Source: a phage
Sequence record: PX418213.1
Strand: one strand, 5' to 3'
Length of the DNA: 64,000 bases
Part shown: piece after piece, positions 1 to 64,000 of the stretch
How positions within the stretch are numbered: position 1 is the first letter of the stretch
Layout of the letters: each line of letters begins with the position of its first letter
The notes under the pieces: generated by a model
Databases searched by the model: none
What the model was told of the DNA's origin: nothing
What the model saw: the letters and a program-made list of their open reading frames with translations, nothing else
Translations under genes and position numbers: made by a program

Positions 1-202
1 GAGTCATATTTAAAGTCTAGATTATTTAGAAAATCTTCAATATCTTTTTCTGTATAACCTACGGGCAATACCCAAACTTCTTTGTCTCCATAATAACCGA
101 ATTCTATCTTAATACACTTAACTTCAGAATTAGTATTCTTTAGGGCAAGTAACAACTCTTCTTTAGCATTAATCATAGCATATTTCTCGTGCTAGTTTAA
201 TT

Positions 203-278
203 TGGTACACCCACTAGGACTTGAACCTAGAACCCTCCGCTTAAGAGGCGGTAGCTCTAACCATTGAGCTATGGATGT
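203..278 (-). tRNA. tRNA-Lys (anticodon CTT)
   Basis: Reverse-complemented T-arm on + strand (ctaggacttgaacctag); 7-bp acceptor stem acatcca/tgggtgt with one G-U; D-stem gctc/gagc; anticodon loop CTCTTAA; CCA encoded. Confidence 0.7.
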
Positions 279-455
279 ATTAAATTACTTTTTCCAGTTC
301 ATCAGCTATGGCTTTGATTTTTTCAAAGTTTACATCACTTATAATGATACCTTCCAGTGACAGAGATATTCTAGCATTTTTCATAGCAGATTCTTTTATC
401 TGCTCTATCTCTTCTGGAGTAAACTCCCTACGTTCCATAGCTAACCTACCTTATT

Positions 456-532
456 TGGCGCGACCGATGGGATTCGAACCCACATTCCCTCCCGTGACAG
501 GGGAGTACCATTACCAAGCCAGCCCCGGTCGC
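456..532 (-). tRNA. tRNA-Asp (anticodon GTC)
   Basis: T-loop motif ggattcgaacc on + strand; perfect 7-bp acceptor stem gcgaccg/cggtcgc; anticodon stem ctccc/gggag with loop CTGTCAC; CCA encoded. Confidence 0.75.
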
Positions 533-541
533 ATAATTCAT

Positions 542-727
542 TTACTCAGCTTTGAGTTTTTCAATAGCTGCATTAAGTTCCTTAAGAAACTCTTTTCGTA
601 CATTAAGACGATTAAGACTTACTAGTATATCATGTTTAAGTTCTTCGATGTATTTCTTCTCAACTTCAATATTGTTGAGAGTGCTATCACGATGAACCTC
701 TAGCTGCGCAATTACATTCTTGGACAT
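542..727 (-). CDS. hypothetical small protein (61 aa)
   Basis: ORF between tRNA genes; GAGGAAA Shine-Dalgarno-like motif upstream of the ATG on the minus strand. Confidence 0.4.
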   Translation of the reverse strand: MSKNVIAQLEVHRDSTLNNIEVEKKYIEELKHDILVSLNRLNVRKEFLKELNAAIEKLKAE

Positions 728-829
728 GCTTGTTTCCTCAGTTATTAATGAAAATGGTATCTGTGGCTGAATTCGATGTCAGCAATGATAGCTGGTTGGC
801 TACCGGTTTACTTAACTCTACACAGAATT

Positions 830-912
830 TGGCGGGCCGTGTAGGATTCGAACCTACGTTGTCTTTCGACATGGATTAACAGTCCACCGCCAAACCGCTT
901 GGCTAACGACCC
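830..912 (-). tRNA. tRNA with Asn-type anticodon arm (GTT) and a 13-nt extra arm
   Basis: T-arm gtagg-ttcgaat-cctac; acceptor gggtcgt/acggccc with one G-U; anticodon arm gtgga-CTGTTAA-tccat resembles enterobacterial tRNA-Asn; extra arm gtc-gaaa-gac gives 83 nt. Isotype uncertain. Confidence 0.5.
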
Positions 913-1064
913 TAAATTTATATTGCTGACTAGGATTTTCACCTAGACGGAGTTAGCACCGTAGCGTGTAGCGGCATACCTCTCCAAACCGTGCCTCATC
1001 TTTCAATTACGGAGACAGTGTTCCTACGCGTGCCTGAATTGATTTAACAATTCTTTCAGCAAAT

Positions 1065-1140
1065 TGGACGACCGCATGAGATTTGAACTCACATAAAAAG
1101 GATTTGCAATCCTTCGCCTAAGCCATTCAGCCAACGGTCG
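1065..1140 (-). tRNA. tRNA-Cys (anticodon GCA)
   Basis: T-loop revcomp gagatttgaactc on + strand; acceptor cgaccgt/gcggtcg with one G-U; anticodon arm aagga-TTGCAAA-tcctt; CCA encoded. Confidence 0.7.
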
Positions 1141-1188
1141 ATTTATCTTGTTCTGTCATGTTGCTTCTCCAGTTCAATTTATGTAATT

Positions 1189-1217
1189 ATTATACAGAAC
1201 TTTTGGAAACTAAGCAA
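1189..1217 (-). promoter_or_regulatory. sigma70-like promoter (minus strand): -35 TTGCTT, 17-bp spacer, -10 TATAAT
   Basis: On + strand: attata at about 1189-1194 and aagcaa at about 1212-1217; A/T-rich upstream; drives tRNA-Cys. Confidence 0.5.
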
Positions 1218-1497
1218 CTACATTTTTTAAGAATTTGATGCCTTTCTTTTTCTTCTTATATTTCCACGTTAATGGATTCTGTCGATTATGAACGCTTGAG
1301 ATCTTCGTCTCGTCAAAGTTCTTCAATATCATGTAATCACAAGATAATTGTTCTAGTGGAATGTGATCACCGTCAAAAGCGTATACATAGGGCTGTTGAC
1401 TAGCACGATAATGATAGACTTTGTTAATTCTACGTTTCAGCGACTTATCCGCGCAGTAAATAAAGAAGTTTTCAGGATGCATCAGCAGCTCCTTCAA
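1210..1497 (-). CDS. hypothetical protein (95 aa)
   Basis: ORF track; co-oriented with the early block; no recognisable motif. Confidence 0.45.
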   Translation of the reverse strand: MKELLMHPENFFIYCADKSLKRRINKVYHYRASQQPYVYAFDGDHIPLEQLSCDYMILKNFDETKISSVHNRQNPLTWKYKKKKKGIKFLKNVVA

Positions 1498-1499
1498 TT

Positions 1500-1574
1500 T
1501 GGTGCACCCTGTTCGTATCGAACGAACCTCTCAAGCTCTTCAGGCAAGCGCTAATCCATCTCAGCTAAAGGTGC
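1500..1574 (-). tRNA. tRNA-Phe-like (anticodon GAA), non-canonical anticodon stem
   Basis: Acceptor gcacctt/agggtgc; T-arm gttcg-ttcgata-cgaac; D-stem gctg/tagc; anticodon loop CTGAAGA but the stem carries two U-U mismatches. Could be a degenerate tRNA. Confidence 0.45.
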
Positions 1575-1580
1575 AAATTT

Positions 1581-1657
1581 TGGCAAACCTACTAGGACTC
1601 GAACCTAGACCGTACGGTTTTGGAGACCGACATGCTGTCCAGTAACACTCTAGGAAT
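1581..1657 (-). tRNA. tRNA-Trp-like (anticodon CCA)
   Basis: Anticodon arm tcggt-CTCCAAA-accgt and T-arm ctagg-ttcgagt-cctag closely resemble E. coli tRNA-Trp; acceptor stem pairs only 5 of 7 (two U-U), so the 5' boundary is uncertain. Confidence 0.5.
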
Positions 1658-1665
1658 GCAGGAAT

Positions 1666-1742
1666 TGGCGTCCTGTGCGGGGGTCGAACCCGCAAATCCT
1701 ACCTTGAAAGGGTAGTGACTTTACCAGTTTGTCTAACAGGAC
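1666..1742 (-). tRNA. tRNA-Glu (anticodon TTC)
   Basis: Perfect acceptor gtcctgt/acaggac; T-arm gcggg-ttcgacc-cccgc; anticodon arm ctacc-CTTTCAA-ggtag; CCA encoded. Confidence 0.7.
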
Positions 1743-1748
1743 TTAAAT

Positions 1749-1836
1749 TGGTGGGGAAAGATGGAGTCGAACCACCCGAGTCGCAATGACAACTGATTTA
1801 CAGTCAGCTCTGCTACCACTTACAGAATATTTCCCC
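1749..1836 (-). tRNA. tRNA-Tyr (anticodon GTA), class II with long variable arm
   Basis: Perfect acceptor ggggaaa/tttcccc; anticodon arm gctga-CTGTAAA-tcagt; long extra arm; T-arm ggtgg-ttcgact-ccatc; 88 nt with CCA. Confidence 0.7.
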
Positions 1837-1902
1837 ATATTTAGAAGTATTCAAAAAATTCTAATTTAAACACTTTTAAATATGTTTCCAAATTAGGTAA
1901 CT

Positions 1903-1931
1903 ATTATACCAAGTTTTAAGGCACTGAGCAA
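1903..1931 (-). promoter_or_regulatory. sigma70-like promoter (minus strand): -35 TTGCTC, 17 bp, -10 TATAAT
   Basis: Same architecture; immediately upstream of the tRNA-Tyr/Glu/Trp/Phe run. Confidence 0.5.
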
Positions 1932-1967
1932 GTCAAATTTTAAAGAACTTGCTCAGTGCTGTATTGG

Positions 1968-2243
1968 TTAGTCGAACTTAGGAGTGACAGTTAAGGAGAA
2001 TGGAAGTTCGAAAACTTCTTCACCCTCATTACTAACAGTAATTACACGACCTTTAAGTTCAGACATTGAAATATCAATATCAGCTTTTGCATCCGGAGCC
2101 ATGCCAGCTTCAACACATTTAGCTTTAATTTCCGGCAGAAGTTCTACATCATAGAAATAAAGCCATTCAATCTCACCTTCCCAGCCTTCCCAGGATTTAC
2201 AGATTGCACTTTCAATACCAGCTGCTATAACACGATTTTGCAT
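1968..2243 (-). CDS. hypothetical protein (91 aa)
   Basis: ORF track; promoter-like motif just upstream on the minus strand (about 2274-2304). Confidence 0.5.
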   Translation of the reverse strand: MQNRVIAAGIESAICKSWEGWEGEIEWLYFYDVELLPEIKAKCVEAGMAPDAKADIDISMSELKGRVITVSNEGEEVFELPFSLTVTPKFD

Positions 2244-2333
2244 TCATTAACTCCTTCATCAATTTATATAACTATTATATCAGAAATTTAAAGCAAAAGG
2301 CAAGTACATTTTTAAAAATTCTGTTTGGAGGAG

Positions 2334-2540
2334 CTAAACTCCAGATTCTTCAGCCAAGTCTAGGCTAATAAGAGATATAGCCATAATTGCCGCTCCATGT
2401 TCTTTTTCTCCAGTCTCTTTAGCTAGAGTTATAATGTCAAGAAATTGCTTATGAAAATCTGCAACCTCTTGAGTTATACCTGCCTCAGCAATCATGCCTT
2501 TAAGCATAAAACGTTGTGCAGTAATTTCAGGATTAGCCAT
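2334..2540 (-). CDS. hypothetical protein (68 aa)
   Basis: ORF track; co-oriented with the early block. Confidence 0.4.
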   Translation of the reverse strand: MANPEITAQRFMLKGMIAEAGITQEVADFHKQFLDIITLAKETGEKEHGAAIMAISLISLDLAEESGV

Positions 2541-2715
2541 GTTGTTTCTCCAGTTTCATCTTTAATAGTCTACAAATAAAATCAATGTCTTCATCCGTGC
2601 CTAGATCTCTGTCTTCAAGAGTTGCCTTGAAGTTTTTAGTCAATTCCATGAGGATAACTTCCCTAGAACGACGTGTTGGCGGAGGTGGATGTCTATACAT
2701 CTTATTTCCTTAATT

Positions 2716-2792
2716 TGGTAGGGGTGGTGGGATTCGAACCCACAAAACCTGAATTTTAAGTCCAGTACCTATGCCAATTCGATTACACCCCC
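2716..2792 (-). tRNA. tRNA with anticodon TAA (Leu-type reading) but short variable arm
   Basis: Acceptor gggggtg/cacccct; T-arm gtggg-ttcgaat-cccac; anticodon arm ctgga-CTTAAAA-ttcag; variable region only about 5 nt. Isotype uncertain. Confidence 0.5.
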
Positions 2793-2893
2793 ATGTAATC
2801 AGTTTATTAGTTGATACATATTATAGCCTAGTGAAAATCCTACTACTAGTCCCACAAACCAACCAATATAATAATCTTTTAGTTTCACAGGTA

Positions 2894-3079
2894 TTATCCT
2901 CTTTCAATATCTAGAGAAATACCACAGTTAGGATTAATACCTGTACCCTTGCAATTTGGGCAAATCCATATATTGCAAAAAGTATCTCCTGCTTCTGCAT
3001 CAGAACTTTCACCAATTCCCCTACACTCAGGGCAGGCGCATTCTTCTAGCTCTTGCTTGAGTTCTTGAAACTTGGACAT
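2894..3079 (-). CDS. small zinc-finger protein with two CxxCxGxG motifs (DnaJ-type)
   Basis: Translation contains CPECRGIG and CPNCKGTG. Confidence 0.45.
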   Translation of the reverse strand: MSKFQELKQELEECACPECRGIGESSDAEAGDTFCNIWICPNCKGTGINPNCGISLDIERG

Positions 3080-3088
3080 ATAGTCTCC

Positions 3089-3277
3089 TTAGTTAATTAC
3101 TTTTGAGGCTTCTAAAGCATTAACGTAGTAAACATCTTCTACATTATACATATAGTCTACTACTTTGTCCATAGCATGGAGTTCGGATGTAGCCTTTACT
3201 AGTCTGTACCCTTGTTTAAACTCGTCCGAACGTTCTCTATCTTGTGCAAATTTAACAGAAACTATGAATAATTCCAT
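3089..3277 (-). CDS. hypothetical protein (62 aa)
   Basis: ORF track only. Confidence 0.35.
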   Translation of the reverse strand: MELFIVSVKFAQDRERSDEFKQGYRLVKATSELHAMDKVVDYMYNVEDVYYVNALEASKVIN

Positions 3278-3296
3278 TAATTGTCCTTATTTAATT

Positions 3297-3374
3297 TGGT
3301 GGCTCCCCGAGGATTCGAACCTACGTACCTTCCGGTTATGAGCCGGGTGCTCATACCATATGAGCTTGAGAACC
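3297..3374 (-). tRNA. tRNA-Met/Ile-like (anticodon CAT)
   Basis: D-arm gctc-atatggtat-gagc; anticodon arm ccgg-CTCATAA-ccgg resembling Met tRNAs; acceptor ggttctc/gggagcc with two G-U; T-stem has only 3 clean pairs. Confidence 0.5.
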
Positions 3375-3380
3375 AAAATC

Positions 3381-3469
3381 TGGCGGAAGAAGTGGGAATC
3401 GAACCCACAAGGCTATATTTCAAACCGACAGATTAGCAATCTGCTGCAATACCGTTATGCTATTCTTCC
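3381..3469 (-). tRNA. tRNA-Ser (anticodon GCT), class II
   Basis: Perfect acceptor ggaagaa/ttcttcc; anticodon arm gcaga-TTGCTAA-tctgt; long extra arm; T-arm gtggg-ttcgatt-cccac; 89 nt with CCA. Confidence 0.7.
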
Positions 3470-3484
3470 GAATTTATAAGATAT

Positions 3485-3514
3485 ATTATATTAGAAATTT
3501 AGCTTCATAGCAAG
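3485..3514 (-). promoter_or_regulatory. sigma70-like promoter (minus strand)
   Basis: attata/agcaag pair with 18-bp spacer; upstream of tRNA-Ser and tRNA-Met-like. Confidence 0.45.
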
Positions 3515-4009
3515 AAAATTTTTCAAGTTTTCGGTAGACATCTCATCCATATCTACGGGAGAAACAAAGCCGTTTAATTTTCTAGCAAATTTTTCACCTG
3601 CAGGGTCATTATCCCCAACAGCTACCAATTTAAAAGGTAGTAATTTCAGTTGCTTTAATAATGCTTTTCCTGGAGAAGAACCCAACATTGCCAGGGCTGG
3701 ATAACCAGCGTTATGTAGCGCCACTGCCTTAAATACAGACTCAGCAATCAATACTACTTTTTCATCTCCATTGAGAGTTTCTAGTCCCCATACACACTGG
3801 GTAGTAGAATAAGTAAAATATTTAGCTTCAAAGGGGCACTTACCATGACCTTTTGGAGCAGAAGGATTATAAGTTTGATAGCCCCTCAACATCCCAGAGA
3901 AGTCATACAACGGGACTGTTAGCCATCCTTCCGGACTTAACCAGCAATGATATTTATCTGTATCAAATCCTCTAGATAAGAGGTGCTGTGTTAGCTCATC
4001 AACATTCAT
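3491..4009 (-). CDS. Toprim-domain protein
   Basis: Translation has the conserved Glu (LIAESV) and a DxD-type motif (VAVGDNDPAGEKFARKL). Start moved to the internal ATG at 4009 (MNVDEL) because the promoter -10 lies at about 4040-4045 and an AGAGGAA SD precedes it. Confidence 0.5.
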   Translation of the reverse strand: MNVDELTQHLLSRGFDTDKYHCWLSPEGWLTVPLYDFSGMLRGYQTYNPSAPKGHGKCPFEAKYFTYSTTQCVWGLETLNGDEKVVLIAESVFKAVALHNAGYPALAMLGSSPGKALLKQLKLLPFKLVAVGDNDPAGEKFARKLNGFVSPVDMDEMSTENLKNFLAMKLNF

Positions 4010-4039
4010 ATTTGGTTCCTCTCTCAAATTTATAGATAT

Positions 4040-4068
4040 ATTATACTGAGAATTTAGCATTCAAGCAA
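4040..4068 (-). promoter_or_regulatory. sigma70-like promoter (minus strand)
   Basis: attata/aagcaa with 17-bp spacer; upstream of the Toprim gene. Confidence 0.45.
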
Positions 4069-4184
4069 TCAAATTTTTTAACTTTTTAGAGGAAAATCAT
4101 AGGGCACTTAAGGGTAGCAGATAAGTGGTGAGGACCAAAATTTGTGACCCCACTAAAAATTCAGGGGCAATTTTTAAAGACCCC

Positions 4185-4213
4185 TTGACATTTTCGCTGG
4201 GGTAGTGTAAAGT
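4185..4213 (+). promoter_or_regulatory. sigma70-like promoter (plus strand): -35 TTGACA, about 17 bp, -10 TAAAGT
   Basis: ccTTGACAttttcgctggggtagtgTAAAGTat upstream of the counter-oriented cassette. Confidence 0.45.
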
Positions 4214-4274
4214 ATATGTTATGGATGAGTGATCAAAGAGACACACATTTTCTATATACTAGGAGGTGTCAAAA

Positions 4275-5261
4275 ATGACAGAAGAAGTAGCTAAGAGTCC
4301 TGAGACCGTCGCTAGCGTTGCAGCAGAACTGCACCGTCACGAGGAATCAGATAAGAAAAAGTGGGAGAAGGTCAGAGCCTACGAAGAAAAACATCGTGAA
4401 CACGATGATGAAGAAGATGACGATGATGAACATTGTCATAAATATGGAAAACATAAAATGCAAGAACCAGTAAACGTATTTACTAGTGGCTTCCCTGGCC
4501 TACTGGGTGGTTACCCAGCAAACGCAGGTGCTTTCGGTGGTGAAGGTATGGGACTATTCGGAGCTATCCTAATCGGTGCTCTATTAACAGGCGGATTCGG
4601 TGGATTCGGTGGATTCGGTGGACGTGGTATAGTTGGTGAAGGTACCGCAGTTGATGCAGTACTTCAGAACCAAGATACCGCTAGTATTCTAGCAGCTATT
4701 AACACTACTCGTACAGAAGCTAATCAGGGTACTGGGGCTGTTTTAAGCGCAGTTAACAATGGTTTTAGCCAGACATCCCAAAACCAGAGCCGTGATACTC
4801 AGTCTGTACTAACTACGATCTATGGTACAGGTGCTAATCTGTCTAATCAGATCTGCCAGGAAACTCGCAATGTTATTCAGGGTCAGTTCGATCTTTCTCG
4901 CCAGATTGATCAATCTTTCGCAGCTAATCAGATAGCTCGTGCACAAGATAAGTTTGATTCTGCACAGATCGCTTTCCAGCAGACTTTACAAACTAATAAC
5001 CAGTTTGCCGCTGTTCAGGCTCAGATGTGTGCTAACCAGAACTCTCTGGAACGTCAGATCGCTGAATGTTGCTGTGAACTTCAGACTGCGATCGCTGGTG
5101 TAACTACTGCGCGTATCCAGGATGAGTTAGACGCATGTCGCCTACGTGAAGCAATCGCTGCGGGTAGCGGTGCTAACGGTCAGGTAATTAATCAAATCGC
5201 TTTAAGTCTTGGTGCTATCACTCAGACTCTGGCTGGTCTGCAGGCTAAACTGCCGGCTTAA
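4275..5261 (+). CDS. hypothetical protein: acidic His-rich N-terminus, glycine-zipper hydrophobic segment, Gln/Asn/Thr-rich C-terminus
   Basis: AGGAGG SD at 4261-4266 then ATG 4275 (the track start at 4266 is GTG); GLFGAILIGALLTGGFGGFGGFGG segment; E. coli-like codon choice; plus-strand gene inside the minus-strand block. Confidence 0.55.
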   Translation: MTEEVAKSPETVASVAAELHRHEESDKKKWEKVRAYEEKHREHDDEEDDDDEHCHKYGKHKMQEPVNVFTSGFPGLLGGYPANAGAFGGEGMGLFGAILIGALLTGGFGGFGGFGGRGIVGEGTAVDAVLQNQDTASILAAINTTRTEANQGTGAVLSAVNNGFSQTSQNQSRDTQSVLTTIYGTGANLSNQICQETRNVIQGQFDLSRQIDQSFAANQIARAQDKFDSAQIAFQQTLQTNNQFAAVQAQMCANQNSLERQIAECCCELQTAIAGVTTARIQDELDACRLREAIAAGSGANGQVINQIALSLGAITQTLAGLQAKLPA

Positions 5262-5282
5262 TATTAAGGGGAGGAGCCCATT

Positions 5283-5699
5283 ATGAGTAAATATGGTTTT
5301 GTAAATAACGGACTTAATCAAAGTATGGGCTCCCAGCAGCCCGTTCCGGGTCTGGATAACCCCTACTTACAACAGTTGCAACAGCGTTTAGCAGAAGCGC
5401 AACAGATGCAGCAACAACTCCAGCAAAACCCTGGAAGTGTAAGTCCTATGCAAATGATGCAGCAAATGAGCGGGCAGTCGCAAATGTCTCAACAAATGCA
5501 GCAACAGATGCCGCAGCAGCAAGTTCAACAACAAACCCAACAACCGCAGGTTTCTGCGGAAGGACAGGCAGTACTAGCCCTTTTCGAAGACTTCGCAAAG
5601 ACAGAGGATGGGAAACAGCTTGTATCACTTATGGGTAAGTTTAATAGCTTCTGCCAAAGCCAAGTTGCAAAAGCTCAAAATGGTGGTAATAACTCCTAA
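5283..5699 (+). CDS. hypothetical Gln-rich protein (138 aa)
   Basis: GGGGAGGAG SD upstream of ATG; highly Gln-rich low-complexity translation; co-transcribed with the 4275 gene. Confidence 0.5.
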   Translation: MSKYGFVNNGLNQSMGSQQPVPGLDNPYLQQLQQRLAEAQQMQQQLQQNPGSVSPMQMMQQMSGQSQMSQQMQQQMPQQQVQQQTQQPQVSAEGQAVLALFEDFAKTEDGKQLVSLMGKFNSFCQSQVAKAQNGGNNS

Positions 5700-5708
5700 G
5701 GAGAAATT

Positions 5709-5903
5709 ATGTGTTGCAGAAAATCTGTTTCGTGCTGCCCAATGCCTGTAGCACGTTGTTGCTCTCCAGCAATGTTTACGCAAATACCGGCGTTCAATCC
5801 GTTTGCCTTTAAGCCTACTCTTATCCTGCCCCCTAGAGTGGATTTTCAGTCAAGATTGGCCTCCCGTATGGGTGGTTGCTGTACACCGAGAGTGTGGTTC
5901 TAA
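5709..5903 (+). CDS. hypothetical Cys-rich small protein (64 aa, 9 Cys)
   Basis: AAGGAG SD at about 5697-5702 then ATG 5709; CC pairs in translation; followed by a rho-independent terminator. Confidence 0.4.
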   Translation: MCCRKSVSCCPMPVARCCSPAMFTQIPAFNPFAFKPTLILPPRVDFQSRLASRMGGCCTPRVWF

Positions 5904-5915
5904 ACCAAAAACAAA

Positions 5916-5949
5916 AGCCCCTGCCGAAAGGTAAGGGGCTTTTTCTTTT
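5916..5949 (+). terminator. rho-independent terminator for the rightward cassette
   Basis: Hairpin agcccct/aggggct followed by ttttctttt. Confidence 0.6.
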
Positions 5950-5959
5950 GCCTTAAATA

Positions 5960-5994
5960 CAGAAAAGCCCGCGCTCTCGGAGGAAACGCGGGCT
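5960..5994 (-). terminator. rho-independent terminator (minus strand) after the SPFH gene
   Basis: Hairpin agcccgcg/cgcgggct; on the minus strand it is followed by TTTTCT. Confidence 0.55.
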
Positions 5995-6018
5995 TGGTTC
6001 GAAGATTACGTGTAACTA

Positions 6019-6966
6019 TTACTTGTTACGCATATCCATGATCATTTGACCATCGTAGCCAGTACCTACCACAGTCTGAGGTACACCACCTTGATATTTC
6101 TGAGCACGAATCATCTCAACTTCCAGTTGTTTCCAACGAATCATCTCAGGAGTAATAGTACGTTGCAATGCGGCGTTAGCTTCAGCTTCTTTCTTAGCTG
6201 CGTACAGTTTAGCATCTGCGTCACGTTCATTAGCAATAGCTTGGTTGTTGCGAGCTTCACGATCTGCTTCTGCTTGTTTAACCTTCTGCTGTGCTTCTTG
6301 TTCAACACGAGCCAGTTCAGCTTTTGCAGCATTAACTTGCTCTTCACGAACTTTGGTATTCTGTACCTGCTCCATGATTACCGGTGGCAAAGTAATATCC
6401 TGAAGGAACACCTGCTTAACTGTGTAACCATATGGGCGTGCATACTCTTCAACTTCCTGTTGAATTGCAGTTTGCAATTGAGCCTGAATTTTAGCATCAA
6501 ACAAATCTTGTGCTTTAGGTACAGACTTACCAAACTCACGAATAGTAGACAGTAATTTTTCAGTTACATATTTGTCTAACGCTTGATCCTGAGTACCTGC
6601 ATTAATACGGTTAATCGGTGCCTTAGAACCATCAAACTGCAACATAACAGTCAGGTCAACAGTGGATTTAAACTTATCCTGACTAGGAACCTGAAGTTTA
6701 TCTAATTTTAGAGCAATATCTTTTGTACTAAAAGTATCGAAAGAAGCAAAAGGATTTACAATATGAAAGCCGGGTAATACTGGATTAGGGTCTACTTTAC
6801 CCAGGAAAGTCTGGGTTTTAACAGTACCGTCTTGAACAACAGTATAGGAGTTAAGGGCCAGAACTAAACCTACCAAACCAACTGCAGCACCAATACCCCA
6901 ACGTTTGATATTACGCATCAATTTTTGCTCATAAGTCAGTTCTTTAGTGTTTTTAGTAGCAAACAT
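6019..6966 (-). CDS. SPFH/band-7 (prohibitin/stomatin-like) membrane protein
   Basis: N-terminal hydrophobic segment (IGAAVGLVGLVLAL), SPFH-like core, Ala/Glu/Gln-rich coiled-coil C-terminus; terminator hairpin downstream on the minus strand. Confidence 0.65.
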   Translation of the reverse strand: MFATKNTKELTYEQKLMRNIKRWGIGAAVGLVGLVLALNSYTVVQDGTVKTQTFLGKVDPNPVLPGFHIVNPFASFDTFSTKDIALKLDKLQVPSQDKFKSTVDLTVMLQFDGSKAPINRINAGTQDQALDKYVTEKLLSTIREFGKSVPKAQDLFDAKIQAQLQTAIQQEVEEYARPYGYTVKQVFLQDITLPPVIMEQVQNTKVREEQVNAAKAELARVEQEAQQKVKQAEADREARNNQAIANERDADAKLYAAKKEAEANAALQRTITPEMIRWKQLEVEMIRAQKYQGGVPQTVVGTGYDGQMIMDMRNK

Positions 6967-7000
6967 ATATTTCCTTTGTTTTAGTTACAGTTAATAAAAT

Positions 7001-7075
7001 TGGCCGAGGTGACAGGATTCGAACCTGCATAAAGGAATTTAGAAGACTCCTGCCTCTCCCTTAGACTACACCCCG
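7001..7075 (-). tRNA. tRNA-Arg (anticodon TCT)
   Basis: Acceptor cggggtg/cacctcg with one G-U; T-loop ggattcgaacc motif on +; anticodon arm ggagt-CTTCTAA-attcc; CCA encoded. Confidence 0.7.
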
Positions 7076-7083
7076 AAATTTAG

Positions 7084-7584
7084 TTATTTAATCAGATTAG
7101 CTTGACTTTCCACTGCTTCTGTAGCAGCTTTCTCAGCAATTCTAGCAGCTCGATTTGTCCTAGCTTTAGCAATTATCTTTTTATATTGTTCATCTATTAG
7201 ATCTTCTATCTCGTCATAGAATCTACATTGGTCTAGATAATTTATTGCATCAACATTATAAAGTTTTATATGTAATGCAGAGCTACGACCACCTTTCAAT
7301 GTGCTTTCTAAGATCTGTGGACGATAACGTCTAAGAGTATCTTTTGCCTTTTTAACTTCACCAGTTTCTTCTCCTAATTGGATTAGGTGATAAAGTCGGG
7401 TGTTATCAACGTAGTGCAGTTCAACACTGTGATATTCACCTTCACGAAGATTAAATCCGGTGAGTTTACTCATCTTTTCCTGTGCTTGTTCCAGTGTAAG
7501 CCGCTCCGTAAAATGAACTACGTACAGGATATGAGGACAACACATCTCTTGATGATCAAATATACAAGTAGTTCCTAGATTCAT
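7084..7584 (-). CDS. hypothetical protein (166 aa)
   Basis: ORF track; co-oriented. Confidence 0.5.
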   Translation of the reverse strand: MNLGTTCIFDHQEMCCPHILYVVHFTERLTLEQAQEKMSKLTGFNLREGEYHSVELHYVDNTRLYHLIQLGEETGEVKKAKDTLRRYRPQILESTLKGGRSSALHIKLYNVDAINYLDQCRFYDEIEDLIDEQYKKIIAKARTNRAARIAEKAATEAVESQANLIK

Positions 7585-8101
7585 AGATATATTTCCTATT
7601 CTAAGTATTTTTAAGAATTCTCATAAAAACTCTTAAAAATACAGACGATACCGGGAGAGTCATAAGTCTCACTCATTAAGTATTTCAAGACAAAATACGG
7701 TAACGTCTATTATTTTCCAGTTTAAGTCAGGGTGACTTAGTGGTTATGTCCTGCGGTATATTGAGGACTCGGTTAGGCTTGGGGTCATGACTTCCCACCT
7801 TTTGCTGCTACTCAACAGGAGTTATCGCGAATTACCTGTGCTATTGTGCACCATTAGTGACATCTCTCATGTCAGCATTTCCCACTTTGTGGATAGCTTG
7901 AAAAACTACTCCGATATGGAGAAAGAACTTCACTATCCTAGAATACCTTCTAAAGTTCTTCTTTAGCCTGGACATAGTTAAATCGTAATAAAACTATTCA
8001 GCAGACTGGTTGGTTAGTCTGGAACCAACTACCGCGTGGTTTAGGCAGTGCGCAACTAACCTCGGAAGCTTTTACGTTAAAAGCACCAGTTATCCAGTTC
8101 T

Positions 8102-8173
8102 TACCGACCGTAGGATTCGAACCTACATCTTCCACCAGTTACGACTTGATAATACCAATTATACTAGGACGGC
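8102..8173 (-). tRNA. tRNA-like element (degenerate; no clean anticodon arm, no CCA)
   Basis: T-arm gtagg-ttcgaat-cctac identical to that of the 830-912 tRNA; acceptor pairs 6 of 7; no convincing anticodon stem-loop found by hand. Confidence 0.3.
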
Positions 8174-8396
8174 AGTGTTACTACATAAGTGATTTCCACA
8201 CCCCACTATTTATAAATTAGAGAAGAGTTTAGGGGAGAGGTTTCAGACGCCTCATTTTACACGTTCTAGCCACTAACCGGGATTGCCGCCCCCTGTGTAC
8301 TAGTTTTACAACTAACCCACCGACTCTATTCAATGCGCTCCGCTTGGGATTCTGCACTCAGCGTAATCGGCTCGCTGTTCCCTAATTTATGAATAT

Positions 8397-8425
8397 ATTA
8401 TACAGAATTTATAAGCATTTAGCAA
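8397..8425 (-). promoter_or_regulatory. sigma70-like promoter (minus strand) firing into an ORF-free region
   Basis: attata/tagcaa with 17-bp spacer; downstream on the minus strand (8390 to about 7600) there is no ORF of 60 aa or more, only the tRNA-like element. Confidence 0.45.
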
Positions 8426-8433
8426 ATAAATTT

Positions 8434-8877
8434 TTAATTAAATTCTCCAGCAATCTGAGCAGCAGTACCACCATCATAACGCCCAGGAAATTCTTCCTTA
8501 ATCGCTTTCATCAGCATACCCTTTGTAATTCCAGGGTTTAGCTTAACTAATTCTGCAAAGTATTTACGAATCTCAGTATCAGATAACTGAGGAGGCAGAT
8601 ACTCCTGCAACCATTTATTTAGAATGTACTCATACTGAGCAGACTGCAAGCTATAACTATCAAGATCTTGACCATGAAGTTTAGCTTTCATCTGGTTAAT
8701 GCTTTTTAGTTGAGCTTTGAGATAAGACACAAATTGTTCAGAAGTGATGAAATCTTTATCAATACGCTGAAGATCCCCAATTATGGTCTGATAGCTTTTA
8801 GCGACTTCTTTATCAGAACCATTAAACTTAGAATCCTGCAAAGCTCTACGCAAAACATCTAAAATATTCTCTTCCAT
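8434..8877 (-). CDS. hypothetical protein, possible GatB/YqeY-like C-terminal domain
   Basis: C-terminal GMLMKAIKEEFPGRYDGGTAAQIAGEF resembles the YqeY/GatB motif; start overlaps the stop of the upstream small ORF (TAATG). Confidence 0.45.
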   Translation of the reverse strand: MEENILDVLRRALQDSKFNGSDKEVAKSYQTIIGDLQRIDKDFITSEQFVSYLKAQLKSINQMKAKLHGQDLDSYSLQSAQYEYILNKWLQEYLPPQLSDTEIRKYFAELVKLNPGITKGMLMKAIKEEFPGRYDGGTAAQIAGEFN

Positions 8878-9047
8878 TATTTCATTCCTAACGCTTGGTT
8901 AAAAGATTGTTCTGTCATAACTGCTGAGACTTTGGCGAAATCAAACTTTTTAGGGTTCGTAGTGATTTCAGCAACGTTAGAAGTTTTAACAGTTTTCGTA
9001 GTACGAATACCGCGAGTGTTAACACCAATAATTACAACTGATTTCAT
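8877..9047 (-). CDS. hypothetical small protein (about 56 aa, below ORF-track threshold)
   Basis: Hand translation MKSVVIIGVNTRGIRTTK...; GAGGAAG SD upstream; promoter motif at about 9079-9107 directly upstream. Confidence 0.4.
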   Translation of the reverse strand: MKSVVIIGVNTRGIRTTKTVKTSNVAEITTNPKKFDFAKVSAVMTEQSFNQALGMK

Positions 9048-9078
9048 ATTTCGCTTCCTCTCATTAATTTATGAAAGT

Positions 9079-9107
9079 ATTATACAGAAATTTAAGTAGT
9101 TGAGCAA
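9079..9107 (-). promoter_or_regulatory. sigma70-like promoter (minus strand)
   Basis: attata/gagcaa with 17-bp spacer; upstream of the 8877..9047 small ORF. Confidence 0.45.
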
Positions 9108-9115
9108 GTAAATTT

Positions 9116-9565
9116 TTAAGTTTTAGTGACAACAGGTTTATAGAATGTATGTCCCTTAATCTTAGTTGTTTTCTTAAATTTCTTTGTCCAGTAAGGTTTA
9201 TCTTTACCACTATGGAAGTATAGTGCTCCATGTGTAGGATCTTGTGGTAAATCAACGTAGTATATCACTCTAGCTAAATTCTTAGCGGTTTGCCAAGCCT
9301 CATCAGTTTTATCAACTTTTGGTCTCTTAGATACCCAAGAGAACTGGTTAGACTGATATACTACTTTACAGTAGGAATCTGGGAATTTACCGGAGTTTAC
9401 ACGGTTTTTAGTAACATGTGCAATCGCCGTCATTCCCTTTATGCCCTCACCACGACTTTCGAAATAGATATTTTTAGCAATGCAATCTATTTCTTTTGCA
9501 TCGTGCGATGCCTGACTACTAAAGCTGAAGGTAAGGGCAGCTACTAAAAGCAAAGCTGCCTTCAT
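9116..9565 (-). CDS. SleB/CwlJ-like cell-wall hydrolase with N-terminal signal peptide
   Basis: Signal-like N-terminus MKAALLLVAALTFSFSSQA; Hydrolase_2-type motifs (NIYFESRGEG, AIAHVTKNR, QFSW); start placed at the ATG preceded by AGGAG. Confidence 0.6.
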   Translation of the reverse strand: MKAALLLVAALTFSFSSQASHDAKEIDCIAKNIYFESRGEGIKGMTAIAHVTKNRVNSGKFPDSYCKVVYQSNQFSWVSKRPKVDKTDEAWQTAKNLARVIYYVDLPQDPTHGALYFHSGKDKPYWTKKFKKTTKIKGHTFYKPVVTKT

Positions 9566-9569
9566 TCTT

Positions 9570-9887
9570 TTACTCCTGCCAATCATATTCAACACGATTG
9601 GGATTTTCTTTATACCCTAAGTCAAGCAAATCATTACGCATATTTTGCTTAGCTACTGGGTTCGAGGTTACTAGTACCACTTTCTTTGGTCTCTGCCCAA
9701 ATTCTAAGAGTAAACGAAGAATTTGATAACCTTCCATACCATCTACAGCCAAGTCATTATCCATATAAACGAAATGGCCTGTGGTATCAGTTTTATTCAG
9801 AAACTCTACAGCGGCTTCTGGGGTTCGAATGATAATGTCCATTCCGTGAAGATTACGCACATCATCAATCAAAATATGAAAAGTCAT
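9570..9887 (-). CDS. hypothetical protein, weak CheY-like receiver resemblance
   Basis: ILIDDV, YMDNDLAVDGMEGYQIL and VVLVTSNP spaced like receiver-domain acidic pocket, Asp and Thr/Ser; by-eye only. Confidence 0.35.
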   Translation of the reverse strand: MTFHILIDDVRNLHGMDIIIRTPEAAVEFLNKTDTTGHFVYMDNDLAVDGMEGYQILRLLLEFGQRPKKVVLVTSNPVAKQNMRNDLLDLGYKENPNRVEYDWQE

Positions 9888-9917
9888 AATAGCCTCGTTT
9901 CATCAATTTAAAAATAT

Positions 9918-9946
9918 ATTATACATATAATTTAGTAGATTAGCAA
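9918..9946 (-). promoter_or_regulatory. sigma70-like promoter (minus strand)
   Basis: attata/tagcaa with 17-bp spacer; upstream of 9570..9887. Confidence 0.45.
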
Positions 9947-10329
9947 ATACATTTTTAAATTGTGAAACTAGTAAACCGATAAACAGCCTAGAGGCGCCAC
10001 AGGCCATATCTTATGAGCCATGTACCTTTGATCTAGGGTTTGAATCATCAACGAATACTTTGCATCTTTTAGCTTTAGAAGTTTAGAAGTTTGAGTTCTT
10101 TAAACTTTTCAGCTTTCATACTTAAATGTTGATCTTTGAAGTTGTGTCGGTAATATCAACGACGCTTTGTTCTTACGTGTCAGCTTAAAAGGCTGGTGTA
10201 ATAAACATAATCTCCAATAGATTATACTTTATAGTATGGTCAGCGGTCCTATTTAACCTCGTATTTCAACCGCTGCTGCGAGGTAAGATGCTTGGGCTTT
10301 CGTCTACCGATTTACTAGCTTTTAAATTA

Positions 10330-10968
10330 TTACTCTACTTCAATGAAGGTAGAGGCGTTAGACTCGGACAGAACAAAGTCAACATTTGTTGCAAAGTCCT
10401 GATATTCCTCGTCATGCTGCTTAATCAGCTTTTCCAGTTCCAGCGGATCAATCAAGAATGGAGTATTCTTGAGTTCCAGCAGGTTGAGCTGCATTTTAAC
10501 TTCATCTTCGGAAGTTTTCTTATCGCGGGTAGCCATGCTATCCTGCAAACGCTCATATTTAGCATCAAACTGTGCTTTCTGCGTATTAAACTTAACCGTA
10601 GCGGCATGGAACTGCTTACGCATATTAGCCAGCAGTTGGGCTTTAAGTTCCATAGAACGCTTAGCTTCAATTGCTTCCGCAACAGTCATCTTACGAGAGC
10701 CAATCTCAACGATTGTTTCCGCATTGCTTTTAATCAGAGCAGATTTGATACGATCACGCTGGGACATCATATCCAGGAGAGATTGGAAATCTGCCTTAAT
10801 ACGAGTAGACAAATCAGCTACTTCGATTGCAGCGCCAACTACAACCTGGTTTTTATCCTTACCTTCGCCAACAGCGATCAGAAGCTGCTGTTCAGTAGCT
10901 TTACGGATTTTAGCTTCCAGAGATTTGATAGTTGCCAGAGCGCGAGTTTTAGAGATACGAGTAGTCAT
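10330..10968 (-). CDS. hypothetical protein (212 aa)
   Basis: ORF track; the long + strand ORFs over this region are taken as antisense artefacts. Confidence 0.55.
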   Translation of the reverse strand: MTTRISKTRALATIKSLEAKIRKATEQQLLIAVGEGKDKNQVVVGAAIEVADLSTRIKADFQSLLDMMSQRDRIKSALIKSNAETIVEIGSRKMTVAEAIEAKRSMELKAQLLANMRKQFHAATVKFNTQKAQFDAKYERLQDSMATRDKKTSEDEVKMQLNLLELKNTPFLIDPLELEKLIKQHDEEYQDFATNVDFVLSESNASTFIEVE

Positions 10969-11021
10969 TATTTGCTTCCTTATATGAAGTTTGAGATTTG
11001 AATTTGTTTAAATTTGGTCTA

Positions 11022-11204
11022 TTACAGACCAATTGCCAGCAGAGTGCGCAGAACAGTATCATTACTGTTATCAATTTTAGGATTAGCACGATTTAGCAGA
11101 TCAAAGATCTTCTGGATACCTGATTGACGTTCAGCCATACGACGGATGCCCAGATTACGAGTAGCTTTCTTACCATTTTTACGAACATTTTTAGATACTG
11201 GCAT
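11022..11204 (-). CDS. hypothetical small basic protein (60 aa)
   Basis: ORF track; promoter motif at about 11245-11273 upstream. Confidence 0.4.
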   Translation of the reverse strand: MPVSKNVRKNGKKATRNLGIRRMAERQSGIQKIFDLLNRANPKIDNSNDTVLRTLLAIGL

Positions 11205-11274
11205 ATTTGTTTTCCTTTTATTGTTTTCTCAAATTTATGAGTATATTATACAGAATTTTGGGGCCGGAAGCAAA

Positions 11275-11976
11275 TCAAATTTTCATTTTTTCGATCATAG
11301 CTGCAACACAATAGCTCTCAACTAAGGCATCAAATGCAGGAGCATGCTTAACCGGATAGATCCCATAACGAATGGTGTCCATCTTTTCCATTTTAGCTAT
11401 TGCCCAGCTAATACCTTCGGTCTCTAGAGCTTTATAACTGTATCCAGCTTGCATCCAGAGATTACGAAGAGATCGAACATTGCCCAAATTCCAGAATTTC
11501 CACGGAACTACCTCTTCATTGGTTCCAGCATGGAACGTATTTGCAGAGTAGATAGTCATATCAAACTCTGGGCCATTGCCATAATACAAAGCATTTTCGC
11601 CTAGAGCCAACTCCATAATATTTTGAGCCATAGAGAAGGCAGCATAGTTTGAGCCTAATTTATTAGTGCAATGATGTTTACCATTTTGGAAGGCAATCAG
11701 TTTTGGATTACGTTCCTTCATAGCTTCCATAATGTGGATAGCAGACGGACTATTTTTAGCTTGATCCATCCAGAATGCTAGAGTAGATGCTGTAACTTTG
11801 GCACCAGAATTAAGTTGATCTTGCACATCCAAAGTAACAAATACTAGATCAGGGTCTTTATCAATTCCATGCATAGCCACAAAAGCGAAAGAAGGCATTG
11901 CGATATGAGTAGTACCACAATCTCCTGGAGTTCCTAGAGATTCAATATCTAGCATACCAAATGGTTTTACTTTCAT
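11275..11976 (-). CDS. DnaQ-like 3'-5' exonuclease (DEDDh type)
   Basis: Exo I-like MLDIESLGT (DxE) near the N-terminus and Exo III-like KHAPAFDAL (H-x4-D) near the C-terminus. Confidence 0.5.
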   Translation of the reverse strand: MKVKPFGMLDIESLGTPGDCGTTHIAMPSFAFVAMHGIDKDPDLVFVTLDVQDQLNSGAKVTASTLAFWMDQAKNSPSAIHIMEAMKERNPKLIAFQNGKHHCTNKLGSNYAAFSMAQNIMELALGENALYYGNGPEFDMTIYSANTFHAGTNEEVVPWKFWNLGNVRSLRNLWMQAGYSYKALETEGISWAIAKMEKMDTIRYGIYPVKHAPAFDALVESYCVAAMIEKMKI

Positions 11977-12004
11977 AACTTATCCTTTATTGTGTAGAAA
12001 ACTA

Positions 12005-12226
12005 TTAAAGAGCTGTCTCTTTAATAGACTCCCACTTCTTGGGGTCTTTAAAACCAGGAAGCATATCCTCACTGACATCCCAGTTCTCTTCCATATAGGG
12101 GTCATCTAAGTCTAACTCATCCACTGCTAAATCCATTACCTCATGACTAGAAAGTCGTGTATAATCCCTAGCTGACTTATGGGTGCTAGCACGGTTAAAA
12201 TCATTCTTTGCTACAAAATTACGCAT
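12005..12226 (-). CDS. hypothetical protein (73 aa)
   Basis: ORF track. Confidence 0.4.
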   Translation of the reverse strand: MRNFVAKNDFNRASTHKSARDYTRLSSHEVMDLAVDELDLDDPYMEENWDVSEDMLPGFKDPKKWESIKETAL

Positions 12227-12267
12227 AGTTTCTCCAAATAAGAGGGGCTTTCGCCCCCTGATTTAAA

Positions 12268-12483
12268 TCACTTGCCCAGCAGTTTAAGGATATTTTCCAT
12301 AATAGTTTGGGCGGATTTTTCACTCTTGTTGGTTTCAGCCAACTTTAAAGCGAGTTCTTCCTGCTGTTTCTGAATATCAGCTGCGATTTTTTGATCAGCC
12401 TCAATACGAGCTTGAAGCTCATCAGTGATAGTGGTAAAGGAAGCAACGATTTCAGTAACAGAACGTGGTTTCTTAGAGAACAT
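12268..12483 (-). CDS. hypothetical protein (71 aa)
   Basis: ORF track; followed on the minus strand by a GC hairpin with GAAA loop. Confidence 0.4.
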   Translation of the reverse strand: MFSKKPRSVTEIVASFTTITDELQARIEADQKIAADIQKQQEELALKLAETNKSEKSAQTIMENILKLLGK

Positions 12484-12547
12484 AAAAAATATCCTTGATT
12501 AGTTAGAGAATTAGTCGATTGTAGGGGCTTTCGCCCCTATTTATCTA

Positions 12548-13063
12548 TTACTTCGCTTTACGCTTGCGAGCTGGTTTAGCAGATTTACGAGCAGAATCAC
12601 CCGTGAACTTAATGCCTACACCGTAACACAGAGCACGAACATTATCTTTACTATACTCTACGCCAAAGATATTTGGCTTAACAGAACCAAACTGTCCACG
12701 AGTATCACGCAATACATCTGCTGTTGGTTTACGCTTCTGGTTAACTGCCTTCTCATAGTCTTTCATAGACATACCATTACGAGAGAACAATTCAGCCCCA
12801 GCGTTGAAGCTCAAGGAAACCGGGACAGATTTGTGGCCGTAATTTTCTACATACATAACCATTTTGTAGGATTTACGGGTGGCATTTTTAGCTTTAGGCT
12901 TTTGACGAATCGGAGCCGGGTTATTCAGTGCTTGTGCAGCCTGAGCATCGGTAGGATGCTTACGCAGGTGACGTTCCAGGCGAGCTTTGCGATTAGCCTC
13001 GGTCTGCGGGAAAGTTTTAACTGCCGGAGCTGCTTGAGTTTTTGCGTTTTTCTGCTTAGCCAT
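12548..13063 (-). CDS. hypothetical basic protein (171 aa), possible nucleic-acid binding
   Basis: Lys/Arg-rich N- and C-termini; promoter motif at about 13102-13130 upstream. Confidence 0.5.
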   Translation of the reverse strand: MAKQKNAKTQAAPAVKTFPQTEANRKARLERHLRKHPTDAQAAQALNNPAPIRQKPKAKNATRKSYKMVMYVENYGHKSVPVSLSFNAGAELFSRNGMSMKDYEKAVNQKRKPTADVLRDTRGQFGSVKPNIFGVEYSKDNVRALCYGVGIKFTGDSARKSAKPARKRKAK

Positions 13064-13101
13064 TATTTGTTTTCCTTTTTGTTTATCAATTTATGAAGTA
13101 T

Positions 13102-13130
13102 ATTATACGAGAATTTGAAGCGTTTAGCAA
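13102..13130 (-). promoter_or_regulatory. sigma70-like promoter (minus strand)
   Basis: attata/tagcaa with 17-bp spacer; upstream of 12548..13063. Confidence 0.5.
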
Positions 13131-13138
13131 ATGAATTT

Positions 13139-13588
13139 TTAATTTATTAACTGTAAGCTTCTTTTAATTTCAGACCTTACCTGCATCAAAAGAACTCCTA
13201 AAGTATTATCCCCGATGCCTCGGCAAACACCCCAATATGTATCTCCCCAGGTATTTCCTTCGATCAAAGTTGCATTTTTTGTTGCTAACAGTTTGTCTCT
13301 CAAATCAGGGATTGCAAACTTTAACCGTAAAAGCTCTAGCATTACATCATCTTTTACCTTATCCCAGTCAGAGCGCAGAGTTAATTTACGTCCTCTACGT
13401 TTGGCAACTCCTGCATTTAGGGAGCGCAGTACATGAGCTACATCATCTTTTTGGTCGGATTTCATAGCCTGAAAAGCATGTTCTACAGTATCAGCATGCC
13501 ATATCTCATTTAGGTATTCGAAAGTAATTGGTGATAAATAAAAGTTAGATAAGAAACTATAAGCACCTTTAAATTCAGTAATCTTCAT
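13139..13588 (-). CDS. NADAR (YbiA-like) domain protein
   Basis: FLSNFY, HAFQAMK and EGNTWGDTYWG motifs characteristic of the NADAR/DUF1768 family. Confidence 0.65.
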   Translation of the reverse strand: MKITEFKGAYSFLSNFYLSPITFEYLNEIWHADTVEHAFQAMKSDQKDDVAHVLRSLNAGVAKRRGRKLTLRSDWDKVKDDVMLELLRLKFAIPDLRDKLLATKNATLIEGNTWGDTYWGVCRGIGDNTLGVLLMQVRSEIKRSLQLIN

Positions 13589-13869
13589 TTTTTACGCCCC
13601 GCATCTTTAGCCTCTTCGGCTGTATAGATATACTGATAAGCCCCTTTGGAGTAGGCTGGAGCAGTACACATTTTCTTACGCTCAATCTCTTCTTGGGCTT
13701 TTCTTTCGCGTTCAGCTAATTCTTCATCCAGATAAACTAAACGTTGTTCTGGAGGGGGTGGAAGACGTGTTTCTGGCTCACCAATATTAGCCTTTCTTAT
13801 TTGACGAGGTGATTGTGCACGTTTTCTCAATGGTTTAAATCCTAATGAATTTGAGTTATAAATCCGCAT
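13585..13869 (-). CDS. hypothetical protein (94 aa)
   Basis: ORF track; promoter motif at about 13897-13925 upstream. Confidence 0.45.
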   Translation of the reverse strand: MRIYNSNSLGFKPLRKRAQSPRQIRKANIGEPETRLPPPPEQRLVYLDEELAERERKAQEEIERKKMCTAPAYSKGAYQYIYTAEEAKDAGRKK

Positions 13870-13946
13870 AAAGCCCTCCTCACTTTCAATACGAATATTA
13901 TACTAAATTAGAGGGCTTTAAGCAAGAGAATTTTTTAATTTATTTA

Positions 13947-14423
13947 TCACATCTCAGCCATTTCAGCTTCAGTAATAACTGTGTTACATAAGGCATCTAC
14001 AGCTTCATTACCACTAATACCAGAATGTCCTTTAACCTTAATAAAGGTAGGGTTAGTATTATGAAAGTTGATATACTGCTGTGTTAATTTAAATGCTTCC
14101 TGCCAAAGTTCTAGATTAAGAGGAACTTCACCATCTGCTTTCTTCCAGCCTTTCCTTTGCCAAGAAAACATCCAACTTTCCATACCATTTTTGCAATAAG
14201 CAGAGTCAGTATAGATAGCAATTGGTCTATTATCTTTTTTAACAGACCAACGTAGAGCTTCTACAATAGCTGTGAGTTCCATCTCATTATTTGTAGTTTT
14301 AGGATTATAACCAGATTTAGAACCTAAACGATCGTCGTTATCATCATAGACAATAAAACCCCAAGCACCTGGACCTGGATTAGACTTACAAGCACCATCT
14401 GTGTAAATGTGGAAAACCGACAT
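13947..14423 (-). CDS. rnhA: ribonuclease H (RNase HI)
   Basis: YTDGACKSNPGPGAWG, ELTA, IYTDSAY and KGHSGISGNE motifs; start placed at the ATG overlapping the upstream stop (TAATG). Confidence 0.8.
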   Translation of the reverse strand: MSVFHIYTDGACKSNPGPGAWGFIVYDDNDDRLGSKSGYNPKTTNNEMELTAIVEALRWSVKKDNRPIAIYTDSAYCKNGMESWMFSWQRKGWKKADGEVPLNLELWQEAFKLTQQYINFHNTNPTFIKVKGHSGISGNEAVDALCNTVITEAEMAEM

Positions 14424-14704
14424 TATACCTCCCAACTAATTTTAAGACCCATGTCTACAAAGGCGGCTTCTCGGTAGTATTGTGAGAGATGATACCCCTT
14501 ATCCGATAAGGCTTTTAGTACCGATTTAGCCGCTCCTGGCATTTCTCTAGGGTTATATAGCCACCTAGCGTAAGGATTATCTCTAATAATTACTTCTGTA
14601 TTTCCAGACTTAGCAGCTTCTACAATCTTTTCTTCTATAAATTTTAGAAATGCGGGTACTTCTGTTAATCCTGCAAGTTCTTGGGCTTCTTTGGCTGAAA
14701 TCAT
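14423..14704 (-). CDS. hypothetical protein (93 aa)
   Basis: ORF track; promoter motif at about 14730-14758 upstream. Confidence 0.5.
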   Translation of the reverse strand: MISAKEAQELAGLTEVPAFLKFIEEKIVEAAKSGNTEVIIRDNPYARWLYNPREMPGAAKSVLKALSDKGYHLSQYYREAAFVDMGLKISWEV

Positions 14705-14797
14705 TATATACCTCCAATTTATAAAATATATTATATTTAAATTTCACTAAATAAGCAAATGAAATTTAAATATAATAGCCCCGAAGGGCTATTTAAA

Positions 14798-15652
14798 TTA
14801 CACAGTGAATGGATATGCAATAGCAGGATGGTGTTTGTAACCACGAACAGTAAAATCATCCTTATTTACCCAGGTCAATACGTCCTCCAGAGTTCGGATA
14901 TTTGGATTGATTTCTAGAGTAGGAGGTGCAAAAGGTTCACGATCGAATTGCTTATGCTCCATCAAAACGTTATACTGATCCTCATAAATATGAAGATTGA
15001 TAATCTTCTGGCGTGCAATTCCTGGTTTAAGGCCTGTAATCTGTGCCATTAATGCTAGAAGCGTATAGCACTGAACCATGTTAAATACTTGGCCTAACAG
15101 GAAGTCATTAGATCTCTGGAAAGAGTTCAGATATAATGTATCTCCCAAAATAGAGAACTGATGAGTGTGCATACATGGACGTAAGCAACCCTTTGAGAAC
15201 TCTCCCGGATTCCAAAATGTTAGAATTTCCCCACGATCATCAATGCCCTTCTTCAGGTTATGATAAATCTTGGCTAGTTGGTCAAACATAAGACCATCGG
15301 AATTAGTCCACTGACGTCCTTGAACACCATAGACTCGTCCCATATCATCCTCACCTTTACGGTATGGATTGTCTAACCAAGCTAAGTTTTCATTTGCATT
15401 AGCATTCCATGTGTTAACACCAATAGCGCGGAATTGTGCTGCTGAATCATACCCGCGTAGATACCCAATCATTTCCATTATTGCTTGTTTTGCAAACGCC
15501 TTACGGGTAGTAATAAGTGGAAATTCACCTGCACCTACGTTAAAAGTAAAGTCTGCGTCAATAATAGTGAGGCAACGAACCCCCGTTCTAGGATTCGTTA
15601 CCCACTGACCTTCTGATAGAATACGTTTTCCAACTTCGATATACTGATCCAT
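14798..15652 (-). CDS. thyA: thymidylate synthase
   Basis: Active-site Cys context (RPCMHTHQF) and other ThyA-typical blocks ([17 protein letters not shown]). Confidence 0.9.
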
Positions 15653-16185
15653 TAATAAGTAACCAATTCCTGTACAAATCGCAGGCTGTTATCACTGTTT
15701 GCGCCAGTTGCGTAAACTAAACGAGTAGATTCATAGTTGTAATCTAGAATCGTATTATCCAGATGTACATCTGCCTCTAGTTTTTGATTACTAAAGATTG
15801 TGGATACGAAAGCACTTTCAATATGTCCATGAATATACATTTCGTACAGTAATGTTGCACCACCTAAAACCACTGTCTGTTGATCTTTTAAGAATGTAGG
15901 TAATGTATCTCCAATCTTTGAAATTGGGGTATAGATACCATGCTTAATATCATCAGGCAGAGGACGATCCGCACGAATAAAGAGGTCAGATTCTCCAATC
16001 ATACGTTGCCGAACAACTTCTGGAAGTGCTAAATAAGTACCCGCACCAATGATGATGTTATCTGGATTCAACACGTCTAGTTGAGAATAGAAAGCATCTA
16101 GTTCTTCTTTGAAGGAACCCCATGGGAGTTTACCTCGGAGGCCGAACTCCCCATTCGGCCCAACTGCATATATTGCTGTAATCAT
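15652..16185 (-). CDS. frd: dihydrofolate reductase
   Basis: N-terminal [22 protein letters not shown] typical of DHFR; adjacent to thyA; TAATG-type overlap. Confidence 0.85.
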
Positions 16186-17327
16186 AAGAAATCTCCAAAT
16201 TCATTACCCAGATCTTTCAAAGTATCCGTAGAGGTCTCAGTTACCTGACCTACACGGTAGGCTGCACCAATCTGGATTTCTTGTGGAGCAGGCTGTAAAG
16301 AGGTGGTATCCAACCAGTTCATGATCCACGGAATAGGGTTTTTGGTGATTACTGGTAAATGACTAGGCCATTCTACACCAATGTGCATAAACGCATTACG
16401 CCCTACAAAATATAGGTACTCTTCTAGAAGTTCTGCATTCAAGCCAATCAGACTACGACCTTTGAAAATGAAGTGGCCCCATTCAATTTCAGTTTTCAGA
16501 GTTTTCAGGAGCTGTGCTGGTGCTTTAGTCACTGCTTCATCTACCAGATCTTTGTCAAATTGCTGAAACATAATCTGGATGATTGCTTTAGACATCTGAG
16601 TGTGTAGAGCTTCATCTTTAGCAATTAATTGTAGGTTTTTAGCAATACCTTGTAGAATATCGTTCTCTGCTAATGCAAAGGTACATGCAAAGGATGCGTA
16701 AAACTGCATTGCTTCCAGACCATAGATCGCAAAATAAGCGTCTAATAGTTTAGCCTGAGTTTCACGTTTAACTTCAGGGAACTCAGTTTCTGGATATGTA
16801 TTGTCTCCACGATGATCGCGTACTGCGATGAAATACTGACCTAACTGGTACAGTTCATCGAATAGTTCAACAGAATCAGCGATGCGTGCGAATGCTTCTT
16901 GGTTTTTGGTTACAGAATCAATAAATTCTGCTGGATCAGTTAGCACATTACGAATAATATTGCTATAAGCACGACTATGCAGATCTTCGAAGTAGCTCCA
17001 CTGCTTGAGCATACCTTCCAATTCTGGACGACTTACAAGCGGCATAATAGCTGCTTCAGGAGCACGACTGATAAAGGAATCAGTTTGAGTCTGCCATGCT
17101 AAGTTCAGGAGTGTAATTTCCTGAATTTCACGTGGGAGATTAGGCCATTGTTTCTTATCTGCTTCCAGACTGATTTCAGTTTCAGTCCAAAATTGAGAGC
17201 GTTGCAGAAGTGCCAGGCGTTCTAGTTCTGGATGTGCTACACGTACATAATCTGCGATACCGAGAGAATCTCCCAGGAAAAGGTCAGCGTTAGTATGATC
17301 CCAATTCAGGTTTAGTAAAGTAGTCAT
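16182..17327 (-). CDS. nrdB: ribonucleotide reductase small subunit (class Ia)
   Basis: Size (381 aa), ferritin-like iron-ligand blocks, position next to nrdA; promoter at about 17359-17387. Confidence 0.85.
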   Translation of the reverse strand: MTTLLNLNWDHTNADLFLGDSLGIADYVRVAHPELERLALLQRSQFWTETEISLEADKKQWPNLPREIQEITLLNLAWQTQTDSFISRAPEAAIMPLVSRPELEGMLKQWSYFEDLHSRAYSNIIRNVLTDPAEFIDSVTKNQEAFARIADSVELFDELYQLGQYFIAVRDHRGDNTYPETEFPEVKRETQAKLLDAYFAIYGLEAMQFYASFACTFALAENDILQGIAKNLQLIAKDEALHTQMSKAIIQIMFQQFDKDLVDEAVTKAPAQLLKTLKTEIEWGHFIFKGRSLIGLNAELLEEYLYFVGRNAFMHIGVEWPSHLPVITKNPIPWIMNWLDTTSLQPAPQEIQIGAAYRVGQVTETSTDTLKDLGNEFGDFL

Positions 17328-17358
17328 TGATTTTCCTCTTTCTCACTATTTCAGGAAT

Positions 17359-17387
17359 ATTATAGCAAATCTGGTAGCGATTAGCAA
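17359..17387 (-). promoter_or_regulatory. sigma70-like promoter (minus strand) upstream of nrdB
   Basis: attata/tagcaa with 17-bp spacer. Confidence 0.5.
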
Positions 17388-17433
17388 GTAAAATTTCAAA
17401 GAAAAAGGAGACCCGAAGATCTCCTTGTTTTTA

Positions 17434-19764
17434 TTAAATAGTACAACCACCGGATGCACAACCGGCTGCTTCTTCTCCAGCACCTCCACCATTTGCGGTA
17501 TTGAAGTTAGCATAATACCAAGTTTTCCACCCATACTTAACAGCAGTCATGAAATCACGAACTACTACTGGGCCAGGAATGATTTCATTCTCAAACTTGG
17601 TGTAGTCATAGTACATATTCGTACTGATAGACTGACTGAAGAATTTCTGCATAGTTGCTACCCATTTGATCCACTCGATACGATCTACATCATAAGCCAG
17701 TTTATAGCTCATTAATGTTTCCCAATCGGTTGCACCTGGAGCAATTGCAATTACTTTATTTACTGCACTACCTTTAATAGATACAATCTTACGAGGCGGT
17801 TCGATAGAGTTAGTAACTCCTAGCAGAACAGAAGAACTTTCTCCCGGCATCTGAGCAGTCAGAACAGAGTTACGCATACCATATTTCAGAATATCTGCAC
17901 GTAGAGACTCCCAATCCATTTCTAGACCTACGGATACCAGTTCATCAACAGTTTTCTTGTACGTATCGATTACCAGAATTCCTTTAGATGGTTTAGTACG
18001 ATCAAACCACTCACATGCACCCTGTTCCTTAGCCAGGCGTACAGAGGCTTTATGCAGGAAGTAAGACAGTTTTTCAGCCTCACGGTGAATCCAGTTACGG
18101 GCTTCAATACCTTCGTAAGCCAGACCTTCTGCTGCCATTGCACCTGCTGCATTCATCAGGCCAATACCAACATTACGACGTTTCTTAGCCGTATATTCCA
18201 TAGTTGGGAACGGATAATCCTGAATTTCAATAATTGTATCAACGAATTTCAGGAGGATGTAGCAAGTTTTTTCCCACTCAGCCAGAGACTCCATGCGCCC
18301 AAGTACAACACCACCTAAGTTACACAGAGATACTTCACCAATATCCTCCGGCTTCATTTGATCAAGCTGCTCTTTTGTCTTGTACAGCTCTGTAATGTGA
18401 TGGAACGGGCGCGTAGGCTGAGTAATTTCAACACAAAGGTTTGTCATACGGATCGGATCAAGGAAGTTACCGTGACGATTAGATTCCCCGATGTGATGAG
18501 CATACATACGTCCTGTTTCCATTCGGATACGTAGCCAAGTATCTAGGATTTCTTTTGCAGAGACTTTAGGAGCTGCTGGAACTGTTTTTCCTTCGTGGTC
18601 GATCTTTGTAAGAGATGCCACACGTTTCTCCGCTGCCACGTAGATTTCTTCAAAATTAGCCTCGTCATCACTATAAAACGCTTCATGAACTTCTGGAGCA
18701 TAGAAGTATGACATTAGCGTAATATCTTCGTTTTTAAGATAACGTTTTAACAAAAGATTGTTAAAGCTCAGAGAATAATCCATCTTATCGATTTTATTCT
18801 CATCTGTAGCACGTTGTTGCTTAACCTGCATCAATTGAATGATTTCAGGATCGAAGTATGGATAAGACACTGTAGCAGAACCACCACGAGTTTGCTGAGT
18901 ATTGGCCTTTACTGAGCGGTCAATGTGTCGATAATATGGCAGTTTTCCGGAATGCGGGAATGCCCCATTTCGCACCGGATCAGCAATTGATCGGCTTTCA
19001 AGATGATACCCGATTCCCGCTCTGGCTGCGACCATTTTGAAGACGATGTGCTCGGCGGTGTCGATTGAATCCAACGTGTCAGTGGAATCCACGAGGCAGC
19101 AACTAGCAAATCCACGGTCACTAGAGCGCAGACCAACCAGTGGCGGCGTAGGAACGTTGATTTTGTGGAGTGACATTGCGTTGTAGAGATCGATTGCATC
19201 TAGAATTGTCCAGTTAGGTTGAGATAACATAGCCATTGCCATACCCATGTAGGCAAACTGCGGGGTTTCATAAATTTCACCAGTGGCTATATTACGACGG
19301 GAATACTTATCAAAGAACTGCTTCAGCCCACCACTAGTAAAAAGACGGTCACGATCATGGTCGATAACCTGATTCAGAGCTTCAAATTGCTCATCGGTAA
19401 TCCATGCACTCATGTCTTCCCATGCACCTACGCTAACCATGTGGTCATGGAAGAAGCGTAGAGAAGGTGGTTCGAAGGAATCATAAAGGCGTTTACGCAT
19501 TTGCGCAAGACGTAATTCCTTTGCTGGCACATCATATGCTGGATTATCTTTAATAAGACTTTCAGCAGCTTTAATTAATGCATCCATCAGAGTGTCGGAA
19601 TCTACAACCCCTTTAGGCAGAGTTTTTTGAGCAGCCATAGTAATGGCTGACCAACTTACATCAACTGTTTTGCAACCATACTCTGCCCAACCATTGATTT
19701 TTTCAGGAGCAAAGTCTTCTACAGTACCGTCACGTTTAATTACTTTTTCAATGCGATGGCTCAT
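17434..19764 (-). CDS. nrdA: ribonucleotide reductase large subunit (class Ia)
   Basis: N-terminal ATP-cone (RIEKVIKRDGTVEDF), C-terminal Cys pair; start moved to ATG at 19764 (MSHRIEK) preceded by AAGGAAAG; the track start at 19869 has no SD. Confidence 0.9.
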   Translation of the reverse strand: MSHRIEKVIKRDGTVEDFAPEKINGWAEYGCKTVDVSWSAITMAAQKTLPKGVVDSDTLMDALIKAAESLIKDNPAYDVPAKELRLAQMRKRLYDSFEPPSLRFFHDHMVSVGAWEDMSAWITDEQFEALNQVIDHDRDRLFTSGGLKQFFDKYSRRNIATGEIYETPQFAYMGMAMAMLSQPNWTILDAIDLYNAMSLHKINVPTPPLVGLRSSDRGFASCCLVDSTDTLDSIDTAEHIVFKMVAARAGIGYHLESRSIADPVRNGAFPHSGKLPYYRHIDRSVKANTQQTRGGSATVSYPYFDPEIIQLMQVKQQRATDENKIDKMDYSLSFNNLLLKRYLKNEDITLMSYFYAPEVHEAFYSDDEANFEEIYVAAEKRVASLTKIDHEGKTVPAAPKVSAKEILDTWLRIRMETGRMYAHHIGESNRHGNFLDPIRMTNLCVEITQPTRPFHHITELYKTKEQLDQMKPEDIGEVSLCNLGGVVLGRMESLAEWEKTCYILLKFVDTIIEIQDYPFPTMEYTAKKRRNVGIGLMNAAGAMAAEGLAYEGIEARNWIHREAEKLSYFLHKASVRLAKEQGACEWFDRTKPSKGILVIDTYKKTVDELVSVGLEMDWESLRADILKYGMRNSVLTAQMPGESSSVLLGVTNSIEPPRKIVSIKGSAVNKVIAIAPGATDWETLMSYKLAYDVDRIEWIKWVATMQKFFSQSISTNMYYDYTKFENEIIPGPVVVRDFMTAVKYGWKTWYYANFNTANGGGAGEEAAGCASGGCTI

Positions 19765-19906
19765 TTGGCTTTCCTTTTTATAGTTATCAGGATTTAAGGA
19801 ATATTCTACTTTATTATCGGTCATTAGGCAAATAAAATTTTCTGATAGAAAAGGCCCGAGTATTTTCATACCCAGGCCCTGTATATTACCAGTCTAGCTT
19901 TTTAGC

Positions 19907-20128
19907 TTATTCAATTACTTTAGCTCTAGCTACTTCTTTTAATAGAATATCTATGGAGGTGCTCAGCTCATTATAATTGAATGGTTTATTTGGATTTGAG
20001 GTTACAATTTTCCACGCTAGGGTTGTCTTAGGACTTTCTTCCCCTTCCTTACGTGTAATCATATTAGCAGCACTCAGTGAAGTACGATGTATTTTAGTTT
20101 TACGGCTCATATGAACGACGTTTCCCAT
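19907..20128 (-). CDS. hypothetical protein (about 74 aa)
   Basis: ORF track 19907..20197 trimmed to the ATG adjacent to the phoH stop; start uncertain. Confidence 0.35.
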   Translation of the reverse strand: MGNVVHMSRKTKIHRTSLSAANMITRKEGEESPKTTLAWKIVTSNPNKPFNYNELSTSIDILLKEVARAKVIE

Positions 20129-20129
20129 A

Positions 20130-20882
20130 TTACACCTTCCCCATGTCTTTAAAAATATCATAGAATGCTTTAGACTCAACAGAACGAACGTTATCAATCA
20201 ATTCGATCATTGAGAATGGGGCATTTTCGTATTTCTCATAGACTTCCATAAGGAGTGCTAGACCTGAGTCACCTTTAATGTCTTTCTGAGCTATATCTCC
20301 GCAGATAATTAAACGGCAGTCTTGTCCTACACGAGTTAGGAGACAAATCATTGCCTCAACGGAAATATTCTGAGCTTCATCGACAATTACATAGGAGTTG
20401 TTGAAAGTTCTGCCACGAGCATGTTCGATAGCCAAAAATTTAATTTTCTGACGTTCGACATATCCTTTATATGCATGATCGCCAATGGCCCATTTCATAC
20501 CATCAGCTATTGGCTCCAACCAAGGCTCTAGCTTTTCTGCTAGATCACCAGGAAGCATACCAAGAGACTTACCTAGAGGTTCATTAGGACGTACGAGAAT
20601 CACTTGCTCAATATCTGAGTGAATGTCTACGAGTTCCTGAGCTGCAAGAACGGACGGAATAAAGGTTTTACCAGTACCTGGCTCACCGATACCCACAGTC
20701 ACTGTGTTGTTCTTGATCATATTGATATATGATTTTTGCTCGCGGTTTTTACCTACTAGGGATTTAGCAACTGGGTTAGCGTAATCATTAGAAAAATCAG
20801 CCTGAATTACGTTATTCTCATATTTGTTGCCACGCTTTCTTGAACCATTGCGGTTCTCTCTTTTTTGACGTGCTTTTCCCAT
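20130..20882 (-). CDS. phoH: PhoH-like ATPase
   Basis: Walker A GEPGTGKT and PhoH-typical blocks; start at ATG 20882 preceded by AGGAG (track start 20891 is GTG). Confidence 0.85.
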   Translation of the reverse strand: MGKARQKRENRNGSRKRGNKYENNVIQADFSNDYANPVAKSLVGKNREQKSYINMIKNNTVTVGIGEPGTGKTFIPSVLAAQELVDIHSDIEQVILVRPNEPLGKSLGMLPGDLAEKLEPWLEPIADGMKWAIGDHAYKGYVERQKIKFLAIEHARGRTFNNSYVIVDEAQNISVEAMICLLTRVGQDCRLIICGDIAQKDIKGDSGLALLMEVYEKYENAPFSMIELIDNVRSVESKAFYDIFKDMGKV

Positions 20883-20955
20883 AAATAACACTCCTATAGT
20901 GTACTTCGCTAACAGAGGATCAACAAAAAGATCTTGTTTATCAACTTACAAATAT

Positions 20956-20984
20956 ATTATACCAATATATACAGTAAAAAGCAA
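20956..20984 (-). promoter_or_regulatory. sigma70-like promoter (minus strand) upstream of phoH
   Basis: attata/aagcaa with 17-bp spacer. Confidence 0.5.
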
Positions 20985-21176
20985 CTACAATTTTAAATAA
21001 GCCTATGATATTGCATTTAAATAAAAAATTTGCTTGCTTTTAACGTGAGATGTGTGATAATAGATAATCATTTTATATCGCGTACACGAGTGCGTGATTA
21101 TACAATTTTTAATAGAGATTGACAAATAAAATTTTTTGACTCAGATCATGTTACAGAACTTTATAGTAAAATATTG

Positions 21177-21205
21177 TTGACATCCGCCCTCGAATGAGTT
21201 ATAAT
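21177..21205 (+). promoter_or_regulatory. sigma70 promoter (plus strand): consensus -35 TTGACA, 17 bp, -10 TATAAT, upstream of nrdD
   Basis: TTGACAtccgccctcgaatgagtTATAAT; further TTGACA/TTGACT elements at about 21119-21141 suggest tandem promoters at the divergent junction. Confidence 0.6.
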
Positions 21206-21234
21206 AGTAGTCTTAGTTAGAAAAGGAGAGTATA

Positions 21235-23109
21235 ATGAATCGCAATGAAGAACTAAAGTATAAAGAAATGCAGGCGTTAATTAGAAACTGCAAAGAGATT
21301 ATCGAAGGGTCAGCAGATGAAGAGCTGCTGTTTAATAATGCCAATAAACCCTCAGAACGTTTCCCTACACAAAGGGATATGCTTGCAGGTGAATTGAGTA
21401 AGTATCTAATTCTAGAAGAAATGCCAATTCAGATTCGAAATGCTCATATGATTGGGGATATTCATTTCCATGATGCCGATTATGCTGCATTAGGCATGAC
21501 TAACTGTTGTCTGGTAGCTCTGGAAGATATGTTGAAGAATGGTATGAAGGTTGGTAATGCTGAAATTAGCACTCCAAACTCTATCACTACTGCGGCGGCT
21601 ATTACTGCTCAGATTATCACTCAGGTTAGCTCCCATCAGTATGGTGGTACTTCTGTAGATCGCCTTGATGAAGTATTAGCCCCTTATGTTCGTAAATCCT
21701 ATGATAAAAATCATGCGTTTGCAAAACGTTGGACTAAGGATGAAGCCAAAGCATCCGTAATGGCTACGGAGATGACTGAAAAAGAAGTCTATGACGCTTG
21801 TCAGGGTTTAGAATATGAAATCAATACCATGTTCAACTCTAATGGTCAGAGTCCATTTATTACCTTTGGTTTTGGTCTAGGAACTTCTTGGGAAGCACGT
21901 CTAGTACAGAAAGCAATACTGAAAGTACGCATGGATGGTTTAGGTATCAATAAACGTACAGCTATCTTCCCGAAACTGGTATTTGTACTTCGTGATGGTG
22001 TTAACATGAAACCAGGAGATGTTAATTATGACATCAAGAAGTTAGCTATGAAATGTACTGCTGAACGTATGTATCCAGATTATATTAGCTATGACAAGGT
22101 TGTAGAAGTTACTGGAGACTATAAAGTTTCTATGGGCTGCCGTTCATTCCTAGCTGCTACAGAAGATGGTGAAACTGCCGGTCGTAATAACTTAGGTGTT
22201 GTTTCTGTAAACTTGCCTAGAATTGCTATCGAAGCTGAAGGAAATATTGACCTATTCTTTGATTTGCTTGAGCTACGTGTGGATACAGCATTAAAAGCGT
22301 TGGAGTGGAGAGTTGATCGCTTAAAATACATTCAAGCTAAAGCTGCACCCATCCTCTATATGTCAGGAGCCTTTGGGTTACGCTTGGGGCCTGATGAATA
22401 TGTATTCGATCATTTCTATAACCGTGCTTCTGTATCTCTAGGGTATATTGGCTGCCATGAAATGCTACAGTTCATGTTTGGCAAAGATGTAGACACAATG
22501 TCCGAGACCTGCATCAAGTTTGTTCAGCGTGTATTGCAGTACATGCGAGATAGAGTCGATCAGAAGAAGGAAGAGACTAAGTTAGGTTATAGCCTGTATG
22601 CTACACCGTCAGAGTCCCTATGCGATCGTTTTTGTCGTCTAGACCGTGAGTATTTCCCGGAGCATGAAGATATTCTGTCCAAAGGATACTACACTAACTC
22701 TCACCACCTTGATGTGGAACGTAAAGTTGCTCCCAATGTGAAATTTGATTATGAATCTAACTTTACGCCTATTGCCTCTGGTGGGTGTATTTCCTATGTA
22801 GAACTACCGGATATGAAACGATTCCCAGATGCGCTGGAATGGGTTATTAATTATGCTGCTAGTAAGGTTCATTACTTCGGTATTAATACTCCAGTGGATT
22901 CTTGTGGTAAATGTGGATTCTTAGGTGAAACAATAGCATCCGAAGATGGATTTAAGTGCCCTATCTGTGGTAATCATGACCCCGAAACTCTTGAAGTAAC
23001 TCGTCGAGTTTGTGGGTATCTTGGAAATCCGGGTGCTCGTCCATTTAACCCTGGCAAACAGCACGAGGTTATGGGCAGAGTGAAGCATCAGGATATTCGA
23101 GCTAAATAA
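21235..23109 (+). CDS. nrdD: anaerobic ribonucleoside-triphosphate reductase (class III)
   Basis: C-terminal glycyl-radical motif RVCGYLG preceded by Cys cluster CGKCGF...CPICGN; AAAGGAGAG SD. Confidence 0.85.
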   Translation: MNRNEELKYKEMQALIRNCKEIIEGSADEELLFNNANKPSERFPTQRDMLAGELSKYLILEEMPIQIRNAHMIGDIHFHDADYAALGMTNCCLVALEDMLKNGMKVGNAEISTPNSITTAAAITAQIITQVSSHQYGGTSVDRLDEVLAPYVRKSYDKNHAFAKRWTKDEAKASVMATEMTEKEVYDACQGLEYEINTMFNSNGQSPFITFGFGLGTSWEARLVQKAILKVRMDGLGINKRTAIFPKLVFVLRDGVNMKPGDVNYDIKKLAMKCTAERMYPDYISYDKVVEVTGDYKVSMGCRSFLAATEDGETAGRNNLGVVSVNLPRIAIEAEGNIDLFFDLLELRVDTALKALEWRVDRLKYIQAKAAPILYMSGAFGLRLGPDEYVFDHFYNRASVSLGYIGCHEMLQFMFGKDVDTMSETCIKFVQRVLQYMRDRVDQKKEETKLGYSLYATPSESLCDRFCRLDREYFPEHEDILSKGYYTNSHHLDVERKVAPNVKFDYESNFTPIASGGCISYVELPDMKRFPDALEWVINYAASKVHYFGINTPVDSCGKCGFLGETIASEDGFKCPICGNHDPETLEVTRRVCGYLGNPGARPFNPGKQHEVMGRVKHQDIRAK

Positions 23110-23117
23110 GCTAATCA

Positions 23118-23150
23118 GCCGGGTTGCTAGTCGACCTGGCTTTTATTTTA
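23118..23150 (+). terminator. rho-independent terminator after nrdD
   Basis: Stem gccgggt/acctggc with one G-U, then ttttatttta. Confidence 0.5.
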
Positions 23151-23180
23151 TTTGCTTTCAGCCAAAAATTTATATATAAT
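23151..23180 (+). promoter_or_regulatory. sigma70-like promoter (plus strand) with conserved leader
   Basis: atTTGCTTtcagccaaaaatttatatTATAATagatttataaatttgagagg; near-identical cassette recurs at 30772 and 33013. Confidence 0.5.
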
Positions 23181-23208
23181 AGATTTATAAATTTGAGAGG
23201 AGAAAGAT

Positions 23209-23589
23209 ATGGAATTAAAGCCCTATATAGTTGAATCTACATGTGGTGGTTTCCATCTGGGTGTGGATGATATTGCTGAGGCTGTCTTTGCTGCCACAGG
23301 TGATTACTCGCACATAGAGGGTGTTGCATACCCTACCATTATTGGCGATTGGGTAGGAACAAATCTAGATGTATCTCCTTATAACCCATATTGCTTGTTT
23401 GATGAAGACAGAGATGAAGTAAAATGTAATCTTGAATTTGTGTATAATAGAGTGTTAAAAGTATACCAACGTAGCCCCAATGGGTACGAAGATATTACTT
23501 GGAGCATTAAACAGTATCTTAAAGATATATACTCTAGTTTTTCTGACGAAGACCTAGAAACAGTTGCAGTGGAGTTTAATAATGACTAA
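23209..23589 (+). CDS. hypothetical protein (126 aa)
   Basis: ORF track; GAGAGGAG SD; promoter at about 23151-23180. Confidence 0.5.
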   Translation: MELKPYIVESTCGGFHLGVDDIAEAVFAATGDYSHIEGVAYPTIIGDWVGTNLDVSPYNPYCLFDEDRDEVKCNLEFVYNRVLKVYQRSPNGYEDITWSIKQYLKDIYSSFSDEDLETVAVEFNND

Positions 23590-23788
23590 GAATGTGAAAC
23601 ACCTTAAATATCGCTTAATTTACAATGGACGTATGGAAACAGAAGACCTAGCCCAATTAGCTATTAATTCTAATGAGGTTACAGTGCGTGCGCTGGCAAT
23701 TGAAAAGTTGCGTGCCTCTTATGAAAATCGTGTTATGGAACTAGAGGAGAAACTTTATGGCATTCTCGAAGCCGATGCTACCAGATAA
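23582..23788 (+). CDS. hypothetical protein (about 68 aa)
   Basis: Track ORF 23564..23788 begins with TTG; ATG at 23582 preceded by GGAG is preferred. Confidence 0.4.
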   Translation: MTKNVKHLKYRLIYNGRMETEDLAQLAINSNEVTVRALAIEKLRASYENRVMELEEKLYGILEADATR

Positions 23789-23978
23789 TGGTTTAAATGC
23801 CGCTTTGGAAAATGCATTAATGCAGCAGTGGGAAACTGGCTATAAGGATGGTGTTGAATCCTGTGCTACTATGCTAGAAGTTATTGCTAATACCTTAATG
23901 GAGAAAGGCAATAAAGAATTAGCTGAGCTATTAGACAGTATTGGGCAAAACTTCAGAGAACAGGTGAAAAATGCGTAG
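23757..23978 (+). CDS. hypothetical protein (73 aa)
   Basis: ORF track; GAGGAG SD upstream. Confidence 0.45.
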   Translation: MAFSKPMLPDNGLNAALENALMQQWETGYKDGVESCATMLEVIANTLMEKGNKELAELLDSIGQNFREQVKNA

Positions 23979-24789
23979 ATTAATTATTATTAGCGGTGCA
24001 GGTTTGAGTGTTGAAAGTGGTGTACGAGCTTTTCGTACTGATACTACTAGTGGTAAAGCACTGTGGGATGACTATGATCTAGAAGAAGTATGTAATATTC
24101 ATGCCTTTCGTGGTAATTTTTATCATAAAACCCATATGTTTTACAACAAGCGTCGTGAAGAGCTAAAAACTGTTGAACCCAATCTTGCGCATTTGCGTAT
24201 TGGTGAATGGTATAAACAATATCCAGGTCAAGTAGTAAACTTGACTACCAACGTTGATGACCTTATTGAGCGTGCTGGAGTTCCACATAGTGACATTCTG
24301 CACATTCACGGATATTTAAAAGAGGTTGTTGTAGCTGATAGCTACAATAGTAGCAATAAACGGATTATTGATGTAGGATACAATTCTGTTGATCCAGATG
24401 ATTATAAATGGGTTAAACCTAATGTAATCTTCTTTGGAGAGCATGCTCCTGCATACGCAGAAATGTATAATGTTTTTGATGGTATTACCAGTCAAGATAT
24501 GATCATTGTGGTTGGTTGCTCTAACCAAGTAATTAACTTCTACTGGGAATTATTTCCTGTTCTTAATTTGACTGCTGCGAAACTTATGGTTGTTAACTAT
24601 TATGATAGTGCCCTAGCGGCGGAACCGGGCTATCAAGGTATGACTCGTAGTGAGATGTACCAGCTGGAAGAACGTGGTATCCCTTACTGGAGTAAAGGTG
24701 CAGTAGATGCTTTCAGTGATCCTGATTTTATTGCTCGTGTAGAAGCTCATTTAGAGGGTAGACCTTATGTGTCGAGAAGCAAGAAATAA
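23971..24789 (+). CDS. Sir2 (sirtuin)-family NAD-dependent protein
   Basis: N-terminal NAD-binding motif ISGAGLSVESGVRAFR, catalytic His context (ILHIHGYL), VIFFGE and IVVGCS blocks. Confidence 0.65.
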   Translation: MRRLIIISGAGLSVESGVRAFRTDTTSGKALWDDYDLEEVCNIHAFRGNFYHKTHMFYNKRREELKTVEPNLAHLRIGEWYKQYPGQVVNLTTNVDDLIERAGVPHSDILHIHGYLKEVVVADSYNSSNKRIIDVGYNSVDPDDYKWVKPNVIFFGEHAPAYAEMYNVFDGITSQDMIIVVGCSNQVINFYWELFPVLNLTAAKLMVVNYYDSALAAEPGYQGMTRSEMYQLEERGIPYWSKGAVDAFSDPDFIARVEAHLEGRPYVSRSKK

Positions 24790-24964
24790 TGAATGGGATA
24801 TTTTTATAACTGAGTCTGGCACTTGGTGTTATAGGTTTGCCTACAGGTTTGCCTACAGGTTTCCTAGTGTAAGAAAACGGTTGGGATACGCATATAAAAT
24901 TATCTATACTATGGATAATATATGGTTATCCTCTGGAGATGAGGAGAAACAGGTATGTCCATAG
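24767..24964 (+). CDS. hypothetical small protein, paralog of the next ORF (shared DIF..G.WCYR motif)
   Basis: DIFITESGTWCYRF here versus DIFVWADGSWCYRC in 24955..25137; contains a 12-bp tandem DNA repeat. Confidence 0.4.
   Translation: MCREARNNEWDIFITESGTWCYRFAYRFAYRFPSVRKRLGYAYKIIYTMDNIWLSSGDEEKQVCP
24831..24864 (+). repeat. short tandem direct repeat (12-bp unit ctacaggtttgc, about 2.8 copies)
   Basis: ataggtttgc ctacaggtttgc ctacaggtttcc read directly. Confidence 0.6.
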
Positions 24965-25137
24965 TTAAATCTGTGTATACACATCCAGATGATATATTTG
25001 TATGGGCGGATGGTAGTTGGTGCTATCGCTGTGAGCTGTGGGAAATGGATTATAAATCCGATGACTATGGTGTTATATATGTTGATACGGTTGAGTATGA
25101 TACGTTCTTAGAAAGGAACAGAAATGGAAATAAGTAA
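24955..25137 (+). CDS. hypothetical small protein, paralog of the previous ORF
   Basis: Shared motif; GAGGAGAAACAGG SD then ATG. Confidence 0.4.
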   Translation: MSIVKSVYTHPDDIFVWADGSWCYRCELWEMDYKSDDYGVIYVDTVEYDTFLERNRNGNK

Positions 25138-25630
25138 TACTCCAATTATTTTTCTAGACATTGATGGGGTGCTCAATTCGAGCATCTCCCACCATCATGC
25201 ACCTGACGATGAGAAGATTTTCTTTGGAAGTGATTGGGTTTTCAAACCGCTTCTCAAGGCTTTTCAGGACTTTATTCGTCCTTCTCCAATAATGATTGTT
25301 GGAGTATCATCTTGGTTCTCTGTCAGAAATGAGATGGAGAACGTTCGGATTATGACCGGATTAGGTCTTATCGATCGTTTTCTTGGTACAACGGATTTTA
25401 CTGGTGGTGGATTATCTAGGGGTAATTCTGTTCTTCGTTTCGTCGAAAAGCATAAGCTCAAACATTGGTGTGTACTTGATGATGCGGGTGCTATGATGTA
25501 TCAGTATCCAACGGTTATAGTCAACGGTAGAACTGGGATAAATCTTCAAGATTTAAAAGCTGTTAGCTATATGCTAGAATTTAGCCCAGATCTTGAAATG
25601 TGTAAATCCTTACAACAATTTAAGGTGTAA
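25124..25630 (+). CDS. HAD-superfamily phosphatase-like protein
   Basis: N-terminal HAD motif I (IIFLDIDGVLNSS); AAAGGAACAGAA SD. Confidence 0.55.
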   Translation: MEISNTPIIFLDIDGVLNSSISHHHAPDDEKIFFGSDWVFKPLLKAFQDFIRPSPIMIVGVSSWFSVRNEMENVRIMTGLGLIDRFLGTTDFTGGGLSRGNSVLRFVEKHKLKHWCVLDDAGAMMYQYPTVIVNGRTGINLQDLKAVSYMLEFSPDLEMCKSLQQFKV

Positions 25631-25632
25631 AT

Positions 25633-26061
25633 ATGTTCAATAATGTATTCTCTAAAGAAGCTAACCCAATTTTGGTTAACTTTTGGCGTACTCTCCCGGC
25701 TAGCCTGTATAATGAGGCTATTAACTCCTTGAAAATATGGTGTGAGAATAATGAAATCTCCTTTGCTTTTAAAGATGATATTGATGAGGGCCCCTGTATT
25801 GGTTTAACTGTGCAGGTAGAGGATGGTCTTGAAGAGATTGTCGGCTGGAAAGAGTTGGATGAAATGGGCTTAGTTTTTGCGTTAAACTATAAGCTGTTTA
25901 TGCCTAACAAACACCGTATTGCTATTAATTATAAAACCGGTGAATCTCCTGGTTTTCAGGTTAATGAACGTTATGGTTGGTCTTACTCACCAGAAGAAGT
26001 AAATGAGGGGATTCAGAAACTTCGACGTTTCGGGTATATAATCCCAGGTTTAACTGCTTAA
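25633..26061 (+). CDS. hypothetical protein, tandem paralog A
   Basis: Shares blocks with 26071..26463: SF.F...IDxxPCIG, EL..MGL..ALN, PGL near C-terminus. Confidence 0.5.
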   Translation: MFNNVFSKEANPILVNFWRTLPASLYNEAINSLKIWCENNEISFAFKDDIDEGPCIGLTVQVEDGLEEIVGWKELDEMGLVFALNYKLFMPNKHRIAINYKTGESPGFQVNERYGWSYSPEEVNEGIQKLRRFGYIIPGLTA

Positions 26062-26070
26062 GGAGGCAGA

Positions 26071-26463
26071 ATGGAACAAGTATATTGGCGTCAGATTGAC
26101 CCTAGTTTGGTGAAACGTGCGGAGAAGCTGCTACAACGTTGGTTGGGGGTAAGACAAGCCTCCTTCACTTTTCCGGAACAGCAAATAGATGACCCCTGCA
26201 TTGGTGTTTTCCTGTCTGGATATGCCGGGGAATGGGAATTGGATTGGAATGAATTGTCTGCTATGGGCTTGATTGTTGCCCTAAACTTCTCTATATTCCA
26301 TCCACGTGGTTTGGCCATATGTCGTGTGCCTGATGACGGTTGTTCGCCCCATCTTTTACAGGTGGAAGATGATATTTGGGAGTACACTCCAGATATTCTC
26401 AAAGAGGCTAAAGAACAATTAAACCGTGTTGGGATATATGTTCCGGGATTAAATGATGAATAA
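26071..26463 (+). CDS. hypothetical protein, tandem paralog B
   Basis: See paralog A; AAGGAGG SD upstream. Confidence 0.5.
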   Translation: MEQVYWRQIDPSLVKRAEKLLQRWLGVRQASFTFPEQQIDDPCIGVFLSGYAGEWELDWNELSAMGLIVALNFSIFHPRGLAICRVPDDGCSPHLLQVEDDIWEYTPDILKEAKEQLNRVGIYVPGLNDE

Positions 26464-26650
26464 GGAATTTTGGAAAATAAAAGGTAAGATTTCTAAGTGG
26501 AATACTACAGGGAAAATTAGTAAGTCTCTAGAGATAGAGATAGCTAGAATGTTTACTGATCCTGATTTTGATATAGGAAAGCTAAGTAAAGTAGATGCTA
26601 AAAAAGTAGATAAGTATATGGAAGAGATTAGAAGTATTTTAAGTGTCTAA
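26453..26650 (+). CDS. hypothetical small protein (65 aa)
   Basis: ORF track; followed by a terminator hairpin at about 26659-26683. Confidence 0.4.
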   Translation: MMNKEFWKIKGKISKWNTTGKISKSLEIEIARMFTDPDFDIGKLSKVDAKKVDKYMEEIRSILSV

Positions 26651-27254
26651 TCCACATAACCGAGTCATTTTGGCTCGGTTTTACCCGTACTCAAGACCAA
26701 TGATAGCACCATCCGGAAAATTTTACTTGCAGGATGCCCAAAATCTTGATATAATATTTATATTGAATTGAGAGACATTAGTAAAAATTGATTTTGCTAA
26801 TTTTTCTTGTTTACAATCCGCGATACGGAACAGTTAGGCTGCCCCATTAAGGGTTGTTTTAACTGTTACGTGTTAGTTTTTAAACAAATAATTAATAGAA
26901 TACTTAGCGATCTACATCCCGTAGGAACCCTGGTAAGGCCTCGAAGCAACCTAGTGTGAGGTGGTTGTGAAGTGAGACGGGAAGAGTGAAAAACTCTGAG
27001 AAGTGATGACGTAAGGTATACTACATCTAGTATGAGCTAGTACATGAAGCATTAGGTGAGCAAATCTGGCTTAGCGGCCATCCTCAAGGATTTGTGCGGT
27101 ATAGTGAAGCGGCAGTGTAGCGTGAAAGGGGAAGTTGCCACCCCCCTTCAGTATTTGCGATTAATTTGTTGAGAAATTGACAGTAACAGTTGTTCTATTC
27201 TTTCTGAATAGTCCTAAAGAAAACTTATTTCATTTCCAACACAGGAGTATTGTT

Positions 27255-30041
27255 GTGTTCTCAATCCTACAAGGTCATGCAGGATTTCATCGCGATTTAG
27301 CCACAGGCAATTGGCGAGAAGTTAAAGCAGAAGACTATCTTTTTGCTAAAAGATTTTCCTCAAAGCATCCTGAAGGTAAACCAGCTTCAATGCCCTTCAA
27401 GTTTGATGTAATTGATGAAGTTGATCCTCAAACCCTAGTAGAAATGCTTCCTCTTATGAGACGTTTAACGTCTGACCCTCATATCGTTGCGGTACGAGGT
27501 CGATGTCTTGCACCTAAAAATAATGTGCGACGTAAGAAGGGCAACTTTAATATATCTAACCCAAGTCATATAATTGCAATGGACGTGGATGGTATTGTAG
27601 ATACAGGTGGTTGTAACAAGTTTGATCTTGTTGGCATGGCTCGACATATTATTAGAATGTTAAATAGTATTAGTGAGGATATGTTTCCTCTTGATGCAGG
27701 GTTTATTGCTCATGCATCGTCTTCGGCTGGACTAAAACCAGGTATCCGAATGCACTTAATACTAGAATCTAATGTTAAAGTAACTCAGGGTCAAATCAAA
27801 TTCTTATTTACATCTATCAACGAAAGTAGTAGACAAAAGTATGGCTTTGATATTGCCGACTTAGCCTATTACTCTTCCGTACAGCTCCATTACTTTGCAG
27901 ATCCGTTATTTATCGATGGTATAGTAGATCCGTTTAAAGCGGAGGGTGCTTCACGTCTGGTATTTGTTAAGGGTTCTAAAGTAAATTTACCCAATAATCT
28001 GGTTGACTATGAAACAACTAGGGGTGAGTTTAAAGAGGAGTTTTACTCTTTACTCGATCAAATTAAAGGTAAAAAAGCTGCCTCTGATAAAGTAGAGGAA
28101 ACTATCAGCGAACTAGAAGAAGCTGAGGATGGAGTGTATCTACGTATCATACCTAAACTCTATCACAGAGCTTTAGAGGATGGTGTTGACTTTGCATGGC
28201 TAGAAAAAGAAATCCGTCCAGCCTTATCAGAGTATATTGCAACTAAAGATAATAGTCGTAATATTCAAGATTACTTTAATAACGGTCGTAAACAGGCTCT
28301 GAAAGCATTTGTTAATAATTCTAAACGTGATATACCGGATGTTTTAAAAGGTATTCCACTTAAAAAACTAGAAACTAATTCTCTAGAAACTGATAACTTC
28401 TTGAAATTAAATACTGTACCACCAGAAGGTTATATGACTTTTGTAAAAGCAAGTCTAGGTACAGGTAAAACTACAGCGGTTGTGCGTTGGTTAGACTCAG
28501 GAGTTATTAAAGGTAATTTCTTAGCAATTACCAATACTAGAGCGCTAGTATCTTCAAATGCTAAGAAATTTAGTGCAGGACAATATGATAAGTCTGTAGA
28601 TATGCTTAATTTTAAGCGTGGTGCTATTGACCGTATGTCCACAACTATTCACTCTTTGCATAAGTTCAAGAGTTTTATTGGTCAAATTGATGCAATCTTT
28701 ATCGATGAATGTGATGCTGTAATGAATGACCTATTATTCGCCCCGGTTGTTAAACAACGTCGTGAATGTATTCAGGTTCTTCGAGACATTCTTGCAACTG
28801 CAAAAATCATTATATTATCTGATGGGGATATTAGTGCAGAAACAATTGAAGCATATGGTTCTTTGATTGAGTTTGATAAACCGGTTGCATTTTATAATCA
28901 TCACCGTAAAATGCTATCAAAAGCTCATGCTTATGAGTTCCCGGATGAATCCAGTATTTGGGTTGCACTTCAGACTTCTCTAGAGATGGGTGAGAAATCT
29001 ATCCTAGTATCTGACTGTGGGCCGGATGAACTGAATGAGAAGGGCATGGCATTACGTCGTAATACGGGTGCGTTAGTTAAGGAAATCCACTCAAACTCTA
29101 CGTCTGATGTAGATATTCGACGTATTCTGGATTACACAACTAATGAGCTAATTGATCAACAAATTGATTGCTTATTATGTAGTCCATCGGTAACAAGTGG
29201 TGTTGACTTTAACTACTTTGATAACGTATTCGTTATTACTAGAACCTCAAACCAAGCGCCAAACATGCGTTTCCAAGCAATCAGGCGCGACCGTGGTGCT
29301 CAGAACATTTATTATTTTATTGATAAATCTACGAGTGGGTTCTCCGCAGGTTCTGAGCAATATAACATTGATGAAGGTTGGCTGGAGTTAGCACAGCAAT
29401 TATACGCACGTCGCAGGGAGCTGGAATCTAGAAACTATACTAGTACTCTACGTTATTACTTGCTTGATCAGGGTGCAACTATTGATATTTTCAGTGAAAG
29501 CTGGGGAAATATCGAAGGTGCAGGAAAAGAGTATACGGAAGAGCGAATCAAAGCTATTTTGTATTCAACTCCTGATTATTGTGCTCCACGCCATGCAGAT
29601 GCGTATGAAGCTAAACTACTTCTTGTTCGCTATTACCATCTTGAGTCTATTAAAGATGTAACAGTTGAGCATGTTGAACAATATATCAAAGATAAACCGA
29701 ATGATCGAGCTGCATTCTTCCATAAGATGCACGAGATGTTCTGGGAAGATATTAAGAAGTGTTCAAATGTCACTATCAAACCCTTTATAGAAGCTCTGAA
29801 AGGTAAGAAGAAAGATTTCTTCCTTAAAACAGGTCAGAGTGCTAACCCAAAATATGCGAGAATGTATCTTGGTATGATGGGTATTGGCAAGGATATGAAC
29901 ACGGAGAATATTGTAGACTGGTACAGAACCTATTGTAAAATCGAGTGTATGCCAATCCCCCTAAAATTCATGACAGAGGAAGAGAAGGCCATGGCAGAAG
30001 AAGTAATGTCCGAACTTGGAGCAACCAATGAAGATACATAA
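27255..30041 (+). CDS. SF2-type helicase/ATPase, putative replication origin-binding protein
   Basis: Walker A (ASLGTGKTTAV), Walker B (IFIDECD), helicase motif (LLCSPSVTSGVDF); start taken as GTG at 27255 after AGGAG; the upstream track extension lacks an SD. Role inferred from position. Confidence 0.6.
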   Translation: MFSILQGHAGFHRDLATGNWREVKAEDYLFAKRFSSKHPEGKPASMPFKFDVIDEVDPQTLVEMLPLMRRLTSDPHIVAVRGRCLAPKNNVRRKKGNFNISNPSHIIAMDVDGIVDTGGCNKFDLVGMARHIIRMLNSISEDMFPLDAGFIAHASSSAGLKPGIRMHLILESNVKVTQGQIKFLFTSINESSRQKYGFDIADLAYYSSVQLHYFADPLFIDGIVDPFKAEGASRLVFVKGSKVNLPNNLVDYETTRGEFKEEFYSLLDQIKGKKAASDKVEETISELEEAEDGVYLRIIPKLYHRALEDGVDFAWLEKEIRPALSEYIATKDNSRNIQDYFNNGRKQALKAFVNNSKRDIPDVLKGIPLKKLETNSLETDNFLKLNTVPPEGYMTFVKASLGTGKTTAVVRWLDSGVIKGNFLAITNTRALVSSNAKKFSAGQYDKSVDMLNFKRGAIDRMSTTIHSLHKFKSFIGQIDAIFIDECDAVMNDLLFAPVVKQRRECIQVLRDILATAKIIILSDGDISAETIEAYGSLIEFDKPVAFYNHHRKMLSKAHAYEFPDESSIWVALQTSLEMGEKSILVSDCGPDELNEKGMALRRNTGALVKEIHSNSTSDVDIRRILDYTTNELIDQQIDCLLCSPSVTSGVDFNYFDNVFVITRTSNQAPNMRFQAIRRDRGAQNIYYFIDKSTSGFSAGSEQYNIDEGWLELAQQLYARRRELESRNYTSTLRYYLLDQGATIDIFSESWGNIEGAGKEYTEERIKAILYSTPDYCAPRHADAYEAKLLLVRYYHLESIKDVTVEHVEQYIKDKPNDRAAFFHKMHEMFWEDIKKCSNVTIKPFIEALKGKKKDFFLKTGQSANPKYARMYLGMMGIGKDMNTENIVDWYRTYCKIECMPIPLKFMTEEEKAMAEEVMSELGATNEDT

Positions 30042-30546
30042 ACCAATGCCTCCTATGGCATTTATCCTGAAAAAGCTTAAGTATGATGAAAGTACTGGGG
30101 ACTTAATTTGGTTATCTGGCCCAAGGAAGGGAAGGGTAGCGGGCTCCAAAATGAAAACTGGGAGACAGTTAGAGTTTACTATAAAGGGAGAGCGGACAGC
30201 TTACTTAGCCCATAGAATAATCTGGTTTATAAAAACAGGCGAAGATCCTGGGGATAAAACTATCGACCACAAAGACGGGGATAACTTAAACAACTTGTGG
30301 GATAATTTACGTAAGGCTACCTACTCCGAAAATGGAAAGAATAAGAAGTGTTCTACTAATTCTACCGGATTCACTGGAGTTGTAAAACGAGGTAATAGGT
30401 ATATGGCCTACGCTTACTGTGATGGAAAGCAGCATATTTTTGGTAGACGAGATACCCCGGAAGAAGCCCATCAGCTATACCTTATGGGAGTTAAAGAACT
30501 GTTTGGTGAATTTAATCCCTCGGAGAGATATGACAGTGAAGAATAA
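30028..30546 (+). CDS. HNH endonuclease with AP2-type DNA-binding domain (homing-endonuclease-like)
   Basis: HNH block (AHRIIW...IDHKDGDNLNNLWDNLR) followed by AP2-like block (TGFTGV...GNRYMAY...FG...TPEEAHQLY); AT-rich with rare AGA/AGG/ATA codons; overlaps the end of the upstream helicase. Confidence 0.7.
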   Translation: MKIHKPMPPMAFILKKLKYDESTGDLIWLSGPRKGRVAGSKMKTGRQLEFTIKGERTAYLAHRIIWFIKTGEDPGDKTIDHKDGDNLNNLWDNLRKATYSENGKNKKCSTNSTGFTGVVKRGNRYMAYAYCDGKQHIFGRRDTPEEAHQLYLMGVKELFGEFNPSERYDSEE

Positions 30547-30763
30547 AAAATGGGAAACAAGGAAGTTCCCAGTAAAAGAACGTAAAGTTCCTGCTTACAA
30601 CACTTCGGAAAAGCTATGTAGGGTGGTTCCTGCTAGACTAGCTGGCATCCCTAACATATCCGAGTGGTTACTTAAACAACGGAAAACAAACGTGTCTCTT
30701 CGCATCGGCTTTGAGTTAGATAAAGTCTATGCTGAACTTGCTTCTTTGCTCAAGGAATCGTAA
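30530..30763 (+). CDS. hypothetical protein (about 77 aa)
   Basis: In-frame ATG within track ORF 30419..30763, preceded by GGAGAG; overlaps HNH gene end. Confidence 0.35.
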   Translation: MTVKNKKWETRKFPVKERKVPAYNTSEKLCRVVPARLAGIPNISEWLLKQRKTNVSLRIGFELDKVYAELASLLKES

Positions 30764-30771
30764 AAATTTAT

Positions 30772-30800
30772 TTGCTTTCAGGAAAATTTTTCTGTATAAT
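30772..30800 (+). promoter_or_regulatory. sigma70-like promoter (plus strand) with conserved leader
   Basis: atTTGCTTtcaggaaaatttttctgTATAATagattcataaatttgagagaggag. Confidence 0.5.
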
Positions 30801-30831
30801 AGATTCATAAATTTGAGAGAGGAGTTTAAAT

Positions 30832-31536
30832 ATGGCTGGTTCTCGCAGAAAGAAACATATCCATGAAATCCCTGATGAAGTCTTTAAAAAGGTTATAGAG
30901 CATCTGGAGAACGGTGGTACTAAGAAAGCAGCATGTGAAATGCTCGGCGTATCATCCAATCCAACTATGGAAAGGATGATTGAGGAGTGGCAAGACCGCC
31001 AGATCCAAGTTGCCGAAATGAAGAAAAAGAAACGCGGCACACTTATTGAAGGCATTGAGTTAGCTAACGTTATTGAGCAGTATTTATCTGGTGATTCTTT
31101 CGAAGAAATTGCCGATCGTAATTACCGCTCTGTAGCAATGGTTAAATCTGTTCTGGAACGATATGGTGCTCTACTTCGTTTGAACGATATTGTAGATCCA
31201 TTGAATCCTCCAATTATTCCTGATGATGCTGTAGCAGAAGAATTTGCAGTTGGTGAGCTTGTTTGGGTTCCTGGATACCAGTGTATTGGTGAAATCAAAA
31301 AAGCAATGGATAATCCTGTTGGTTGCTATCGTGTATGGCTTCTATCAGAAGGCAAACAACAGAACGTCCATTATATGAATTACGAGCTGGCTTCTGTTAA
31401 ACATCTGGAAAAATTAGGGGTTGACGTAAAATCTCTAGGGTACAAGTGGACTCGTGAAGAAGTAATTTCATTAATTAATGAAGCTGTTAAGGCTGCCTTG
31501 AAACTTGATAAAGAAAAAGGAAAACGCCGTGAGTAA
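30832..31536 (+). CDS. hypothetical protein with N-terminal helix-turn-helix-like segment
   Basis: GGTKKAACEMLGVSSNPTMERM resembles an HTH; strong promoter and SD upstream. Confidence 0.5.
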   Translation: MAGSRRKKHIHEIPDEVFKKVIEHLENGGTKKAACEMLGVSSNPTMERMIEEWQDRQIQVAEMKKKKRGTLIEGIELANVIEQYLSGDSFEEIADRNYRSVAMVKSVLERYGALLRLNDIVDPLNPPIIPDDAVAEEFAVGELVWVPGYQCIGEIKKAMDNPVGCYRVWLLSEGKQQNVHYMNYELASVKHLEKLGVDVKSLGYKWTREEVISLINEAVKAALKLDKEKGKRRE

Positions 31537-31780
31537 GCTAACAGATTTGCTTAAAGATGGGGAAGTAAAAACTCTGTATCGTAGAAGCTGGGATAATGAT
31601 AATAATGGCTTAGTATTACTAACTCTAGATGCTGACTCAGATGTAGTTACCCAACATACCTGGGTAGCTGGTAATTATCCCTATAGTGAGGTTGTTACGT
31701 TAACAGTATGCGAAGCTATTGCCGACGATTGGGAGGTTGCCAGCATCGATGATATGCTCGCTGTTGGCCTGGTGGAGTAA
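31529..31780 (+). CDS. hypothetical protein (about 83 aa)
   Basis: Track ORF 31505..31780 trimmed to the GTG after AAAGGA; start uncertain. Confidence 0.35.
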   Translation: MSKLTDLLKDGEVKTLYRRSWDNDNNGLVLLTLDADSDVVTQHTWVAGNYPYSEVVTLTVCEAIADDWEVASIDDMLAVGLVE

Positions 31781-31883
31781 CTACAGAAAAATTTCAGTTG
31801 CTTAATCCTATAATTCTTGATATAATATTCTCATAGTTTGAAAGAACTATTCTGTTTAATTCTTAATTAAGGAAATATAAAAT

Positions 31884-32294
31884 ATGACTACTCCAACTCA
31901 GTGGACTGATGAACTGTTCGAAAAAATGTCTTCCGAATACGTTGCTCGTATGGAGCAATTCCCAGAGGATGAACGTCCGGGTGTTAGCATGGAAATTGTT
32001 AGCGAAATTGCCCAGGAAAATGGTGTAACTCCGAACGGTTTTCGTATGAAGCTGACTAAAGCAGGTTTGTATATCAAGAAAGCTGCTGGCTCCGCTTCTA
32101 AATCTAGCGCATCTACTGGAGAAAAAGCTTCTGGTGGTTCTCGTACTTCCAAAGCCCAAGCTCATGCCGATCTTCGTTCAGCATTCTCTGATGCTGGCTT
32201 AGCACCAGATTTTCTGGATGATGCAATTATCGACAAACTGACCGGTAAAGCGGCTGCTCATCTGGCAGAAGCAATCCGAGCTATCACTAAGTAA
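31884..32294 (+). CDS. hypothetical protein (136 aa)
   Basis: ORF track; promoter-like -10 elements upstream. Confidence 0.5.
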   Translation: MTTPTQWTDELFEKMSSEYVARMEQFPEDERPGVSMEIVSEIAQENGVTPNGFRMKLTKAGLYIKKAAGSASKSSASTGEKASGGSRTSKAQAHADLRSAFSDAGLAPDFLDDAIIDKLTGKAAAHLAEAIRAITK

Positions 32295-32330
32295 TTTTTA
32301 GATAAATCCACCAACAAAAGGAACACAGTT

Positions 32331-32627
32331 ATGACCAAAGCTGAAATTATCGCACAATGTGAAAAATTTGGTGAGTTTTATCTTCATTACGAGAAACTTC
32401 GTCAGAAAGGAACCACGTACCTTCAGGGTACGATGGAATTTGATCCAGCCCAAGATAAATATCTGGCTGAGCGTATTAAACGTGAACGTATTCGTAAAGC
32501 GAAAGATGATGAGATCCTTGTCTTCTCTCGTACTAATGATAGCTTCCGTTTTATTCCTGTCGAGAAAGTCCGTCGTGTGACTAGCCTCCAATCAGAGTTA
32601 GATCGTGCTTCTCCAGTAGGCCGATAA
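32331..32627 (+). CDS. hypothetical protein (98 aa)
   Basis: ORF track; terminator hairpin at about 32638-32660. Confidence 0.5.
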   Translation: MTKAEIIAQCEKFGEFYLHYEKLRQKGTTYLQGTMEFDPAQDKYLAERIKRERIRKAKDDEILVFSRTNDSFRFIPVEKVRRVTSLQSELDRASPVGR

Positions 32628-32637
32628 GAAACCAATT

Positions 32638-32660
32638 AGCCCCTATATGGGGCTTTTTGT
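32638..32660 (+). terminator. rho-independent terminator
   Basis: agcccc-tatat-ggggct followed by ttttt. Confidence 0.55.
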
Positions 32661-32677
32661 GTATTTGGGATAAGTAA

Positions 32678-32986
32678 ATGAGCGAACAGGTAAATCAAAA
32701 CTATGAAGGACACGTTGATGACCAGTCCATCATACTCTGGGAGAAGGAGGGAGAACAAATAAGATTAACAGTATCTGAATTTCGTGGGAATCTATACATG
32801 GGTATTCGTTACTGGCTTCTTGATATTAATGATGAATGGTTTCCAACGAAATCTGGCTTCTCTTTTCCTTACACCCTAGAAACAACATCACAGCTTTTCT
32901 ATGCGTTTACACAGATTCTTAGCGAATCTGAGGTTTTACATGAAGTACAGAAACGAGCTGAAGAACTCAAAGCCAAGAATGCCTAG
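32678..32986 (+). CDS. hypothetical protein (102 aa)
   Basis: ORF track; terminator overlapping the stop. Confidence 0.45.
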   Translation: MSEQVNQNYEGHVDDQSIILWEKEGEQIRLTVSEFRGNLYMGIRYWLLDINDEWFPTKSGFSFPYTLETTSQLFYAFTQILSESEVLHEVQKRAEELKAKNA

Positions 32987-33012
32987 TTCTTGGCTTTTTC
33001 TTTATAAATGTA

Positions 33013-33042
33013 TTTGCTTTCAACTCAGTTTTGTTATATAAT
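33013..33042 (+). promoter_or_regulatory. sigma70-like promoter (plus strand)
   Basis: TTTGCTttcaactcagttttgttaTATAAT. Confidence 0.45.
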
Positions 33043-33072
33043 ATTTATATAAATTAATGAGAGGGTTGCAAA

Positions 33073-33345
33073 GTGAAAAAGATAAATATAAGTACACTTA
33101 AACCTTTCCCATATATCGGACAGCCTCTTATACTTATGTGGGAGGAGAAGATTAATGGAGAAAAGTATTCTAAAATTAGAAGTGGGTATAAGCTGATTTC
33201 ACTTCATTACGAAAAAGAAATATTAACAGCTGAAATATACTCTCCATTGTCAGATAGGCTAGTAAAAACCACGTATTTGCATCTCTGCAAAAATTTTACA
33301 TGGCACGGATCCACTAGACAGCCCACGTACTATGAGGCAGAATAA
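33073..33345 (+). CDS. hypothetical protein (90 aa, GTG start)
   Basis: ORF track; AT-rich; GAGAGGG SD. Confidence 0.4.
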   Translation: MKKINISTLKPFPYIGQPLILMWEEKINGEKYSKIRSGYKLISLHYEKEILTAEIYSPLSDRLVKTTYLHLCKNFTWHGSTRQPTYYEAE

Positions 33346-34317
33346 ATGACTAATATAAAAGACTTTATTAAACGTTGTCAAGAAGCGTATTACCAGGGAA
33401 TGTCTTTAATCTCTGACGAAGAATATGATCGTCTGATTAAAAGATTTCCGTTAGAAGAAGAGATTGGCCCTAAGGGCGATATTCCACATCTGTATCGTAT
33501 GTATTCTTTACAGAAAGTTTATTATAATCGTGGAGATAAACCCCCATTTAACCCATTAGGTCAGGTAGAAACTGACAAGTTAGATGGTTGTGCGATTTCT
33601 CTATTATATATTAATGGCGAATTTGTTCAAGCGCTAACTCGTGGTAATGGCATTTTAGGGAATGATGTCACAAGCAACGTAAGATTGCTGAATATCCCTG
33701 AAAAGATTTCCCAAAAAGTACCTACTCAAATCACTGGTGAAGTTCTAATTACAAAAGAAGTAGAAAATAAACGTAACTTTGCCTCTGGTGCTATTAACCT
33801 CAAAGATAGCGATGATTTCGTACAACGTATCGGGGAAGGTGGTTTAATCTTCGTTGCATACGGTATCCAGTGTTCTGCTGAATCTGTAGGTATTACAGAA
33901 TCGTATTTAAAAGATATGCTCTGGCTAGAGAATGAAGATTTCTTAACAGTTGTTAATGTGCGTTCCTTCTTTAAATGGATTCCGACGGACGGTAAAGTTG
34001 TTCGTATTAATGACAACAACAAATTCTTCCGAGAAGGCTGGACTAATAAATTCCCTCGTGGGGCATTCGCTATTAAAGAGGATGAAGAAGGCGAGATTAC
34101 AACTCTTACTAAAGTTGAATGGCAGGTAGGGGCTTCTGGTAAAGTAACTCCAGTTGGTTATTTCGAACCGGTAATTATTGATGATGCTACAATTGTTAAA
34201 GCGACTCTTAATAACGTTGATTATATTAACTCTCTTGATCTAGAGATCGGTTGCCAGATTCGAGTGATTCGTGCTGGTGGTGTAATCCCGTGCATAGTAG
34301 AGCGAGTATACGATTAA
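33346..34317 (+). CDS. ligA: NAD-dependent DNA ligase, adenylation-domain subunit (split ligase, part A)
   Basis: KxDG adenylation motif (ETDKLDGCAISL) and TRGNGILGNDVT block; protein stops after the adenylation/OB region. Confidence 0.7.
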   Translation: MTNIKDFIKRCQEAYYQGMSLISDEEYDRLIKRFPLEEEIGPKGDIPHLYRMYSLQKVYYNRGDKPPFNPLGQVETDKLDGCAISLLYINGEFVQALTRGNGILGNDVTSNVRLLNIPEKISQKVPTQITGEVLITKEVENKRNFASGAINLKDSDDFVQRIGEGGLIFVAYGIQCSAESVGITESYLKDMLWLENEDFLTVVNVRSFFKWIPTDGKVVRINDNNKFFREGWTNKFPRGAFAIKEDEEGEITTLTKVEWQVGASGKVTPVGYFEPVIIDDATIVKATLNNVDYINSLDLEIGCQIRVIRAGGVIPCIVERVYD

Positions 34318-34460
34318 TACATAACCCTTTGCTACCCATCTACCATATCGGAATTATAAAGTGGTTATTGACATTTTCGCCGCTTAGGTATATACTATTA
34401 TCATTCAGTTGAGGGATAGAAAGTTATGGCGAGGGTAAGCAAAGTTAGTTAAAATTGTAG

Positions 34461-34489
34461 TTGCTAAATGCTTAAATACTTGCTATAAT
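34461..34489 (+). promoter_or_regulatory. sigma70-like promoter (plus strand) between the two ligase genes
   Basis: TTGCTAaatgcttaaatacttgcTATAAT with 17-bp spacer; a second TTGACA/TATACT pair lies at about 34367-34395. Confidence 0.5.
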
Positions 34490-34519
34490 ATTTATATAAA
34501 TTGATAAGGAAGAAATTTG

Positions 34520-35299
34520 ATGAAAATCGAAATTCCAACACAATGTCCCTCTTGTGGTTCTAAGCTAGATCTTGTCAACGGACAATTATTCTGTCGGAAT
34601 AAGTCCAACTGTCCAGCGCAATCAAGTAAGTTAATTGAGAACTTCTGTTCAAAAATGAAGTTAAAGGGCTTTGGCCCAAAAACTATTGAGAAGCTGGAGC
34701 TGACGAAGATTTCAGAACTATTTTACCTAACCGAAGAAGATTTGGTTAGAGCCGTGGGTAGCAAGGTTGCCGCTAAGTTAATTAGCGAATTAAATACTAA
34801 AGTTCGCGGAGACATTGACTTTGGTTCAGTTCTCGGTTCTTTAGGAATCCCTCTAATTGGAGAGGTTGCAGCAAAGAAATTATCCCAAAATTGCACTAGC
34901 TTCCACGATGTGAAGGCTGACGGCAAGGCTGGAGAAAACTATAAAGCCTGGCTAAATTCCCCACAAGGCAAGGATGTTATCGAACTACCGTGGAAATTCT
35001 CAACTGGTATTAAGGGCACTAAAGCTAATATTATCATTACGGATGAATTAGTTGCCCGGCCAAATGGAATCACGGTATGTATTACCGGATCTTTGCAAGA
35101 TTTTGCAAATAGAACGGATGCAACAAACTATTTAGAAAGTCTAGGATATACGGTTAAGAAATCCGTTACCAAAGACGTTAAATACCTAATCTGTGAGGAT
35201 GAATCAAAACGTTCTTCCTCATCTTATAAGAAAGCCGAAACGAATGGGATAGAAATCCTGTCGATTAAAGAACTATTGGAGAAAAATAATAATGTCTAA
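34520..35299 (+). CDS. ligB: NAD-dependent DNA ligase, Zn-finger/HhH/BRCT subunit (split ligase, part B)
   Basis: Cys4 zinc finger (CPSCGS...CRNKSNCPAQ), HhH-like segments, BRCT-like C-terminus; start at ATG 34520. Confidence 0.65.
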   Translation: MKIEIPTQCPSCGSKLDLVNGQLFCRNKSNCPAQSSKLIENFCSKMKLKGFGPKTIEKLELTKISELFYLTEEDLVRAVGSKVAAKLISELNTKVRGDIDFGSVLGSLGIPLIGEVAAKKLSQNCTSFHDVKADGKAGENYKAWLNSPQGKDVIELPWKFSTGIKGTKANIIITDELVARPNGITVCITGSLQDFANRTDATNYLESLGYTVKKSVTKDVKYLICEDESKRSSSSYKKAETNGIEILSIKELLEKNNNV

Positions 35300-36059
35300 A
35301 CTGAACTGGAACGTAGAAGGTGTAACCGAGTCTCTGAAAGCAAAAGCCACTGCTCTGGGTGTTGCTGTAATCTCTCAAGAACAAGTAGCTGCTATCGCTG
35401 CTGAACTGGCCGCTGAAACTGGCAAAGATGTTACTGCTCGCTCTGTTGGCTCTAAACTGCGTAAAGAAGGTTTTGAAGTACAGAAAGCTAACGAAGTACA
35501 GAAATCCCCGTGGACTCCTGAGCAGGAAGCTGAACTGGTTGATTTCCTGAACGCTCATGCTGGTCAGTATACCTATGCTGAGATCGCTGCTGCTGTAGCT
35601 GGTGGTCAGTTCGGTGCTAAACAGGTACAGGGTAAGATTCTGAGTCTGGAAATGACCGCTTCTGTTAAACCAACCGAAAAAGCTGCTGCTGTTCGTTCCT
35701 TCACTCCGGATGAAGAAACTGATTTTGTTAATCAGGTTGTTGCTGGTGCTACTATTGAAGCTATCGCTGCTCACTTCGGTCGCAATATTAAGCAGATCCG
35801 CGGTAAAGCTCTGAGTCTGCTTCGTGAAGGTCGTATCGCTGCTATGCCAGTACAGGAAACTTCAAGTGCTAAAACTCGTGAAGATCTGTTAGAAGGTCTG
35901 GATCTGGTTAACATGACTGTTGCTGAGATCGCTGAGAAAACTGGTAAGTCTGAGCGCGGTGTTAAATCTATGCTGTCTCGTCGTGGTCTGGTTGCTAAGG
36001 ACTATGATGGTGCCGCTAAGCGTGCTAAACTGGATGCAAAAGCTGCGGCTGCTGAATAA
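35292..36059 (+). CDS. abundant Ala-rich DNA-binding-like protein
   Basis: Strongly E. coli-optimal codon usage; two internally similar halves; position upstream of the replicative helicase. Function inferred. Confidence 0.45.
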   Translation: MSKLNWNVEGVTESLKAKATALGVAVISQEQVAAIAAELAAETGKDVTARSVGSKLRKEGFEVQKANEVQKSPWTPEQEAELVDFLNAHAGQYTYAEIAAAVAGGQFGAKQVQGKILSLEMTASVKPTEKAAAVRSFTPDEETDFVNQVVAGATIEAIAAHFGRNIKQIRGKALSLLREGRIAAMPVQETSSAKTREDLLEGLDLVNMTVAEIAEKTGKSERGVKSMLSRRGLVAKDYDGAAKRAKLDAKAAAAE

Positions 36060-36141
36060 TCTGGTAAATTAAACCTAAGGGGAGGGGGCTATGCTCCTTC
36101 CCCTTTTTGCATTTAGAAGGCACGAAAGCGTGCAAAGGAGA

Positions 36142-37614
36142 ATGACCTTGTTTAACGTGCAAGCTGTAGTGTTGAAGATGCTTCTAGCTTCCGAACAGAA
36201 GCAAATAGCATTGGAAACATTCTCAAAACTGCATAAAGATCATTTTAATGACGCTTTCTCCTCAATTTACCAAGCCGTCCAGAATTATTATAAAAAATAT
36301 AACACAATGCCGTCCATTGACGCACTTATGCTTGAAGCTAATAGGAACGCCCGCCTTTCTCAAGCTCTAGTCGTCTTAGCTAACACTCAAATTCCAGAAG
36401 TGAGCATGGAACAGGCACTTGAAGTCCTAGAAGCCGAATATACACAGGATTTATTCCTGAAGCTTCTAGAAACAGACGTGCTTCAAGATTTAACAATGCT
36501 GGATCAGGGAGAAATTCTCAACCGAGTTGCCTCCCTTCACTTAAAATTAGAAGAGAAAGTAACGAATACTGGAAAAGTATTCAACGCAGATAACATGCGT
36601 ATTTTCCAGAGAGAAGAAGATACCAAACTGAACTTAATCGCTCTTGGTATTTGTAATGAGTTCGACGCTCAAATTGGTTTAGCTCGCACAGAAACGTTAC
36701 TGCTTGGTGGTTGGCGTGGTACTGGTAAATCCATTATCTGTTCAAACATACAGGTTCAGCAATATTTGAATGGGGATATTGCTCCATACTTCTCAATTGA
36801 GATGAAAGAACATGAGGTATTTAGACGTAATCTAGCCATGTTAGCTGGTGTATCAGCATTAGCAATGCGTAATAATACTCTAGAAGGTGCAGCTCTGTTG
36901 AGATTAGCCAGAACTAGAGCTAGAATGTTTAATGGTGGTGAAGAGCTTTTCGATAACTTCGTTAAACAGTACACAATGGCTAAGATGAGTGATTTCTACG
37001 ATATGGAGAGTAAGCTAATAGAAGGATATGAGCTACATACTCCTATGATTATTGTTTATGACCCTGAGCTGTCTATTACAACAGTTGACGTAGAATTAAA
37101 TAAATTAGTTGCTAGATATGGTGATAAAGTTACAGTAGCTTTACTGGACTATATTAACCAAACCCGACTTCCAGACTCTAAAACCATTGATATGTATGAC
37201 TGGAAAGAACAGATGGTTGTCAGCTCGTCTTTCAAATCTATCTGCCAGAAACATAACGTGGCTGGTGTAGCTCCTTACCAGATCGATCAAGATGGTAGAA
37301 CACGTATGTCAAAGGGGATTCTTGATTCCGCAGACATGGCTGCTAATCTTAATGCTGCAAAAGCTGATAATGGTCAAGGTGCTATTATGTTTGACTTCGT
37401 TAAGACTCGTTCTTCTGATAGCGTGAAGTTTATGCCTAAAATGAACTGGGAAACTCTGCGAATGGATAACACTACCAACCTAGCAATGGAAGATATATCT
37501 CAAATGGAAGCTGAGTTCGTTATCCCTATTGAGAAGGATAAGCCGGCTCAACCTAAACGTGCTAAGAAAGACAAAACTGAAAATTCAACAGGTGAACAGG
37601 CCAGCGATATATGA
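36142..37614 (+). CDS. DnaB-family replicative DNA helicase
   Basis: Walker A (LLGGWRGTGKS); start at ATG 36142 after AAGGAG (track start 36091 lacks an SD). Confidence 0.65.
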   Translation: MTLFNVQAVVLKMLLASEQKQIALETFSKLHKDHFNDAFSSIYQAVQNYYKKYNTMPSIDALMLEANRNARLSQALVVLANTQIPEVSMEQALEVLEAEYTQDLFLKLLETDVLQDLTMLDQGEILNRVASLHLKLEEKVTNTGKVFNADNMRIFQREEDTKLNLIALGICNEFDAQIGLARTETLLLGGWRGTGKSIICSNIQVQQYLNGDIAPYFSIEMKEHEVFRRNLAMLAGVSALAMRNNTLEGAALLRLARTRARMFNGGEELFDNFVKQYTMAKMSDFYDMESKLIEGYELHTPMIIVYDPELSITTVDVELNKLVARYGDKVTVALLDYINQTRLPDSKTIDMYDWKEQMVVSSSFKSICQKHNVAGVAPYQIDQDGRTRMSKGILDSADMAANLNAAKADNGQGAIMFDFVKTRSSDSVKFMPKMNWETLRMDNTTNLAMEDISQMEAEFVIPIEKDKPAQPKRAKKDKTENSTGEQASDI

Positions 37615-38501
37615 GTAGAATAACAGAACTACTTGATCTGAAAGGCATTGAATATAAAGACACAGGTGGGGACATCCTCATCTGTTGTCTCAATCCAGAT
37701 CATGACGATAAACACCCAAGTTTGCGTATTGATCCTGAAACAGGTATTATGCACTGCTTGAGTTGTGGCTTCGGTAAAGGTATACCGAGCATTTACCATT
37801 ATTTTAATGAGACTCAGTACCGACAGTCCCCAAGACTATCGCAGGTACGCAAAAAGATTTCAGAGATTAGGAATGGATCAACGAATCTTGCAATTCCTGA
37901 ATCTGCTTACCTTTTCGAAGGTGATTTCCGAGGTATAAGTTCTAAGACCTTGAAGAAATATTTTGCTTTCCAACACCAAGCAGACTGGGAAGGCAGAATT
38001 GTATTCCCAATCACAGATGCTGTTGGACGCAATATCCTATTTTTGGGTCGTTCTATAAACAGTTCTGCCCCTCCTAAATACTTAGTAAAACCAAAACAAG
38101 TTTCACCACCTATTTTCCCTGTACGATATAATACTCCAGTTCTTATTCTAGTTGAAGGTATCTTTGATATGCTGAACCTAGAGGATAATGGTATAGACTA
38201 TGCTTCTTGCTGCTTTGGTACACATCAGTTTACTTCGGATAACATTGCAGATAAGTTCAGCCCTTATATTATTGCTGGTGTAAAAGTTGTTGTTATCTTA
38301 CTAGATAATGATGCTTCTGGTAATAAGGCTGCACAAGCATTGGCCAAATTAATTCGCACAAAAACGCGTTTAACACCTGTAGTTGCTAACTTTCTCCTGC
38401 CTGAAGGCAAAGATCCGGGTGATTTAAACAAAGATGAAATTGATATGTTAGCAAAACGTATTGAAATTTTAGTTGCTGAATCGCTTAAAGATTTGGTATA
38501 A
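37611..38501 (+). CDS. DNA primase (zinc-binding domain plus Toprim)
   Basis: Zinc-binding Cys/His cluster (CCLNPDHDDKHPS...CLSCGFGKG) and Toprim acidic motifs (LVEGIFDMLNL, LLDNDASGNKAA). Confidence 0.75.
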   Translation: MSRITELLDLKGIEYKDTGGDILICCLNPDHDDKHPSLRIDPETGIMHCLSCGFGKGIPSIYHYFNETQYRQSPRLSQVRKKISEIRNGSTNLAIPESAYLFEGDFRGISSKTLKKYFAFQHQADWEGRIVFPITDAVGRNILFLGRSINSSAPPKYLVKPKQVSPPIFPVRYNTPVLILVEGIFDMLNLEDNGIDYASCCFGTHQFTSDNIADKFSPYIIAGVKVVVILLDNDASGNKAAQALAKLIRTKTRLTPVVANFLLPEGKDPGDLNKDEIDMLAKRIEILVAESLKDLV

Positions 38502-38563
38502 TATATTGGTAAGTTAGAGAAGAAACACTGAAGTTATACTTACTTACCAAGAGGAGATTAAAT

Positions 38564-41131
38564 TTGAAAATCGCAGTAGTTGATAAAGCTCTAAATAACA
38601 CTCGTTACGATAAACATTTCCAGCTATACGGCGAGGAAGTTGATGTATTCCATATGTGTAACGAGAAGTTATCTGGTCGTTTGCTTAAAAAGCACATTAC
38701 TATTGGAACACCAGAAAACCCATTTGATCCGAATGATTATGATTTTGTTATACTAGTAGGTGCTGAACCTTTCCTGTATTTCGCAGGTAAGAAAGGTATT
38801 GGTGACTATACTGGTAAACGTGTAGAGTATAATGGATATGCTAACTGGATTGCGAGTATCAGCCCAGCCCAGTTACACTTTAAGCCTGAAATGAAACCAG
38901 TTTTCGATGCAACAGTAGAGAATATCCACGATATTATCAATGGTCGTGAGAAGATTGCAAAAGCTGGTGATTACCGTCCTATTACTGACCCTGACGAGGC
39001 AGAAGAATATATCAAGATGGTGTATAATATGGTTATCGGACCTGTCGCATTCGACTCCGAAACCTCAGCACTATACTGTCGAGATGGTTATCTGCTTGGT
39101 GTTTCTATGTCTCACCAAGAATATCAGGGTGTATATATCGATTCTGATTGTCTCACAGAGGTTGCAGTATATTATCTCCAGAAAATTCTGGATAGTGAAA
39201 ACCACACTATTGTTTTTCACAACTTGAAGTTTGATATGCACTTTTATAAGTACCATCTGGGACTTACTTTTGATAAAGCACATAAAGAACGTAGGCTCCA
39301 TGATACCATGTTGCAGCATTATGTTCTGGATGAACGTCGTGGTACTCATGGCTTGAAATCTCTAGCAATGAAGTATACCGATATGGGTGACTATGACTTT
39401 GAACTAGATAAGTTCAAGGAGGATTACTGCAAAGCACATAAAATCAAGAAAGAAGATTTCACCTATGATTTAATTCCGTTTGATATTATGTGGCCTTACG
39501 CTGCAAAAGATACCGATGCCACCATACGTTTGCATAACTTCTTCTTACCAAAAATTGAGAAGAATGAAAAACTTTGCAGTCTGTATTATGACGTTCTAAT
39601 GCCTGGTTGCGTATTTCTCCAGCGTGTTGAGGATCGTGGTGTACCTATTTCTATTGATCGTTTAAAAGAAGCTCAGTACCAGTTAACACATAATCTGAAT
39701 AAAGCTCGTGAAAAGCTGTATACTTATCCAGAAGTCGTTCAGCTAGAGAAAGATCAGAACGAAGCGTTTAACCCAAACTCTGTTAAACAACTCCGTGTTC
39801 TTCTGTTTGATTATGTTGGCTTAACTCCAACAGGTAAATTGACGGATACTGGAGCAGACTCTACAGATGCAGAAGCTCTGAACGAACTGTCTACGCAGCA
39901 TCCAATTGCTAAAACTCTGCTAGAGATTCGTAAGCTAACTAAGCTGATCTCTACTTACGTTGAGAAGATTCTTCTGAGCATTGATGCTGATGGTTGCATT
40001 CGTACTGGCTTCCACGAACACATGACTACTTCTGGTCGTCTGAGTTCTTCTGGTAAACTGAACCTGCAACAGCTACCTCGTGATGAATCTATTATCAAGG
40101 GTTGTGTAGTAGCTCCTCCCGGGTATCGTGTAATCGCGTGGGACTTAACAACTGCGGAAGTTTATTATGCTGCTGTTCTATCTGGTGATAGAAATATGCA
40201 ACAAGTATTTATCAACATGAGAAATGAACCAGATAAATACCCTGACTTCCACTCTAACATCGCACACATGGTATTTAAGCTCCAATGCGAACCTCGTGAT
40301 GTTAAAAAGTTATTCCCAGCTCTGCGTCAGGCTGCTAAGGCAATTACCTTCGGTATTTTGTATGGTTCTGGCCCGGCTAAAGTAGCTCATTCTGTTAATG
40401 AAGCTCTTCTGGAACAAGCTGCTAAGACAGGTGAACCGTTTGTAGAGTGTACTGTTGCAGATGCTAAAGAGTACATTGAAACTTACTTCGGTCAGTTCCC
40501 GCAGCTTAAGCGTTGGATTGATAAATGTCATGACCAGATCAAGAATCATGGATTTATCTATAGTCACTTTGGTCGTAAACGTCGTCTGCATAATATCCAT
40601 TCCGAAGACCGTGGTGTTCAGGGTGAAGAAATCCGTTCTGGATTTAACGCAATCATTCAGTCTGCTTCTTCTGATAGTCTCCTTTTAGGTGCTGTAGATG
40701 CAGATAATGAGATCATTTCTCTTGGCCTAGAACAAGAGATGAAGATTGTTATGCTGGTTCATGACTCCGTAGTTGCTATTGTTCGTGAGGATTTGATCGA
40801 CCAATACAATGAAATCCTGATTCGTAATATTCAGAAAGACCGTGGTATCAGTATTCCTGGCTGTCCGATTGGTATTGATTCAGATTCTGAAACTGGAGGT
40901 TCTCGTGACTATTCTTGTGGTAAGATGAAGAAACAGCACCCATCAATCGCTTGTATTGATGATGATGAATATACTCGTTATGTCAAGGGTGTATTACTTG
41001 ATGCAGAGTTCGAGTATAAGAAACTAGCTGCAATGGATAAAGAGCATCCAGATCATAGCAAATACAAGGATGATAAGTTTATTGCTGTATGTAAAGATTT
41101 GGATAACGTGAGAAGGATTCTCGGTGCTTGA
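38564..41131 (+). CDS. DNA polymerase, family A, with 3'-5' exonuclease domain
   Basis: Exo motif (FDSETSALY), Pol A motif B (RQAAKAITFGILYGSG), motif C (VHDS); 855 aa; TTG start after GAGGAG. Confidence 0.9.
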   Translation: MKIAVVDKALNNTRYDKHFQLYGEEVDVFHMCNEKLSGRLLKKHITIGTPENPFDPNDYDFVILVGAEPFLYFAGKKGIGDYTGKRVEYNGYANWIASISPAQLHFKPEMKPVFDATVENIHDIINGREKIAKAGDYRPITDPDEAEEYIKMVYNMVIGPVAFDSETSALYCRDGYLLGVSMSHQEYQGVYIDSDCLTEVAVYYLQKILDSENHTIVFHNLKFDMHFYKYHLGLTFDKAHKERRLHDTMLQHYVLDERRGTHGLKSLAMKYTDMGDYDFELDKFKEDYCKAHKIKKEDFTYDLIPFDIMWPYAAKDTDATIRLHNFFLPKIEKNEKLCSLYYDVLMPGCVFLQRVEDRGVPISIDRLKEAQYQLTHNLNKAREKLYTYPEVVQLEKDQNEAFNPNSVKQLRVLLFDYVGLTPTGKLTDTGADSTDAEALNELSTQHPIAKTLLEIRKLTKLISTYVEKILLSIDADGCIRTGFHEHMTTSGRLSSSGKLNLQQLPRDESIIKGCVVAPPGYRVIAWDLTTAEVYYAAVLSGDRNMQQVFINMRNEPDKYPDFHSNIAHMVFKLQCEPRDVKKLFPALRQAAKAITFGILYGSGPAKVAHSVNEALLEQAAKTGEPFVECTVADAKEYIETYFGQFPQLKRWIDKCHDQIKNHGFIYSHFGRKRRLHNIHSEDRGVQGEEIRSGFNAIIQSASSDSLLLGAVDADNEIISLGLEQEMKIVMLVHDSVVAIVREDLIDQYNEILIRNIQKDRGISIPGCPIGIDSDSETGGSRDYSCGKMKKQHPSIACIDDDEYTRYVKGVLLDAEFEYKKLAAMDKEHPDHSKYKDDKFIAVCKDLDNVRRILGA

Positions 41132-41621
41132 TTTCAAATTGCCCGTATATGCTTTACGGGCGTTTGTATCAATGGAGCAAGAAGGTGATTATTCCGTAAT
41201 TACAACAAGATATAATAAATATGTGCTAGATAACAGGAAGTTGCCTGGCACTTTTTCTCAACGTAGGCTTATTCTATTTGAGAAACGGAAAGAATTACCA
41301 TACAAGCTCTACCCTATTAGAGGTAGAATATCAATGTTGTCTCAATTAGTTGGGTCAAAGCGTAACCAATTCATAGATTCTGATGGAAATCTTATTAATT
41401 GGAAGAAAACTACGTTCTATGATGTTGTCACCTCTAAAGTTTTGCATTCAGCTAGAATTTATAACGGAAAATACCAATGCTATGTAGCTAAAGTTCCATA
41501 TCCATTTGTATTATCCTATGTTCCAGCTTATATAAGCTATATTCTGGTAAATAATAGCCCTGTTATTTATCAAGTCCATCAAGAGGAGCCTGAAATTCCT
41601 AGACTTAGAATAAAATTATGA
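41124..41621 (+). CDS. hypothetical protein, AT-rich with rare codons (possible inserted ORF)
   Basis: ORF overlaps pol stop; composition and codon usage differ sharply from the flanking pol and helicase genes. Confidence 0.35.
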   Translation: MLDFKLPVYALRAFVSMEQEGDYSVITTRYNKYVLDNRKLPGTFSQRRLILFEKRKELPYKLYPIRGRISMLSQLVGSKRNQFIDSDGNLINWKKTTFYDVVTSKVLHSARIYNGKYQCYVAKVPYPFVLSYVPAYISYILVNNSPVIYQVHQEEPEIPRLRIKL

Positions 41622-42970
41622 AGGTTGTTATATCTAATAAAGCCTATTTCAAGCCCGATGATGAACTTTGGGATTATTGTAGTAAGCAAACCACTTATCA
41701 CATAGAGACAATGACTAGTAAATACCCTATTATGTATAAGAATAGTGGTGTTGTTGCTAAAGAGATTAAGTGGATTCCTATCACGCGTCTGGATTTACTA
41801 GATGCTAAAGGAGTAAAATACGAATTAGTAGATAAACGTACATTAGCTCCGGTAGATATACCAAAACCTAAGTTCAAGCTGCGTGAAGAAGACCAGCTCC
41901 CAATATATGAAGAGTGCGATGATACTTGTATTATTAATGGTAAGCCTGGATTTGGTAAAACTATCCTAGCCCTTGCACTTGCGTATAAATTTGGCCAGAA
42001 AACTCTGGTAATATGTACGAATACATCCATTCGTGAGATGTGGGCAGCAGAAGTTCGTAAATGGTTTGGGTTTGAGCCTGGTATCATAGGTTCTGGGAAA
42101 TATAACATTGATCCACCAATTGTGGTCAGTAATATTCAAACAGTGAATAAACATGCGAATAATCTTTCTAAAGTATTCGGTACTGTTATAGTTGATGAAG
42201 TTCATCATTGTGTGGCTACAACTTTCACTAACTTCCTAGAAATATCATGTGCTCGCTATAAGATTGGACTATCCGGTACATTAAAACGAAAAGATGGTCT
42301 ACAAGTTATGTTCAAAGATTTCTTTGGATATAAGATCTTTAGCCCACCGGTTAATAATACTGTTGCACCTACAATCCATAGGTACTCCGTGCCTGTTGAG
42401 TTATCAGGAAACCAAAACGTACCATGGGCATTACGTGCTAATGATGTGTACAATCATCCTGAGTATCGAGAGACTATTATAAACCTGGCACACTTATACG
42501 TGAATATGGGGCATAAAGTACTCATTGTAAGTGACAGAACAGAGTTAATCCAAACAGTACTAGAAGCTCTTGCACAGCGTGGTGTTACAACATATGAAAT
42601 TATAGGGGCAACCCACTTAGATGACCGATTAAAAATCCAGGAAGATATAGCAAAAGGTGGACCTTGTGTACTTGCAGCAGCTCAAAGTATCTTCTCTGAA
42701 GGTATTTCTCTTAATGAGTTGTCTTGTTTAATAATGGGAAGTCTTATTAATAATGAGTCTCTCATTGAACAGCTTGCAGGACGTGTTCAACGTATTGTCG
42801 ATGGTAAACTCGACCCTATTGTTGTAGATCTAATCATGAAAGGTGGCACTGGACTAAGACAGGCTTCTGGACGTATGGCAGTATATCGTAACAATGGGTG
42901 GAAAACTATTACCATGACTCCGGAGAAAGCAGTTCAATTAGCTAAAATTGCATTTGGCAACAGCTCATAA
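41618..42970 (+). CDS. SF2 DNA helicase (DEAH-type)
   Basis: Walker A (GKPGFGKT), DEVH box (VIVDEVHHC), helicase C-terminal blocks. Confidence 0.75.
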   Translation: MKVVISNKAYFKPDDELWDYCSKQTTYHIETMTSKYPIMYKNSGVVAKEIKWIPITRLDLLDAKGVKYELVDKRTLAPVDIPKPKFKLREEDQLPIYEECDDTCIINGKPGFGKTILALALAYKFGQKTLVICTNTSIREMWAAEVRKWFGFEPGIIGSGKYNIDPPIVVSNIQTVNKHANNLSKVFGTVIVDEVHHCVATTFTNFLEISCARYKIGLSGTLKRKDGLQVMFKDFFGYKIFSPPVNNTVAPTIHRYSVPVELSGNQNVPWALRANDVYNHPEYRETIINLAHLYVNMGHKVLIVSDRTELIQTVLEALAQRGVTTYEIIGATHLDDRLKIQEDIAKGGPCVLAAAQSIFSEGISLNELSCLIMGSLINNESLIEQLAGRVQRIVDGKLDPIVVDLIMKGGTGLRQASGRMAVYRNNGWKTITMTPEKAVQLAKIAFGNSS

Positions 42971-43053
42971 ATGATGTATAATATATACATAAATTTGAGA
43001 GAGAAAGTTTCGGATTGATAAGAAAGTCCGAAGCAGAAAAATAAAAATTTTAG

Positions 43054-43083
43054 TTGCTAAATTCTCTCGAAATCTAGTATAAT
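43054..43083 (+). promoter_or_regulatory. sigma70-like promoter (plus strand)
   Basis: TTGCTAaattctctcgaaatctagTATAAT; another TATAAT at about 42976-42981. Confidence 0.45.
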
Positions 43084-43190
43084 ATATACATAAATTCGAG
43101 GAGAAAACAAAAATTAAATTCTTCGATTATGAAAAGCTATACTTACTAGCTAGAGGAAATTCCGACCTAATTATTAAGTTATTCAAAAGA

Positions 43191-43475
43191 ATGCTTACAG
43201 AGCCTGATGCTCACCAATTATTGGTCGGTTCCTCATTCATTTTGAATGAATCAACAATAGTTGATAATCCAAATAAATTGTCTAATAGACAACTGGCAGA
43301 ATATCTAGGAATTTTAAGTCTACGAAATTATGCCGAATACAAGTTTACAAACGATCCTAGTTTGGACATACAATATGTTCCAGTATGGATACCACGTTTA
43401 GTAATCGACATTAACCCACTAATCGCAATTAACAAATCGAAATTAATCTTTAAAGAGGAAATAAAATATGGCTAA
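43191..43475 (+). CDS. hypothetical protein (94 aa)
   Basis: ORF track; AT-rich. Confidence 0.35.
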   Translation: MLTEPDAHQLLVGSSFILNESTIVDNPNKLSNRQLAEYLGILSLRNYAEYKFTNDPSLDIQYVPVWIPRLVIDINPLIAINKSKLIFKEEIKYG

Positions 43476-44241
43476 GTCTTGGGGCGAAACTACTGGCGGT
43501 TCTAACGATAAAATCGAATTCCTGAAGTTCAACAACGGTATCACTCGTGTTCGTATCGTTTCTGGTGTTCTTCCACGTTATGTTTATTGGCTGACTAATA
43601 AAGACGGTAACGCAGCTCCTTTCGAGTGTCTCCGTTTTAACCGTGACAAAGAGAGCTTTGTTCGTGGTAAAGCTGATCCGGTTCATGAGATGGGCTTCTT
43701 CGAGAAAGAGCTGGATAAAGATGGTAATCGTGTTCCGCTGAAACCGAAGAAAAACTATATCGCTTTTGTTATCGACCGTTCTGATAACAAACTGAAAGTA
43801 ATGGAAGTCAAGGCTACTATTCTGAAAGGCATCCAGTCTATCATGAAGCAGTTGAGCCTGGCAACTCCATTTGATATTGATATTTCTATCGAGAAAAAAG
43901 GTAAAGGTTTCGATACTGAGTATGATGTACAGCAGATTGCTGCTATGCAGTTCCAGATTAAGCTGCAAGATCCTAACAGTGCGGAATCCAAGCAATATGC
44001 TGCGGATGTAGATCTGATCGGTGAAGCTATGTGTGATGAAGATGGCGACATCATTAAGTTCGAAAAAGTTCCTTCTCTGGAACAAACCTATCCGGTTCCT
44101 ACCTATGAAGAGCAGAAAGAAGCAATTCTAGCCTTCATGGAGGGTCGTGAGAATAAAGATGATGATGCCAAATCTGGTAATAGCAATGCAGGCTCCCAGA
44201 AAGGTATTGACTCAGAAGCTGCAAGCGATCTGGACGACTAA
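43468..44241 (+). CDS. putative ssDNA-binding protein (acidic C-terminal tail)
   Basis: Highly optimal codon usage; acidic C-terminus (...DSEAASDLDD); location in the replication module; strong terminator downstream. Function inferred. Confidence 0.4.
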   Translation: MAKSWGETTGGSNDKIEFLKFNNGITRVRIVSGVLPRYVYWLTNKDGNAAPFECLRFNRDKESFVRGKADPVHEMGFFEKELDKDGNRVPLKPKKNYIAFVIDRSDNKLKVMEVKATILKGIQSIMKQLSLATPFDIDISIEKKGKGFDTEYDVQQIAAMQFQIKLQDPNSAESKQYAADVDLIGEAMCDEDGDIIKFEKVPSLEQTYPVPTYEEQKEAILAFMEGRENKDDDAKSGNSNAGSQKGIDSEAASDLDD

Positions 44242-44248
44242 TAAATAG

Positions 44249-44271
44249 AGGGGCTTCGGCCCCTTTCTTTT
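44249..44271 (+). terminator. rho-independent terminator with UUCG-type loop after the putative SSB gene
   Basis: aggggc-ttcg-gcccct followed by ttcttttt. Confidence 0.6.
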
Positions 44272-44277
44272 TAACCA

Positions 44278-45255
44278 ATGAGAATATTATTTAGTGCTGA
44301 TCATCATATCAAACTAGGACAAGATAAAGTTCCAAAGGAATGGCAGAAGCGTCGCTTCCTGATGCTAGGAGAACGGTTAAATGATATATTCCATAATCAT
44401 AACTGTGATCTTCATATTGCTGGTGGTGATATACTTGATGTTGCCGACCCGTCGTCAGAAGAAATAGAACTGCTTGAACAGTTCATGTCAAGACTCGACC
44501 ATCCAGGTAAAATCTTTACTGGAAATCATGAAATGTTAACTAAAACCATTTCATGTCTATATCATTATGCAGGAGTTATTAATAAAGTAACGAGTGGGAA
44601 GTGGGAAGTAGTTACCAAACCATATCGTTCCCCTGAATTTGATATTGTTCCGTATGATGAAATCCATAAGTCTAAGTGGAAACCATCTGAATCAAAACTA
44701 TGTTTCACGCATGTTCGTGGTGAAATCCCTCCACATGTAAAACCAGAAATTGATCTAACTAAGTATAACTGTTATGATACTGTAATTGCTGGCGATTTAC
44801 ATTCTTATACTAATAGCCAGACTATCGGGTCTACTAGACTCCTCTACCCAGGATCCCCATTAACTACATCGTTTCATAGAGAACGCACAAAAGGTACAAA
44901 TGGTTGTTTTATCATTGATACCGACACATTAAAAGTAGAATGGATTGAACTCGGTGATTTACCACAACTGATTCGTAAAACAATCGGAGCTGGTGAAGAG
45001 ATGGAACCTAGTGATTATGATCGTGTAGTCTATGAAGTTACTGGTGACGTTGTTCAATTAAAGTCTATTAAAGACTCTGATTTATTAGATAAGAAGATTA
45101 ACCATCGAGTTACTAAAGATGCTAAGTTAAATCTTGTTGATCTTGATATGTTAGGTGAACTTGAACTTTACTTCCGTGAAGTCGAGAAGCTATCTCAAGG
45201 CGACATTGATAGAATCTTGGCTAGAGCTGCGAAATATGTCAAAGATTACAATTAA
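44278..45255 (+). CDS. SbcD/Mre11-like nuclease (calcineurin-like phosphoesterase)
   Basis: Metallophosphoesterase motifs (SADHH, FTGNHE, GDLH); immediately upstream of the SbcC-like ATPase. Confidence 0.7.
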   Translation: MRILFSADHHIKLGQDKVPKEWQKRRFLMLGERLNDIFHNHNCDLHIAGGDILDVADPSSEEIELLEQFMSRLDHPGKIFTGNHEMLTKTISCLYHYAGVINKVTSGKWEVVTKPYRSPEFDIVPYDEIHKSKWKPSESKLCFTHVRGEIPPHVKPEIDLTKYNCYDTVIAGDLHSYTNSQTIGSTRLLYPGSPLTTSFHRERTKGTNGCFIIDTDTLKVEWIELGDLPQLIRKTIGAGEEMEPSDYDRVVYEVTGDVVQLKSIKDSDLLDKKINHRVTKDAKLNLVDLDMLGELELYFREVEKLSQGDIDRILARAAKYVKDYN

Positions 45256-47074
45256 GACACTAAAATTTAGTAACGTTATGTCTTACGGTAAAGACATCGT
45301 AATTCATTTCGATAAGAATCCAGTTACTCAACTAATTGGTGGCAATGGGCTAGGGAAATCCACTATTGCTACTGTTATTGAAGAACTATTTTATAATAAG
45401 AACTCACGTGGTATTAAGAAGGATGCTCTGTTCTCTTGGTCTTCTCCGAAAAAAGAGTATGATATGCACGCTTACTTCTCGAAAGATGAAGATGAGTATG
45501 AATTGCATAAAGTAGTTAAATCAACTGCTAAAGTAACTCTTATTAAGAATGGGGAAGATATTAGTGGGCACACGGCAACTCAAACATACAAGATGATTGA
45601 AGAGATTATGGGTGGTGACTTCCAAACATTCACCAAACTAATTTATCAATCAGTGGGTTCCAATCTAGACTTTCTAAAAGCAACAGACGCAACACGTAAG
45701 GCTTTTCTTGTTAACTTGTTCAATCAAGAACAGTACAAAGAAATGTCAGAAACTATTAAGGCTGACCGTAAAGAAATAGCAAATACTCTAAATAATTTGC
45801 AAGGCCAAATGGCTGTAATTACGAAAATCCTTAATGGAAAGAATAATCTGGGAACTTTGCAGGAACCTGTAGAAGTACCAGAGTTTGATGAAGAGCCATT
45901 AGCACAAGAACTTACTGAATCGAAAATTAAGGCGGCATTAGCCAAGTCTCAAGAGGCTAATATTACTAAATTGCGTAATTTGGACAAAGCTGTACAAGTT
46001 GCCGAACAATCTTTCGAGCCTTTCAAAAATTTACCTGCGCCCACTGACCAAAATGAAGAGATCTCGAGTGTTACGCGTGACCTAACGATTGTGACCTCAC
46101 GTGCGTGCGAAGTCAAGAAACGTTATCAGAGGTTCAAGCAGGAAGCTTCAAATACTGAATGTCCTACTTGTGGTACTCATCTGGATACAACTGCTGCTCA
46201 AAAAGCAATGGATATGGCTAGAACAGAATACGATCCTCTGTTCAAAGAAAAGCAATCTCTTGAAGCTAAGCTAGAACAGCTGAAGAAAGAACAACTTGAG
46301 TACGTTGCGTATACTAGAGCAAAAGATGCTTTGGATAAGGCAGTAGCAGCTAGAGACGAGTTCAAAAACTCAATGAGTGATGCTTCTTTTGAAGAACTCA
46401 ATGTGCAAATCCTACAGGTGCAAATCCGACAATTAGAACAGGAAATCGCTGATGGCCGTTCTAAGGTTGCAATTGCCAAAGAGCATAACGCAAATGTAGA
46501 ATTAGCCAATGCAAAATATAAAGCGAAACTAGAACAGATTGAGAAAGCTGAGGCAGAAATGTCTGAGATTACTTCCAAACTGGATGAAGTATCAGAAGCT
46601 GTTGCTGATCTCGATATTCTGATCGCCGCATTGAAAAATCTGGTAGGGTATAAGCTAGAGCATAGTGTGAAAGTATTTGAAGAACTAATTAATAAATACC
46701 TTTCCATTATGACTGGCGGTAAGTTCGCACTTGGATTTGAACTTGATGAAACAAAATTACAAGTAGTAATTTTCAATGATGGAAACCGTACCAGTATGGA
46801 GAACTGCTCTACTGGTCAGCAAAGTCGAATCAACCTAGCAACTCTGTTAGCTATTCGAATGCTGCTAACATCTATTAGTAAAGTTAATATTAATCTTCTA
46901 TTCCTTGATGAAGTAATTAGCTTTATTGATACTAAAGGACTTGATACCCTTGTTGAATTGTTAAATGAGGAAGAAAGCCTAAATTCTATCATTGTTTCTC
47001 ATGGGCATACGCATCCATTAGCCCATAAGATTACTGTCAAAAAAGATGCAGAAGGATTTTCCTACTTAGAATAA
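45236..47074 (+). CDS. SbcC/Rad50-like ATPase
   Basis: N-terminal Walker A (LIGGNGLGKSTI), long coiled-coil, central CPTCGT zinc hook, C-terminal Walker B (LLFLDEVISFID); start at ATG 45236. Confidence 0.75.
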   Translation: MSKITIKTLKFSNVMSYGKDIVIHFDKNPVTQLIGGNGLGKSTIATVIEELFYNKNSRGIKKDALFSWSSPKKEYDMHAYFSKDEDEYELHKVVKSTAKVTLIKNGEDISGHTATQTYKMIEEIMGGDFQTFTKLIYQSVGSNLDFLKATDATRKAFLVNLFNQEQYKEMSETIKADRKEIANTLNNLQGQMAVITKILNGKNNLGTLQEPVEVPEFDEEPLAQELTESKIKAALAKSQEANITKLRNLDKAVQVAEQSFEPFKNLPAPTDQNEEISSVTRDLTIVTSRACEVKKRYQRFKQEASNTECPTCGTHLDTTAAQKAMDMARTEYDPLFKEKQSLEAKLEQLKKEQLEYVAYTRAKDALDKAVAARDEFKNSMSDASFEELNVQILQVQIRQLEQEIADGRSKVAIAKEHNANVELANAKYKAKLEQIEKAEAEMSEITSKLDEVSEAVADLDILIAALKNLVGYKLEHSVKVFEELINKYLSIMTGGKFALGFELDETKLQVVIFNDGNRTSMENCSTGQQSRINLATLLAIRMLLTSISKVNINLLFLDEVISFIDTKGLDTLVELLNEEESLNSIIVSHGHTHPLAHKITVKKDAEGFSYLE

Positions 47075-47077
47075 AAC

Positions 47078-47560
47078 ATGGCTGTAGATAGTAGAGAGAA
47101 AGGTAAACGTGGTGAATATCAGGTAAGAGATATTTTACGTGAACGTACAGGTCTTGAGTGGGAACGTGTTCCTGGCTCTGGTGCTTTTGGCCAGAGCCAC
47201 GGATTGAAGGGTGACATCTACCTTCCACCACAAAGCGGACACATTAGTAAATACTGCTTCGAAGTTAAGTGGTATAAAGATGATAATATATCAAGTAATT
47301 TATTTAATGTTGGTGAATCCACTCTAGAGAAGTGGTGGCAGCAGTGCTCACGTGAAGGTGAGCAGATGAACTCCAAACCTGCATTAATATTCAAAAAAGA
47401 CAGAGGACAGTGGTTAATAGCTTTGGATAGCTCAGACCCGATGGTTGACAACTTAATGAGTCGTACCCATATGGTATTAAATAAGAAAGACATGGAAATC
47501 GTAATTGGTTTATTTGAGCCGTGGCTACATCATGCATCTGTTGAGGACTTAATTAAATAA
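47078..47560 (+). CDS. hypothetical protein, possible PD-(D/E)xK nuclease
   Basis: GDIYL...FEVKW arrangement resembles a D...E.K nuclease core; by-eye only. Confidence 0.35.
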   Translation: MAVDSREKGKRGEYQVRDILRERTGLEWERVPGSGAFGQSHGLKGDIYLPPQSGHISKYCFEVKWYKDDNISSNLFNVGESTLEKWWQQCSREGEQMNSKPALIFKKDRGQWLIALDSSDPMVDNLMSRTHMVLNKKDMEIVIGLFEPWLHHASVEDLIK

Positions 47561-48435
47561 TGAGTAAATCCTGGGGAAAATTTATTGAAGAAGAGGAAGC
47601 TGAAATGGCTTCCCGTCGTAACCTAATGATTGTCGATGGAACTAACTTAGGCTTTCGCTTCAAGCATAACAATAGTAAAAAACCATTTGCCTCAAGTTAT
47701 GTTTCCACTATTCAATCTCTTGCAAAATCTTATTCTGCTAGAACTACAATAGTTTTAGGAGATAAAGGGAAGTCTGCATTCCGCTTAGAGCATCTCCCAG
47801 AGTATAAAGGGAATCGAGATGAGAAATACTCGCAGCGTACGGAAGAGGAGAAAGCGTTAGATGAGCAGTTCTTCGAGTATTTGAAAGATGCTTTCGAATT
47901 ATGTGAAACTACATTCCCAACTTTCACTATTCGTGGTGTAGAAGCAGATGATATGGCAGCTTATATTGTTAAGCTGATAGGGCATCTATATGCTCATGTT
48001 TGGCTAATTTCTACCGATGGTGACTGGGATACTTTATTAACTGATAAAGTTTCTCGCTTCTCTTTCACAACACGTCGTGAATATCATCTTCGTGATATGT
48101 ATGAACATCATAATGTTGACGATGTAGAGCAGTTTATCTCCCTGAAAGCAATTATGGGTGATTTAGGGGATAATATCCGAGGTGTTGAGGGTATTGGGGC
48201 AAAGCGTGGGTATAATATTATTCGTGAATTTGGTAACGTTCTGGATATTATTGATCAGCTTCCACTGCCTGGAAAACAGAAATATATACAGAATTTAAAT
48301 GCTTCGGAAGAATTGCTTTATCGAAACCTAATTCTGGTTGATTTACCTACCTACTGTGTGGATGCTATTGCTGCTGTAGGTCAAGATGTATTAGATAAAT
48401 TTACAAAAGATATTTTGGAGATTGCAGAACAATGA
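47560..48435 (+). CDS. flap endonuclease / 5'-3' exonuclease
   Basis: 291 aa; N-terminal RRNLMIVDGTNLGFRF and later acidic clusters typical of FEN/5'-nuclease; HhH-like GIG motif (GVEGIGAKRG). Confidence 0.85.
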   Translation: MSKSWGKFIEEEEAEMASRRNLMIVDGTNLGFRFKHNNSKKPFASSYVSTIQSLAKSYSARTTIVLGDKGKSAFRLEHLPEYKGNRDEKYSQRTEEEKALDEQFFEYLKDAFELCETTFPTFTIRGVEADDMAAYIVKLIGHLYAHVWLISTDGDWDTLLTDKVSRFSFTTRREYHLRDMYEHHNVDDVEQFISLKAIMGDLGDNIRGVEGIGAKRGYNIIREFGNVLDIIDQLPLPGKQKYIQNLNASEELLYRNLILVDLPTYCVDAIAAVGQDVLDKFTKDILEIAEQ

Positions 48436-48878
48436 TTAAAATTAAATTAACTCATCCAGATTGTATGCCTAAGATTGGCTCTGAAGATGCCGCAGGTATG
48501 GATCTGCGAGCGTTCTTTGGTACTAACCCTGCTGCAGATTTACGTGCTATTGCACCAGGCAAATCTCTTATGATTGACACCGGTGTCGCGGTAGAAATTC
48601 CGCGAGGTTGGTTCGGTTTGGTAGTTCCTCGTAGCTCCTTAGGTAAGCGTCATCTGATGATTGCAAACACCGCAGGAGTGATTGACTCAGACTATCGTGG
48701 AACTATTAAGATGAACCTTTATAACTATGGTTCTGAAATTCAAACTCTGGAAAATTTTGAAAGACTTTGTCAGCTAGTAGTAGTACCACACTACTCAACT
48801 CATAATTTTGAAATCGTTGACGAACTAGGGGAGACTAATCGTGGAGAAGGCGGATTTGGAAGTTCAGGAAGCAAATAA
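48432..48878 (+). CDS. dut: dUTP diphosphatase
   Basis: dUTPase motifs (AAGMDLRA, GVIDSDYRG, C-terminal GEGGFGSSG). Confidence 0.85.
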   Translation: MIKIKLTHPDCMPKIGSEDAAGMDLRAFFGTNPAADLRAIAPGKSLMIDTGVAVEIPRGWFGLVVPRSSLGKRHLMIANTAGVIDSDYRGTIKMNLYNYGSEIQTLENFERLCQLVVVPHYSTHNFEIVDELGETNRGEGGFGSSGSK

Positions 48879-49104
48879 TTTTACTGATCCTAATATGGTA
48901 GGTGTTGATACTAATACATCAACTTATCAGATTAAAACTACTGAACCAGAAACGTTTGTGCTAAAAACAGATAAAGAGGGTAATGTTACCTTCTGGGATC
49001 CTGAAGGTTTTGTAGAGCTTTGTACTAATACAGATAATGAGCAGTTAAAATTACTACTAACTATTTATAATCTTGGTATTATAGAAGGTTGTAGAAGCGA
49101 ATAA
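48841..49104 (+). CDS. hypothetical protein (GTG start, start uncertain)
   Basis: ORF track; overlaps dut end; bidirectional terminator directly after. Confidence 0.35.
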   Translation: MEKADLEVQEANNFTDPNMVGVDTNTSTYQIKTTEPETFVLKTDKEGNVTFWDPEGFVELCTNTDNEQLKLLLTIYNLGIIEGCRSE

Positions 49105-49105
49105 T

Positions 49106-49147
49106 AGAAAAACCCCAGTGGATTTTGTCCACTGGGGTTTCTTTTTT
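49106..49147. terminator. bidirectional rho-independent terminator at the convergent junction
   Basis: ccccagtgg/ccactgggg hairpin flanked by an A-tract on one side and a T-tract on the other. Confidence 0.65.
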
Positions 49148-52100
49148 ACTGTGCCCTATTTGCTAACAAAGAGTTAACTACTAGAGTTAGGTCTGCAATT
49201 TGCTTTTTAAGATCAGATACTTCTGATTCTAGAGCTGTGATCCTGCTATCAGATTCTCTGCCTGCTTGTACTAGTAGACCTGTTACAGCAGCATAGTCAA
49301 CAGAATAGAAACGTTCCTCGCCAACTAGTTGCTCACCAGTAAGTGTAGGCCCTTCAAGATCTGTATATTTTGTAAATCCACTTACAGCCTCCGGTAGCGC
49401 TTCCATCACTTCCTGAGCTATAACACCAGCGTAAGGCAGCCCATTTTCCTTAAGGGTATAAGTATAACCTTTCATTTTGCGCAATGATTCAGTGGCGTTT
49501 TGGATTTCCTCAATATTATCCTTCAGATCTCTATCGGATGACTGAGTAATGTTTGTTGCTTCAACTTTTCCATTAACATTAAAAACACGGGATCCATCAG
49601 AACTTTGCTGAGCATAAAACAAATAACCATCTGGTAGCTTACATTCAACAACAGATGGCCTTCCAGTAGTATTACCCCATAGTAGGATAGTAGCACTTTT
49701 TGCTGACGTCTGGTTATTTTCGTATTTGAATTCACGACCATTACTTCTTCTAACAGAAATACCACTACCATCAGCAAATATTCCGCCGCTATAGTTAGGA
49801 GTTCTTAATGTGATATTATCACTTACAGTTAGAGTACTGCCGTTCATATCGTTATGTAGGATAACATCCTTAGCAGCCCCACCTTTTCCCACGTACCACA
49901 GTCTAGCAGAATCTGTTCTACATGCTAAATAACCAACTTGAGACGTATCGGTTCCGGTAAGTCTTATTGATAAGGCCTCACCAGCTTTAGCTATCGAAAC
50001 AGGAACACCAAAATCAGCAAATTTATCTGTGATTAATCTGTTCCATGTTCCAATAGTACCACCCTCAATACTTCTAGCCCAGAATTTAGATCCACGACCT
50101 ACAAACTGGGTAGCATAATTACCGCTAAACCCTACATGGATACCACCATATACAACATTATTTTCCGGAGTATTAACTTGACCCGCAACACCATAAAATT
50201 TATTGATAGTATTATGTTGGGTATTCCAGTCTATACCAGTAGAAGATAAAATACCAGAAGGAGCTGAAAAGGTTCCATCCTTATTGAAGTTAAAGAATTT
50301 ATGGCTAGCAGAACTACTCATATCTCTAACAATAATTTGTCCTGCTTCTTCGGTTGCCCTAAACTCACTCTGCCCTACTATGTTATCGTCACTATTTACC
50401 AGTTGAGATGTATACGTATTTTTTGTTACAGCATCACCTCTAGCAGAATAACTATTAGCACCGACAACACTACCATTAAAAGTAAAAGAAGGTGCAGTAG
50501 CAGAAAAAGCATCTCCAGTACTAAGGTTATTAGTTAGGGCAAAATTATTAGATAATCCCTGGCGGAAAGGATGGGTAGAGTAGTAACCAGAACCACCACC
50601 AGTAAAGTTCAGAATATTCTTCACATTACCTTCTGTGTTCCCATCACCCGCATCTGTTACCCCAAACTTAAATTTAACACCGTTAGTACCTAATACATAA
50701 TCCTCAGTTGGAACAATTATCTCAACCTTAGGGTCTGTCATAATATTTACAGGGAATGCCTTATAGTGTACATACACTGCTATATGCTGGGCGTAGTCTT
50801 TGTTACTACCCTTTATACATAAGATCCCTAGTTCATTAGGGTCGTATGTTGTAAACATGCCGTGTGCCATAGTGGGACTATCACTCCAACCCCCACAAGT
50901 TACATATCCAGAGAAAACATTATTGTTCATCTCATGGGACGCAGATCTACCAGGAGTACGCACAAATATAGGTACAGGCGTAATACCATAACCATTGGTA
51001 CCCCCAGTGTAGATTATAACTGGGTAATATTTTCCATCTACAGCACCTGCGGGTGCATTGATAGTCTGGTAATCACCCATAAATCCAGTAGTAGGTATAC
51101 CTAAATTTCGTTGGGTTACAGTAAGATCCCTAACAGCTATAGTCTCCGTATTTATCTCATTTGGTACGTATAATTGGCCATTGTGTTTAAAATGGAATGT
51201 TTTATAAGATGGACCAGTATCTTCCCCCATAACCTGTAGAGTTGCAGCCGCAACCCCATCAGCAAGTTTCTCTGGGTATAGGCGCATACGTACCCTTTGA
51301 GTACCATCTGTAGCTCTTAGATAGCTATTAATAATACCGCCGGCAGCTACAGTACTATCACTATATCCAGTTAAAGCCAAACCAGCAAATAAAGGAGCAT
51401 GTTGAGAACCTAGTTCTATAAGCTGTCTACAATAACTAGGATCGTAGCTATTAAGAATAGACCCCCAAGGAGACCACGTTGAAGTACCTGGGTTATAGCT
51501 ACGTTCATATATTCTATTAGAACTAAAGGTAATGTATATCTGACAACATCCTGGGGTTCCATTAGCACTATTTTGTAGTACCATTAAGTTTCCAGCTTCT
51601 TGAATAGGGTAATTACGGGCTGTAGTTGCATTAGCTGATAGGCTCTGGTAGTAGAAACCTGCGTAATCACCATTAAGGTCATTCAAGTTCTGCCCTGTTA
51701 AGGTAGAAAATCTACGATACATTACTTCTAGATTTCTACGCGCATCAGAAGTATTATTACCGCCAGTACCGCCATGGGATACGTCTAGTGGAATCCACCT
51801 TTTTTCTGTGTCACTATATGCTCCCCAAGAGTTGTCAGTAAGTCCTAGACGCATAGTCTTAGAAGCATTGTAGACCCAGGTTTCGCTTCCCCACTGATCT
51901 AACCTATCAATCTTCAAGTTTACTTTAGAAGTAGCTACATCTGACAAGCTTATGGCATTACCTATAAAATTTCCATTAATCTGAAAGTTTCCATCAATAC
52001 TTAATCCTGCGTACTTATTAGTATTAGTATCTGATTGTAGGTGTATAGTAACCCATTCTTTGTTATCGCCACGTACTTCGGAGTACAACCTATAGCGTGC

Positions 52101-53225
52101 CCTCTGTGCACCGGAATTATTGTTTAAATATCCACTTATAATACCAGAGGCTGCCCGGGCCTTATCGGACACATTTACTAAATTAACATTCGCAAATTGA
52201 GGGTTATTGAGCGCCCCTAGACCAATTCTAGTTCTGTATGCATCAGAGGATTCAGGTGCATAAAAGGCAGACCATGTAGACCATACAGATTTGGCAGAAT
52301 CATACCACCTAGAAAAATAGAAGTCTTGTGTATTATATGGTCTATATATTTGGTGACAACCATCTACTGTATTAGCAGCATTTTTTATTACCTCCAGTGA
52401 TCCTGCTGCTCTAACTGGATAACCTTTTTCTGTGGTAGCAAGGGCATTAGCGGACTGATAATAAAAACCGGCCTGACCCCCTTTAAGAGTATCTAAGTTA
52501 GTATCATCTAGGTTTACTCTTGATTGATGGAATACTTCTAGATTAAGGCGAGCGGCAGATTTATTAGGTATATCATCTAAATTTTGAGATTTAGAAAGAA
52601 AATTACTAGGAGCAACTATATCCGCATATTCCTTAGCCTTTAACTCGCTAGCTTTTGCATTAGTCTCAGAAGTTTTAGCAGCTGTCTCACTAGCCTTTGC
52701 CTTAGTTTCTGAAGTTTTAGCAGCAGATGCAGACGCAGCAGCATTAGTTTCTGAGGTTTTTGCTGCTGAAGCAGAAGCAGCCGCAGCAGTTTTACTACTA
52801 TTAGCATTAGTCTCAGAAGTTTTAGCTGCGGTTTCACTAGCTTTTGCGTTAGTCTCTGAAGTTTTTGCAGCTGTCTCGCTAGCTTTTGCATTGGTCTCAG
52901 AAGTCTTAGCAGCTTTAGCACTATTAGCAGAAGCAGTAGCAGAAGAAGCAGACTGAGTTGCAGACTGCTGGGAAGATGCAGCAGAAATTTCTGCTTCATT
53001 CTCAGAATCTTTGGCATTTAGCTCCGACTGTTTAGCATTAATCTCTGATTGTTTAGCTGCTGCAGCAGAAGCTTTGGAGGATTCTATTGCAGTAGTTAGC
53101 TCACCAGCAGTGATAGAACTAATAGAATTAGAAAGCACAACTGTATACTTAGGATATTTACTTGCAGTTATACTATTCTGGTCCATAGTGACCATTTGCT
53201 GTAGAATTATTTTAGTTATAGCCAT
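49146..53225 (-). CDS. ltf: L-shaped (long) tail fibre protein with C-terminal intramolecular chaperone domain
   Basis: 1359 aa; N-terminal Ala/Ser/Thr-rich SETNAKASETAAKT repeats; C-terminal block (DIEEIQNA...KGYTYTLKENG...GVIAQEV) resembling auto-cleaving chaperone domains; last gene of the tail operon. Confidence 0.75.
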   Translation of the reverse strand: MAITKIILQQMVTMDQNSITASKYPKYTVVLSNSISSITAGELTTAIESSKASAAAAKQSEINAKQSELNAKDSENEAEISAASSQQSATQSASSATASANSAKAAKTSETNAKASETAAKTSETNAKASETAAKTSETNANSSKTAAAASASAAKTSETNAAASASAAKTSETKAKASETAAKTSETNAKASELKAKEYADIVAPSNFLSKSQNLDDIPNKSAARLNLEVFHQSRVNLDDTNLDTLKGGQAGFYYQSANALATTEKGYPVRAAGSLEVIKNAANTVDGCHQIYRPYNTQDFYFSRWYDSAKSVWSTWSAFYAPESSDAYRTRIGLGALNNPQFANVNLVNVSDKARAASGIISGYLNNNSGAQRARYRLYSEVRGDNKEWVTIHLQSDTNTNKYAGLSIDGNFQINGNFIGNAISLSDVATSKVNLKIDRLDQWGSETWVYNASKTMRLGLTDNSWGAYSDTEKRWIPLDVSHGGTGGNNTSDARRNLEVMYRRFSTLTGQNLNDLNGDYAGFYYQSLSANATTARNYPIQEAGNLMVLQNSANGTPGCCQIYITFSSNRIYERSYNPGTSTWSPWGSILNSYDPSYCRQLIELGSQHAPLFAGLALTGYSDSTVAAGGIINSYLRATDGTQRVRMRLYPEKLADGVAAATLQVMGEDTGPSYKTFHFKHNGQLYVPNEINTETIAVRDLTVTQRNLGIPTTGFMGDYQTINAPAGAVDGKYYPVIIYTGGTNGYGITPVPIFVRTPGRSASHEMNNNVFSGYVTCGGWSDSPTMAHGMFTTYDPNELGILCIKGSNKDYAQHIAVYVHYKAFPVNIMTDPKVEIIVPTEDYVLGTNGVKFKFGVTDAGDGNTEGNVKNILNFTGGGSGYYSTHPFRQGLSNNFALTNNLSTGDAFSATAPSFTFNGSVVGANSYSARGDAVTKNTYTSQLVNSDDNIVGQSEFRATEEAGQIIVRDMSSSASHKFFNFNKDGTFSAPSGILSSTGIDWNTQHNTINKFYGVAGQVNTPENNVVYGGIHVGFSGNYATQFVGRGSKFWARSIEGGTIGTWNRLITDKFADFGVPVSIAKAGEALSIRLTGTDTSQVGYLACRTDSARLWYVGKGGAAKDVILHNDMNGSTLTVSDNITLRTPNYSGGIFADGSGISVRRSNGREFKYENNQTSAKSATILLWGNTTGRPSVVECKLPDGYLFYAQQSSDGSRVFNVNGKVEATNITQSSDRDLKDNIEEIQNATESLRKMKGYTYTLKENGLPYAGVIAQEVMEALPEAVSGFTKYTDLEGPTLTGEQLVGEERFYSVDYAAVTGLLVQAGRESDSRITALESEVSDLKKQIADLTLVVNSLLANRAQ
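52625..53045 (-). repeat. in-frame coding tandem repeats in the tail-fibre N-terminal region
   Basis: Repeated DNA blocks (gcattagtctcagaagttttagcagc and variants) encoding SETNAKASETAAKT-type repeats; they generate a spurious Leu/Lys-rich ORF in another frame (52640..53017). Confidence 0.6.
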
Positions 53226-53647
53226 TATTGAGTTACTCCATCACTAATATAAACCTTGCCTTCCATAATACGGAAAGAACTAGCAGCACTACCAACAGCT
53301 GTTCTAGTAATAATTACATCATAGTATCCAGCCAATCTCTGTCTAGGGTTATATCTATCTCTTTCTTTGGATGCTTTGGAAGCAATAGTAGTTACAGCAC
53401 TAACAGGTAGACTTATAGAGGCTACTCCTTGCGCAGCATCAACAATAGATGTAGTAAAAGATGCTAAAGTTTCAGCCCCATCTTCTAAGCTACTTTTAAT
53501 ACTTCCTCTAAGAGAAAAGCCAGTAAGATCTACTGGCTTAGATGTAGCAGGATAAACACTATCATCTACATCCATAAATTGCATAAGTAAACCATAAGGT
53601 ACGTTCTCATCTACTACTAAATCAATAACTCTATTTTCTGTACTCAT
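53225..53647 (-). CDS. tail collar protein (p132-like, 140 aa)
   Basis: Size and position between the pb4-like gene and the tail fibre match the T5 order; no motif support. Confidence 0.5.
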
Positions 53648-53651
53648 TATT

Positions 53652-55754
53652 TTACCTTATATGGATATACCCGTTTTGCAGGTCTATCTTCATTTTGTAA
53701 GATCCCTCTGGGTTAGAGGATAGTGCTGCTGCACGATCATATATAATATTTACACCAATTTGTGATAAGAAAGCATTGTTAGCAACAATTTTACTAGCAG
53801 TTACCGTACCATTAACTATCATATCACCGTGTAAAACCATTGCAGGGCTAGTCCATGCTGAACCATTCCACTGCCTAGTAAACGCTGTTCCCGGTGCCCC
53901 ACTTTTATACTCAGTTAATACATCATATTTAACAGGGCCAGTACCAAAGTTAGATGTAAAGAATGAATTAGCCTGAGAATCATTCCATGCTGTTAAATTA
54001 GCGATAGCAAGAGAATACATTCCAGGACCACGTTGTCCTGTATCTCCTGGTCTACCATCAGCTCCTGGTTTACCATCCGCTCCGGGCCTACCATCAACAC
54101 CTTCAGTACCACTCCATTGAACTACATCTGACCAACTGGTTCCTGATACTAATTGGTTAGTAACAGGGTCTAGAGTACCAGTAGAGCAGTAAATATTCTG
54201 AGTATTAGATGTTCTATTCGGTGGAGTTTTAGACCAACCAGAAGGTGGATATGCAGGGCTTGTTGGTTTAGCAGGTAATGAAGTATCTAGAATATAAATA
54301 AATACTGTTTGTTTACCCTGTATACCCGTTGCTATATCAATGTCACCATTAGGTGTACCAATCACAACTCCACTAGAAATTCTTAAGGTATCACCATCAT
54401 AACGAATGTATTGTGTAGCATTACCAATATCTAGTTTTGGCTTCGCAGTGGCATTATCCATCCCCATCCAAATACCAGATTTTGTATCTCCCCAAGCTTT
54501 ACCTTGAGTATAAATTGCTGGGTTGTCTTGACCAGTTAGGTTAGTCATGACAAAATTCGCAGCATTAATAGTTTTAGTGATTACGCTACCATCAACGTTA
54601 ACAATCTTTTTAATCGGGTCAAAAGAGATAGGTGCTTTTCCTTCAGCATCTAGAAGCCCTATGTTAATAGCACCGGTGGCAGCATCTATTAGGAAGGTTT
54701 GTTTCCAGGTAGATCCATCTTTGATCTTACCTTTGATATATGCGTAGTTTACTTCGATACCAGTTTCATTAACAAAACTATTGTCTAACGGTGTGCTCTC
54801 ATTTAATATAAATGTCTGTACCGCGGAATCAGTAACATCTTGGGCATCTGGTCCCCAGGCAATAGATGACACTTTAAATTTATGTTCTACTTTCCATGGG
54901 AAGGATATAATCGTTGCAGCTTGTGCAGCACCTACGTTAATTTTTTGTGCTTTAGTCCATCCAGTTCTTGCAAATTCTGCTGAATCTATATAAGAGACAA
55001 CGAATTCACGAACGTTGGCACCTGCACCCCTATTCCAGTCCCATTGCACACGTAAATCATAGCGTTCTTTACCGTCTGCTATACGCGCAGCTTTAAACGC
55101 AATATTAACAGGAGCTGTAGGAGGTACAAAGTTATATCTAACTTCAAAGACAGTAGGATACTCATAGTATCCAGATGAATCAATAGTTACCCCATCTGGT
55201 AGGGATATTTGTCCAGAAATTCTTACCTTATAGGATCCGATTGGCACACCACCAAACATAATAGTTGGCATCAACGCACCAACGTAATATTTAACCCACG
55301 GATTATTAGCATTAGAATTATTTTTTAATTCTATAGTACAATAATCAGCTTCTCCTGTAGTATCTATATAAACTATTGGCGCTCCAACACCTACGTCTAC
55401 AGGCTCTGATTCACATCTAGCACCTGTAATTCTAGGTGCTGACTTCATTTTAAAAGTTTGTTTGTCAGATAGATTAATACCTATCTGAGCATTAAGTAGT
55501 TCAGAGTCTATTATAGAATCATAAAATGCACCCTGAACTTCATAAGTTGTTGTAGGTTTTAGATTATTAATAGTTACAGAGAAGGTATCAACCCCAGTAA
55601 AATCTCTACGAGTAACGTTGCTACCTTCTTTAAGCCAAAAAGACCTGCCTATAACGTCATAATCAGAGTAGATAGAATGCTGGATATACGCCAACGTATA
55701 TCCAGTTAAGACGCTATTTAGGACCATTTTAGCTGGTGCATTATTTGAAATCAT
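53652..55754 (-). CDS. baseplate/straight-fibre structural protein (pb4-like) with collagen-like Gly-X-Y stretch
   Basis: 700 aa; Gly-X-Y run [27 protein letters not shown]; position downstream of the hub gene. Confidence 0.6.
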
Positions 55755-58604
55755 TTAAATAGTAGCCCAACCAACAGATTGCTCACCATTTTCCCCCTCT
55801 GCTCTAATCCTAAATCGTAGTTTACGATTAATTCCTAAAGCACCTGAGTTTAATAGTGCAAAATCCGCCTTATTATATGTTAATAGATAGTCATAGGTAT
55901 AGGCATCCTCTATCCTAATACTACGAAGCATTCTATCCTGAGAATCATGTATTTCTAGAGTGTAATAGATTTCTGGGATTATTTCTTCCTCAGGTATCTT
56001 ATCCCAAGCAAGTTTCACGTCTGGACCAACAAATTCAGTCACATCTCCAGAAGCTGTATTAGTTACTCTGAAGTTACTAACTACACTCAAGTTTCTAGCA
56101 GAGTTAAGATCCACGGAAAGAGTAACAGGAGAACTACGTCTACCGTTAATATCAACAGCACGTAACTCAAAAATAGCTAAACCAGCAGGCTCACCTATAA
56201 TCTCCTGAATCATCCTTTCATTAGGATTATTCTCTAATTGCTGAATTATGTAAGGATCTACATGTCCTGAATGAGCTATAGAATAATATACTACGTTATT
56301 AGTAAGACTAGGTAGCCAAGATAGTTCCCCATTTTTACCTATAGCACCTATCATACCACCAGGAGTTGGTGTATATTTAAAGTCTCTAGGAGGAAGAACA
56401 TTATTACTAATATCTGGAATATCATTGCCACTATTATCCACTTGATCAGAATTGATGAATACATCTTCACCATATTCTTGTAGTGTTAAGTTAATCTTAC
56501 CATCACGAGTATTTTCTACCTCATCTACTAAGAAGAACTTGTCTTTCCATCCATAACGCTCATAAGTAAAAGCAATCGGATCATTTGGCTCTATACCAAT
56601 GAACTTATAGGGTACTGAGAAGCTAAGTGTACGTGAGTACCTGGACTTTTTAAGCTCTCTATCAGCGTAACTACGAGCGGTGTAGTAGTTAGTAATATTT
56701 GCAAAAGATAGCTGAAGTTTTTTATCCAAACCCTTATCTTGTTCTTTAAACTTAGAGTTATAGAATGTAATAGAGTTTGTTTTCCAGCTTAGTGCAGGAT
56801 CCACTAAAGATGCTTGTACTGAGTTAAACTTATTCCTACCAGTAGTATCAGATAAGTCTAAGTCCCCATAAGTATCTAGAAAACCTATTTTCAAAGGAGT
56901 TGTAGAGTGCTTCTCTACAGTTATTCTATACTCACCAGATAAGTTATTTATAGCACCACCAAAAGAGTCCAGTACTCCCTGAACGTTTTTAAATACTGAT
57001 TCGGAGGTGTCTAATATAGTATTTAACTGGACTACTTGGCGGTGTTCAGAAATAGAATCACTCCAACCAATATATCTCCAATAGGGTTGCCAGCTAACCT
57101 GATAAGATTCATCAATTATATCTAGAATTTTTGCTTCTGATATAATTTTTTGTAGTGGAAACTGGTCTAGAGTTATATTAGCTCCATAACGTTCAGAGGT
57201 TAGATAGTCCATGAGCTGCCAGATACCGTTAAGGCTAGTTTTATCAGCTTTAACAGACCCATCAGAGCTATATACTTTGACTTTCTTACCTTGTACTTCA
57301 GCACTAATTTCTGGAATTTCAGTTCTATTCTCATTAATAGTAAATCTAACTACAGCGTAGGCTGTGTCTAATAGCTTATAACGAGAATCCCAGTATTCTG
57401 GGCCATTGCCATTTTGATTCTGTAAATAGAAACCTTTTCTTTTAGCAATATCCACTAATACTTGAGCTGCTGTCTGGTCTGGTTTGCCATGAAAGGTCCA
57501 TATTCTTATGTCACCATTACCATCATTATACTTATACTCCTGACCATGAACAGAAGGTTGAGAAGTACTTGTACCAGCAGCTAGTCTATGCATTGTATCA
57601 CCTACTAGTTTTTTACGACCGAAGCAGGTTCTAGTATTGGAATCTGTTTCATCGAAACAGATCATTGGGCTGTCACCAATATAGAAATCTAGGAATCCAT
57701 CAATTTCTCCTTCCGAGAAAGCGTAGACTACGTACACTATATTAGGATTATTTAGCTCAGTATCTGCAAAAATAGGTATACCAGGAATTTTCTGGACACC
57801 GTATACTACAGGTATAAATTTAGCTGCTAAGTTAAAGTCTAGGTCAACTTCTTTAGTTACAGTCTCATAGTATTTTTTAAGGCTATAGCTTCTAGACAAA
57901 CCAAATAACTTTTTCTTAGACTGAAGTTTATAACGTTCTTCTTTTACTTGATATTTAGCTAATATAGTGGTACTTTTATTAGAGTGGAAGAATCCATAGT
58001 CTTCTTGATACTCGGGACGTTTAGCACCATTTGATGGCTGAAGAGTTCCATTAACAACTTCAAGTCCTCGGTGAGAAGCATCATCGGTATAGCGACCGTT
58101 TACCCTATCAAAATCATAGAACTGGTTAGAACAGTTCCATGTTATAACAGAAGTTCCTATACCGGAAGTACTAACATTATCCTTTATTCCGCCGCCAGTA
58201 ATTTTACCACGAAAGAATAGTAAAGGTCCATTAGTATCAGGATCTACAGGAAGAATATTACCTTCTTCATCAATTATAGCTTGATGTATAGTGATAGTTC
58301 TATCTAAGAAAGATACTCCATTTTGAACTAGTTTTAATACTTCATCTTCTGCTGTACCAGTTATGGTAAAAGATAGACTACCAATAGATAGTTCACGGTT
58401 TTGTTTGTGGGAGCCGATACTTTTTACTTTACCGGATCTATATAATATTCCGTTATAAGTAACATCTCTAAAGTAGTCAGTTAAATAAATATAAGTAGCA
58501 GCAGAGCCTGATGAACTAGGAAGCTCTAAAGCTATAAGACAAGCTGTTTTTAGCTTGTCATGAGTATTAAGATATGTTTTAGCACTATCGAGTATCTGCT
58601 TCAT
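55755..58604 (-). CDS. baseplate hub protein (pb3-like)
   Basis: 949 aa; size and position between Dit and pb4-like gene match T5 pb3. Confidence 0.6.
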   Translation of the reverse strand: MKQILDSAKTYLNTHDKLKTACLIALELPSSSGSAATYIYLTDYFRDVTYNGILYRSGKVKSIGSHKQNRELSIGSLSFTITGTAEDEVLKLVQNGVSFLDRTITIHQAIIDEEGNILPVDPDTNGPLLFFRGKITGGGIKDNVSTSGIGTSVITWNCSNQFYDFDRVNGRYTDDASHRGLEVVNGTLQPSNGAKRPEYQEDYGFFHSNKSTTILAKYQVKEERYKLQSKKKLFGLSRSYSLKKYYETVTKEVDLDFNLAAKFIPVVYGVQKIPGIPIFADTELNNPNIVYVVYAFSEGEIDGFLDFYIGDSPMICFDETDSNTRTCFGRKKLVGDTMHRLAAGTSTSQPSVHGQEYKYNDGNGDIRIWTFHGKPDQTAAQVLVDIAKRKGFYLQNQNGNGPEYWDSRYKLLDTAYAVVRFTINENRTEIPEISAEVQGKKVKVYSSDGSVKADKTSLNGIWQLMDYLTSERYGANITLDQFPLQKIISEAKILDIIDESYQVSWQPYWRYIGWSDSISEHRQVVQLNTILDTSESVFKNVQGVLDSFGGAINNLSGEYRITVEKHSTTPLKIGFLDTYGDLDLSDTTGRNKFNSVQASLVDPALSWKTNSITFYNSKFKEQDKGLDKKLQLSFANITNYYTARSYADRELKKSRYSRTLSFSVPYKFIGIEPNDPIAFTYERYGWKDKFFLVDEVENTRDGKINLTLQEYGEDVFINSDQVDNSGNDIPDISNNVLPPRDFKYTPTPGGMIGAIGKNGELSWLPSLTNNVVYYSIAHSGHVDPYIIQQLENNPNERMIQEIIGEPAGLAIFELRAVDINGRRSSPVTLSVDLNSARNLSVVSNFRVTNTASGDVTEFVGPDVKLAWDKIPEEEIIPEIYYTLEIHDSQDRMLRSIRIEDAYTYDYLLTYNKADFALLNSGALGINRKLRFRIRAEGENGEQSVGWATI

Positions 58605-59215
58605 AGACTTTCCCTCAAGGAAAGTGAAATACCAGAGTAAGTACCATTGTTATTTAATGTAGAACCAAAAGAATCAGCATTCATTAGCTTAGTTCTAAAT
58701 AAGATACCATTAAAAACTGGTTTTTCACTACCCGTAGTAGTAATAAATAGGTCAGGGTATAAGGATAAGTTCCATACATTTCCTGAGCTAGTAAAATTTG
58801 TTATTTTATAGACTTTTGGGTGATTTGATAATTTAAATAGATCTCCAGCTTTTGGTAGTCCTGTCAAGGTTCCATTAGTATTTAGTATAATCTGAGAACC
58901 TTTCTGTCCTGCTGGTATAGTAACATTTTTAGTATCACCACGTACTCTAAATGCTTCATACTGAGGTAGAAGTACTTCTAGATAATCTCCAGTTCTTTTA
59001 TATTCTAAAATTTTAGAATCTAGGAACGCATATTCATCTGGGAAAAGTTCCGGGTATGAGATATTAATTCCCCAGTATTGAGCAGATATTTTAACCTCTT
59101 TGACTTTACCATTAGGTAATTCATCACGAATCATAGGGTCATTATCTACTACGTTGACGCTTTCAAAACCTAACCCTGGGTATTCTGGGTTCGTGTATGG
59201 ATCTGGTAGTCTCAT
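58601..59215 (-). CDS. distal tail protein (Dit, pb9-like)
   Basis: 204 aa; immediately downstream of the tape measure gene. Confidence 0.6.
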   Translation of the reverse strand: MRLPDPYTNPEYPGLGFESVNVVDNDPMIRDELPNGKVKEVKISAQYWGINISYPELFPDEYAFLDSKILEYKRTGDYLEVLLPQYEAFRVRGDTKNVTIPAGQKGSQIILNTNGTLTGLPKAGDLFKLSNHPKVYKITNFTSSGNVWNLSLYPDLFITTTGSEKPVFNGILFRTKLMNADSFGSTLNNNGTYSGISLSLRESL

Positions 59216-59324
59216 AGTTAATTTCTCCTCTTTAATAACAATATTATAATAGTATTGGAAAATTTTATCAAGAAATTTTTATTTTTCCATAAAGAAAAGG
59301 AGGACATAAAGTCCTCCTCCAATA

Positions 59325-62300
59325 TTACATATTACCAAGAGATTTAAGGGTGGATCCATTCTCATTAAGAGCCAGTTCCACGGCATCTCTTAAAGCAGTG
59401 CTGTTATTCGATGCAAAATCTCTAAAGCTAGCAGCATCCATTGTGCTAATATTCAGAATGATTGGTCTTCCAGAGGTAGTCTTTGATCCATCGGAAAGCT
59501 GATCATTAGGTGTGGCTTTCATAGGAACCATAGGAGTTACTACTTCGGTACCGTGCTCACCCATTTGATAGCTAACTCCAGGGTACATCATACCACCCTC
59601 AGCACGCGGAACAAATGAGTTGGCATTACCAATACCCTTATCACCACGTAAGTAGGATAATTCTCCTGAACTAGCTTGCATAGATACATCAATGTTCTTC
59701 TGTCGCTCACCTAAAGTTAGGTACTGAGTAGTATCTGCTCCAGAATCTGCAATAGAAGACATACCAGATGCAGAAGATGCTTGAGCAAGAGCTAAGGCAC
59801 CTGCCAAACCTGCCGCCACCATCAAAGGAATAGAGAACGGGTATGGTACAGCTGTTGCCGCTTGCATTACTGCTACTGCTGTCTGGATAATAATTTGTTT
59901 CTTAGCTGCATCTTGCTGAATTTTTAACTTTTCAGCTTCTAACTTTTTCAGTTTAGCTTTAGATGCTTCAGATTTACCATCTCGTTTCTGTTCTGCTGCA
60001 ATAGCCTGGTCAATCGCACTAACCTGCTGACTAGCACTATACTGAATCACAGAAGATACAGCTTGCATACCTGCTGCGATCGTAGAAGTAGTATCTAAAG
60101 ACCCCATGGAGAACTGAATCATAGCATTGGTTAAATTACCCATGCTTTGAGCCACAGCAGTTGCTTCGGAGTTTAGCTCAGATAACTTAGAGATTGCCTG
60201 ATCATAAGAAGCCATTCTATTTCCCATATCAGCAAAATCTTTGTCTTTTCCAGATAGTCCAGTTGTAGGGGTATACACAGCACCTAAAGAAGACCCAACA
60301 GAAGCTTGCATTTGAGCATTGCGTTGTGCTGTTAAAGCTGACATCTGAGCCCTTGTCTTAGCTATTTCAGCATTCCAGCGCATTTGCTCGTTAGCATTAC
60401 CTTTGGTAAGTTCTTTCATCTGAGTATAAAAATCTAACTGCATTTCCATTTTTTGCATTTCCCCTGCCAGAGGGAACATGGAAGTTAGAGTATTTTCAAA
60501 GGCTTCTTGCCTTTTACTGGTCATTTCAGCTTGCTGGTCCTGACGGAATTTCCATATTTCACGCTCAATTTGGGCTTGAGAACGTCTAGACTGTTCGGCC
60601 TCTTTCTGTTTATCAGCTTGTTTTGTATACCATTCGTACTTCTCTTTTTCAATGGTCAATTCAAGATTTAACTGTGCTAGACGATACTGAGTATCTGTCA
60701 TAGTACGGTTATTTAAGAGAGCTATCTCACGATCTACACCCAGAATTTTATCAGTATAATCCTTAACCTTCTTCTGAGCTTCCATACCCTGATTAGTAAG
60801 TTTAAGTTTCTCCAGCTGAATTTTTTCAATTTCTTTCTCAACAGCTTTATTTCCCTGGTTTGTTTGAAGTACACGGCGTAGGGCAGCTTCTTGCTCTTCT
60901 AACTGTTGTAACTCTAAACGTCTACCTGCTTCTTGTGCTTTTTCTTTATCCTTAGTTTGGTTGTATACATCAGCTATCTTCTGTTGAACTGCTAACTGAT
61001 TTTTAGTTTCATTACCAGTTAGTTTAACATACTCAGATAAGGCCTGAGACGCAGTTTTCATTTCAGACAGAGTGTTATAGCCTAGGTTAAGATTTTTAAC
61101 ATACTCATCTGCACTTTTACCAGTACCTAGAGATAGAGATTCTATGTTTTTTATAGCATCTGCTAAAGTAGCACTAGTCTTAGCAGCAGTATCTGTATTC
61201 TGAGCAACGTTCTGTATATCATTAGCTAAGTCACTAGCAGTTTTCTTAGTCTGATTATATGCTTTTTGTTGTTCAGTTAGTCCTTTTAATACAGTAGAGT
61301 TAAAATCGTATACAGCATCAGGATCAGTAGTATCTCTCTGTAGATTAATCTGTTTCTGAAACTCTGGATTAGCCTTTGCAGCAGCAGCCCCAGCAGCTTG
61401 ATACGCTGATTTCCAAGCAGTAAGATTCTCTGTAGAATCATTAACTTCTTTATCCAAGCGTGCTACTTGTAGTCCCATAGCGGCAGTTTCTGCTACAAAT
61501 TGTTTATTAGCTTCCGAAGCACCTGCTGCTGCAAGACCAACAGGAATACCTTCACCAACTTGACGTATAGCTAGTTTTGTGTAGAAATCTGCTTGTTCCA
61601 TTCGTTTATCGAACTCAGATTTTAGCTTATTACGCTTATCAAGAGATTCCTTATACATATCTAGAGCTTTATTATAGCCTTCTTCAGAAGCGGCCAAACT
61701 TAAAGCAACAGCACCAACGTTGGTAGGATCTATCTGTCTATTAGTTTTTTCTTGAGCCCTAGCTGCTTCAGCAGATACAGAAGCCTGAGAAGTATAAAAT
61801 ACTGTGTTGATAGCATCAATTACTGGTCCTAAGTACTTAGCAGCAGCTTGTTGTACTGTTCTTAGTGCAGCATCTGCGTTAGCAGCAAACTGCTCCCACG
61901 GAGTAGCACGTAAAACTTCATCTAAGTAACCAAAACGTTTAGTAGATTCTGCTATAACAGCATTAGCATATGCTTGCTGTTTCTGGAAAGTGGTAAGACT
62001 ATTAATGTTATAAGTTATGCCTGTGTTTGCAGCATTTAACTGTTTAACGTAATCAGCATAAGCATCGTTAAGACGAATAGTAACACCAAGTTCATCCAGA
62101 AGTTCGATTTCTTGTTTAGATACACCCTTAATTACACGGTTAAGTGCATCAGTCATATCAACACCAAGAACAGCGGCAGCACGACGAGCTACTAAACCAA
62201 ATTTATTAAGTTGTTCAGCATCAAATCCATAAGCGGATGCTGAGGATGCTTGCCTCATAGCTTCTTCAAAAGAGATTGCATAGCCAGCTGCCTCTTGTAG

Positions 62301-63008
62301 TGATCTAGCAAGAGACTGAACAGGAGTACCTGTCTGAGTACCAACTATAACACCAAATTTTTCTAGACGATTTAACTGATCACCTAGTTTAAGCTGTTCG
62401 AATGCAGATTGCAAAACGAAGATGTTAGAAGCAATAGCAGCGTATAATAAAGGTAAACCACCACCAACTTTAGCCATTGCCGCAAAATCACGAGTTGCAC
62501 CACGTGCTGAGCCAGAAGTATTACCAATAGCTCTAGAAGCTCTACCAGCGGCACCAGCAGTATCATTAAAACCTCTAGCTGTACCGCCTAAGACTCTATT
62601 GGTGTCATACAATCTATCTTGAACTTTCTCTGTTGCAGCTGCAACATCATTACCCATTGCTTTAACAGATCTAGAAACTCCATCGAATCCAATCTCTAGT
62701 TTATCTGTTACTTCAATAAGTTGGATAGCAAGGTCATCTAACTTAGCCCCTATATCATTTATAGATTTAGTAACACTAAGCATACCTCGGCTTGCTTGCA
62801 TTTTAGTAAGACTTTTCGCTGCTCTATCCGCTGCCCTCTCAATGGAGTAAAGGGTTTTGGGCATTTTACCTAACTGTTCATTTGTCAGTTCGGAAGCAGC
62901 AGCAGCGTTTTCCAACGCATCAGATACGTTTTCAATAGACTTTGCAGTACGAGTTGCCCCCTTCTGCTTAACGTCTATTAGTAATTCTCGTATTAGCTTA
63001 TCAGTCAT
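59325..63008 (-). CDS. tail tape measure protein (pb2-like)
   Basis: 1227 aa; long predicted coiled-coil, Ala/Gln/Lys-rich; hydrophobic Gly/Ala-rich segment near the C-terminal third. Confidence 0.8.
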   Translation of the reverse strand: MTDKLIRELLIDVKQKGATRTAKSIENVSDALENAAAASELTNEQLGKMPKTLYSIERAADRAAKSLTKMQASRGMLSVTKSINDIGAKLDDLAIQLIEVTDKLEIGFDGVSRSVKAMGNDVAAATEKVQDRLYDTNRVLGGTARGFNDTAGAAGRASRAIGNTSGSARGATRDFAAMAKVGGGLPLLYAAIASNIFVLQSAFEQLKLGDQLNRLEKFGVIVGTQTGTPVQSLARSLQEAAGYAISFEEAMRQASSASAYGFDAEQLNKFGLVARRAAAVLGVDMTDALNRVIKGVSKQEIELLDELGVTIRLNDAYADYVKQLNAANTGITYNINSLTTFQKQQAYANAVIAESTKRFGYLDEVLRATPWEQFAANADAALRTVQQAAAKYLGPVIDAINTVFYTSQASVSAEAARAQEKTNRQIDPTNVGAVALSLAASEEGYNKALDMYKESLDKRNKLKSEFDKRMEQADFYTKLAIRQVGEGIPVGLAAAGASEANKQFVAETAAMGLQVARLDKEVNDSTENLTAWKSAYQAAGAAAAKANPEFQKQINLQRDTTDPDAVYDFNSTVLKGLTEQQKAYNQTKKTASDLANDIQNVAQNTDTAAKTSATLADAIKNIESLSLGTGKSADEYVKNLNLGYNTLSEMKTASQALSEYVKLTGNETKNQLAVQQKIADVYNQTKDKEKAQEAGRRLELQQLEEQEAALRRVLQTNQGNKAVEKEIEKIQLEKLKLTNQGMEAQKKVKDYTDKILGVDREIALLNNRTMTDTQYRLAQLNLELTIEKEKYEWYTKQADKQKEAEQSRRSQAQIEREIWKFRQDQQAEMTSKRQEAFENTLTSMFPLAGEMQKMEMQLDFYTQMKELTKGNANEQMRWNAEIAKTRAQMSALTAQRNAQMQASVGSSLGAVYTPTTGLSGKDKDFADMGNRMASYDQAISKLSELNSEATAVAQSMGNLTNAMIQFSMGSLDTTSTIAAGMQAVSSVIQYSASQQVSAIDQAIAAEQKRDGKSEASKAKLKKLEAEKLKIQQDAAKKQIIIQTAVAVMQAATAVPYPFSIPLMVAAGLAGALALAQASSASGMSSIADSGADTTQYLTLGERQKNIDVSMQASSGELSYLRGDKGIGNANSFVPRAEGGMMYPGVSYQMGEHGTEVVTPMVPMKATPNDQLSDGSKTTSGRPIILNISTMDAASFRDFASNNSTALRDAVELALNENGSTLKSLGNM

Positions 63009-63091
63009 GTTTTATTTTTCCCAATAAAAAAGGCTCTGGGCAAATCACCCAGAGCCAAGCCTCATCGTGGAACGCCCATTGGAGGAAACTT

Positions 63092-63460
63092 TTACCGTGC
63101 TCGAGATTTAGCATGTGGCTTAACGTTAGGAATCCTTCCGTTTTGCGGTTTATGCTTCTCAGCACGTTTACGTGCAGCATCTACAGCTTTAGCATCAAAT
63201 ATATTGATAATGTGTAGAACAAATTCTTTTTCTATAGGATCAGTAATCCCATAAATATCAAATAAAACACCTAATGCAGCCTTATCCTTACCTATAAAAA
63301 TAGGAAAGTCACCCGGTATGAAACAGTCAATTAGACTGTTATAAATATTCATACTAATAGCTACAATAGGTGGAAAATCCTCAAGTTCAACGGGCATAGC
63401 CTTAGGATCAGGCTCTATACCCATTGACTCACAAAGTATTAAATATTGTTGTTTGGTCAT
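63092..63460 (-). CDS. hypothetical protein upstream of tape measure (possible tail assembly chaperone)
   Basis: Position only. Confidence 0.35.
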   Translation of the reverse strand: MTKQQYLILCESMGIEPDPKAMPVELEDFPPIVAISMNIYNSLIDCFIPGDFPIFIGKDKAALGVLFDIYGITDPIEKEFVLHIINIFDAKAVDAARKRAEKHKPQNGRIPNVKPHAKSRAR

Positions 63461-63521
63461 TTTAGATGCTGAGCTTTTAATACATTTATCTGCAAAATCA
63501 GCAACAGCATCTAGAAGTTCT

Positions 63522-63926
63522 TTACGCTTTTGCGCTACGAAAAGTATCTAAGTGGAACACTGTCTGGTTGATCCAAGAATCAAACGCAGCAGAGTTCTGC
63601 ATAAGCATTACAGCATTATCGCGACTAAAAGGAACTTCAGTCTCAGGATCAGCATCTGTTTCAATCAGCATCAGTTTTTCAACGTCACCTACAGTCAAAC
63701 CAGTCCAACCTTTAATAGCAGCATCAACGAAGGCTTCAATGAACTTATCATCATCCTGTACCTGAATCAAAGTACCATTAACCCACTCATCACGTTTAGC
63801 AGAAGTGATAACTCGTTTAGAAGTAGCACGAGACATATAATTAAGCTCTAGCTTAAAATTCGGCATGCCTGGGTATGAGAGAGTGACAGTACGAGTTTCT
63901 AGAGTAATATCTTTTAAGTTAATCAT
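63522..63926 (-). CDS. hypothetical protein upstream of tape measure (possible tail assembly chaperone)
   Basis: Position only; acidic protein. Confidence 0.35.
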   Translation of the reverse strand: MINLKDITLETRTVTLSYPGMPNFKLELNYMSRATSKRVITSAKRDEWVNGTLIQVQDDDKFIEAFVDAAIKGWTGLTVGDVEKLMLIETDADPETEVPFSRDNAVMLMQNSAAFDSWINQTVFHLDTFRSAKA

Positions 63927-64000
63927 TATTTTCTTTCTCCAAAGAAGTTTATTTCTACAGGATCTGAATCAGCAGTAGGTATTACATCATACTCTACCTG

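Follow-up and report, generated by a model that had tools for sequence, protein, structure and literature searches.

The five unusual tRNA genes described here, located in a 64,000-nucleotide stretch of DNA (the window) from a T5-like phage, are real, conserved and previously annotated. Very probably they are functional, phage-specific tRNA genes, whose odd features are conserved traits of the lineage and not damage. All five lie in an array segment that is 97.8% identical to Salmonella phage SE11 and in which CCA is encoded by all 11 tRNA genes, the five odd ones included. The features are as follows:

203..3469, minus strand: T5-type tRNA gene array segment, 11 tRNA genes (ARAGORN, and Rfam RF00005 above the gathering score)
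830..912, minus strand: tRNA-Asn(GUU), 83 nt, G73, class-II-like long variable arm (ARAGORN, Rfam)
858..870, minus strand: 13-nt variable arm of the tRNA-Asn, GUCGAAAGACAAC (ARAGORN drawing)
1500..1574, minus strand: tRNA-Phe(GAA), 75 nt, internal loop in the anticodon stem (ARAGORN, Rfam)
1581..1657, minus strand: tRNA-Trp(CCA), 77 nt, A1-U72, G73 (ARAGORN, Rfam)
2716..2792, minus strand: tRNA-Leu(UAA), 77 nt, class I architecture, A73 (ARAGORN, Rfam)
3297..3374, minus strand: CAU elongator tRNA, 78 nt (Rfam, ARAGORN; named tRNA-Ile2 by the curators of the T5 and phage 5 records)
7001-7075: additional tRNA-Arg, outside the 203..3469 segment

The first-pass annotation had located these genes by hand folding, and canonical folds with other boundaries would have pointed to folding errors. 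Such folds were not obtained: ARAGORN and Rfam agreed on the non-canonical features and on the boundaries, which were those of the hand folding in all five cases. The Asn-type anticodon arm combined with a 13-nt extra arm and GAAA loop was recovered as ARAGORN tRNA-Asn(gtt) of 83 nt, and the TAA-anticodon gene with a short variable arm as a 77-nt tRNA-Leu(taa) whose variable loop has 5 nt; the U-U mismatches were likewise seen where they had been placed, in tRNA-Phe's anticodon stem and the acceptor stem of tRNA-Trp. Scores against the Rfam tRNA model RF00005, whose curated gathering score is 29 bits, were 59.0 (Asn), 57.4 (Leu), 42.4 (Phe), 40.3 (CAU tRNA) and 36.3 bits (Trp), and since all exceed the curated threshold, the matches are far beyond chance.

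Over the Asn region the window matches AJ604531, the hand-curated record of Salmonella phage 5, with 100% identity; that record annotates the five genes as tRNAN, tRNAL2(UUA), tRNAF, tRNAW and tRNAI2. The window shares with the tRNA regions of phage 5, BF23 and T5 (AJ604531, NC_005859; Ksenzenko laboratory), whose notes hold isoacceptor assignments and amber-suppressor tests, the gene order Asp, RNA3, Asn, Cys, Phe, Trp, Glu, Tyr, Leu2, Ile2, Ser3. At 203-278 it has a tRNA-Lys(CUU) in the position of the phage 5 ORF trn 2.10, and it also differs from T5 proper. The latter carries a 78-nt class I tRNA-Asn with an altered anticodon arm, noted in its record as not convertible to a suppressor, as well as another Trp allele, and lacks the tRNA-Leu(UAA), in the place of which hegA is found. 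More distant homologues keep the odd features, with compensatory changes in the pairs around them. Because of the allelic differences from T5, the proper comparison set is phage 5, SE11 and fp01. Very probably, the five genes belong to the set of alleles that Salmonella phage 5 and SE11 have in the tRNA array of the T5 family.

In the mechanism that we propose, transcription of the genes would proceed from the minus strand, processing would yield tRNAs ending in CCA, and host synthetases would charge these, as the elements read by E. coli AsnRS, LeuRS and TrpRS are retained. The products would decode AAY, UUR, UUY, UGG and, once C34 is lysidine-modified, AUA codons, some of them heavily used by the phage. 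In 37 window ORFs, UUA and CUA make up 25.5% and 22.7% of the Leu codons, and AUA 18% of the Ile codons.

A tRNA-Asn with an extra arm and a tRNA-Leu without one

The anticodon of the tRNA-Asn is at positions 878-880, in the loop CUGUUAA, and its variable arm consists of a GAAA loop on a 3-bp stem (GUC/GAC), followed by three unpaired nucleotides (AAC). In an RNAalifold analysis of 28 homologues the same hairpin was predicted with 0-1 broken pairs, and both-sided changes were present at 18 of the 23 pairs of the family cloverleaf. The covariation score of the variable arm was 0.939 vs 0.178 in shuffles, none of 500 of which reached the observed value. Long-arm tRNA-Asn genes as a group had 41 distinct arm stems, and a stem of at least 3 bp with a GNRA loop was present in 52 of 90 (0.5 expected), while G73 (85/93) and U1 (62/93) gave them a resemblance to class I tRNA-Asn.

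By its variable region, longer than 10 nt and forming a stem-loop, the window tRNA-Asn has the feature of class II tRNAs. Since GUU with G73 constitutes Asn identity, however, this is a class II-type fold outside the canonical class II set of Leu, Ser and Tyr. The identity set of E. coli AsnRS comprises the anticodon G34 U35 U36 and the discriminator G73 (PMC9976931), both of which the window tRNA carries. The closest structural likeness is to bacterial class II tRNA-Tyr, which also has a short arm stem of 3-4 bp with about three unpaired nucleotides at the 3' base, and whose anticodon, GUA, is one base away from GUU. Many long-arm tRNA-Asn genes additionally have a CCCGAG...GGG D arm, which we take to be tRNA-Tyr-like. 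Unlike tRNA-Tyr, they have the tRNA-Asn traits G73 and, often, U1 as the first base, and GNRA arm loops occur in 62% of them vs 4% of phage tRNA-Tyr. A long variable arm together with an anticodon for a class I amino acid is also known from the nematode nev-tRNAs, which are described as alternative-code leucine decoders (PMC3333845); the phage tRNA, by contrast, keeps GUU and G73 and lacks A73, for which reason faithful Asn decoding is expected.

The tRNA-Leu(UAA), with its anticodon at 2756-2758, presents the opposite case, because its variable loop, GUUUU at 2744-2748, has 5 nt and falls short of the more than 10 nt of class II. When 24 class I tRNA-Leu of phages were aligned, without gaps, compensatory change was seen at all 20 of 20 pairs; A14, A15, G18, U48 and A73 were invariant, and G19 was at least 90% conserved. 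For E. coli LeuRS, A73, A14, the A15-U48 Levitt pair and G18G19 are required and the long arm is dispensable (PMC9976931), and all of these elements are borne by the window tRNA. Animal mitochondrial and engineered arm-less E. coli tRNA-Leu are leucylated through A73, A14 and tertiary contacts of the D and T loops (PMC9976931). The phage class I tRNA-Leu retains A73, A14, A15-U48 and G18G19 as they do, but differs from them in being encoded by natural genes acting in the bacterial cytoplasm.

The long-arm form made up about 16% (19/120) of the matching viral tRNA-Asn, whereas its pattern gave only 30 hits in 185,579 prokaryotic genomes, and a median of 7 other tRNAs lay within 2 kb of the long-arm genes; the form is therefore specific to phage arrays. 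Class I tRNA-Leu occurs in phages with similar frequency. In the same phage loci, the variable arm was long in 79 of 79 tRNA-Ser and short in 53 of 119 tRNA-Leu. The same architectures recur, with completely different sequences, in Straboviridae, Phapecoctavirus, phiKZ-like and many uncultured phages. Arm-bearing Asn and arm-less Leu tRNAs are frequent in phages and nearly missing from cells. Although the five genes themselves were known already, this broader pattern of phage architectures may be under-described.

Conserved irregularities in the Phe, Trp and CAU tRNAs

In the tRNA-Phe, U28·U42 (1547/1533) and U29·U41 (1546/1534) are both non-pairs by Rfam. The two positions are also unpaired in T5, in Proteus phage 1 (U·U, A·C) and in Serratia phage CHI14 (U·C, U·U), a lack of pairing that spans three phage families. 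The T5 tRNA-Phe has been studied as a substrate of E. coli PheRS, according to the citation of Kholod 1997 in PMC9976931.

The acceptor stem of the tRNA-Trp contains the tandem U2·U71 (1656/1586) and U3·U70 (1655/1587), and there is additionally a U27·U43; U8 and A14 are replaced by G8 and U14. In the Trp genes of Klebsiella phage SEL21 and phage Eos the U·U pairs are intact, while pairs 4-69, 6-67 and 7-66 and the entire T stem have changed in a compensatory manner. The acceptor 5' strands read AUUCCUA, AUUCCCC and AUUUCCC, the 3' strand matching each and the U·U remaining invariant.

The CAU tRNA was missed by ARAGORN in its default mode and, with -ps90, was reported as tRNA-Met(cat) with two T-stem non-pairs. 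It had been described at first as a Met-type tRNA with a weak T stem; the T-stem anomaly is real, but the curated assignment is Ile2, and the stem is a conserved 5-bp one with a single bulged pyrimidine (T arm 3308-3325, bulged U at 3323). In homologues, C49-G65 is replaced by G49-C65 and the G-C pair 30-40 by A-U, and the bulge is kept, U having become C. The arrays of relatives contain three distinct CAU tRNAs, annotated tRNAM, tRNAfM and tRNAI2, and automated annotations label the present one tRNA-Met. With G1-C72 it is not an initiator, and, as in a tRNA-Ile2, its elongator body is different from both tRNA-Met species (initiator and elongator) of its genome. From the annotation of the curators and the demand for AUA decoding, it is presumably a lysidine-modified tRNA-Ile2. 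It has in common with E. coli tRNA-Ile2 (CAU, lysidine 34) the anticodon, A37 and A73, but differs in its bulged T stem and has no meaningful sequence similarity to ileX or ileY; its best E. coli matches were weak ones, to tRNA-Arg and tRNA-Met. Of the pairs C4-G69 and C5-G68, which from E. coli work we take to be those recognized by TilS, the acceptor stem has one (U4-A69, C5-G68).

Possible escape from tRNA-targeting defences

Escape from defence nucleases that target tRNAs is a plausible reason for the odd shapes. We suggest tentatively that these are kept because they evade host tRNA-targeting immunity while host charging is retained, a reading compatible with the genes being functional lineage variants. 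In the PARIS system, AriB cuts E. coli tRNA-Lys(UUU), Thr(UGU), Asn(GUU) and Thr(CGU) at U36AAUC|N41 and contacts the D loop too, and T5 tRNA-Lys, Thr and Asn jointly neutralize PARIS (PMC12409363), the phage tRNAs substituting for the cleaved host ones (PMC11464382, PMC12409363). Although these T5 tRNAs share the phage family with the window, and in the case of Asn the GUU isoacceptor as well (PMC11464382, PMC12409363), they have substitutions at or near the 40|41 site, whereas the window tRNA-Asn has a host-like site and an extra arm instead. Its U36AAUCC41 is the exact E. coli tRNA-Asn motif UAAUC|C (E. coli sequence per PMC12409363), and substitutions of the T5 type at or beside U36AAUC|N41 are absent from it. 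T5, DaisyDussoix and the Klebsiella phages have class I Asn alleles in which U39 is changed to G. A similar relation is seen for tRNA-Thr, as the 87-nt long-arm form of phage 5 keeps UAAUCA and the 75-nt form of T5 has UAAGCA. The restriction of long-arm tRNA-Asn to phage arrays is also in favor of this reading. As for the tRNA-Leu, loss of the arm would evade toxins that pick class II tRNAs by it; the nucleotidyltransferase toxins AbiEii and MenT3 appear to favor class II tRNAs, and loss of the arm with identity kept is possible only for Leu (PMC9976931), in line with the arm counts for Ser and Leu.

Against this, arm length and UAAUC retention were unrelated in a sample that was not motif-selected (long arm, 2 with and 2 without the motif; short arm, 13 with and 8 without), and the prime AriB target, tRNA-Lys(UUU), was long-armed in 0 of 75 cases in the phage loci examined. 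Variable arms are unmentioned in the PARIS paper (PMC12409363), and Bas34 is useless as a test of escape, its 'Asn' gene being a broken chimera. The sample that was not motif-selected also contained one ARAGORN tRNA-Lys(UUU) call of at least 80 nt.

A more general form of the proposal, which we consider rather doubtful, is that phages have evolved non-cellular tRNA architectures in which shape, and not sequence, lets them escape defence nucleases and toxins while synthetase identity stays. If so, tRNA-Asn (and sometimes Thr, Cys and Trp) with a Tyr-like, GNRA-capped arm would be one such architecture and arm-less tRNA-Leu the other, the Asn/Thr shape escaping PARIS AriB and the Leu shape arm-dependent nucleotidyltransferase toxins, and the window tRNA-Asn and tRNA-Leu(UAA) would both be cases of structural escape.

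Unlikely alternatives: turnover, decay and mischarging

It is unlikely that the odd alleles mostly arose as by-products of a mosaic turnover of T5 tRNA regions driven by homing endonucleases, having spread by co-conversion or persisted through resistance to neighboring HNH endonucleases, with no advantage of the shape itself. Such turnover is consistent with the presence, at the same locus, of long-arm Asn alleles in the window, phage 5 and IrmaTschudi and class I alleles in T5 and DaisyDussoix, in which two the class I gene is overlapped by an ORF with a homing endonuclease annotation; hegA occupies the place of the window tRNA-Leu(UAA) in T5, and HNH endonuclease genes are scattered through the array. 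It leaves unexplained, however, the recurrence of the shapes among unrelated sequences in Straboviridae, Phapecoctavirus, phiKZ-like and uncultured phages, the strong compensatory maintenance of the Asn arm and the strict retention of synthetase identity.

Decay, which the first-pass annotation had left open beside phage-specific variation, is highly improbable. The stem mismatches, the invisibility of the CAU tRNA to default ARAGORN and the location in a dispensable region could suggest non-functional copies, and true wrecks do exist among relatives (an Asn/fMet chimera in Bas34 and a T5 tRNA-Gln with a pseudogene flag). Laboratory T5 mutants without many tRNA genes are described as viable, the region tolerating deletions, and none of the five genes is therefore essential. 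Uncompensated stem damage and poor conservation, as would mark a pseudogene, were not found; the mismatches are rather the conserved part, the flanking pairs covary, and all five genes score above the Rfam threshold. Phage records with an allele at least 99% identical numbered 107 for the Asn region, 239 for Trp, 293 for Leu and 145 for the CAU tRNA. According to the notes of AJ604531, versions of the Asn, Leu(UUA) and Trp genes with the anticodon changed to CUA are amber suppressors, Leu2 an 'effective' one, which shows that the tRNA body is processed and compatible with the ribosome; it does not prove charging with Asn or Trp, as the anticodon itself is the main determinant for AsnRS and TrpRS.

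The least credible alternative is that the class II arm of the long-arm GUU tRNA causes it to be mischarged, with Ser or Tyr for instance, and to recode Asn codons in the manner of nev-tRNAs or allo-tRNAs: the arm has a Tyr-like geometry, and the long arm, G73, G1-C72, G2-C71 and C11-G24 of the window tRNA presumably overlap with SerRS elements, but GUU and G73 together make up all known Asn identity elements, Tyr and Leu have A73, and proteome-wide recoding of Asn would hardly last in so many unrelated phages. SerRS recognition involves an arm of about 5 bp or longer with about one unpaired nucleotide at its 3' base. With the tRNA-Ser of the same loci as the yardstick (median 5 bp, 1 unpaired), the Asn arm, of 3-4 bp with 3-4 unpaired nucleotides at the 3' base, did not have the geometry of a SerRS substrate.

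Five unusual tRNA genes of a T5-type array

The first 8 kb of the window are those of T5-like phages (Demerecviridae), matching 1,087 phage records, with Salmonella phage SE11 as the best match (97.8% identity, 93% of the query), and carry a T5-type tRNA gene array in which all genes lie on the minus strand. Five of these genes had been described as non-canonical in the first-pass annotation, which was based on folding by hand. All five encode CCA and score above the curated threshold of the Rfam tRNA model (29 bits).

Unusual tRNA genes, with Rfam tRNA model scores
830–912, minus strand: tRNA-Asn(GUU), found by ARAGORN, 59.0 bits; 13-nt variable region GUC-GAAA-GAC-AAC
1500–1574, minus strand: tRNA-Phe(GAA), found by ARAGORN, 42.4 bits; U28.U42 and U29.U41
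1581–1657, minus strand: tRNA-Trp(CCA), found by ARAGORN, 36.3 bits; U2.U71, U3.U70 and U27.U43
2716–2792, minus strand: tRNA-Leu(UAA), found by ARAGORN, 57.4 bits; 5-nt variable loop
3297–3374, minus strand: CAU tRNA, 40.3 bits, missed by ARAGORN on default settings and found at relaxed sensitivity only; imperfect T stem

For Asn, Phe, Trp and Leu, ARAGORN gave boundaries identical to those of the hand folding, and not canonical folds with other boundaries. Its drawings also reproduced the features noted there, namely the Asn anticodon arm combined with a 13-nt extra arm with a GAAA loop, the short variable loop of the UAA-anticodon tRNA, and the U-U mismatches in the anticodon stem of Phe and the acceptor stem of Trp.

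The five genes are genuine and already annotated T5-family tRNAs, neither artefacts nor wrecks, and in this sense nothing is new for the window. Over 141 bases around tRNA-Asn, the window has 100% identity with the hand-curated record AJ604531 ("Bacteriophage 5 tRNA gene region", from Salmonella phage 5), which annotates tRNAN (83 nt), tRNAF, tRNAW, tRNAL2 (UUA, 77 nt) and tRNAI2 (anticodon CAU). According to its notes, the Asn, Trp and Leu2 bodies become amber suppressors when given a CUA anticodon, that of Leu2 being "effective". Such suppression is evidence for processing of the body and for its function on the ribosome, but not for asparagine acceptance by the wild-type tRNA, because the anticodon itself is the main determinant. 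T5 differs from the window in having a 78-nt class I tRNA-Asn (with a short variable loop), whose anticodon arm is altered and which is noted as non-convertible to a suppressor. Work on the E. coli PheRS has included the tRNA-Phe of T5 among its substrates (Kholod et al. 1997, as cited in PMC9976931).

The hand folding had left two readings open, phage-specific variants or decaying copies, and the first is the right one. Phage records with alleles at least 99% identical to those of the window number 107 for the Asn region, 239 for Trp, 293 for Leu and 145 for the CAU tRNA, and in homologues the odd features are kept while the pairs flanking them change in a compensatory manner, which speaks against decay. 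In the Trp acceptor stem, the 5′ and 3′ strands are AUUCCUA and UAGGUUU in the window, AUUCCCC and GGGGUUU in Klebsiella phage SEL21, and AUUUCCC and GGGAUUU in phage Eos; pairs 4-69, 6-67 and 7-66 and the entire T stem vary compensatorily, while U2.U71 and U3.U70 are constant. In tRNA-Phe, Watson-Crick pairing is absent at both 28.42 and 29.41, which are U.U and U.U in the window and in T5, U.U and A.C in Proteus phage 1, and U.C and U.U in the T4-like Serratia phage CHI14, with the closing pairs around them maintained; in more distant homologues (Eos and one uncultured contig), the anticodon stem is fully paired. Two further deviations were seen in these tRNAs. In the Trp tRNA (1581–1657, minus strand), G8 and U14 replace the invariant U8 and A14, as they also do in SEL21 and Eos, and the T loop is AUCGUUA, with positions 54 and 58 swapped (A54...U58), in the tRNA-Phe homologues of the T5-family relative IrmaTschudi, of Proteus phage 1 and of Serratia CHI14.

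The fifth gene had been taken for a Met-type tRNA with a weak T stem. Its boundaries and the imperfection of the T stem were upheld, but neither the weakness nor the methionine assignment was. The best reading of the T arm is C49-G65, G50-C64, a bulged U, A51-U63, G52-C62 and G53-C61. Because 49-65 covaries in homologues (G-C in IrmaTschudi and SEL21) around the bulge, which is C in SEL21, this is a conserved bulged stem; the anticodon-stem pair 30-40 also changes, from G-C to A-U in T5. The curated T5 record, like that of phage 5, names the gene tRNAI2. UUA, CUA and AUA are rare codons in E. coli. Across 37 large ORFs in the window, UUA and CUA account for 25.5% and 22.7% of the Leu codons and AUA for 18% of the Ile codons; this usage fits a codon-supply role for tRNA-Leu(UAA) and speaks for reading the CAU tRNA as Ile2, presumably with lysidine modification, and not as a third tRNA-Met. 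For this window the analysis is mainly clarifying, with one gene to be read as Ile2 instead of Met.

Extra-arm tRNA-Asn and arm-less tRNA-Leu in phages

Armed tRNA-Asn of 81–87 nt were also found across unrelated groups of phages, namely in Novosibvirus, Epseptimavirus, Straboviridae (Serratia CHI14, Klebsiella Roth16), Phapecoctavirus and a phiKZ-like Pseudomonas phage. A pattern scan of 2.9 million viral contigs (Asn anticodon arm, then a long spacer, then a T arm) gave at least 120 viral matches, with 91 distinct sequences among the matches listed. Out of 90 of these sequences analysed, 78 form a hairpin of at least 3 bp and 52 combine such a hairpin with a GNRA tetraloop, mostly GAAA (shuffled sequences: 0.5 on average, 3 at most), and 41 distinct arm stem sequences occur among them. 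In the arm, 88% of pair counts are paired vs 50% after shuffling, and covariation is 0.939 vs 0.178, a value reached by 0/500 shuffles; slid controls gave at most 0.18. Independently, RNAalifold predicted the arm hairpin from 28 sequences, with three core pairs exchanging GC/AU/UA/CG and at most one broken cell. On these comparative grounds, the extra arm can be taken as a real hairpin under selection.

When the spacer was left free, the long arm was present in 19 of the 120 viral tRNA-Asn matches listed (16%). In bacteria and archaea (185,579 species, each represented by one genome), a scan for the long-arm Asn pattern found only 30 places, about 17 of which are true long-arm Asn, most of them in tRNA arrays or on MAG contigs. 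Four loci on chromosomes of the actinobacteria Micromonospora and Verrucosispora have 23–36 tRNAs per 8 kb and resemble mobile or phage-derived tRNA arrays that have integrated. In viral contigs, the median number of other tRNAs within 2 kb is 7 for long-arm Asn vs 2 for class I Asn. The long-arm tRNA-Asn belongs to phage tRNA arrays. By BLAST against 5,426 complete E. coli genomes, no close copy of it was found (only a weak match, 71%, to tRNA-Lys), and the CAU tRNA gave weak matches of 73–75% to tRNA-Arg and a partial one to tRNA-Met; such distances exclude recent capture from the host for both, but say nothing more. Among side observations, the Verrucosispora and Micromonospora arrays include 89–90-nt long-arm tRNA-Asn together with several tRNA-Leu of class I length, and the Asn-anchored phage loci hold a few long-armed Cys, Trp and Phe tRNAs, as well as tRNA-Thr(UGU), of which 8 of 40 distinct sequences are long-armed.

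The amino acid identity of the long-arm Asn can be judged from its determinants and its geometry. The established bacterial Asn identity set consists of the anticodon and G73 (PMC9976931); G73 is present in 85/93 and U1 in 62/93 long-arm sequences, as in class I tRNA-Asn and unlike tRNA-Tyr (A73, G1). The arm has 0–1 unpaired nt on its 5′ side and 3–4 on its 3′ side, a geometry matched by phage tRNA-Tyr (three unpaired 3′ nt) and different from that of tRNA-Ser (stem of ~5 bp, one unpaired nt) and class II tRNA-Leu (1–2 unpaired). Since this geometry is Tyr-like and not Ser-like, serine mischarging looks unlikely. In a test of descent from tRNA-Tyr by global alignment, the nearest non-Asn isotypes were Ser (33), Tyr (33) and Leu (16), with identities of ~0.7–0.79, a split that is probably driven by length.

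The converse case is tRNA-Leu. A 2023 review assigns the long arm to Leu, Ser and Tyr, with Leu losing it only in animal mitochondria (PMC9976931), and the phage class I tRNA-Leu is an exception to this rule. Fewer than 81 nt were found in 53/119 distinct tRNA-Leu in loci fetched by Asn and in 21/50 in loci selected on class I Asn, while a scan that used the Leu(UAA) anticodon loop as anchor and left the spacing free gave class I in 20/117 matches (17%). A gap-free alignment of 24 class I tRNA-Leu of 77 nt shows a cloverleaf whose D stem has 3 bp, its D loop 11 nt and its variable loop 5 nt, compensatory change at 20/20 pairs, invariant A14, A15, G18, U33, A35, U48 and A73, and G19 in at least 90%. 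The E. coli LeuRS determinants are A73, the A15-U48 Levitt pair, G18G19 and A20a, the long arm being dispensable (PMC9976931); the conserved A73, A15-U48 and G18/G19 match this set, A20a having been read in the tRNA of the window only.

Cell-derived tRNA "rules" thus fail in phages, with about one-sixth of the viral tRNA-Asn matching the anchors being armed and a similar share of tRNA-Leu(UAA) arm-less. What may be under-described is this generality, i.e., the two forms as recurrent phage-specific architectures. For neither of these phage tRNAs did we find variable arms mentioned in the searchable literature, whose coverage leaves out most older subscription and Russian-language T5 papers; this is weak evidence, and no priority is claimed.

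Possible reasons for the unusual shapes

One explanation is that the odd shapes are an alternative escape from tRNA-cleaving immunity, with the Asn arm directed against AriB, the nuclease of the PARIS defence system. AriB cuts four E. coli tRNAs, Lys(UUU), Thr(UGU), Asn(GUU) and Thr(CGU), directly after position 40 in the motif U36AAUC↓N41, with an additional D-loop contact, and PARIS is neutralised by the T5 tRNA-Lys, Thr and Asn together, the Asn tested being the class I form of T5 and variable arms being unmentioned (PMC12409363). In the tRNA-Asn of the window, the host motif UAAUCC is intact and the difference lies in the arm, while T5 and the Klebsiella phages have class I Asn alleles with U39 changed to G. 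Similarly, the 87-nt tRNA-Thr(UGU) of phage 5 (1936–2022) keeps UAAUCA and has an arm with a GNRA loop (GGA-GUAA-UCC), while those of T5, IrmaTschudi and its relative DaisyDussoix have 75 nt and UAAGCA. However, the pattern of long-arm Asn keeping UAAUC and class I losing it held in seven Demerecviridae records only: where loci had been chosen without regard to the motif, its retention is unrelated to arm length (long, two with and two without; short, 13 and eight), and the idea was demoted to a rival hypothesis on that account. In addition, tRNA-Lys(UUU), the prime AriB target, was long-armed in 0/75 cases in the first locus set; elsewhere, a single candidate called by ARAGORN has 80 nt or more. 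For tRNA-Leu, the Abi toxin AbiEii shares with MenT3, according to a preprint, an apparent preference for long-armed class II tRNAs, and Leu would be the only class II identity able to lose the arm without losing its synthetase; tRNA-Ser was long in 79/79 cases and tRNA-Leu short in 53/119. On balance, escape from such immunity is a tentative explanation that we consider rather unlikely. If the shapes were escape devices, they would account in part for the presence of tRNAs in phages, help to predict the defence systems that a phage can overcome, and supply compact scaffolds for orthogonal or nuclease-resistant tRNAs. Allele turnover driven by homing endonucleases, partly neutral, seems more doubtful still; T5 has a different Trp allele and, in the place of the window's Leu(UAA), the homing endonuclease gene hegA.

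Bas34 (Escherichia phage SelmaRatti, MZ501103) might have served as a natural experiment on escape, as its own tRNA-Asn was insufficient in the PARIS study (PMC12409363). The annotated gene (17599–17683) is a chimera of a long-arm Asn from the 5′ end to the T stem and a 3′ tRNA-fMet, with an unpairable acceptor stem (G3.G70, U4.C69, C5.C68) and no ARAGORN call. This would explain the insufficiency and makes the case uninformative. Such a wreck annotated as tRNA-Asn, and the CAU tRNA lost by default ARAGORN, hold a lesson for annotation.

Other elements of the region

Several further features were observed in and beside the array.

Further features
203–278, minus strand: tRNA-Lys(CUU)
456–532, minus strand: tRNA-Asp, 64% G+C, weak D stem
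750–829, minus strand: RNA3, directly 3′ of tRNA-Asn
1749–1835, minus strand: tRNA-Tyr, Rfam only 33 bits, A.C and U.U mismatches in the acceptor stem
8101–8174, minus strand: tRNA-like element, Rfam tRNA model 35.5 bits, no CCA, 8-bp acceptor-like stem
8434–8877, minus strand: 147-aa ORF

The tRNA-Lys(CUU) occupies the site of ORF trn 2.10 in phage 5, has a near-identical counterpart in IrmaTschudi, and is an example of mosaic gene gain and loss within the array. The curated records of T5 and phage 5 list RNA3 as a "tRNA-like stable RNA of unknown function"; its fold has two hairpins enclosed by a 6-bp stem (−17.9 kcal/mol, z = −2.66); the BLAST match of DT571/2, annotated there as RNA3, is limited to 800–854 of the window, i.e., the RNA3 5′ end and the first bases of tRNA-Asn. 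Homologues of the element at 8101–8174 lie inside or beside "RNAX" in T5 and IrmaTschudi, with the "anticodon" being cgt in the window, act in T5 and tca in IrmaTschudi. The 147-aa ORF is a homologue of T5.081, annotated as "tRNA amidotransferase", and scores 25.4 bits, just below the cutoff of 27, against the Pfam YqeY family (GatB tail-like tRNA-binding domain); it is possibly a small tRNA-binding protein encoded beside the tRNA region.

Follow-up and report, generated by a model that had tools for sequence, protein, structure and literature searches.

The closest described counterparts of the locus analysed here are the lambda Rz/Rz1 spanins, the T4 antiholin RI together with SAR-domain lysis proteins, exclusion morons (HK97 gp15, T4 Imm and Sp, lactococcal Sie2009) and phi29 p16.7. 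The locus is a cassette of three genes (ORF1, ORF2 and ORF3) in a 64,000-nt stretch of phage DNA (record PX418213.1), which we call the window. T5 is a classical model phage, and the cassette has been listed as 'hypothetical' in databases for about twenty years. The T5 and phage 5 records already annotate it as hypothetical ORFs with a "promoter P12" and a "terminator ter1"; the deposited names are ORF 327aa/138aa/64aa and T5p075-077, P12 is annotated in AJ604531 and AY734508, and the terminator in the BB1, phage 5 and T5 records. The annotation itself is thus old; new here are the purifying selection, the dispensability, the breadth of the ORF1 family, its lysis-gene neighbourhoods and the codon adaptation of ORF1.

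Resembling lambda Rz, ORF1 may be a type II inner-membrane protein; it has conserved cysteines and long helices that would lie in the periplasm. It has a small Pro-rich, Cys-containing partner candidate in ORF3, and in many phages the genes of its family have lysis genes close by. ORF1 differs in being much larger, rich in Gln, Asn and Thr, low in charge and without sequence similarity to Rz; in addition, ORF3 has no lipoprotein signal, the T5-like cassette lies outside the lysis cluster, and the ORF1 family also occurs in phages of monoderm hosts. A second spanin-like system, with ORF1 as the Rz-like inner-membrane part and ORF3 as the Rz1-like partner in outer-membrane disruption, would suit an N-in/C-out ORF1 with helical periplasmic segments. 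We regard it as highly improbable: ORF1 is twice the size of an i-spanin, ORF3 has no lipobox, Clostridium and Butyrivibrio hosts have no outer membrane, and T5-like phages have separate Rz-like spanins. In the T5-like phage OSYSP these are reported as orf150/151, beside holin orf147 and endolysin orf146.

With T4 RI and SAR-domain proteins ORF1 shares a weakly hydrophobic Gly/Ala-rich segment, of the kind able to leave the membrane, as well as an accessory, non-essential character and a putative envelope-side domain that could bind a lysis protein. In contrast to these proteins, the segment of T5-like ORF1 lies near residue 92 rather than at the N-terminus, ORF1 is three times larger and not homologous, and no link to lysis inhibition is known for the cassette locus. 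The exclusion morons resemble the cassette as autonomous units running against the local direction of transcription, with variable presence and a putative membrane protein, whereas the cassette has three genes, no known exclusion phenotype and an ORF1 family conserved across phages of several bacterial phyla. Like phi29 p16.7, ORF1 is dispensable, would be early and abundant, and has a single hydrophobic candidate anchor followed by helical regions that may self-associate; p16.7, however, is anchored at its N-terminus, binds DNA through its C-terminal domain and is 130 aa long, while ORF1 has neither DNA-binding features nor homology to it.

A self-contained operon of variable presence

The first-pass annotation had described three rightward genes inside a leftward region, and the three open reading frames are present as it placed them (Table 1), with the flanking genes and 11 tRNA genes within positions 1-12000 all on the minus strand. 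It had also proposed a TTGACA-type promoter. The -35 hexamer TTGACA (4185-4190) and the -10 hexamer TAAAGT (4208-4213) are separated by a 17-nt spacer, and the block TTTTAAAGACCCC-TTGACA-N17-TAAAGT is kept in seven T5-like loci and in L010 (about 36% identity, with a diverged spacer). The hexamers with the upstream TTTTAAAG are kept in eight T5-like loci, the divergent L010 and L011 among them. P12 was reportedly mapped in vitro as an E. coli RNA polymerase site, which would fit early expression. Strong Shine-Dalgarno (SD) sites, AGGAGG, GGGGAGGAG and AAGGAG, precede the ATGs of ORF1 to ORF3, respectively, by 7-9 nt. A program-made ORF list starts ORF1 at GTG 4266, which overlaps the SD; the deposited records use ATG 4275.

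Table 1. Features of the cassette and its boundaries in the window
Feature	Coordinates	Strand	Description
Promoter (P12)	4167..4213	+	A/T-rich upstream tract and hexamers; consensus scan 10/12 matches
ORF1	4275..5261	+	328 aa
ORF2	5283..5699	+	138 aa
ORF3	5709..5903	+	64 aa
Cassette intrinsic terminator (part of ter1)	5913..5949	+	Hairpin 5913-5943, then UUUUUCUUUU (U5CU4)
Convergent terminator of SPFH/Band-7 gene	5955..5995	-	12-bp stem; hairpin 5995-5965, then U-tract
Accessory unit by natural deletions	4247..5950		blastn of window against L024 and L025

Two terminators face each other at the right end, as had been suggested. The plus-strand hairpin of the cassette (dG -22.8 kcal/mol, z -3.64) is more stable than all 200 shuffled sequences, and its stem carries compensatory changes between T5 and the window. 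The hairpin of the convergent SPFH gene (dG -20.7, z -3.86) is retained in the cassette-less phages AKFV33 and Shivani; it is the right boundary of the module and lies outside the module itself. The 'major single-chain interruption' of T5 maps to this second terminator, at about 5974. The cassette is a real, self-contained, counter-oriented operon with its own promoter and terminator, in agreement with the earlier view of it as a module.

Coverage patterns across 449 T5-like records show that the cassette is absent from about half of T5-like phages. Shivani lacks the accessory unit of Table 1 and still carries a degraded copy of the promoter, while AKFV33 lacks positions 4005-5956; at least two different, independent deletions have removed the cassette. 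Its absence on this scale, and by more than one route, shows it to be dispensable. Its own promoter and terminator and its variable presence between otherwise collinear genomes are the features that define phage morons. Natural isogenic-like pairs that differ by the presence of the cassette exist among T5-like phages. Across seven T5-like loci, dN/dS is 0.13-0.20 for ORF1 and 0.05-0.32 for ORF2, indicating purifying selection on both genes; for ORF3 it is 0.09-1.1, computed from few substitutions.

Autonomy, counter-orientation, polymorphism and independent loss are what would be expected of a superinfection-exclusion moron, in which an abundant early (or prophage-made) membrane ORF1 would block the DNA entry or adsorption of competitors. 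The putative membrane segment of ORF1 agrees with this, as does the module's location between lysis genes and integrase in temperate Firmicutes-type phages, a classic moron position. We nevertheless consider exclusion somewhat unlikely. The exclusion proteins known so far are small, each is specific for a single receptor or tape-measure protein, and they are unconserved across phyla, whereas the ORF1 family keeps its invariant motifs in phages of Enterobacteria, Pseudomonas, Bacteroides and Clostridia, belongs to multi-gene modules and has no sequence similarity to any Sie protein. The early-type promoter, the accessory distribution, the site among other small early genes and the acidic N-terminal tract of ORF1 would also suit a role in anti-defence or host takeover, in which the variable early genes would counteract host immunity or some host function associated with the membrane. 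That role has little probability in our judgement, given the lack of similarity to known anti-defence proteins, a conservation over phages of unrelated hosts that speaks against a host-specific target, and a high predicted abundance and low-complexity structural features that are unusual in inhibitors.

The ORF1 protein and its family

ORF1 begins with an N-terminal helix (about residues 12-43), followed by an acidic/His-rich tract (about 44-62), a conserved MQEPVNVFT motif, a Gly-rich, weakly hydrophobic segment (about 91-116, ending GGFGGFGGFGG) and long amphipathic helices (about 125-324). An invariant CCC occupies residues 265-267 within AECCCELQ (263-270). This bears out the acidic/His-rich N-terminus, the hydrophobic segment and the Gln/Asn/Thr-rich remainder of the earlier description (the remainder being Ala-rich as well), but not the glycine zipper: the glycines are spaced G96-x4-G101-x4-G106 rather than as canonical GxxxG (Gly at i, i+4, i+8). 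Some crAss-like family members do carry GFLLGALFG. The His richness of the N-terminus is not kept in divergent orthologs. The best 19-residue Kyte-Doolittle (KD) window of the hydrophobic segment GLFGAILIGALLTGGFGGFGGFGG is 1.72, and MGLFGAILIGALLTGGFGG (KD19 1.7, about half Gly, Ala and Thr) fits the composition of SAR-type weakly hydrophobic transmembrane domains. Membrane targeting of ORF1 is plausible but marginal.

A family profile search extends ORF1 to at least 854 proteins, including members from crAss-like, Bacteroides, Clostridium perfringens, Butyrivibrio and Pseudomonas phages. ORF1 corresponds end to end to PHROG 8119 (E 4e-204), and its CCC region has a weak match to PHROG 16490, the cluster of the crAss and Firmicutes relatives; the link between the two PHROGs is established here by profile search alone. 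Of 124 members, 123 carry CCC (consensus A-x-CCCENR) and all have a hydrophobic window of about 15 residues (KD 1.7-2.1; family mean KD15 1.75-2.0) followed by GGFGGFGG, with Gly and Phe columns invariant or near-invariant in two alignments (A1 and A4). The start of this segment lies near residue 92 in T5-like proteins and near residue 39 elsewhere in the family, and its flanks are uncharged and Gly-rich across the family, with almost no Lys or Arg on either side. Most members continue into a Pro-rich and then Gly/Tyr/Phe/Cys-rich C-terminal tail with an aromatic last residue. T5-like and Pseudomonas-phage ORF1s end at ...LQAKLPA, where these tails start; they lack the tail, and a separate MCC mini-ORF is present. 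The idea that ORF3 is a split-off tail of distant family members found no support: its orthologs score like shuffled sequences against an HMM built from 98 tails.

The first-pass annotation had recognised no family, and our searches agree. Cassette proteins have no significant match in Pfam, NCBIfam or PADLOC (only sub-threshold compositional ones, to RIFIN and the ZorA tail), PADLOC defence models match none of ORF1-3 at E<=0.1, PHROGs 8119 and 7894 are labelled 'unknown function', and PDB searches with the family profile and three module neighbours returned nothing significant. A match to influenza HA2 that takes in its fusion-peptide region (E 0.35) was discarded as noise. Literature on T5.077-079, T5p075-077 and T5 transcriptomes yielded nothing relevant. 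The outcome that would have contradicted the first-pass annotation, clear known-function homologs in all T5-like phages, did not occur, as about half of these phages lack the cassette. By these profile comparisons, the ORF1 family is a large, uncharacterised phage family without homology to any characterised protein.

AlphaFold2 models contain long low-confidence helices, both for ORF1 (16 sequences; pLDDT 48.7 overall, 77-89 in the N-terminal helix), whose model serves for secondary structure only, and for the family member P0034 (105 sequences; pLDDT 55.0). The best hydrophobic periods in seven members are 3.62-3.70, with only P0034 exceeding all shuffles (0/300); for ORF1, 35 of 300 shuffles score as well. 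The periodicity of about 3.65 differs from the 3.5 of a canonical heptad coiled coil. Codon adaptation places ORF1 fourth among 52 ORFs in the window (Fop 0.653), which together with its strong SD suggests that the protein is abundant.

Long helices with a hydrophobic segment could also belong to a virion fibre or ejected protein, whose anchor would be buried and whose cysteines would cross-link after release, with the partners as further virion components. Homologs in crAss-like phages adjoin ring and muzzle genes and bear the annotations 'outer capsid protein/viral fiber' or 'spike protein/glycoprotein', one neighbour weakly matches a PHROG 'virion structural protein', and the L009 copy comes after large tail-fibre-like genes. 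Module proteins have no signal peptide, several of them carry Cys clusters, and a virion function independent of the host would fit the family's spread across host phyla in gut viromes. We hold this to be unlikely all the same. The T5-like genes follow a consensus -35/-10 promoter in the early tRNA region, outside the late structural block, about half of T5-like phages manage without them, the crAss annotations stem from weak similarity to helical fibre proteins, and the profile matches nothing among PDB chains, the PhicrAss001 virion included. The PhicrAss001 virion paper names no ORF1-like protein among the genes around its ring proteins. ORF1 is not known as a T5 virion protein.

Gene neighbourhoods and the proposed role

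Genes of the ORF1 family usually lie 1-5 kb from holin or cell-wall-hydrolase genes. In all five annotated Crassvirales genomes, which are not fully independent cases, the distance to holin, LysB-like or endolysin genes is at most 2.2 kb with differing gene orders, and in five Firmicutes-type phages a holin or endolysin gene is found 1.4-4.7 kb away. Near-lysis sites in small temperate phages also gather unrelated 'moron' genes. T5-like loci have a secreted SleB-like hydrolase 2-5 kb from ORF1, with the main holin/endolysin/spanin cluster elsewhere and the cassette in the tRNA region. A multi-TM protein adjoins the family gene in L003, L006 and L009. In other phage lineages the surroundings of the family genes suggest a tie to lysis and cell-wall genes rather than to exclusion or anti-defence.

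Because family genes adjoin holin, endolysin and cell-wall-hydrolase genes elsewhere, an accessory envelope role tied to lysis is the likeliest. We propose, with a probability of roughly one in three, that ORF1 is an abundant, weakly membrane-anchored helical envelope protein that acts with two small partners as a lysis- or envelope-associated accessory. Host RNA polymerase would probably transcribe the cassette early from the consensus-like promoter and stop at its own terminator, and ORF1 would be produced in large amounts. The Gly-rich segment would enter the cytoplasmic membrane or associate with it, leaving the acidic/His-rich N-terminus most likely in the cytoplasm and the helical, Cys-bearing part of about 200 residues most likely on the periplasmic side; the highly charged N-terminus of T5-like ORF1, of about 90 residues, makes N-in the only plausible membrane orientation. 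ORF1 would then self-associate, and disulfides or a bound metal at the invariant CCC may lock the oligomer, with ORF2 and ORF3 as putative lineage-specific partners. Such a protein might tune the timing or completeness of lysis or condition the envelope, and would carry out no essential step. As the hosts of phages with this family include monoderm as well as diderm bacteria, the mechanism cannot depend on an outer membrane.

Several observations stand against this lysis or envelope role. The cassette looks early, not late, and lies outside the main lysis cluster of T5-like phages, a marginal segment without flanking Lys or Arg is atypical of a stable membrane anchor, and the structural models have low confidence (pLDDT 49-55). 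In addition, the partners have no signal peptides, and if they bind the helical domain of ORF1, that domain would be cytoplasmic.

A broader and more doubtful extension is that the ORF1 family forms an unrecognised envelope class, common to phages of Enterobacteria, Pseudomonas, Bacteroides (crAss-like) and Clostridia. Its members would combine a Gly-rich hydrophobic segment, either releasable or cohesive, with a helical rod locked by CCC, and would perform a host-independent step at the cytoplasmic membrane, for example as a new lysis or lysis-control component or as a membrane-remodelling scaffold. If such a class exists, the T5 cassette would be its genetically most tractable example, and should the association with lysis genes prove genuine, the family would be an added phage lysis component working in monoderm and diderm hosts. 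In T5-like phages a function could be assigned by simple genetics and then carried over to many unculturable gut phages; Bayfield et al. describe crAss-like phages as the human gut's most abundant viruses.

The small proteins ORF2 and ORF3

ORF2, rightly described before as Gln-rich (28% Gln), matches PHROG 7894 and consists of a short N-terminal helix (YLQQLQQRLAEAQ), a disordered Gln/Met/Pro-rich linker and a conserved C-terminal helical domain (EGQAVLALFEDFAKTEDGKQLVSLMGKFNSFCQS). Only six clusters among 1.84 billion representatives contain the C-terminal domain, which is therefore clade-restricted. In T5-like and Pseudomonas-phage loci, ORF2 always lies downstream of ORF1. The annotation of ORF2 in some records as a 'cAMP-dependent protein kinase catalytic subunit' is without support.

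ORF3 is basic, Pro/Phe-rich and begins MCC. The arrangement of its cysteines in CC pairs had been noted correctly, but the count of nine is corrected to eight, in four pairs (residues 2, 3, 9, 10, 17, 18, 57 and 58). No signal peptide, lipobox or hydrophobic h-region was detected in ORF3 (MCCRKSVS start; best KD19 window 0.85), and ORF2 and the module neighbours of other lineages likewise have no signal peptides. By tblastn, ORF3 is present in 222 phage records at 81.8% identity or more (at least 87.5% in all except one partial match), where it is mostly unannotated. Directly after ORF2, it stays open in four lineages (60-69 codons, ATG-TGY-TGY start, own SD) that, apart from the MCC start, are barely alignable with one another in this gene; equivalents with their own SD follow ORF2 in L010, L011 and L012. 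An RNA element behind the low synonymous divergence of ORF3 was rejected, with no Rfam family and unremarkable mRNA folding (z -1.2).

Gly-rich, Gln-rich and Cys-rich compositions together recall keratin/KAP-like or FG-like assemblies. ORF1 might accordingly be a cytoplasmic helical rod with Gly/aromatic cohesive ends that, with Gln-rich ORF2 and Cys-rich ORF3, forms a filament or condensate organising the infection, optionally with a membrane tether like that of phi29 p16.7. The uncharged Gly-rich flanks, the GGFGGFGG and the Gly/Tyr/Phe-rich tails of most members, the disordered ORF2, the partners without signal peptides and the predicted early, abundant expression all accord with such a scaffold. 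We judge it distinctly unlikely, as the argument is a compositional analogy without structural support, the Gln/Met-rich linker of ORF2 is not kept in divergent orthologs, and cytoplasmic Cys clusters would remain reduced. A metal-handling function suggested by the His-rich N-terminus of ORF1, the Met-rich linker of ORF2 and the Cys clusters was set aside on the same lack of conservation, which applies to His and Met richness alike. As a separate observation, ORF3 and the C-terminal tails of ORF1-family proteins have similar compositions and complementary distributions.

Layout, signals and distribution of the cassette

The window belongs to a T5-like phage (Tequintavirus), and region 4100-6000 matches 388 phage records, among them Salmonella phage PH204 at 99.4% identity. 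The first-pass annotation had described three rightward genes with their own TTGACA-type promoter, strong Shine-Dalgarno (SD) sites and a terminator facing that of the SPFH gene, and we recovered each of these elements (see table). The unit also runs against a leftward block, as had been proposed: all 11 tRNA genes and all other convincing genes of the first 12 kb lie on the minus strand. The Rfam tRNA model finds two further tRNA-like sequences, of which the first is the tRNA-Ile2/Met(CAT) of the T5 and phage 5 records and the second falls within a region annotated in relatives as stable 'RNAX' or pseudo-tRNA.

Features of the cassette and of the window
Feature	Position	Strand	Details
tRNA-like sequence	3300-3374	-	40.3 bits; not called by ARAGORN
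Promoter	4185-4213	+	TTGACA-N17-TAAAGT
SD sites	ahead of the ATG of each of the three ORFs	+	AGGAGG-type
ORF1	4275-5261	+	328 aa
ORF2	5283-5699	+	138 aa
ORF3	5709-5903	+	64 aa
Cassette terminator	5913-5949	+	hairpin and U-tract; dG -22.8, z -3.6
SPFH/Band-7 gene terminator	5995-5955 (hairpin 5965-5995)	-	convergent; dG -20.7, z -3.9
SPFH/Band-7 membrane protein gene	6019-6966	-	convergent with cassette; Pfam E 3e-17
tRNA-like sequence	8102-8173	-	35.5 bits; not called by ARAGORN
SleB-like hydrolase	9116-9595	-	159 aa; N-terminal signal peptide; TIGR02869 E 2e-13
ORF	35292-36059	+	Fop 0.819

Both hexamers of the promoter, and a TTTTAAAG tract upstream of them, persist even at loci with a diverged spacer, and differences between T5 and the window in the terminator stem are compensatory. 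The cassette itself is already known from databases, and an autonomous accessory operon is a familiar kind of unit: the phage 5 and T5 tRNA-region records annotate 'ORF 327aa/138aa/64aa' (T5p075-077), all as hypothetical proteins, and name the signals 'promoter P12' and 'bidirectional terminator ter1'. The T5 record also places a 'major DNA single-chain interruption' immediately right of ter1. By alignment this corresponds to position ~5974 of the window, in the GCCC-GCGC-TCTC stem/loop of the minus-strand SPFH-gene terminator hairpin, and one of the site-specific nicks of T5 thus coincides with the convergent-terminator junction. G+C content in the cassette (4275-5903) is 46-49% against a window mean of 39.1%; since third-position GC in ORF1 is only 0.33, this excess mostly reflects the Gly/Ala/Gln-rich make-up of that protein rather than foreign base composition.

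Of the 449 records hit by a 3.6-kb query that takes in the two flanks, only 212 cover at least 80% of it; by tblastn, ORF1 is present in 223 records and ORF3 in 222. AKFV33 lacks window positions 4005-5956 and Shivani lacks 4247-5950, retaining a degraded promoter copy; with the cassette missing from these and other T5-like phages, homologs of known function throughout the group are not what is found. At least two independent losses show that lytic growth does not require the operon, and this demonstrated dispensability is new. A primase-like gene adjoins the SPFH gene in AKFV33, DT571/2, vB_EcoS_I14 and others; because SPFH is kept in cassette-less phages, it and the cassette do not form an obligate pair.

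Coding evidence and protein features

Searches of Pfam, NCBIfam, PADLOC and PDB chains with the three proteins returned nothing at a meaningful level, in keeping with the initial failure to recognise a family. Cassette proteins match PHROGs 8119 and 7894, both families of 'unknown function', and ORF3 matches no PHROG. Two details had to be corrected: ORF3 contains 8 Cys residues, as four CC pairs, rather than 9, and the supposed glycine zipper of ORF1 has G-x4-G-x4-G spacing, not the canonical GxxxG.

Across seven T5-like loci, dN/dS indicates purifying selection on ORF1 (0.13-0.20) and ORF2 (0.05-0.32). For ORF3 the values span 0.09-1.1, a test of low power because the gene is so conserved among T5-like phages (pairs differ by 2-10 synonymous and 3-15 non-synonymous changes). 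Its synonymous divergence is below that of neighbouring genes; as to an RNA element, we found no Rfam family and a folding z of only -1.2. The stronger argument for coding comes from divergent loci, namely two T5-like contigs (L010 and L011; ORF1 identity 36-43%) and a 62-kb Pseudomonas-phage contig (L012). All three have an open frame of 60-69 codons directly 3' of ORF2, with its own SD, an ATG-TGY-TGY (MCC) start, a second CC pair and an F..P..NPF-like core, the remainder being barely alignable. This is in line with a small protein that is translated and evolves fast. In phage GSW6 (L017:3999-4403) the ORF3 frame shifts near the C-terminus and extends to 134 codons, either by sequencing error or as a natural variant.

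ORF1 has the fourth highest frequency of optimal E. coli codons (Fop) among the 52 ORFs of the window, and this codon usage and its strong SD suggest an abundant protein. The SPFH/Band-7 gene is strongly codon-adapted too (Fop 0.632, 6th of 52). ORF 35292-36059 leads the window by a wide margin, and its product is on that account probably very highly expressed.

The ORF1 family

A single-sequence search with ORF1 reached divergent T5-like and Pseudomonas-phage proteins and also a few matches at 25% identity, while a profile built from these relatives retrieved 854 proteins. Members share a short, uncharged N-terminus with an (M)xPVxV-like motif, a hydrophobic segment of ~15 residues with Lys and Arg nearly absent up to 25 residues to either side, a hallmark GGFGGFGG run, and a helix of ~170-200 residues rich in Gln, Asn, Ser, Thr and Ala. 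The CCC motif is essentially invariant (123 of 124 members; consensus A-x-CCCENR), and most members end in a Pro-rich and then Gly/Tyr/Phe/Cys-rich tail with an aromatic last residue. The T5-like proteins lack this tail and carry a ~90-residue N-terminal extension, comprising a confidently predicted helix (12-43) and an acidic/His-rich tract; in Epseptimavirus copies (EscoHU1, GSW6) the His/acid tract is enlarged (...HHYHHHHHEHYEEDDEDDEEEDEHEHH...). AF2 models of ORF1 and family member P0034 give long low-confidence helices only (pLDDT 48.7 and 55.0). With a hydrophobic periodicity of 3.62-3.70, not 3.5, 'amphipathic helices' is safer wording than 'heptad coiled coil'. By analogy of composition, ORF1 might form a cytoplasmic self-assembling scaffold, which we consider improbable.

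The connection of the T5 proteins with this large and uncharacterised family of phage proteins, marked by distinctive invariant motifs, is new. Members occur in at least two families of crAss-like phages (labelled 'outer capsid protein/viral fiber' or 'spike protein/glycoprotein'), Bacteroides phage C3_41T2LP, Clostridium perfringens phages, Butyrivibrio phage Ceridwen and many faecal-virome contigs; two predicted Methanomassiliicoccales viruses match at weak E-values. The Pseudomonas-type contig L012 (Logan SRR12736257_14882; GC 56%), related to Pseudomonas phage RSP (MK443266), has the three-gene cassette adjoining its terminase and portal genes. Over its C-terminal half, the ORF1 of this contig shares 60% identity with the T5-like protein, which implies that the module has moved horizontally between phage lineages that are not related.

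A virion fibre or ejected protein would agree with the crAss gene neighbourhood, the Cys clusters and the absence of signal peptides, but the early-region site in T5, dispensability and the lack of a match among solved crAss001 virion chains make this quite unlikely. A superinfection-exclusion moron, for which the autonomy, variable presence and moron position of the unit speak, is somewhat less doubtful, yet the family is conserved across phyla. We give an anti-defence role about as little credence as the scaffold.

Association with lysis genes and a possible role

Recurrent placement of the family near lysis genes is also new. In Crassvirales, all five annotated genomes have the family gene within 2.2 kb of a holin, LysB-like or endolysin gene, in varying surrounding order. 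Temperate phages of Firmicutes type carry the gene 1.4-2.2 kb downstream of the holin/endolysin and upstream of the integrase, within a conserved group of small unknown-function genes. On three such contigs (L021-L023) this set consists of a small protein whose Cys/His motif hints at a peptidase (PHROG 3754), a Tyr/Gln/Pro-rich protein (21718), a Gln/Met-rich mini-protein (22984), and a Cys-cluster beta-rich protein (20016) and an Arg/Tyr/Gly-rich protein (28802), types that both recur in crAss-like loci. The distance to lysis genes is 4.7 kb in CPD1 and 1.7 kb in Ceridwen, and a multi-TM protein adjoins the family gene at three loci (L003, L006, L009). T5-like phages have their main lysis cluster apart from the cassette, and a secreted SleB-like hydrolase is encoded 2-5 kb away (window, L010, L011). 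The window copy is a predicted second, secreted lysin-like gene outside that cluster; L010 and L011 have a Hydrolase_2 gene at a similar position. Gene order is thus suggestive of a tie to lysis, not proof, as the post-lysis site in temperate phages also collects morons and the crAss cases share ancestry.

With a probability of roughly one in three, we propose an operon transcribed by host RNA polymerase whose abundant, membrane-associated, oligomeric ORF1 conditions the envelope in connection with lysis. The consensus-like promoter, annotated as P12 in T5 records, points to unmodified host polymerase and probably early transcription; P12 was reportedly mapped as a site that E. coli RNAP binds in vitro. 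ORF1 would reach high levels and sit in or on the cytoplasmic membrane through its marginally hydrophobic Gly-rich segment. The charged N-terminus would remain inside, since moving 90 highly charged residues across without a signal is implausible, and the helical Cys-bearing part would face outward, where CCC could serve oligomerisation through a knot of disulfides between chains or as a metal site. Weak points are that no positive charges flank the hydrophobic segment, that no putative partner has a signal peptide and that the T5 setting is early, not late. That the family stands for a truly novel class of phage proteins acting in lysis or at the envelope seems to us rather unlikely. A second spanin can be all but dismissed, since ORF3 lacks a lipobox, T5-like phages already encode Rz-like spanins, and the family also occurs in phages of monoderm hosts.

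ORF2 and ORF3 may be lineage-specific partners of ORF1. The conserved C-terminal domain of ORF2 is restricted to this clade (6 clusters among 1.84 billion representatives), and its Gln/Met-rich linker is not conserved among divergent orthologs. Several genomes and UniRef entries call ORF2 'cAMP-dependent protein kinase catalytic subunit'; with no kinase domain or Pfam family detectable, this label appears to be a propagated mis-annotation.

Follow-up and report, generated by a model that had tools for sequence, protein, structure and literature searches.

An early-expressed SPFH/band-7 membrane protein of a T5-like phage as a probable subunit of a homo-oligomeric periplasmic cage

Cages formed by SPFH proteins have been resolved structurally only recently. 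The members that form cages share a domain order of membrane anchor, SPFH1-SPFH2, CC1 helix, CC2 helix and C-terminal region, and their CC1 walls are held by hydrogen bonds and electrostatics (PMC12624060). HflK and HflC (HflK/C) are the periplasm-facing SPFH proteins of E. coli (PMC10434171), and they form the best understood prokaryotic SPFH cage, which regulates FtsH (PMC12624060, PMC10434171). In E. coli, nfeD-like genes accompany qmcA and yqiK as partners (PMC10434171). As for viruses, the SPFH domain of the T4-like phage copies was reported in 2006 (PMC1524935). Carriers of SPFH/Band-7 proteins are the T4-like phages RB43, 44RR, Aeh1 and KP15, phages of Vibrio, Rhizobium and Streptomyces, and giant viruses, and many further viral SPFH models are present in BFVD. 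The literature that was searched for viral SPFH copies, including the T5 gene, contains genome-annotation mentions only, with no functional characterisation.

The window, by which the whole stretch of 64,000 nucleotides analysed here (sequence record PX418213.1) is meant, is DNA of a T5-like Tequintavirus, in agreement with the phage origin given in the preliminary description. The gene for an SPFH/band-7 protein, which this description placed at 6019..6966, is also borne out, by an ORF with exactly these ends, by Pfam and by structural matches. It is located on the minus strand, starts with ATG and encodes 315 amino acids followed by a stop codon, and its product matches PF01145 and PHROG 200 (5.9e-86 for the latter). 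A Shine-Dalgarno sequence, AAGGA, is located at 6972..6976 on the same strand, 5 nt before the ATG, and an RBS is annotated at the equivalent place in Salmonella phage 5. The product is 100% identical to that of ORF trn1.1 of this phage (AJ604531, CAE53232), and the orthologue in T5 is T5.080, whose product (YP_006908) is 95% identical. The identity of the T5.080-type gene is already catalogued, and the gene is accessory and non-essential. Relatives of the protein are encoded in 723 phage records, and the dN/dS value of the gene against T5 is 0.059 (about 0.06), which points to strong purifying selection. Because of these two results, the ORF is confirmed as a real gene, well past chance.

The elements that flank the gene on the minus strand define its transcription unit. 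A sigma-70 type early promoter (TTGCTA-17-TATAAT, 10 of 12 matches in the promoter scan) is located at 8397..8425. It lines up with P16-17 as annotated in phage 5 and T5 and, as the equivalent of T5 P16-17, drives RNAX, tRNA-Arg and the SPFH gene. The first product of the unit is RNAX, a stable RNA at 7605..8384 that is 98.7% identical to RNAX as annotated in phage 5. The tRNA-Arg(UCU) gene at 7001..7075, identified by ARAGORN, by the Rfam tRNA model (49.3 bits) and by the annotation of phage 5 and T5, is located directly upstream of the SPFH gene and co-transcribed with it. The transcript ends at a Rho-independent terminator at 5965..5995, which was detected by a terminator scan (12-bp stem, 7 GC pairs, T-run) and is annotated in T5 and phage 5. 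This terminator and another hairpin, located at about 5913-5943, make up the bidirectional 'ter1', which is common to the SPFH unit and the convergent operon. Read in this way, the flanking elements show that the SPFH gene is transcribed from an early promoter along with RNAX and tRNA-Arg. A tRNA-like element within RNAX was rejected, because it folds no better than shuffled sequence. An ORF of 166 aa inserted upstream was rejected as a partner of the SPFH gene, because T5 and phage 5 lack it; beyond the T5-like phages, its sole match is a remote one (24.5% identity, Pantoea phage AAS21).

The SPFH core that had been ascribed to the protein is readily detected. PF01145 (SPFH/Band_7) matches residues 52-225 with E = 3.2e-17 and 63.6 bits, as compared with a gathering score of 23.6, and is present in 120 of the 120 listed homologues. 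In addition to Pfam Band_7, SPFH matches are obtained by Foldseek and among PDB sequences, where they comprise QmcA (2e-6 to 2e-7 over about 230 residues), prohibitin-1/2 and HflC, the last as a weak profile match to chain 9paw (E = 5.9e-3). QmcA, the best sequence match, faces the cytoplasm, an observation that runs against the view of a periplasmic cage. Neither an HflK or HflC model nor any specific SPFH subfamily of NCBIfam is matched at E <= 1, so that no match points specifically to FtsH. The AlphaFold monomer model (pLDDT 81) consists of a helix at 12-38, the SPFH domain at 41-192, helices at 195-270 and 273-290, and strands at 298-302 and 308-312. The SPFH1 plus SPFH2 alpha/beta domain (codons 41-192, 6391..6846, minus strand) is assigned from the Pfam match, the model, invariant columns and Foldseek. 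Its strands are located at 41-111 and 181-192 and its helices at 113-179, and it contains the invariant VPSQDKxK motif. Foldseek aligns the model over 270-311 columns, at probability 1.0, with full-length cage subunits, namely erlin1/2, PHB1/2, HflK/C, stomatin, QmcA and flotillin, and also with 3bk6 and 4fvf, which are crystal structures of the SPFH domain alone. In the model, the phage protein has the complete domain order of cage-forming SPFH members.

A long coiled-coil tail had also been proposed, and this proposal stands in part. The long C-terminal helical region is present (195-270, then 273-290), but clear heptad hydrophobic periodicity was looked for in helix 195-270 and not found, and a classical heptad coiled coil is not supported. 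This helix, which is modelled as a single continuous one of 76 residues (codons 195-270, 6157..6384, minus strand), is better described as the equivalent of the SPFH CC1 wall helix, and its weak hydrophobic periodicity fits CC1 walls that are held by hydrogen bonds and electrostatics. Its length varies among 239 homologues by whole helical turns. The length between two invariant anchors differs only by -11, 0, +11 or +22 residues in the close family, and by steps of 4, 8, 11, 15, 19, 22 and 26 residues in distant relatives; the best period of the steps is 3.62 residues (R = 0.91, P = 0.0003 on distinct values). A relative with 22 additional residues is modelled with one 98-residue helix. These whole-turn changes provide indirect support for the assembly of a cage. 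The remaining region (codons 273-315, 6022..6150, minus strand) is assigned from the model as the CC2-equivalent helix 273-290 and a conserved C-terminal strand region (KYxGGVPxTVVG...), in which Y291, G293, P296, T298 and G301 are nearly invariant. This strand region is presumed to form the cage cap; helix 273-290 and strands 298-302 and 308-312 are modelled with low confidence in the monomer.

The N-terminal membrane anchor of the preliminary description is likewise supported. The sole hydrophobic segment of the protein spans residues 23-44 approximately (Kyte-Doolittle 19-residue mean 1.81), and is preceded by a 22-residue N-tail with 6 Lys/Arg, as compared with 2 after the segment. Hydropathy, charge counts and the model helix 12-38 assign it as a single N-terminal transmembrane segment (signal anchor; codons 23-44, 6835..6900, minus strand). 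A TM-like segment is present in 232 of 242 homologues. In the close family, positive charge is greater on the N-flank than on the C-flank in 61 members versus 10 for the reverse, with ties in 49 of 120; where the N-tail is very short, this positive-inside signal is weak. From the distribution of charge, an orientation like that of HflK/C is predicted, with the N-terminus in the cytoplasm and the SPFH domain in the periplasm.

If the orientation were the opposite, the protein would be a cytoplasm-facing scaffold of the stomatin/flotillin type, like QmcA or YqiK, that organises microdomains from inside. QmcA is the top sequence match in the PDB, and the very short N-tails of some family members leave their orientation ambiguous. 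However, translocation of a 22-residue N-tail with 6 Lys/Arg is not to be expected, and an NfeD partner is not found in about 60 contexts. The NfeD family is likewise not represented among the 10 window neighbours, the genes called up to 5 kb to either side in seven other contexts or the neighbours of the chromosomal homologues described below. A cytoplasm-facing scaffold is unlikely.

Rather, the early-expressed SPFH membrane protein probably forms a homo-oligomeric periplasmic cage, corrals membrane and serves as an accessory fitness factor. A homo-oligomeric cage that corrals membrane is the best account of its function that we can infer. The protein would enter the inner membrane of the host, its N-terminus staying on the cytoplasmic side, and would self-assemble on the periplasmic face into a large homo-oligomeric dome, similar to that of HflK/C except that it has one type of subunit. 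The dome would fence off a patch of the inner membrane with the membrane proteins inside it, and this fencing may alter how stable or accessible envelope proteins are in the infected cell. As clients, FtsH, by precedent, or the SleB-type secreted wall hydrolase and the RI antiholin, which are encoded by neighbouring genes in several phage families, would be the most plausible. The roles in membrane proteostasis, lysis timing or superinfection exclusion that the preliminary description suggested are speculative. As an accessory fitness factor, the gene would be passed among virulent phages on its own, being self-sufficient.

The distribution of the gene is consistent with such movement. The SPFH protein is found at an identity of at least 90% in 431 records, as compared with 442 for DNA polymerase at the same threshold, so that by this count the gene is nearly universal among close T5 relatives. 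The copies of T4-like, Felix-O1-like and other enterobacterial phages form one family with the T5 copy (55-83% identity), and horizontal spread has brought the gene, at 70-83% identity, to T4-like phages, Felix-O1-like phages and further virulent phages. Viral copies at a greater distance (14-22% identity) represent other SPFH branches. DNA homology between T5-like and T4-like phages ends at the borders of the SPFH gene. Stand-alone chromosomal SPFH genes are present in Morganella and Providencia, with 55-60% identity over the full length and the same layout and Pfam matches; they are located amid metabolic genes, match their flanks in GC content, and have flanks that are partly syntenic within each genus. 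A second Band_7 gene is not found in the window or in about 60 loci, each of which contains a single SPFH gene. A conserved protein partner was rejected, because all-against-all BLAST of the neighbours in T5-like, T4-like, Vibrio and Morganella contexts gives no shared homologue. The lack of a shared neighbour and of NfeD, the end of homology at the gene borders and the stand-alone chromosomal copies suggest that the SPFH gene is self-sufficient. The gene is deleted in the viable laboratory strain T5st0, and therefore, whatever it does, it is not essential. It is also deleted in the natural phage NG_S8, and the two deletions together suggest that any effect of the gene is conditional.

A more specific proposal is that the phage cage mimics HflK/C and binds host FtsH instead of or alongside it, and thereby, in the infected cell, shields phage or host membrane proteins from degradation by FtsH or redirects FtsH. 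The predicted topology and the single N-terminal anchor are as in HflK/C, the structures 7vhq, 7wi3 and 9cz2 are matched over the full length, the HflC profile is matched weakly, and the HflK/C cage with its effect on FtsH is the best understood precedent. However, no HflK or HflC equivalog model is matched, a single gene is present instead of a heterodimeric pair, and HflC (E = 6e-3) is less similar in sequence to the phage protein than QmcA or prohibitins are. Moreover, ftsH does not adjoin the chromosomal homologues of Morganella and Providencia, and a role of FtsH in T5 infection was not found in the literature searched. The mimic is quite unlikely.

The cage may instead control the envelope or lysis by working with the SleB-type hydrolase or the RI antiholin, in such a way that it confines or times their action and stabilises the envelope until lysis. 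Three groups of phages that are unrelated, the T5-like, Felix-O1-like and 152-kb phages, have a Hydrolase_2 gene 0.4-2.4 kb from the SPFH gene, although the gene order differs and identity between the hydrolases is only 31-39%. Sec-type signal peptides are present on the hydrolases encoded in the window and in the 152-kb phage, and this puts these hydrolases where the SPFH domain is predicted to lie. In T4-like phages, the gene for the RI antiholin is located about 0.55 kb from the SPFH gene, and the order RI antiholin, DUF5856, SPFH is constant in about 12 loci. These neighbourhoods give weak backing to a link with the envelope or lysis. However, the SPFH and hydrolase genes of T5 belong to separate transcription units, T5st0 is viable with the hydrolase gene kept and the SPFH gene lost, and neither neighbour is present in four phage lineages, which lack the recurrent NAD genes as well. 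All these genes are located in hyperplastic accessory regions that collect unrelated genes, and the association may therefore be incidental. Recent co-transfer of the SPFH gene with the wall hydrolase was rejected, because across unrelated phage families the SPFH proteins are 70-78% identical, whereas the adjacent hydrolases are only 31-39% identical. Control of the envelope or lysis by the cage has a low probability.

It may also be proposed that the cage acts in counter-defence or exclusion and guards the inner membrane of the infected cell against membrane-disrupting abortive-infection effectors, colicins or superinfecting phages. The accessory islands are rich in known or likely counter-defence genes. 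The T5 island contains a tRNA array, those of Felix-O1-like phages contain a Prs-family and Nampt pair with the Pfam signature of NARP1 (bioRxiv 10.1101/2024.02.11.579819), and the RNA-repair genes RtcB and cREC_REC are present in SPFH islands. The NAD-salvage neighbours are NadR-PnuC in Epseptimavirus and NMNAT/Nudix in T4-like phages. A two-gene cassette of SPFH and NMN-adenylyltransferase was rejected, because BLASTP shows no similarity between the enzymes of Epseptimavirus and KP15, and homology at the DNA level ends where the SPFH gene ends. The gene is dispensable in a defence-poor laboratory host, yet conserved in nature, and has spread among virulent phages. On the other hand, this is guilt by association, and no paper on SPFH in anti-defence was found in the literature searched. 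PADLOC, whose library covers defence and not anti-defence, gives no match, and membership of a defence system was rejected on this result. In addition, the stable, GC-matched copies of Morganella and Providencia amid metabolic genes argue for a general membrane function. A role in counter-defence is distinctly improbable.

The label 'lipoprotein', which is given in RefSeq T5, PHROG 200 and many phage records, is supported by these database labels only and is wrong, because the protein has no cysteine and hence no lipobox, cysteine is absent from 114 of 120 close relatives and a lipobox-like motif is present in just 2 of 242 homologues. This corrects an annotation that is carried by RefSeq, PHROGs and hundreds of phage records.

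This family, with a single self-sufficient SPFH gene in a classic model phage, provides a convenient entry point to viral SPFH biology. The viable deletion strain T5st0 and the natural knockout NG_S8 are ready-made material, and the natural variants of the wall helix in 11-residue steps and the T4-like homologues beside antiholin RI are further material. A speculative extension, to which we assign little probability, is that the gene is a mobile, single-gene 'membrane armour', which would fence off patches of inner membrane from the periplasmic side and in this way neutralise membrane-disrupting abortive-infection effectors or superinfecting phages, or would restrain the phage's own secreted wall hydrolase and holin machinery until the proper time. 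If true, it would explain the travel of the gene among unrelated virulent phages, its counter-defence neighbours for NAD reconstitution, tRNAs and RNA repair, and its penalty-free loss in laboratory hosts.

Compared with known systems, the phage protein resembles HflK/HflC of E. coli, the cage around FtsH, in its single N-terminal anchor, predicted N-in/C-out topology and domain order, and the phage model matches the HflK/C-FtsH complexes over the full length. It differs from them in that it is encoded by one gene instead of a heterodimeric pair, is only 15-19% identical, has a short N-tail in place of the long cytoplasmic tail of HflK, and does not match their NCBIfam models. QmcA (PDB 8z5g; NfeD partner YbbJ), the best sequence match among solved structures, is similar in size (305 aa versus 315 aa) and forms a homo-oligomeric cage, as is predicted for the phage protein. 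In contrast, QmcA faces the cytoplasm and its gene adjoins an nfeD-like gene (PMC10434171), whereas the phage gene never has an NfeD neighbour and the strongly positive N-tail of its product predicts the opposite orientation. The Morganella and Providencia SPFH genes differ in being cellular and not phage-borne. The best Foldseek matches are the erlin1/2 (9vvj, 6.5e-15) and PHB1/2 (9o9z, 1.1e-13) cages. These are hetero-oligomers of two paralogues, are organellar and are 14-20% identical to the phage protein, but they too have an N-terminal anchor, and the non-cytosolic location of their SPFH domain and their CC1 wall with a layered cap (PMC12624060) are as predicted for the phage protein.

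The SPFH gene of 315 codons begins with ATG on the minus strand of the window (6019-6966), downstream of a ribosome-binding site, AAGGA. Its existence and boundaries as first noted are confirmed. The window derives from a T5-like phage (Demerecviridae, Tequintavirus), and 448 phage records match the 2.2 kb region around the gene by megablast. The SPFH protein shares 100% identity with 'ORF trn 1.1' of Salmonella phage 5 (AJ604531, CAE53232) and 95% with T5.080 of phage T5. Pfam detects Band_7 (PF01145) with 63.6 bits (E = 3.2e-17) against a gathering score of 23.6, and thus the SPFH core claimed in the preliminary description is borne out. PDB sequence matches are QmcA, prohibitin-1/2 and a stomatin core, to which HflC is added when a family profile is used as a query. 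The identity of the gene was already known at the level claimed, because GenBank has contained this very protein since 2004, many records (including that of phage SP33, with 99.7% identity) describe an orthologue as SPFH/band-7, and the SPFH domain of the T4-like phage copies was tabulated in 2006 (PMC1524935). Our analysis adds the refutation of a lipoprotein label, a predicted full cage-type architecture, the variation of the wall helix in steps of whole turns, evidence that the gene spreads horizontally as a single gene, the T5st0 deletion, chromosomal relatives in Morganellaceae, and a recurrent envelope and NAD-salvage neighbourhood.

The AlphaFold model of the SPFH protein, built with an alignment of 27 family members as input, has a mean pLDDT of 81. 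It consists of a membrane anchor helix (residues 12-38), an alpha/beta domain (residues 41-192), a single unbroken helix (residues 195-270), and a second helix (residues 273-290) followed by two short C-terminal strands. The N-terminal membrane anchor proposed earlier is therefore seen both in the model and as a hydrophobic segment at residues ~23-44. Foldseek aligns the model over 270-311 columns, with a probability of 1.0, with the cage subunits of erlin1/2, prohibitin, HflK/C, stomatin, QmcA and flotillin, and likewise with major vault protein. Cage assemblies have the order TM, SPFH1, SPFH2, CC1, CC2 and C-terminal region, and their sealed wall is formed by the CC1 helices through hydrogen bonds and electrostatics (PMC12624060). 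According to the model, the SPFH protein has the full cage-type domain layout. The long coiled-coil tail of the preliminary description stands as one uninterrupted helix, but not as a classical coiled coil: the helix is of the CC1 wall type, because no clear heptad hydrophobic periodicity is found in it.

To define the length of this helix, the residues between the invariant anchors R207 and T270 were counted in 239 homologues. In the close family, the only offsets are -11, 0, +11 and +22 residues, and in distant relatives they are -28, -25, -14, -12, -11, -9, -7, -3, 4, 8, 11, 15, 19, 22 and 26 residues. These differences cluster at whole helical turns, with a best period of 3.62 residues and a circular concentration of 0.91 per sequence; random sets of distinct values do equally well in 0.03% of trials. 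The model of a +22 relative (P0108) contains one helix of 98 residues, as compared with 76 in the query. Indels of this kind leave the angular register of the two helix ends intact, as would be expected of a helical wall in which the cap has to remain in phase with the SPFH domain. This result indirectly supports cage assembly of the SPFH protein and suggests that the height of the cage is evolutionarily tunable.

The gene lies in an early transcription unit. The order annotated in the phage 5 and T5 records is early promoter P16-17, RNAX, tRNA-Arg, SPFH ORF and bidirectional terminator, and the window contains every one of these elements. On its minus strand, a promoter-like site (8425-8397) is detected by a promoter scan, the stable RNA RNAX (8445-7605) by similarity to annotated RNAX, tRNA-Arg(UCU) (7001-7075) by tRNA searches, and a strong terminator (5995-5965) by a terminator scan and from the sequence. 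Between RNAX and tRNA-Arg, the window has 515 bp (7090-7604) that T5 and phage 5 lack. The 166-aa ORF called in this insertion (7084..7584, minus) matches neither Pfam nor PHROG; it is present at the identical site in Epseptimavirus (beppo_98, bas30_0082) with 62-65% identity in 92 records, and at the same site in Salmonella phage Kenya-K44 with 94% identity. A tRNA-like element within RNAX (8102-8173, minus) scores 35.5 bits against the Rfam tRNA model (gathering score 29) and has a good T-arm and acceptor stem; it is not called by ARAGORN, and shuffled sequence folds just as stably. This element may be a degenerate tRNA. The bidirectional terminator serves both the SPFH gene and a convergent operon of three genes (4266-5903, plus; orthologues of T5.077-079). 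The largest product of this operon, of 331 aa, has an acidic N-terminal part rich in His and a hydrophobic stretch rich in Gly; another, of 138 aa, is Gln-rich, and the smallest, of 64 aa, contains four Cys-Cys doublets. No Pfam family is hit by any of the three. In PHROGs, the 331-aa and 138-aa proteins match only families of unknown function, and the 64-aa protein matches none. Ten tRNA genes with small ORFs in between are located at 203-3469 (minus).

The SPFH gene is under strong purifying selection (dN/dS = 0.059 and dS = 0.43 versus T5) and is almost universal in close T5 relatives, because the protein is found at ≥90% identity in 431 phage records, as compared with 442 for DNA polymerase. 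Homologues with 55-83% identity are present in T4-like phages (Slopekvirus KP15, RB43, Aeromonas 44RR2.8t, Morganella Mm5), in Felix-O1-like phages of ~90 kb (SE131, Proteus J3S), and on contigs of about 152, 127 and 85 kb; Vibrio N4-like phages have copies with ~35% identity. An exhaustive search of representatives gives 921 relatives at E ≤ 1e-3, and BFVD contains SPFH proteins of giant viruses and many other phages. Identity across phage families is 70-78% for the SPFH proteins, but 31-39% for the wall hydrolases next to them. DNA of T5-like loci resembles that of T4-like loci (~76%) only up to the borders of the SPFH gene, indicating that the gene has moved horizontally on its own. Records named as Listeria or Campylobacter phage, such as OR847704 ('Listeria phage LM 4-11-1', 1,903 bp), contain a T5-type SPFH gene with ~95% identity and are likely mislabelled or contaminant sequences.

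The gene is dispensable in the laboratory. The deletion junction of the viable strain T5st0 (AY692264) maps to about 559-8873 of the window, and no SPFH match is found in the syntenic 16 kb of this strain. Most tRNAs of the 203-3469 cluster, a Toprim/primase-like gene (3491-4060), the three-gene operon, the SPFH gene, tRNA-Arg and RNAX are dispensable, because this deletion removes them. In the E. coli phage NG_S8 (Epseptimavirus, LC788711, locus 2962-3129), the gene is cut to a remnant of 55 codons, which matches the last 42 SPFH codons and keeps the conserved location behind tRNA-Arg and a 66-aa ORF. NG_S8 is thus a natural deletion variant.

When one genome per prokaryotic species was scanned, SPFH copies with 55-60% identity were found on Morganella and Providencia chromosomes (L008-L020). 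They stand alone, surrounded by decarboxylase, permease, TetR, racemase and LysR genes; NfeD, FtsH and prophage genes are absent from their neighbourhoods. The flanks are syntenic in part within each genus and do not differ in GC content from the gene. In Morganellaceae, the family is thus also represented by a resident gene of the cell, and these bacteria are a plausible source of the phage copies. The 14th locus (L007), on a 178,077-bp contig of 'Flagellimonas marina' (NZ_JBHSCL010000010.1), has the order RI, DUF5856, SPFH, NMNAT/Nudix; proteins of this contig are 75-88% identical to those of Klebsiella phage KP15 and its gene order is T4-like. Its length, too, is that of a T4-like genome. 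An enterobacterial phage has probably contributed this contig to a flavobacterial assembly.

Among about 60 SPFH loci surveyed, no homologous partner is common to all lineages and NfeD never neighbours the gene. A SleB-type wall hydrolase (PF07486) is located 0.4-2.4 kb from it in T5-like, Felix-O1-like and 152-kb phages, often accompanied by a cREC_REC gene. In an early region of the window, the hydrolase gene (9116-9595, minus) overlaps a cREC_REC receiver-domain gene (9570-9887, minus); this pair recurs near the SPFH gene in Felix-O1-like phages. The hydrolases of the window and of a 152-kb phage have Sec-type signal peptides. The canonical endolysin of T5 is a different gene. In T4-like phages, RI antiholin, DUF5856 and SPFH are in fixed order. 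Three mutually non-homologous NAD-salvage sets are also found: NadR and PnuC directly downstream in Epseptimavirus (L021/L022), NMNAT/Nudix directly downstream in T4-like phages (L003/L029), and, at a distance of 2-7 kb in Felix-O1-like phages (L024/L057/L070), a pair of Prs-family and Nampt genes that bears the Pfam signature of NARP1. NARP1 is a counter-defence operon (bioRxiv 10.1101/2024.02.11.579819). The three sets may point to an accessory or counter-defence island that these phages have in common. The hydrolase, antiholin and NAD-salvage neighbours are all absent in four lineages. These associations are treated as leads rather than as mechanism, because the regions are accessory and plastic.

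The name 'lipoprotein', used in RefSeq T5 (NC_005859 T5.080), PHROG 200 and many phage records, is wrong, because the SPFH protein has no cysteine; 114 of 120 close relatives also lack it, and a lipobox-like motif occurs in only 2 of 242 homologues. This name has been copied onto hundreds of orthologues. The name 'cAMP-dependent protein kinase catalytic subunit', given in some records to a neighbouring ORF of the RNAX region, looks spurious too.

Six Lys/Arg residues are located in the 22-residue N-tail, as compared with two in the stretch past the hydrophobic segment; among the members of the close family, the N-flank exceeds the other flank in positive charge in 61, falls below it in 10 and equals it in 49. 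Applied to these flank charges, the positive-inside rule predicts that the SPFH protein is probably an N-in signal anchor with a periplasmic SPFH domain, and a cytoplasm-facing, QmcA-like arrangement is unlikely. Inserted N-in into the inner membrane, the protein would self-assemble into a homo-oligomeric periplasmic dome and corral a patch of this membrane, in such a way that the stability or access of envelope proteins is altered, with a conditional fitness benefit. Three candidate clients, each individually unlikely and about equal, are given in order of preference. FtsH may be the client by analogy with HflK/C. Otherwise, the client may be the neighbouring secreted hydrolase or antiholin, with a role in the envelope and lysis timing, or host or foreign membrane-damaging factors, with a role in counter-defence or exclusion. 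HflK/C face the periplasm, the orientation predicted for the phage SPFH protein, whereas QmcA and YqiK have the opposite orientation (PMC10434171).
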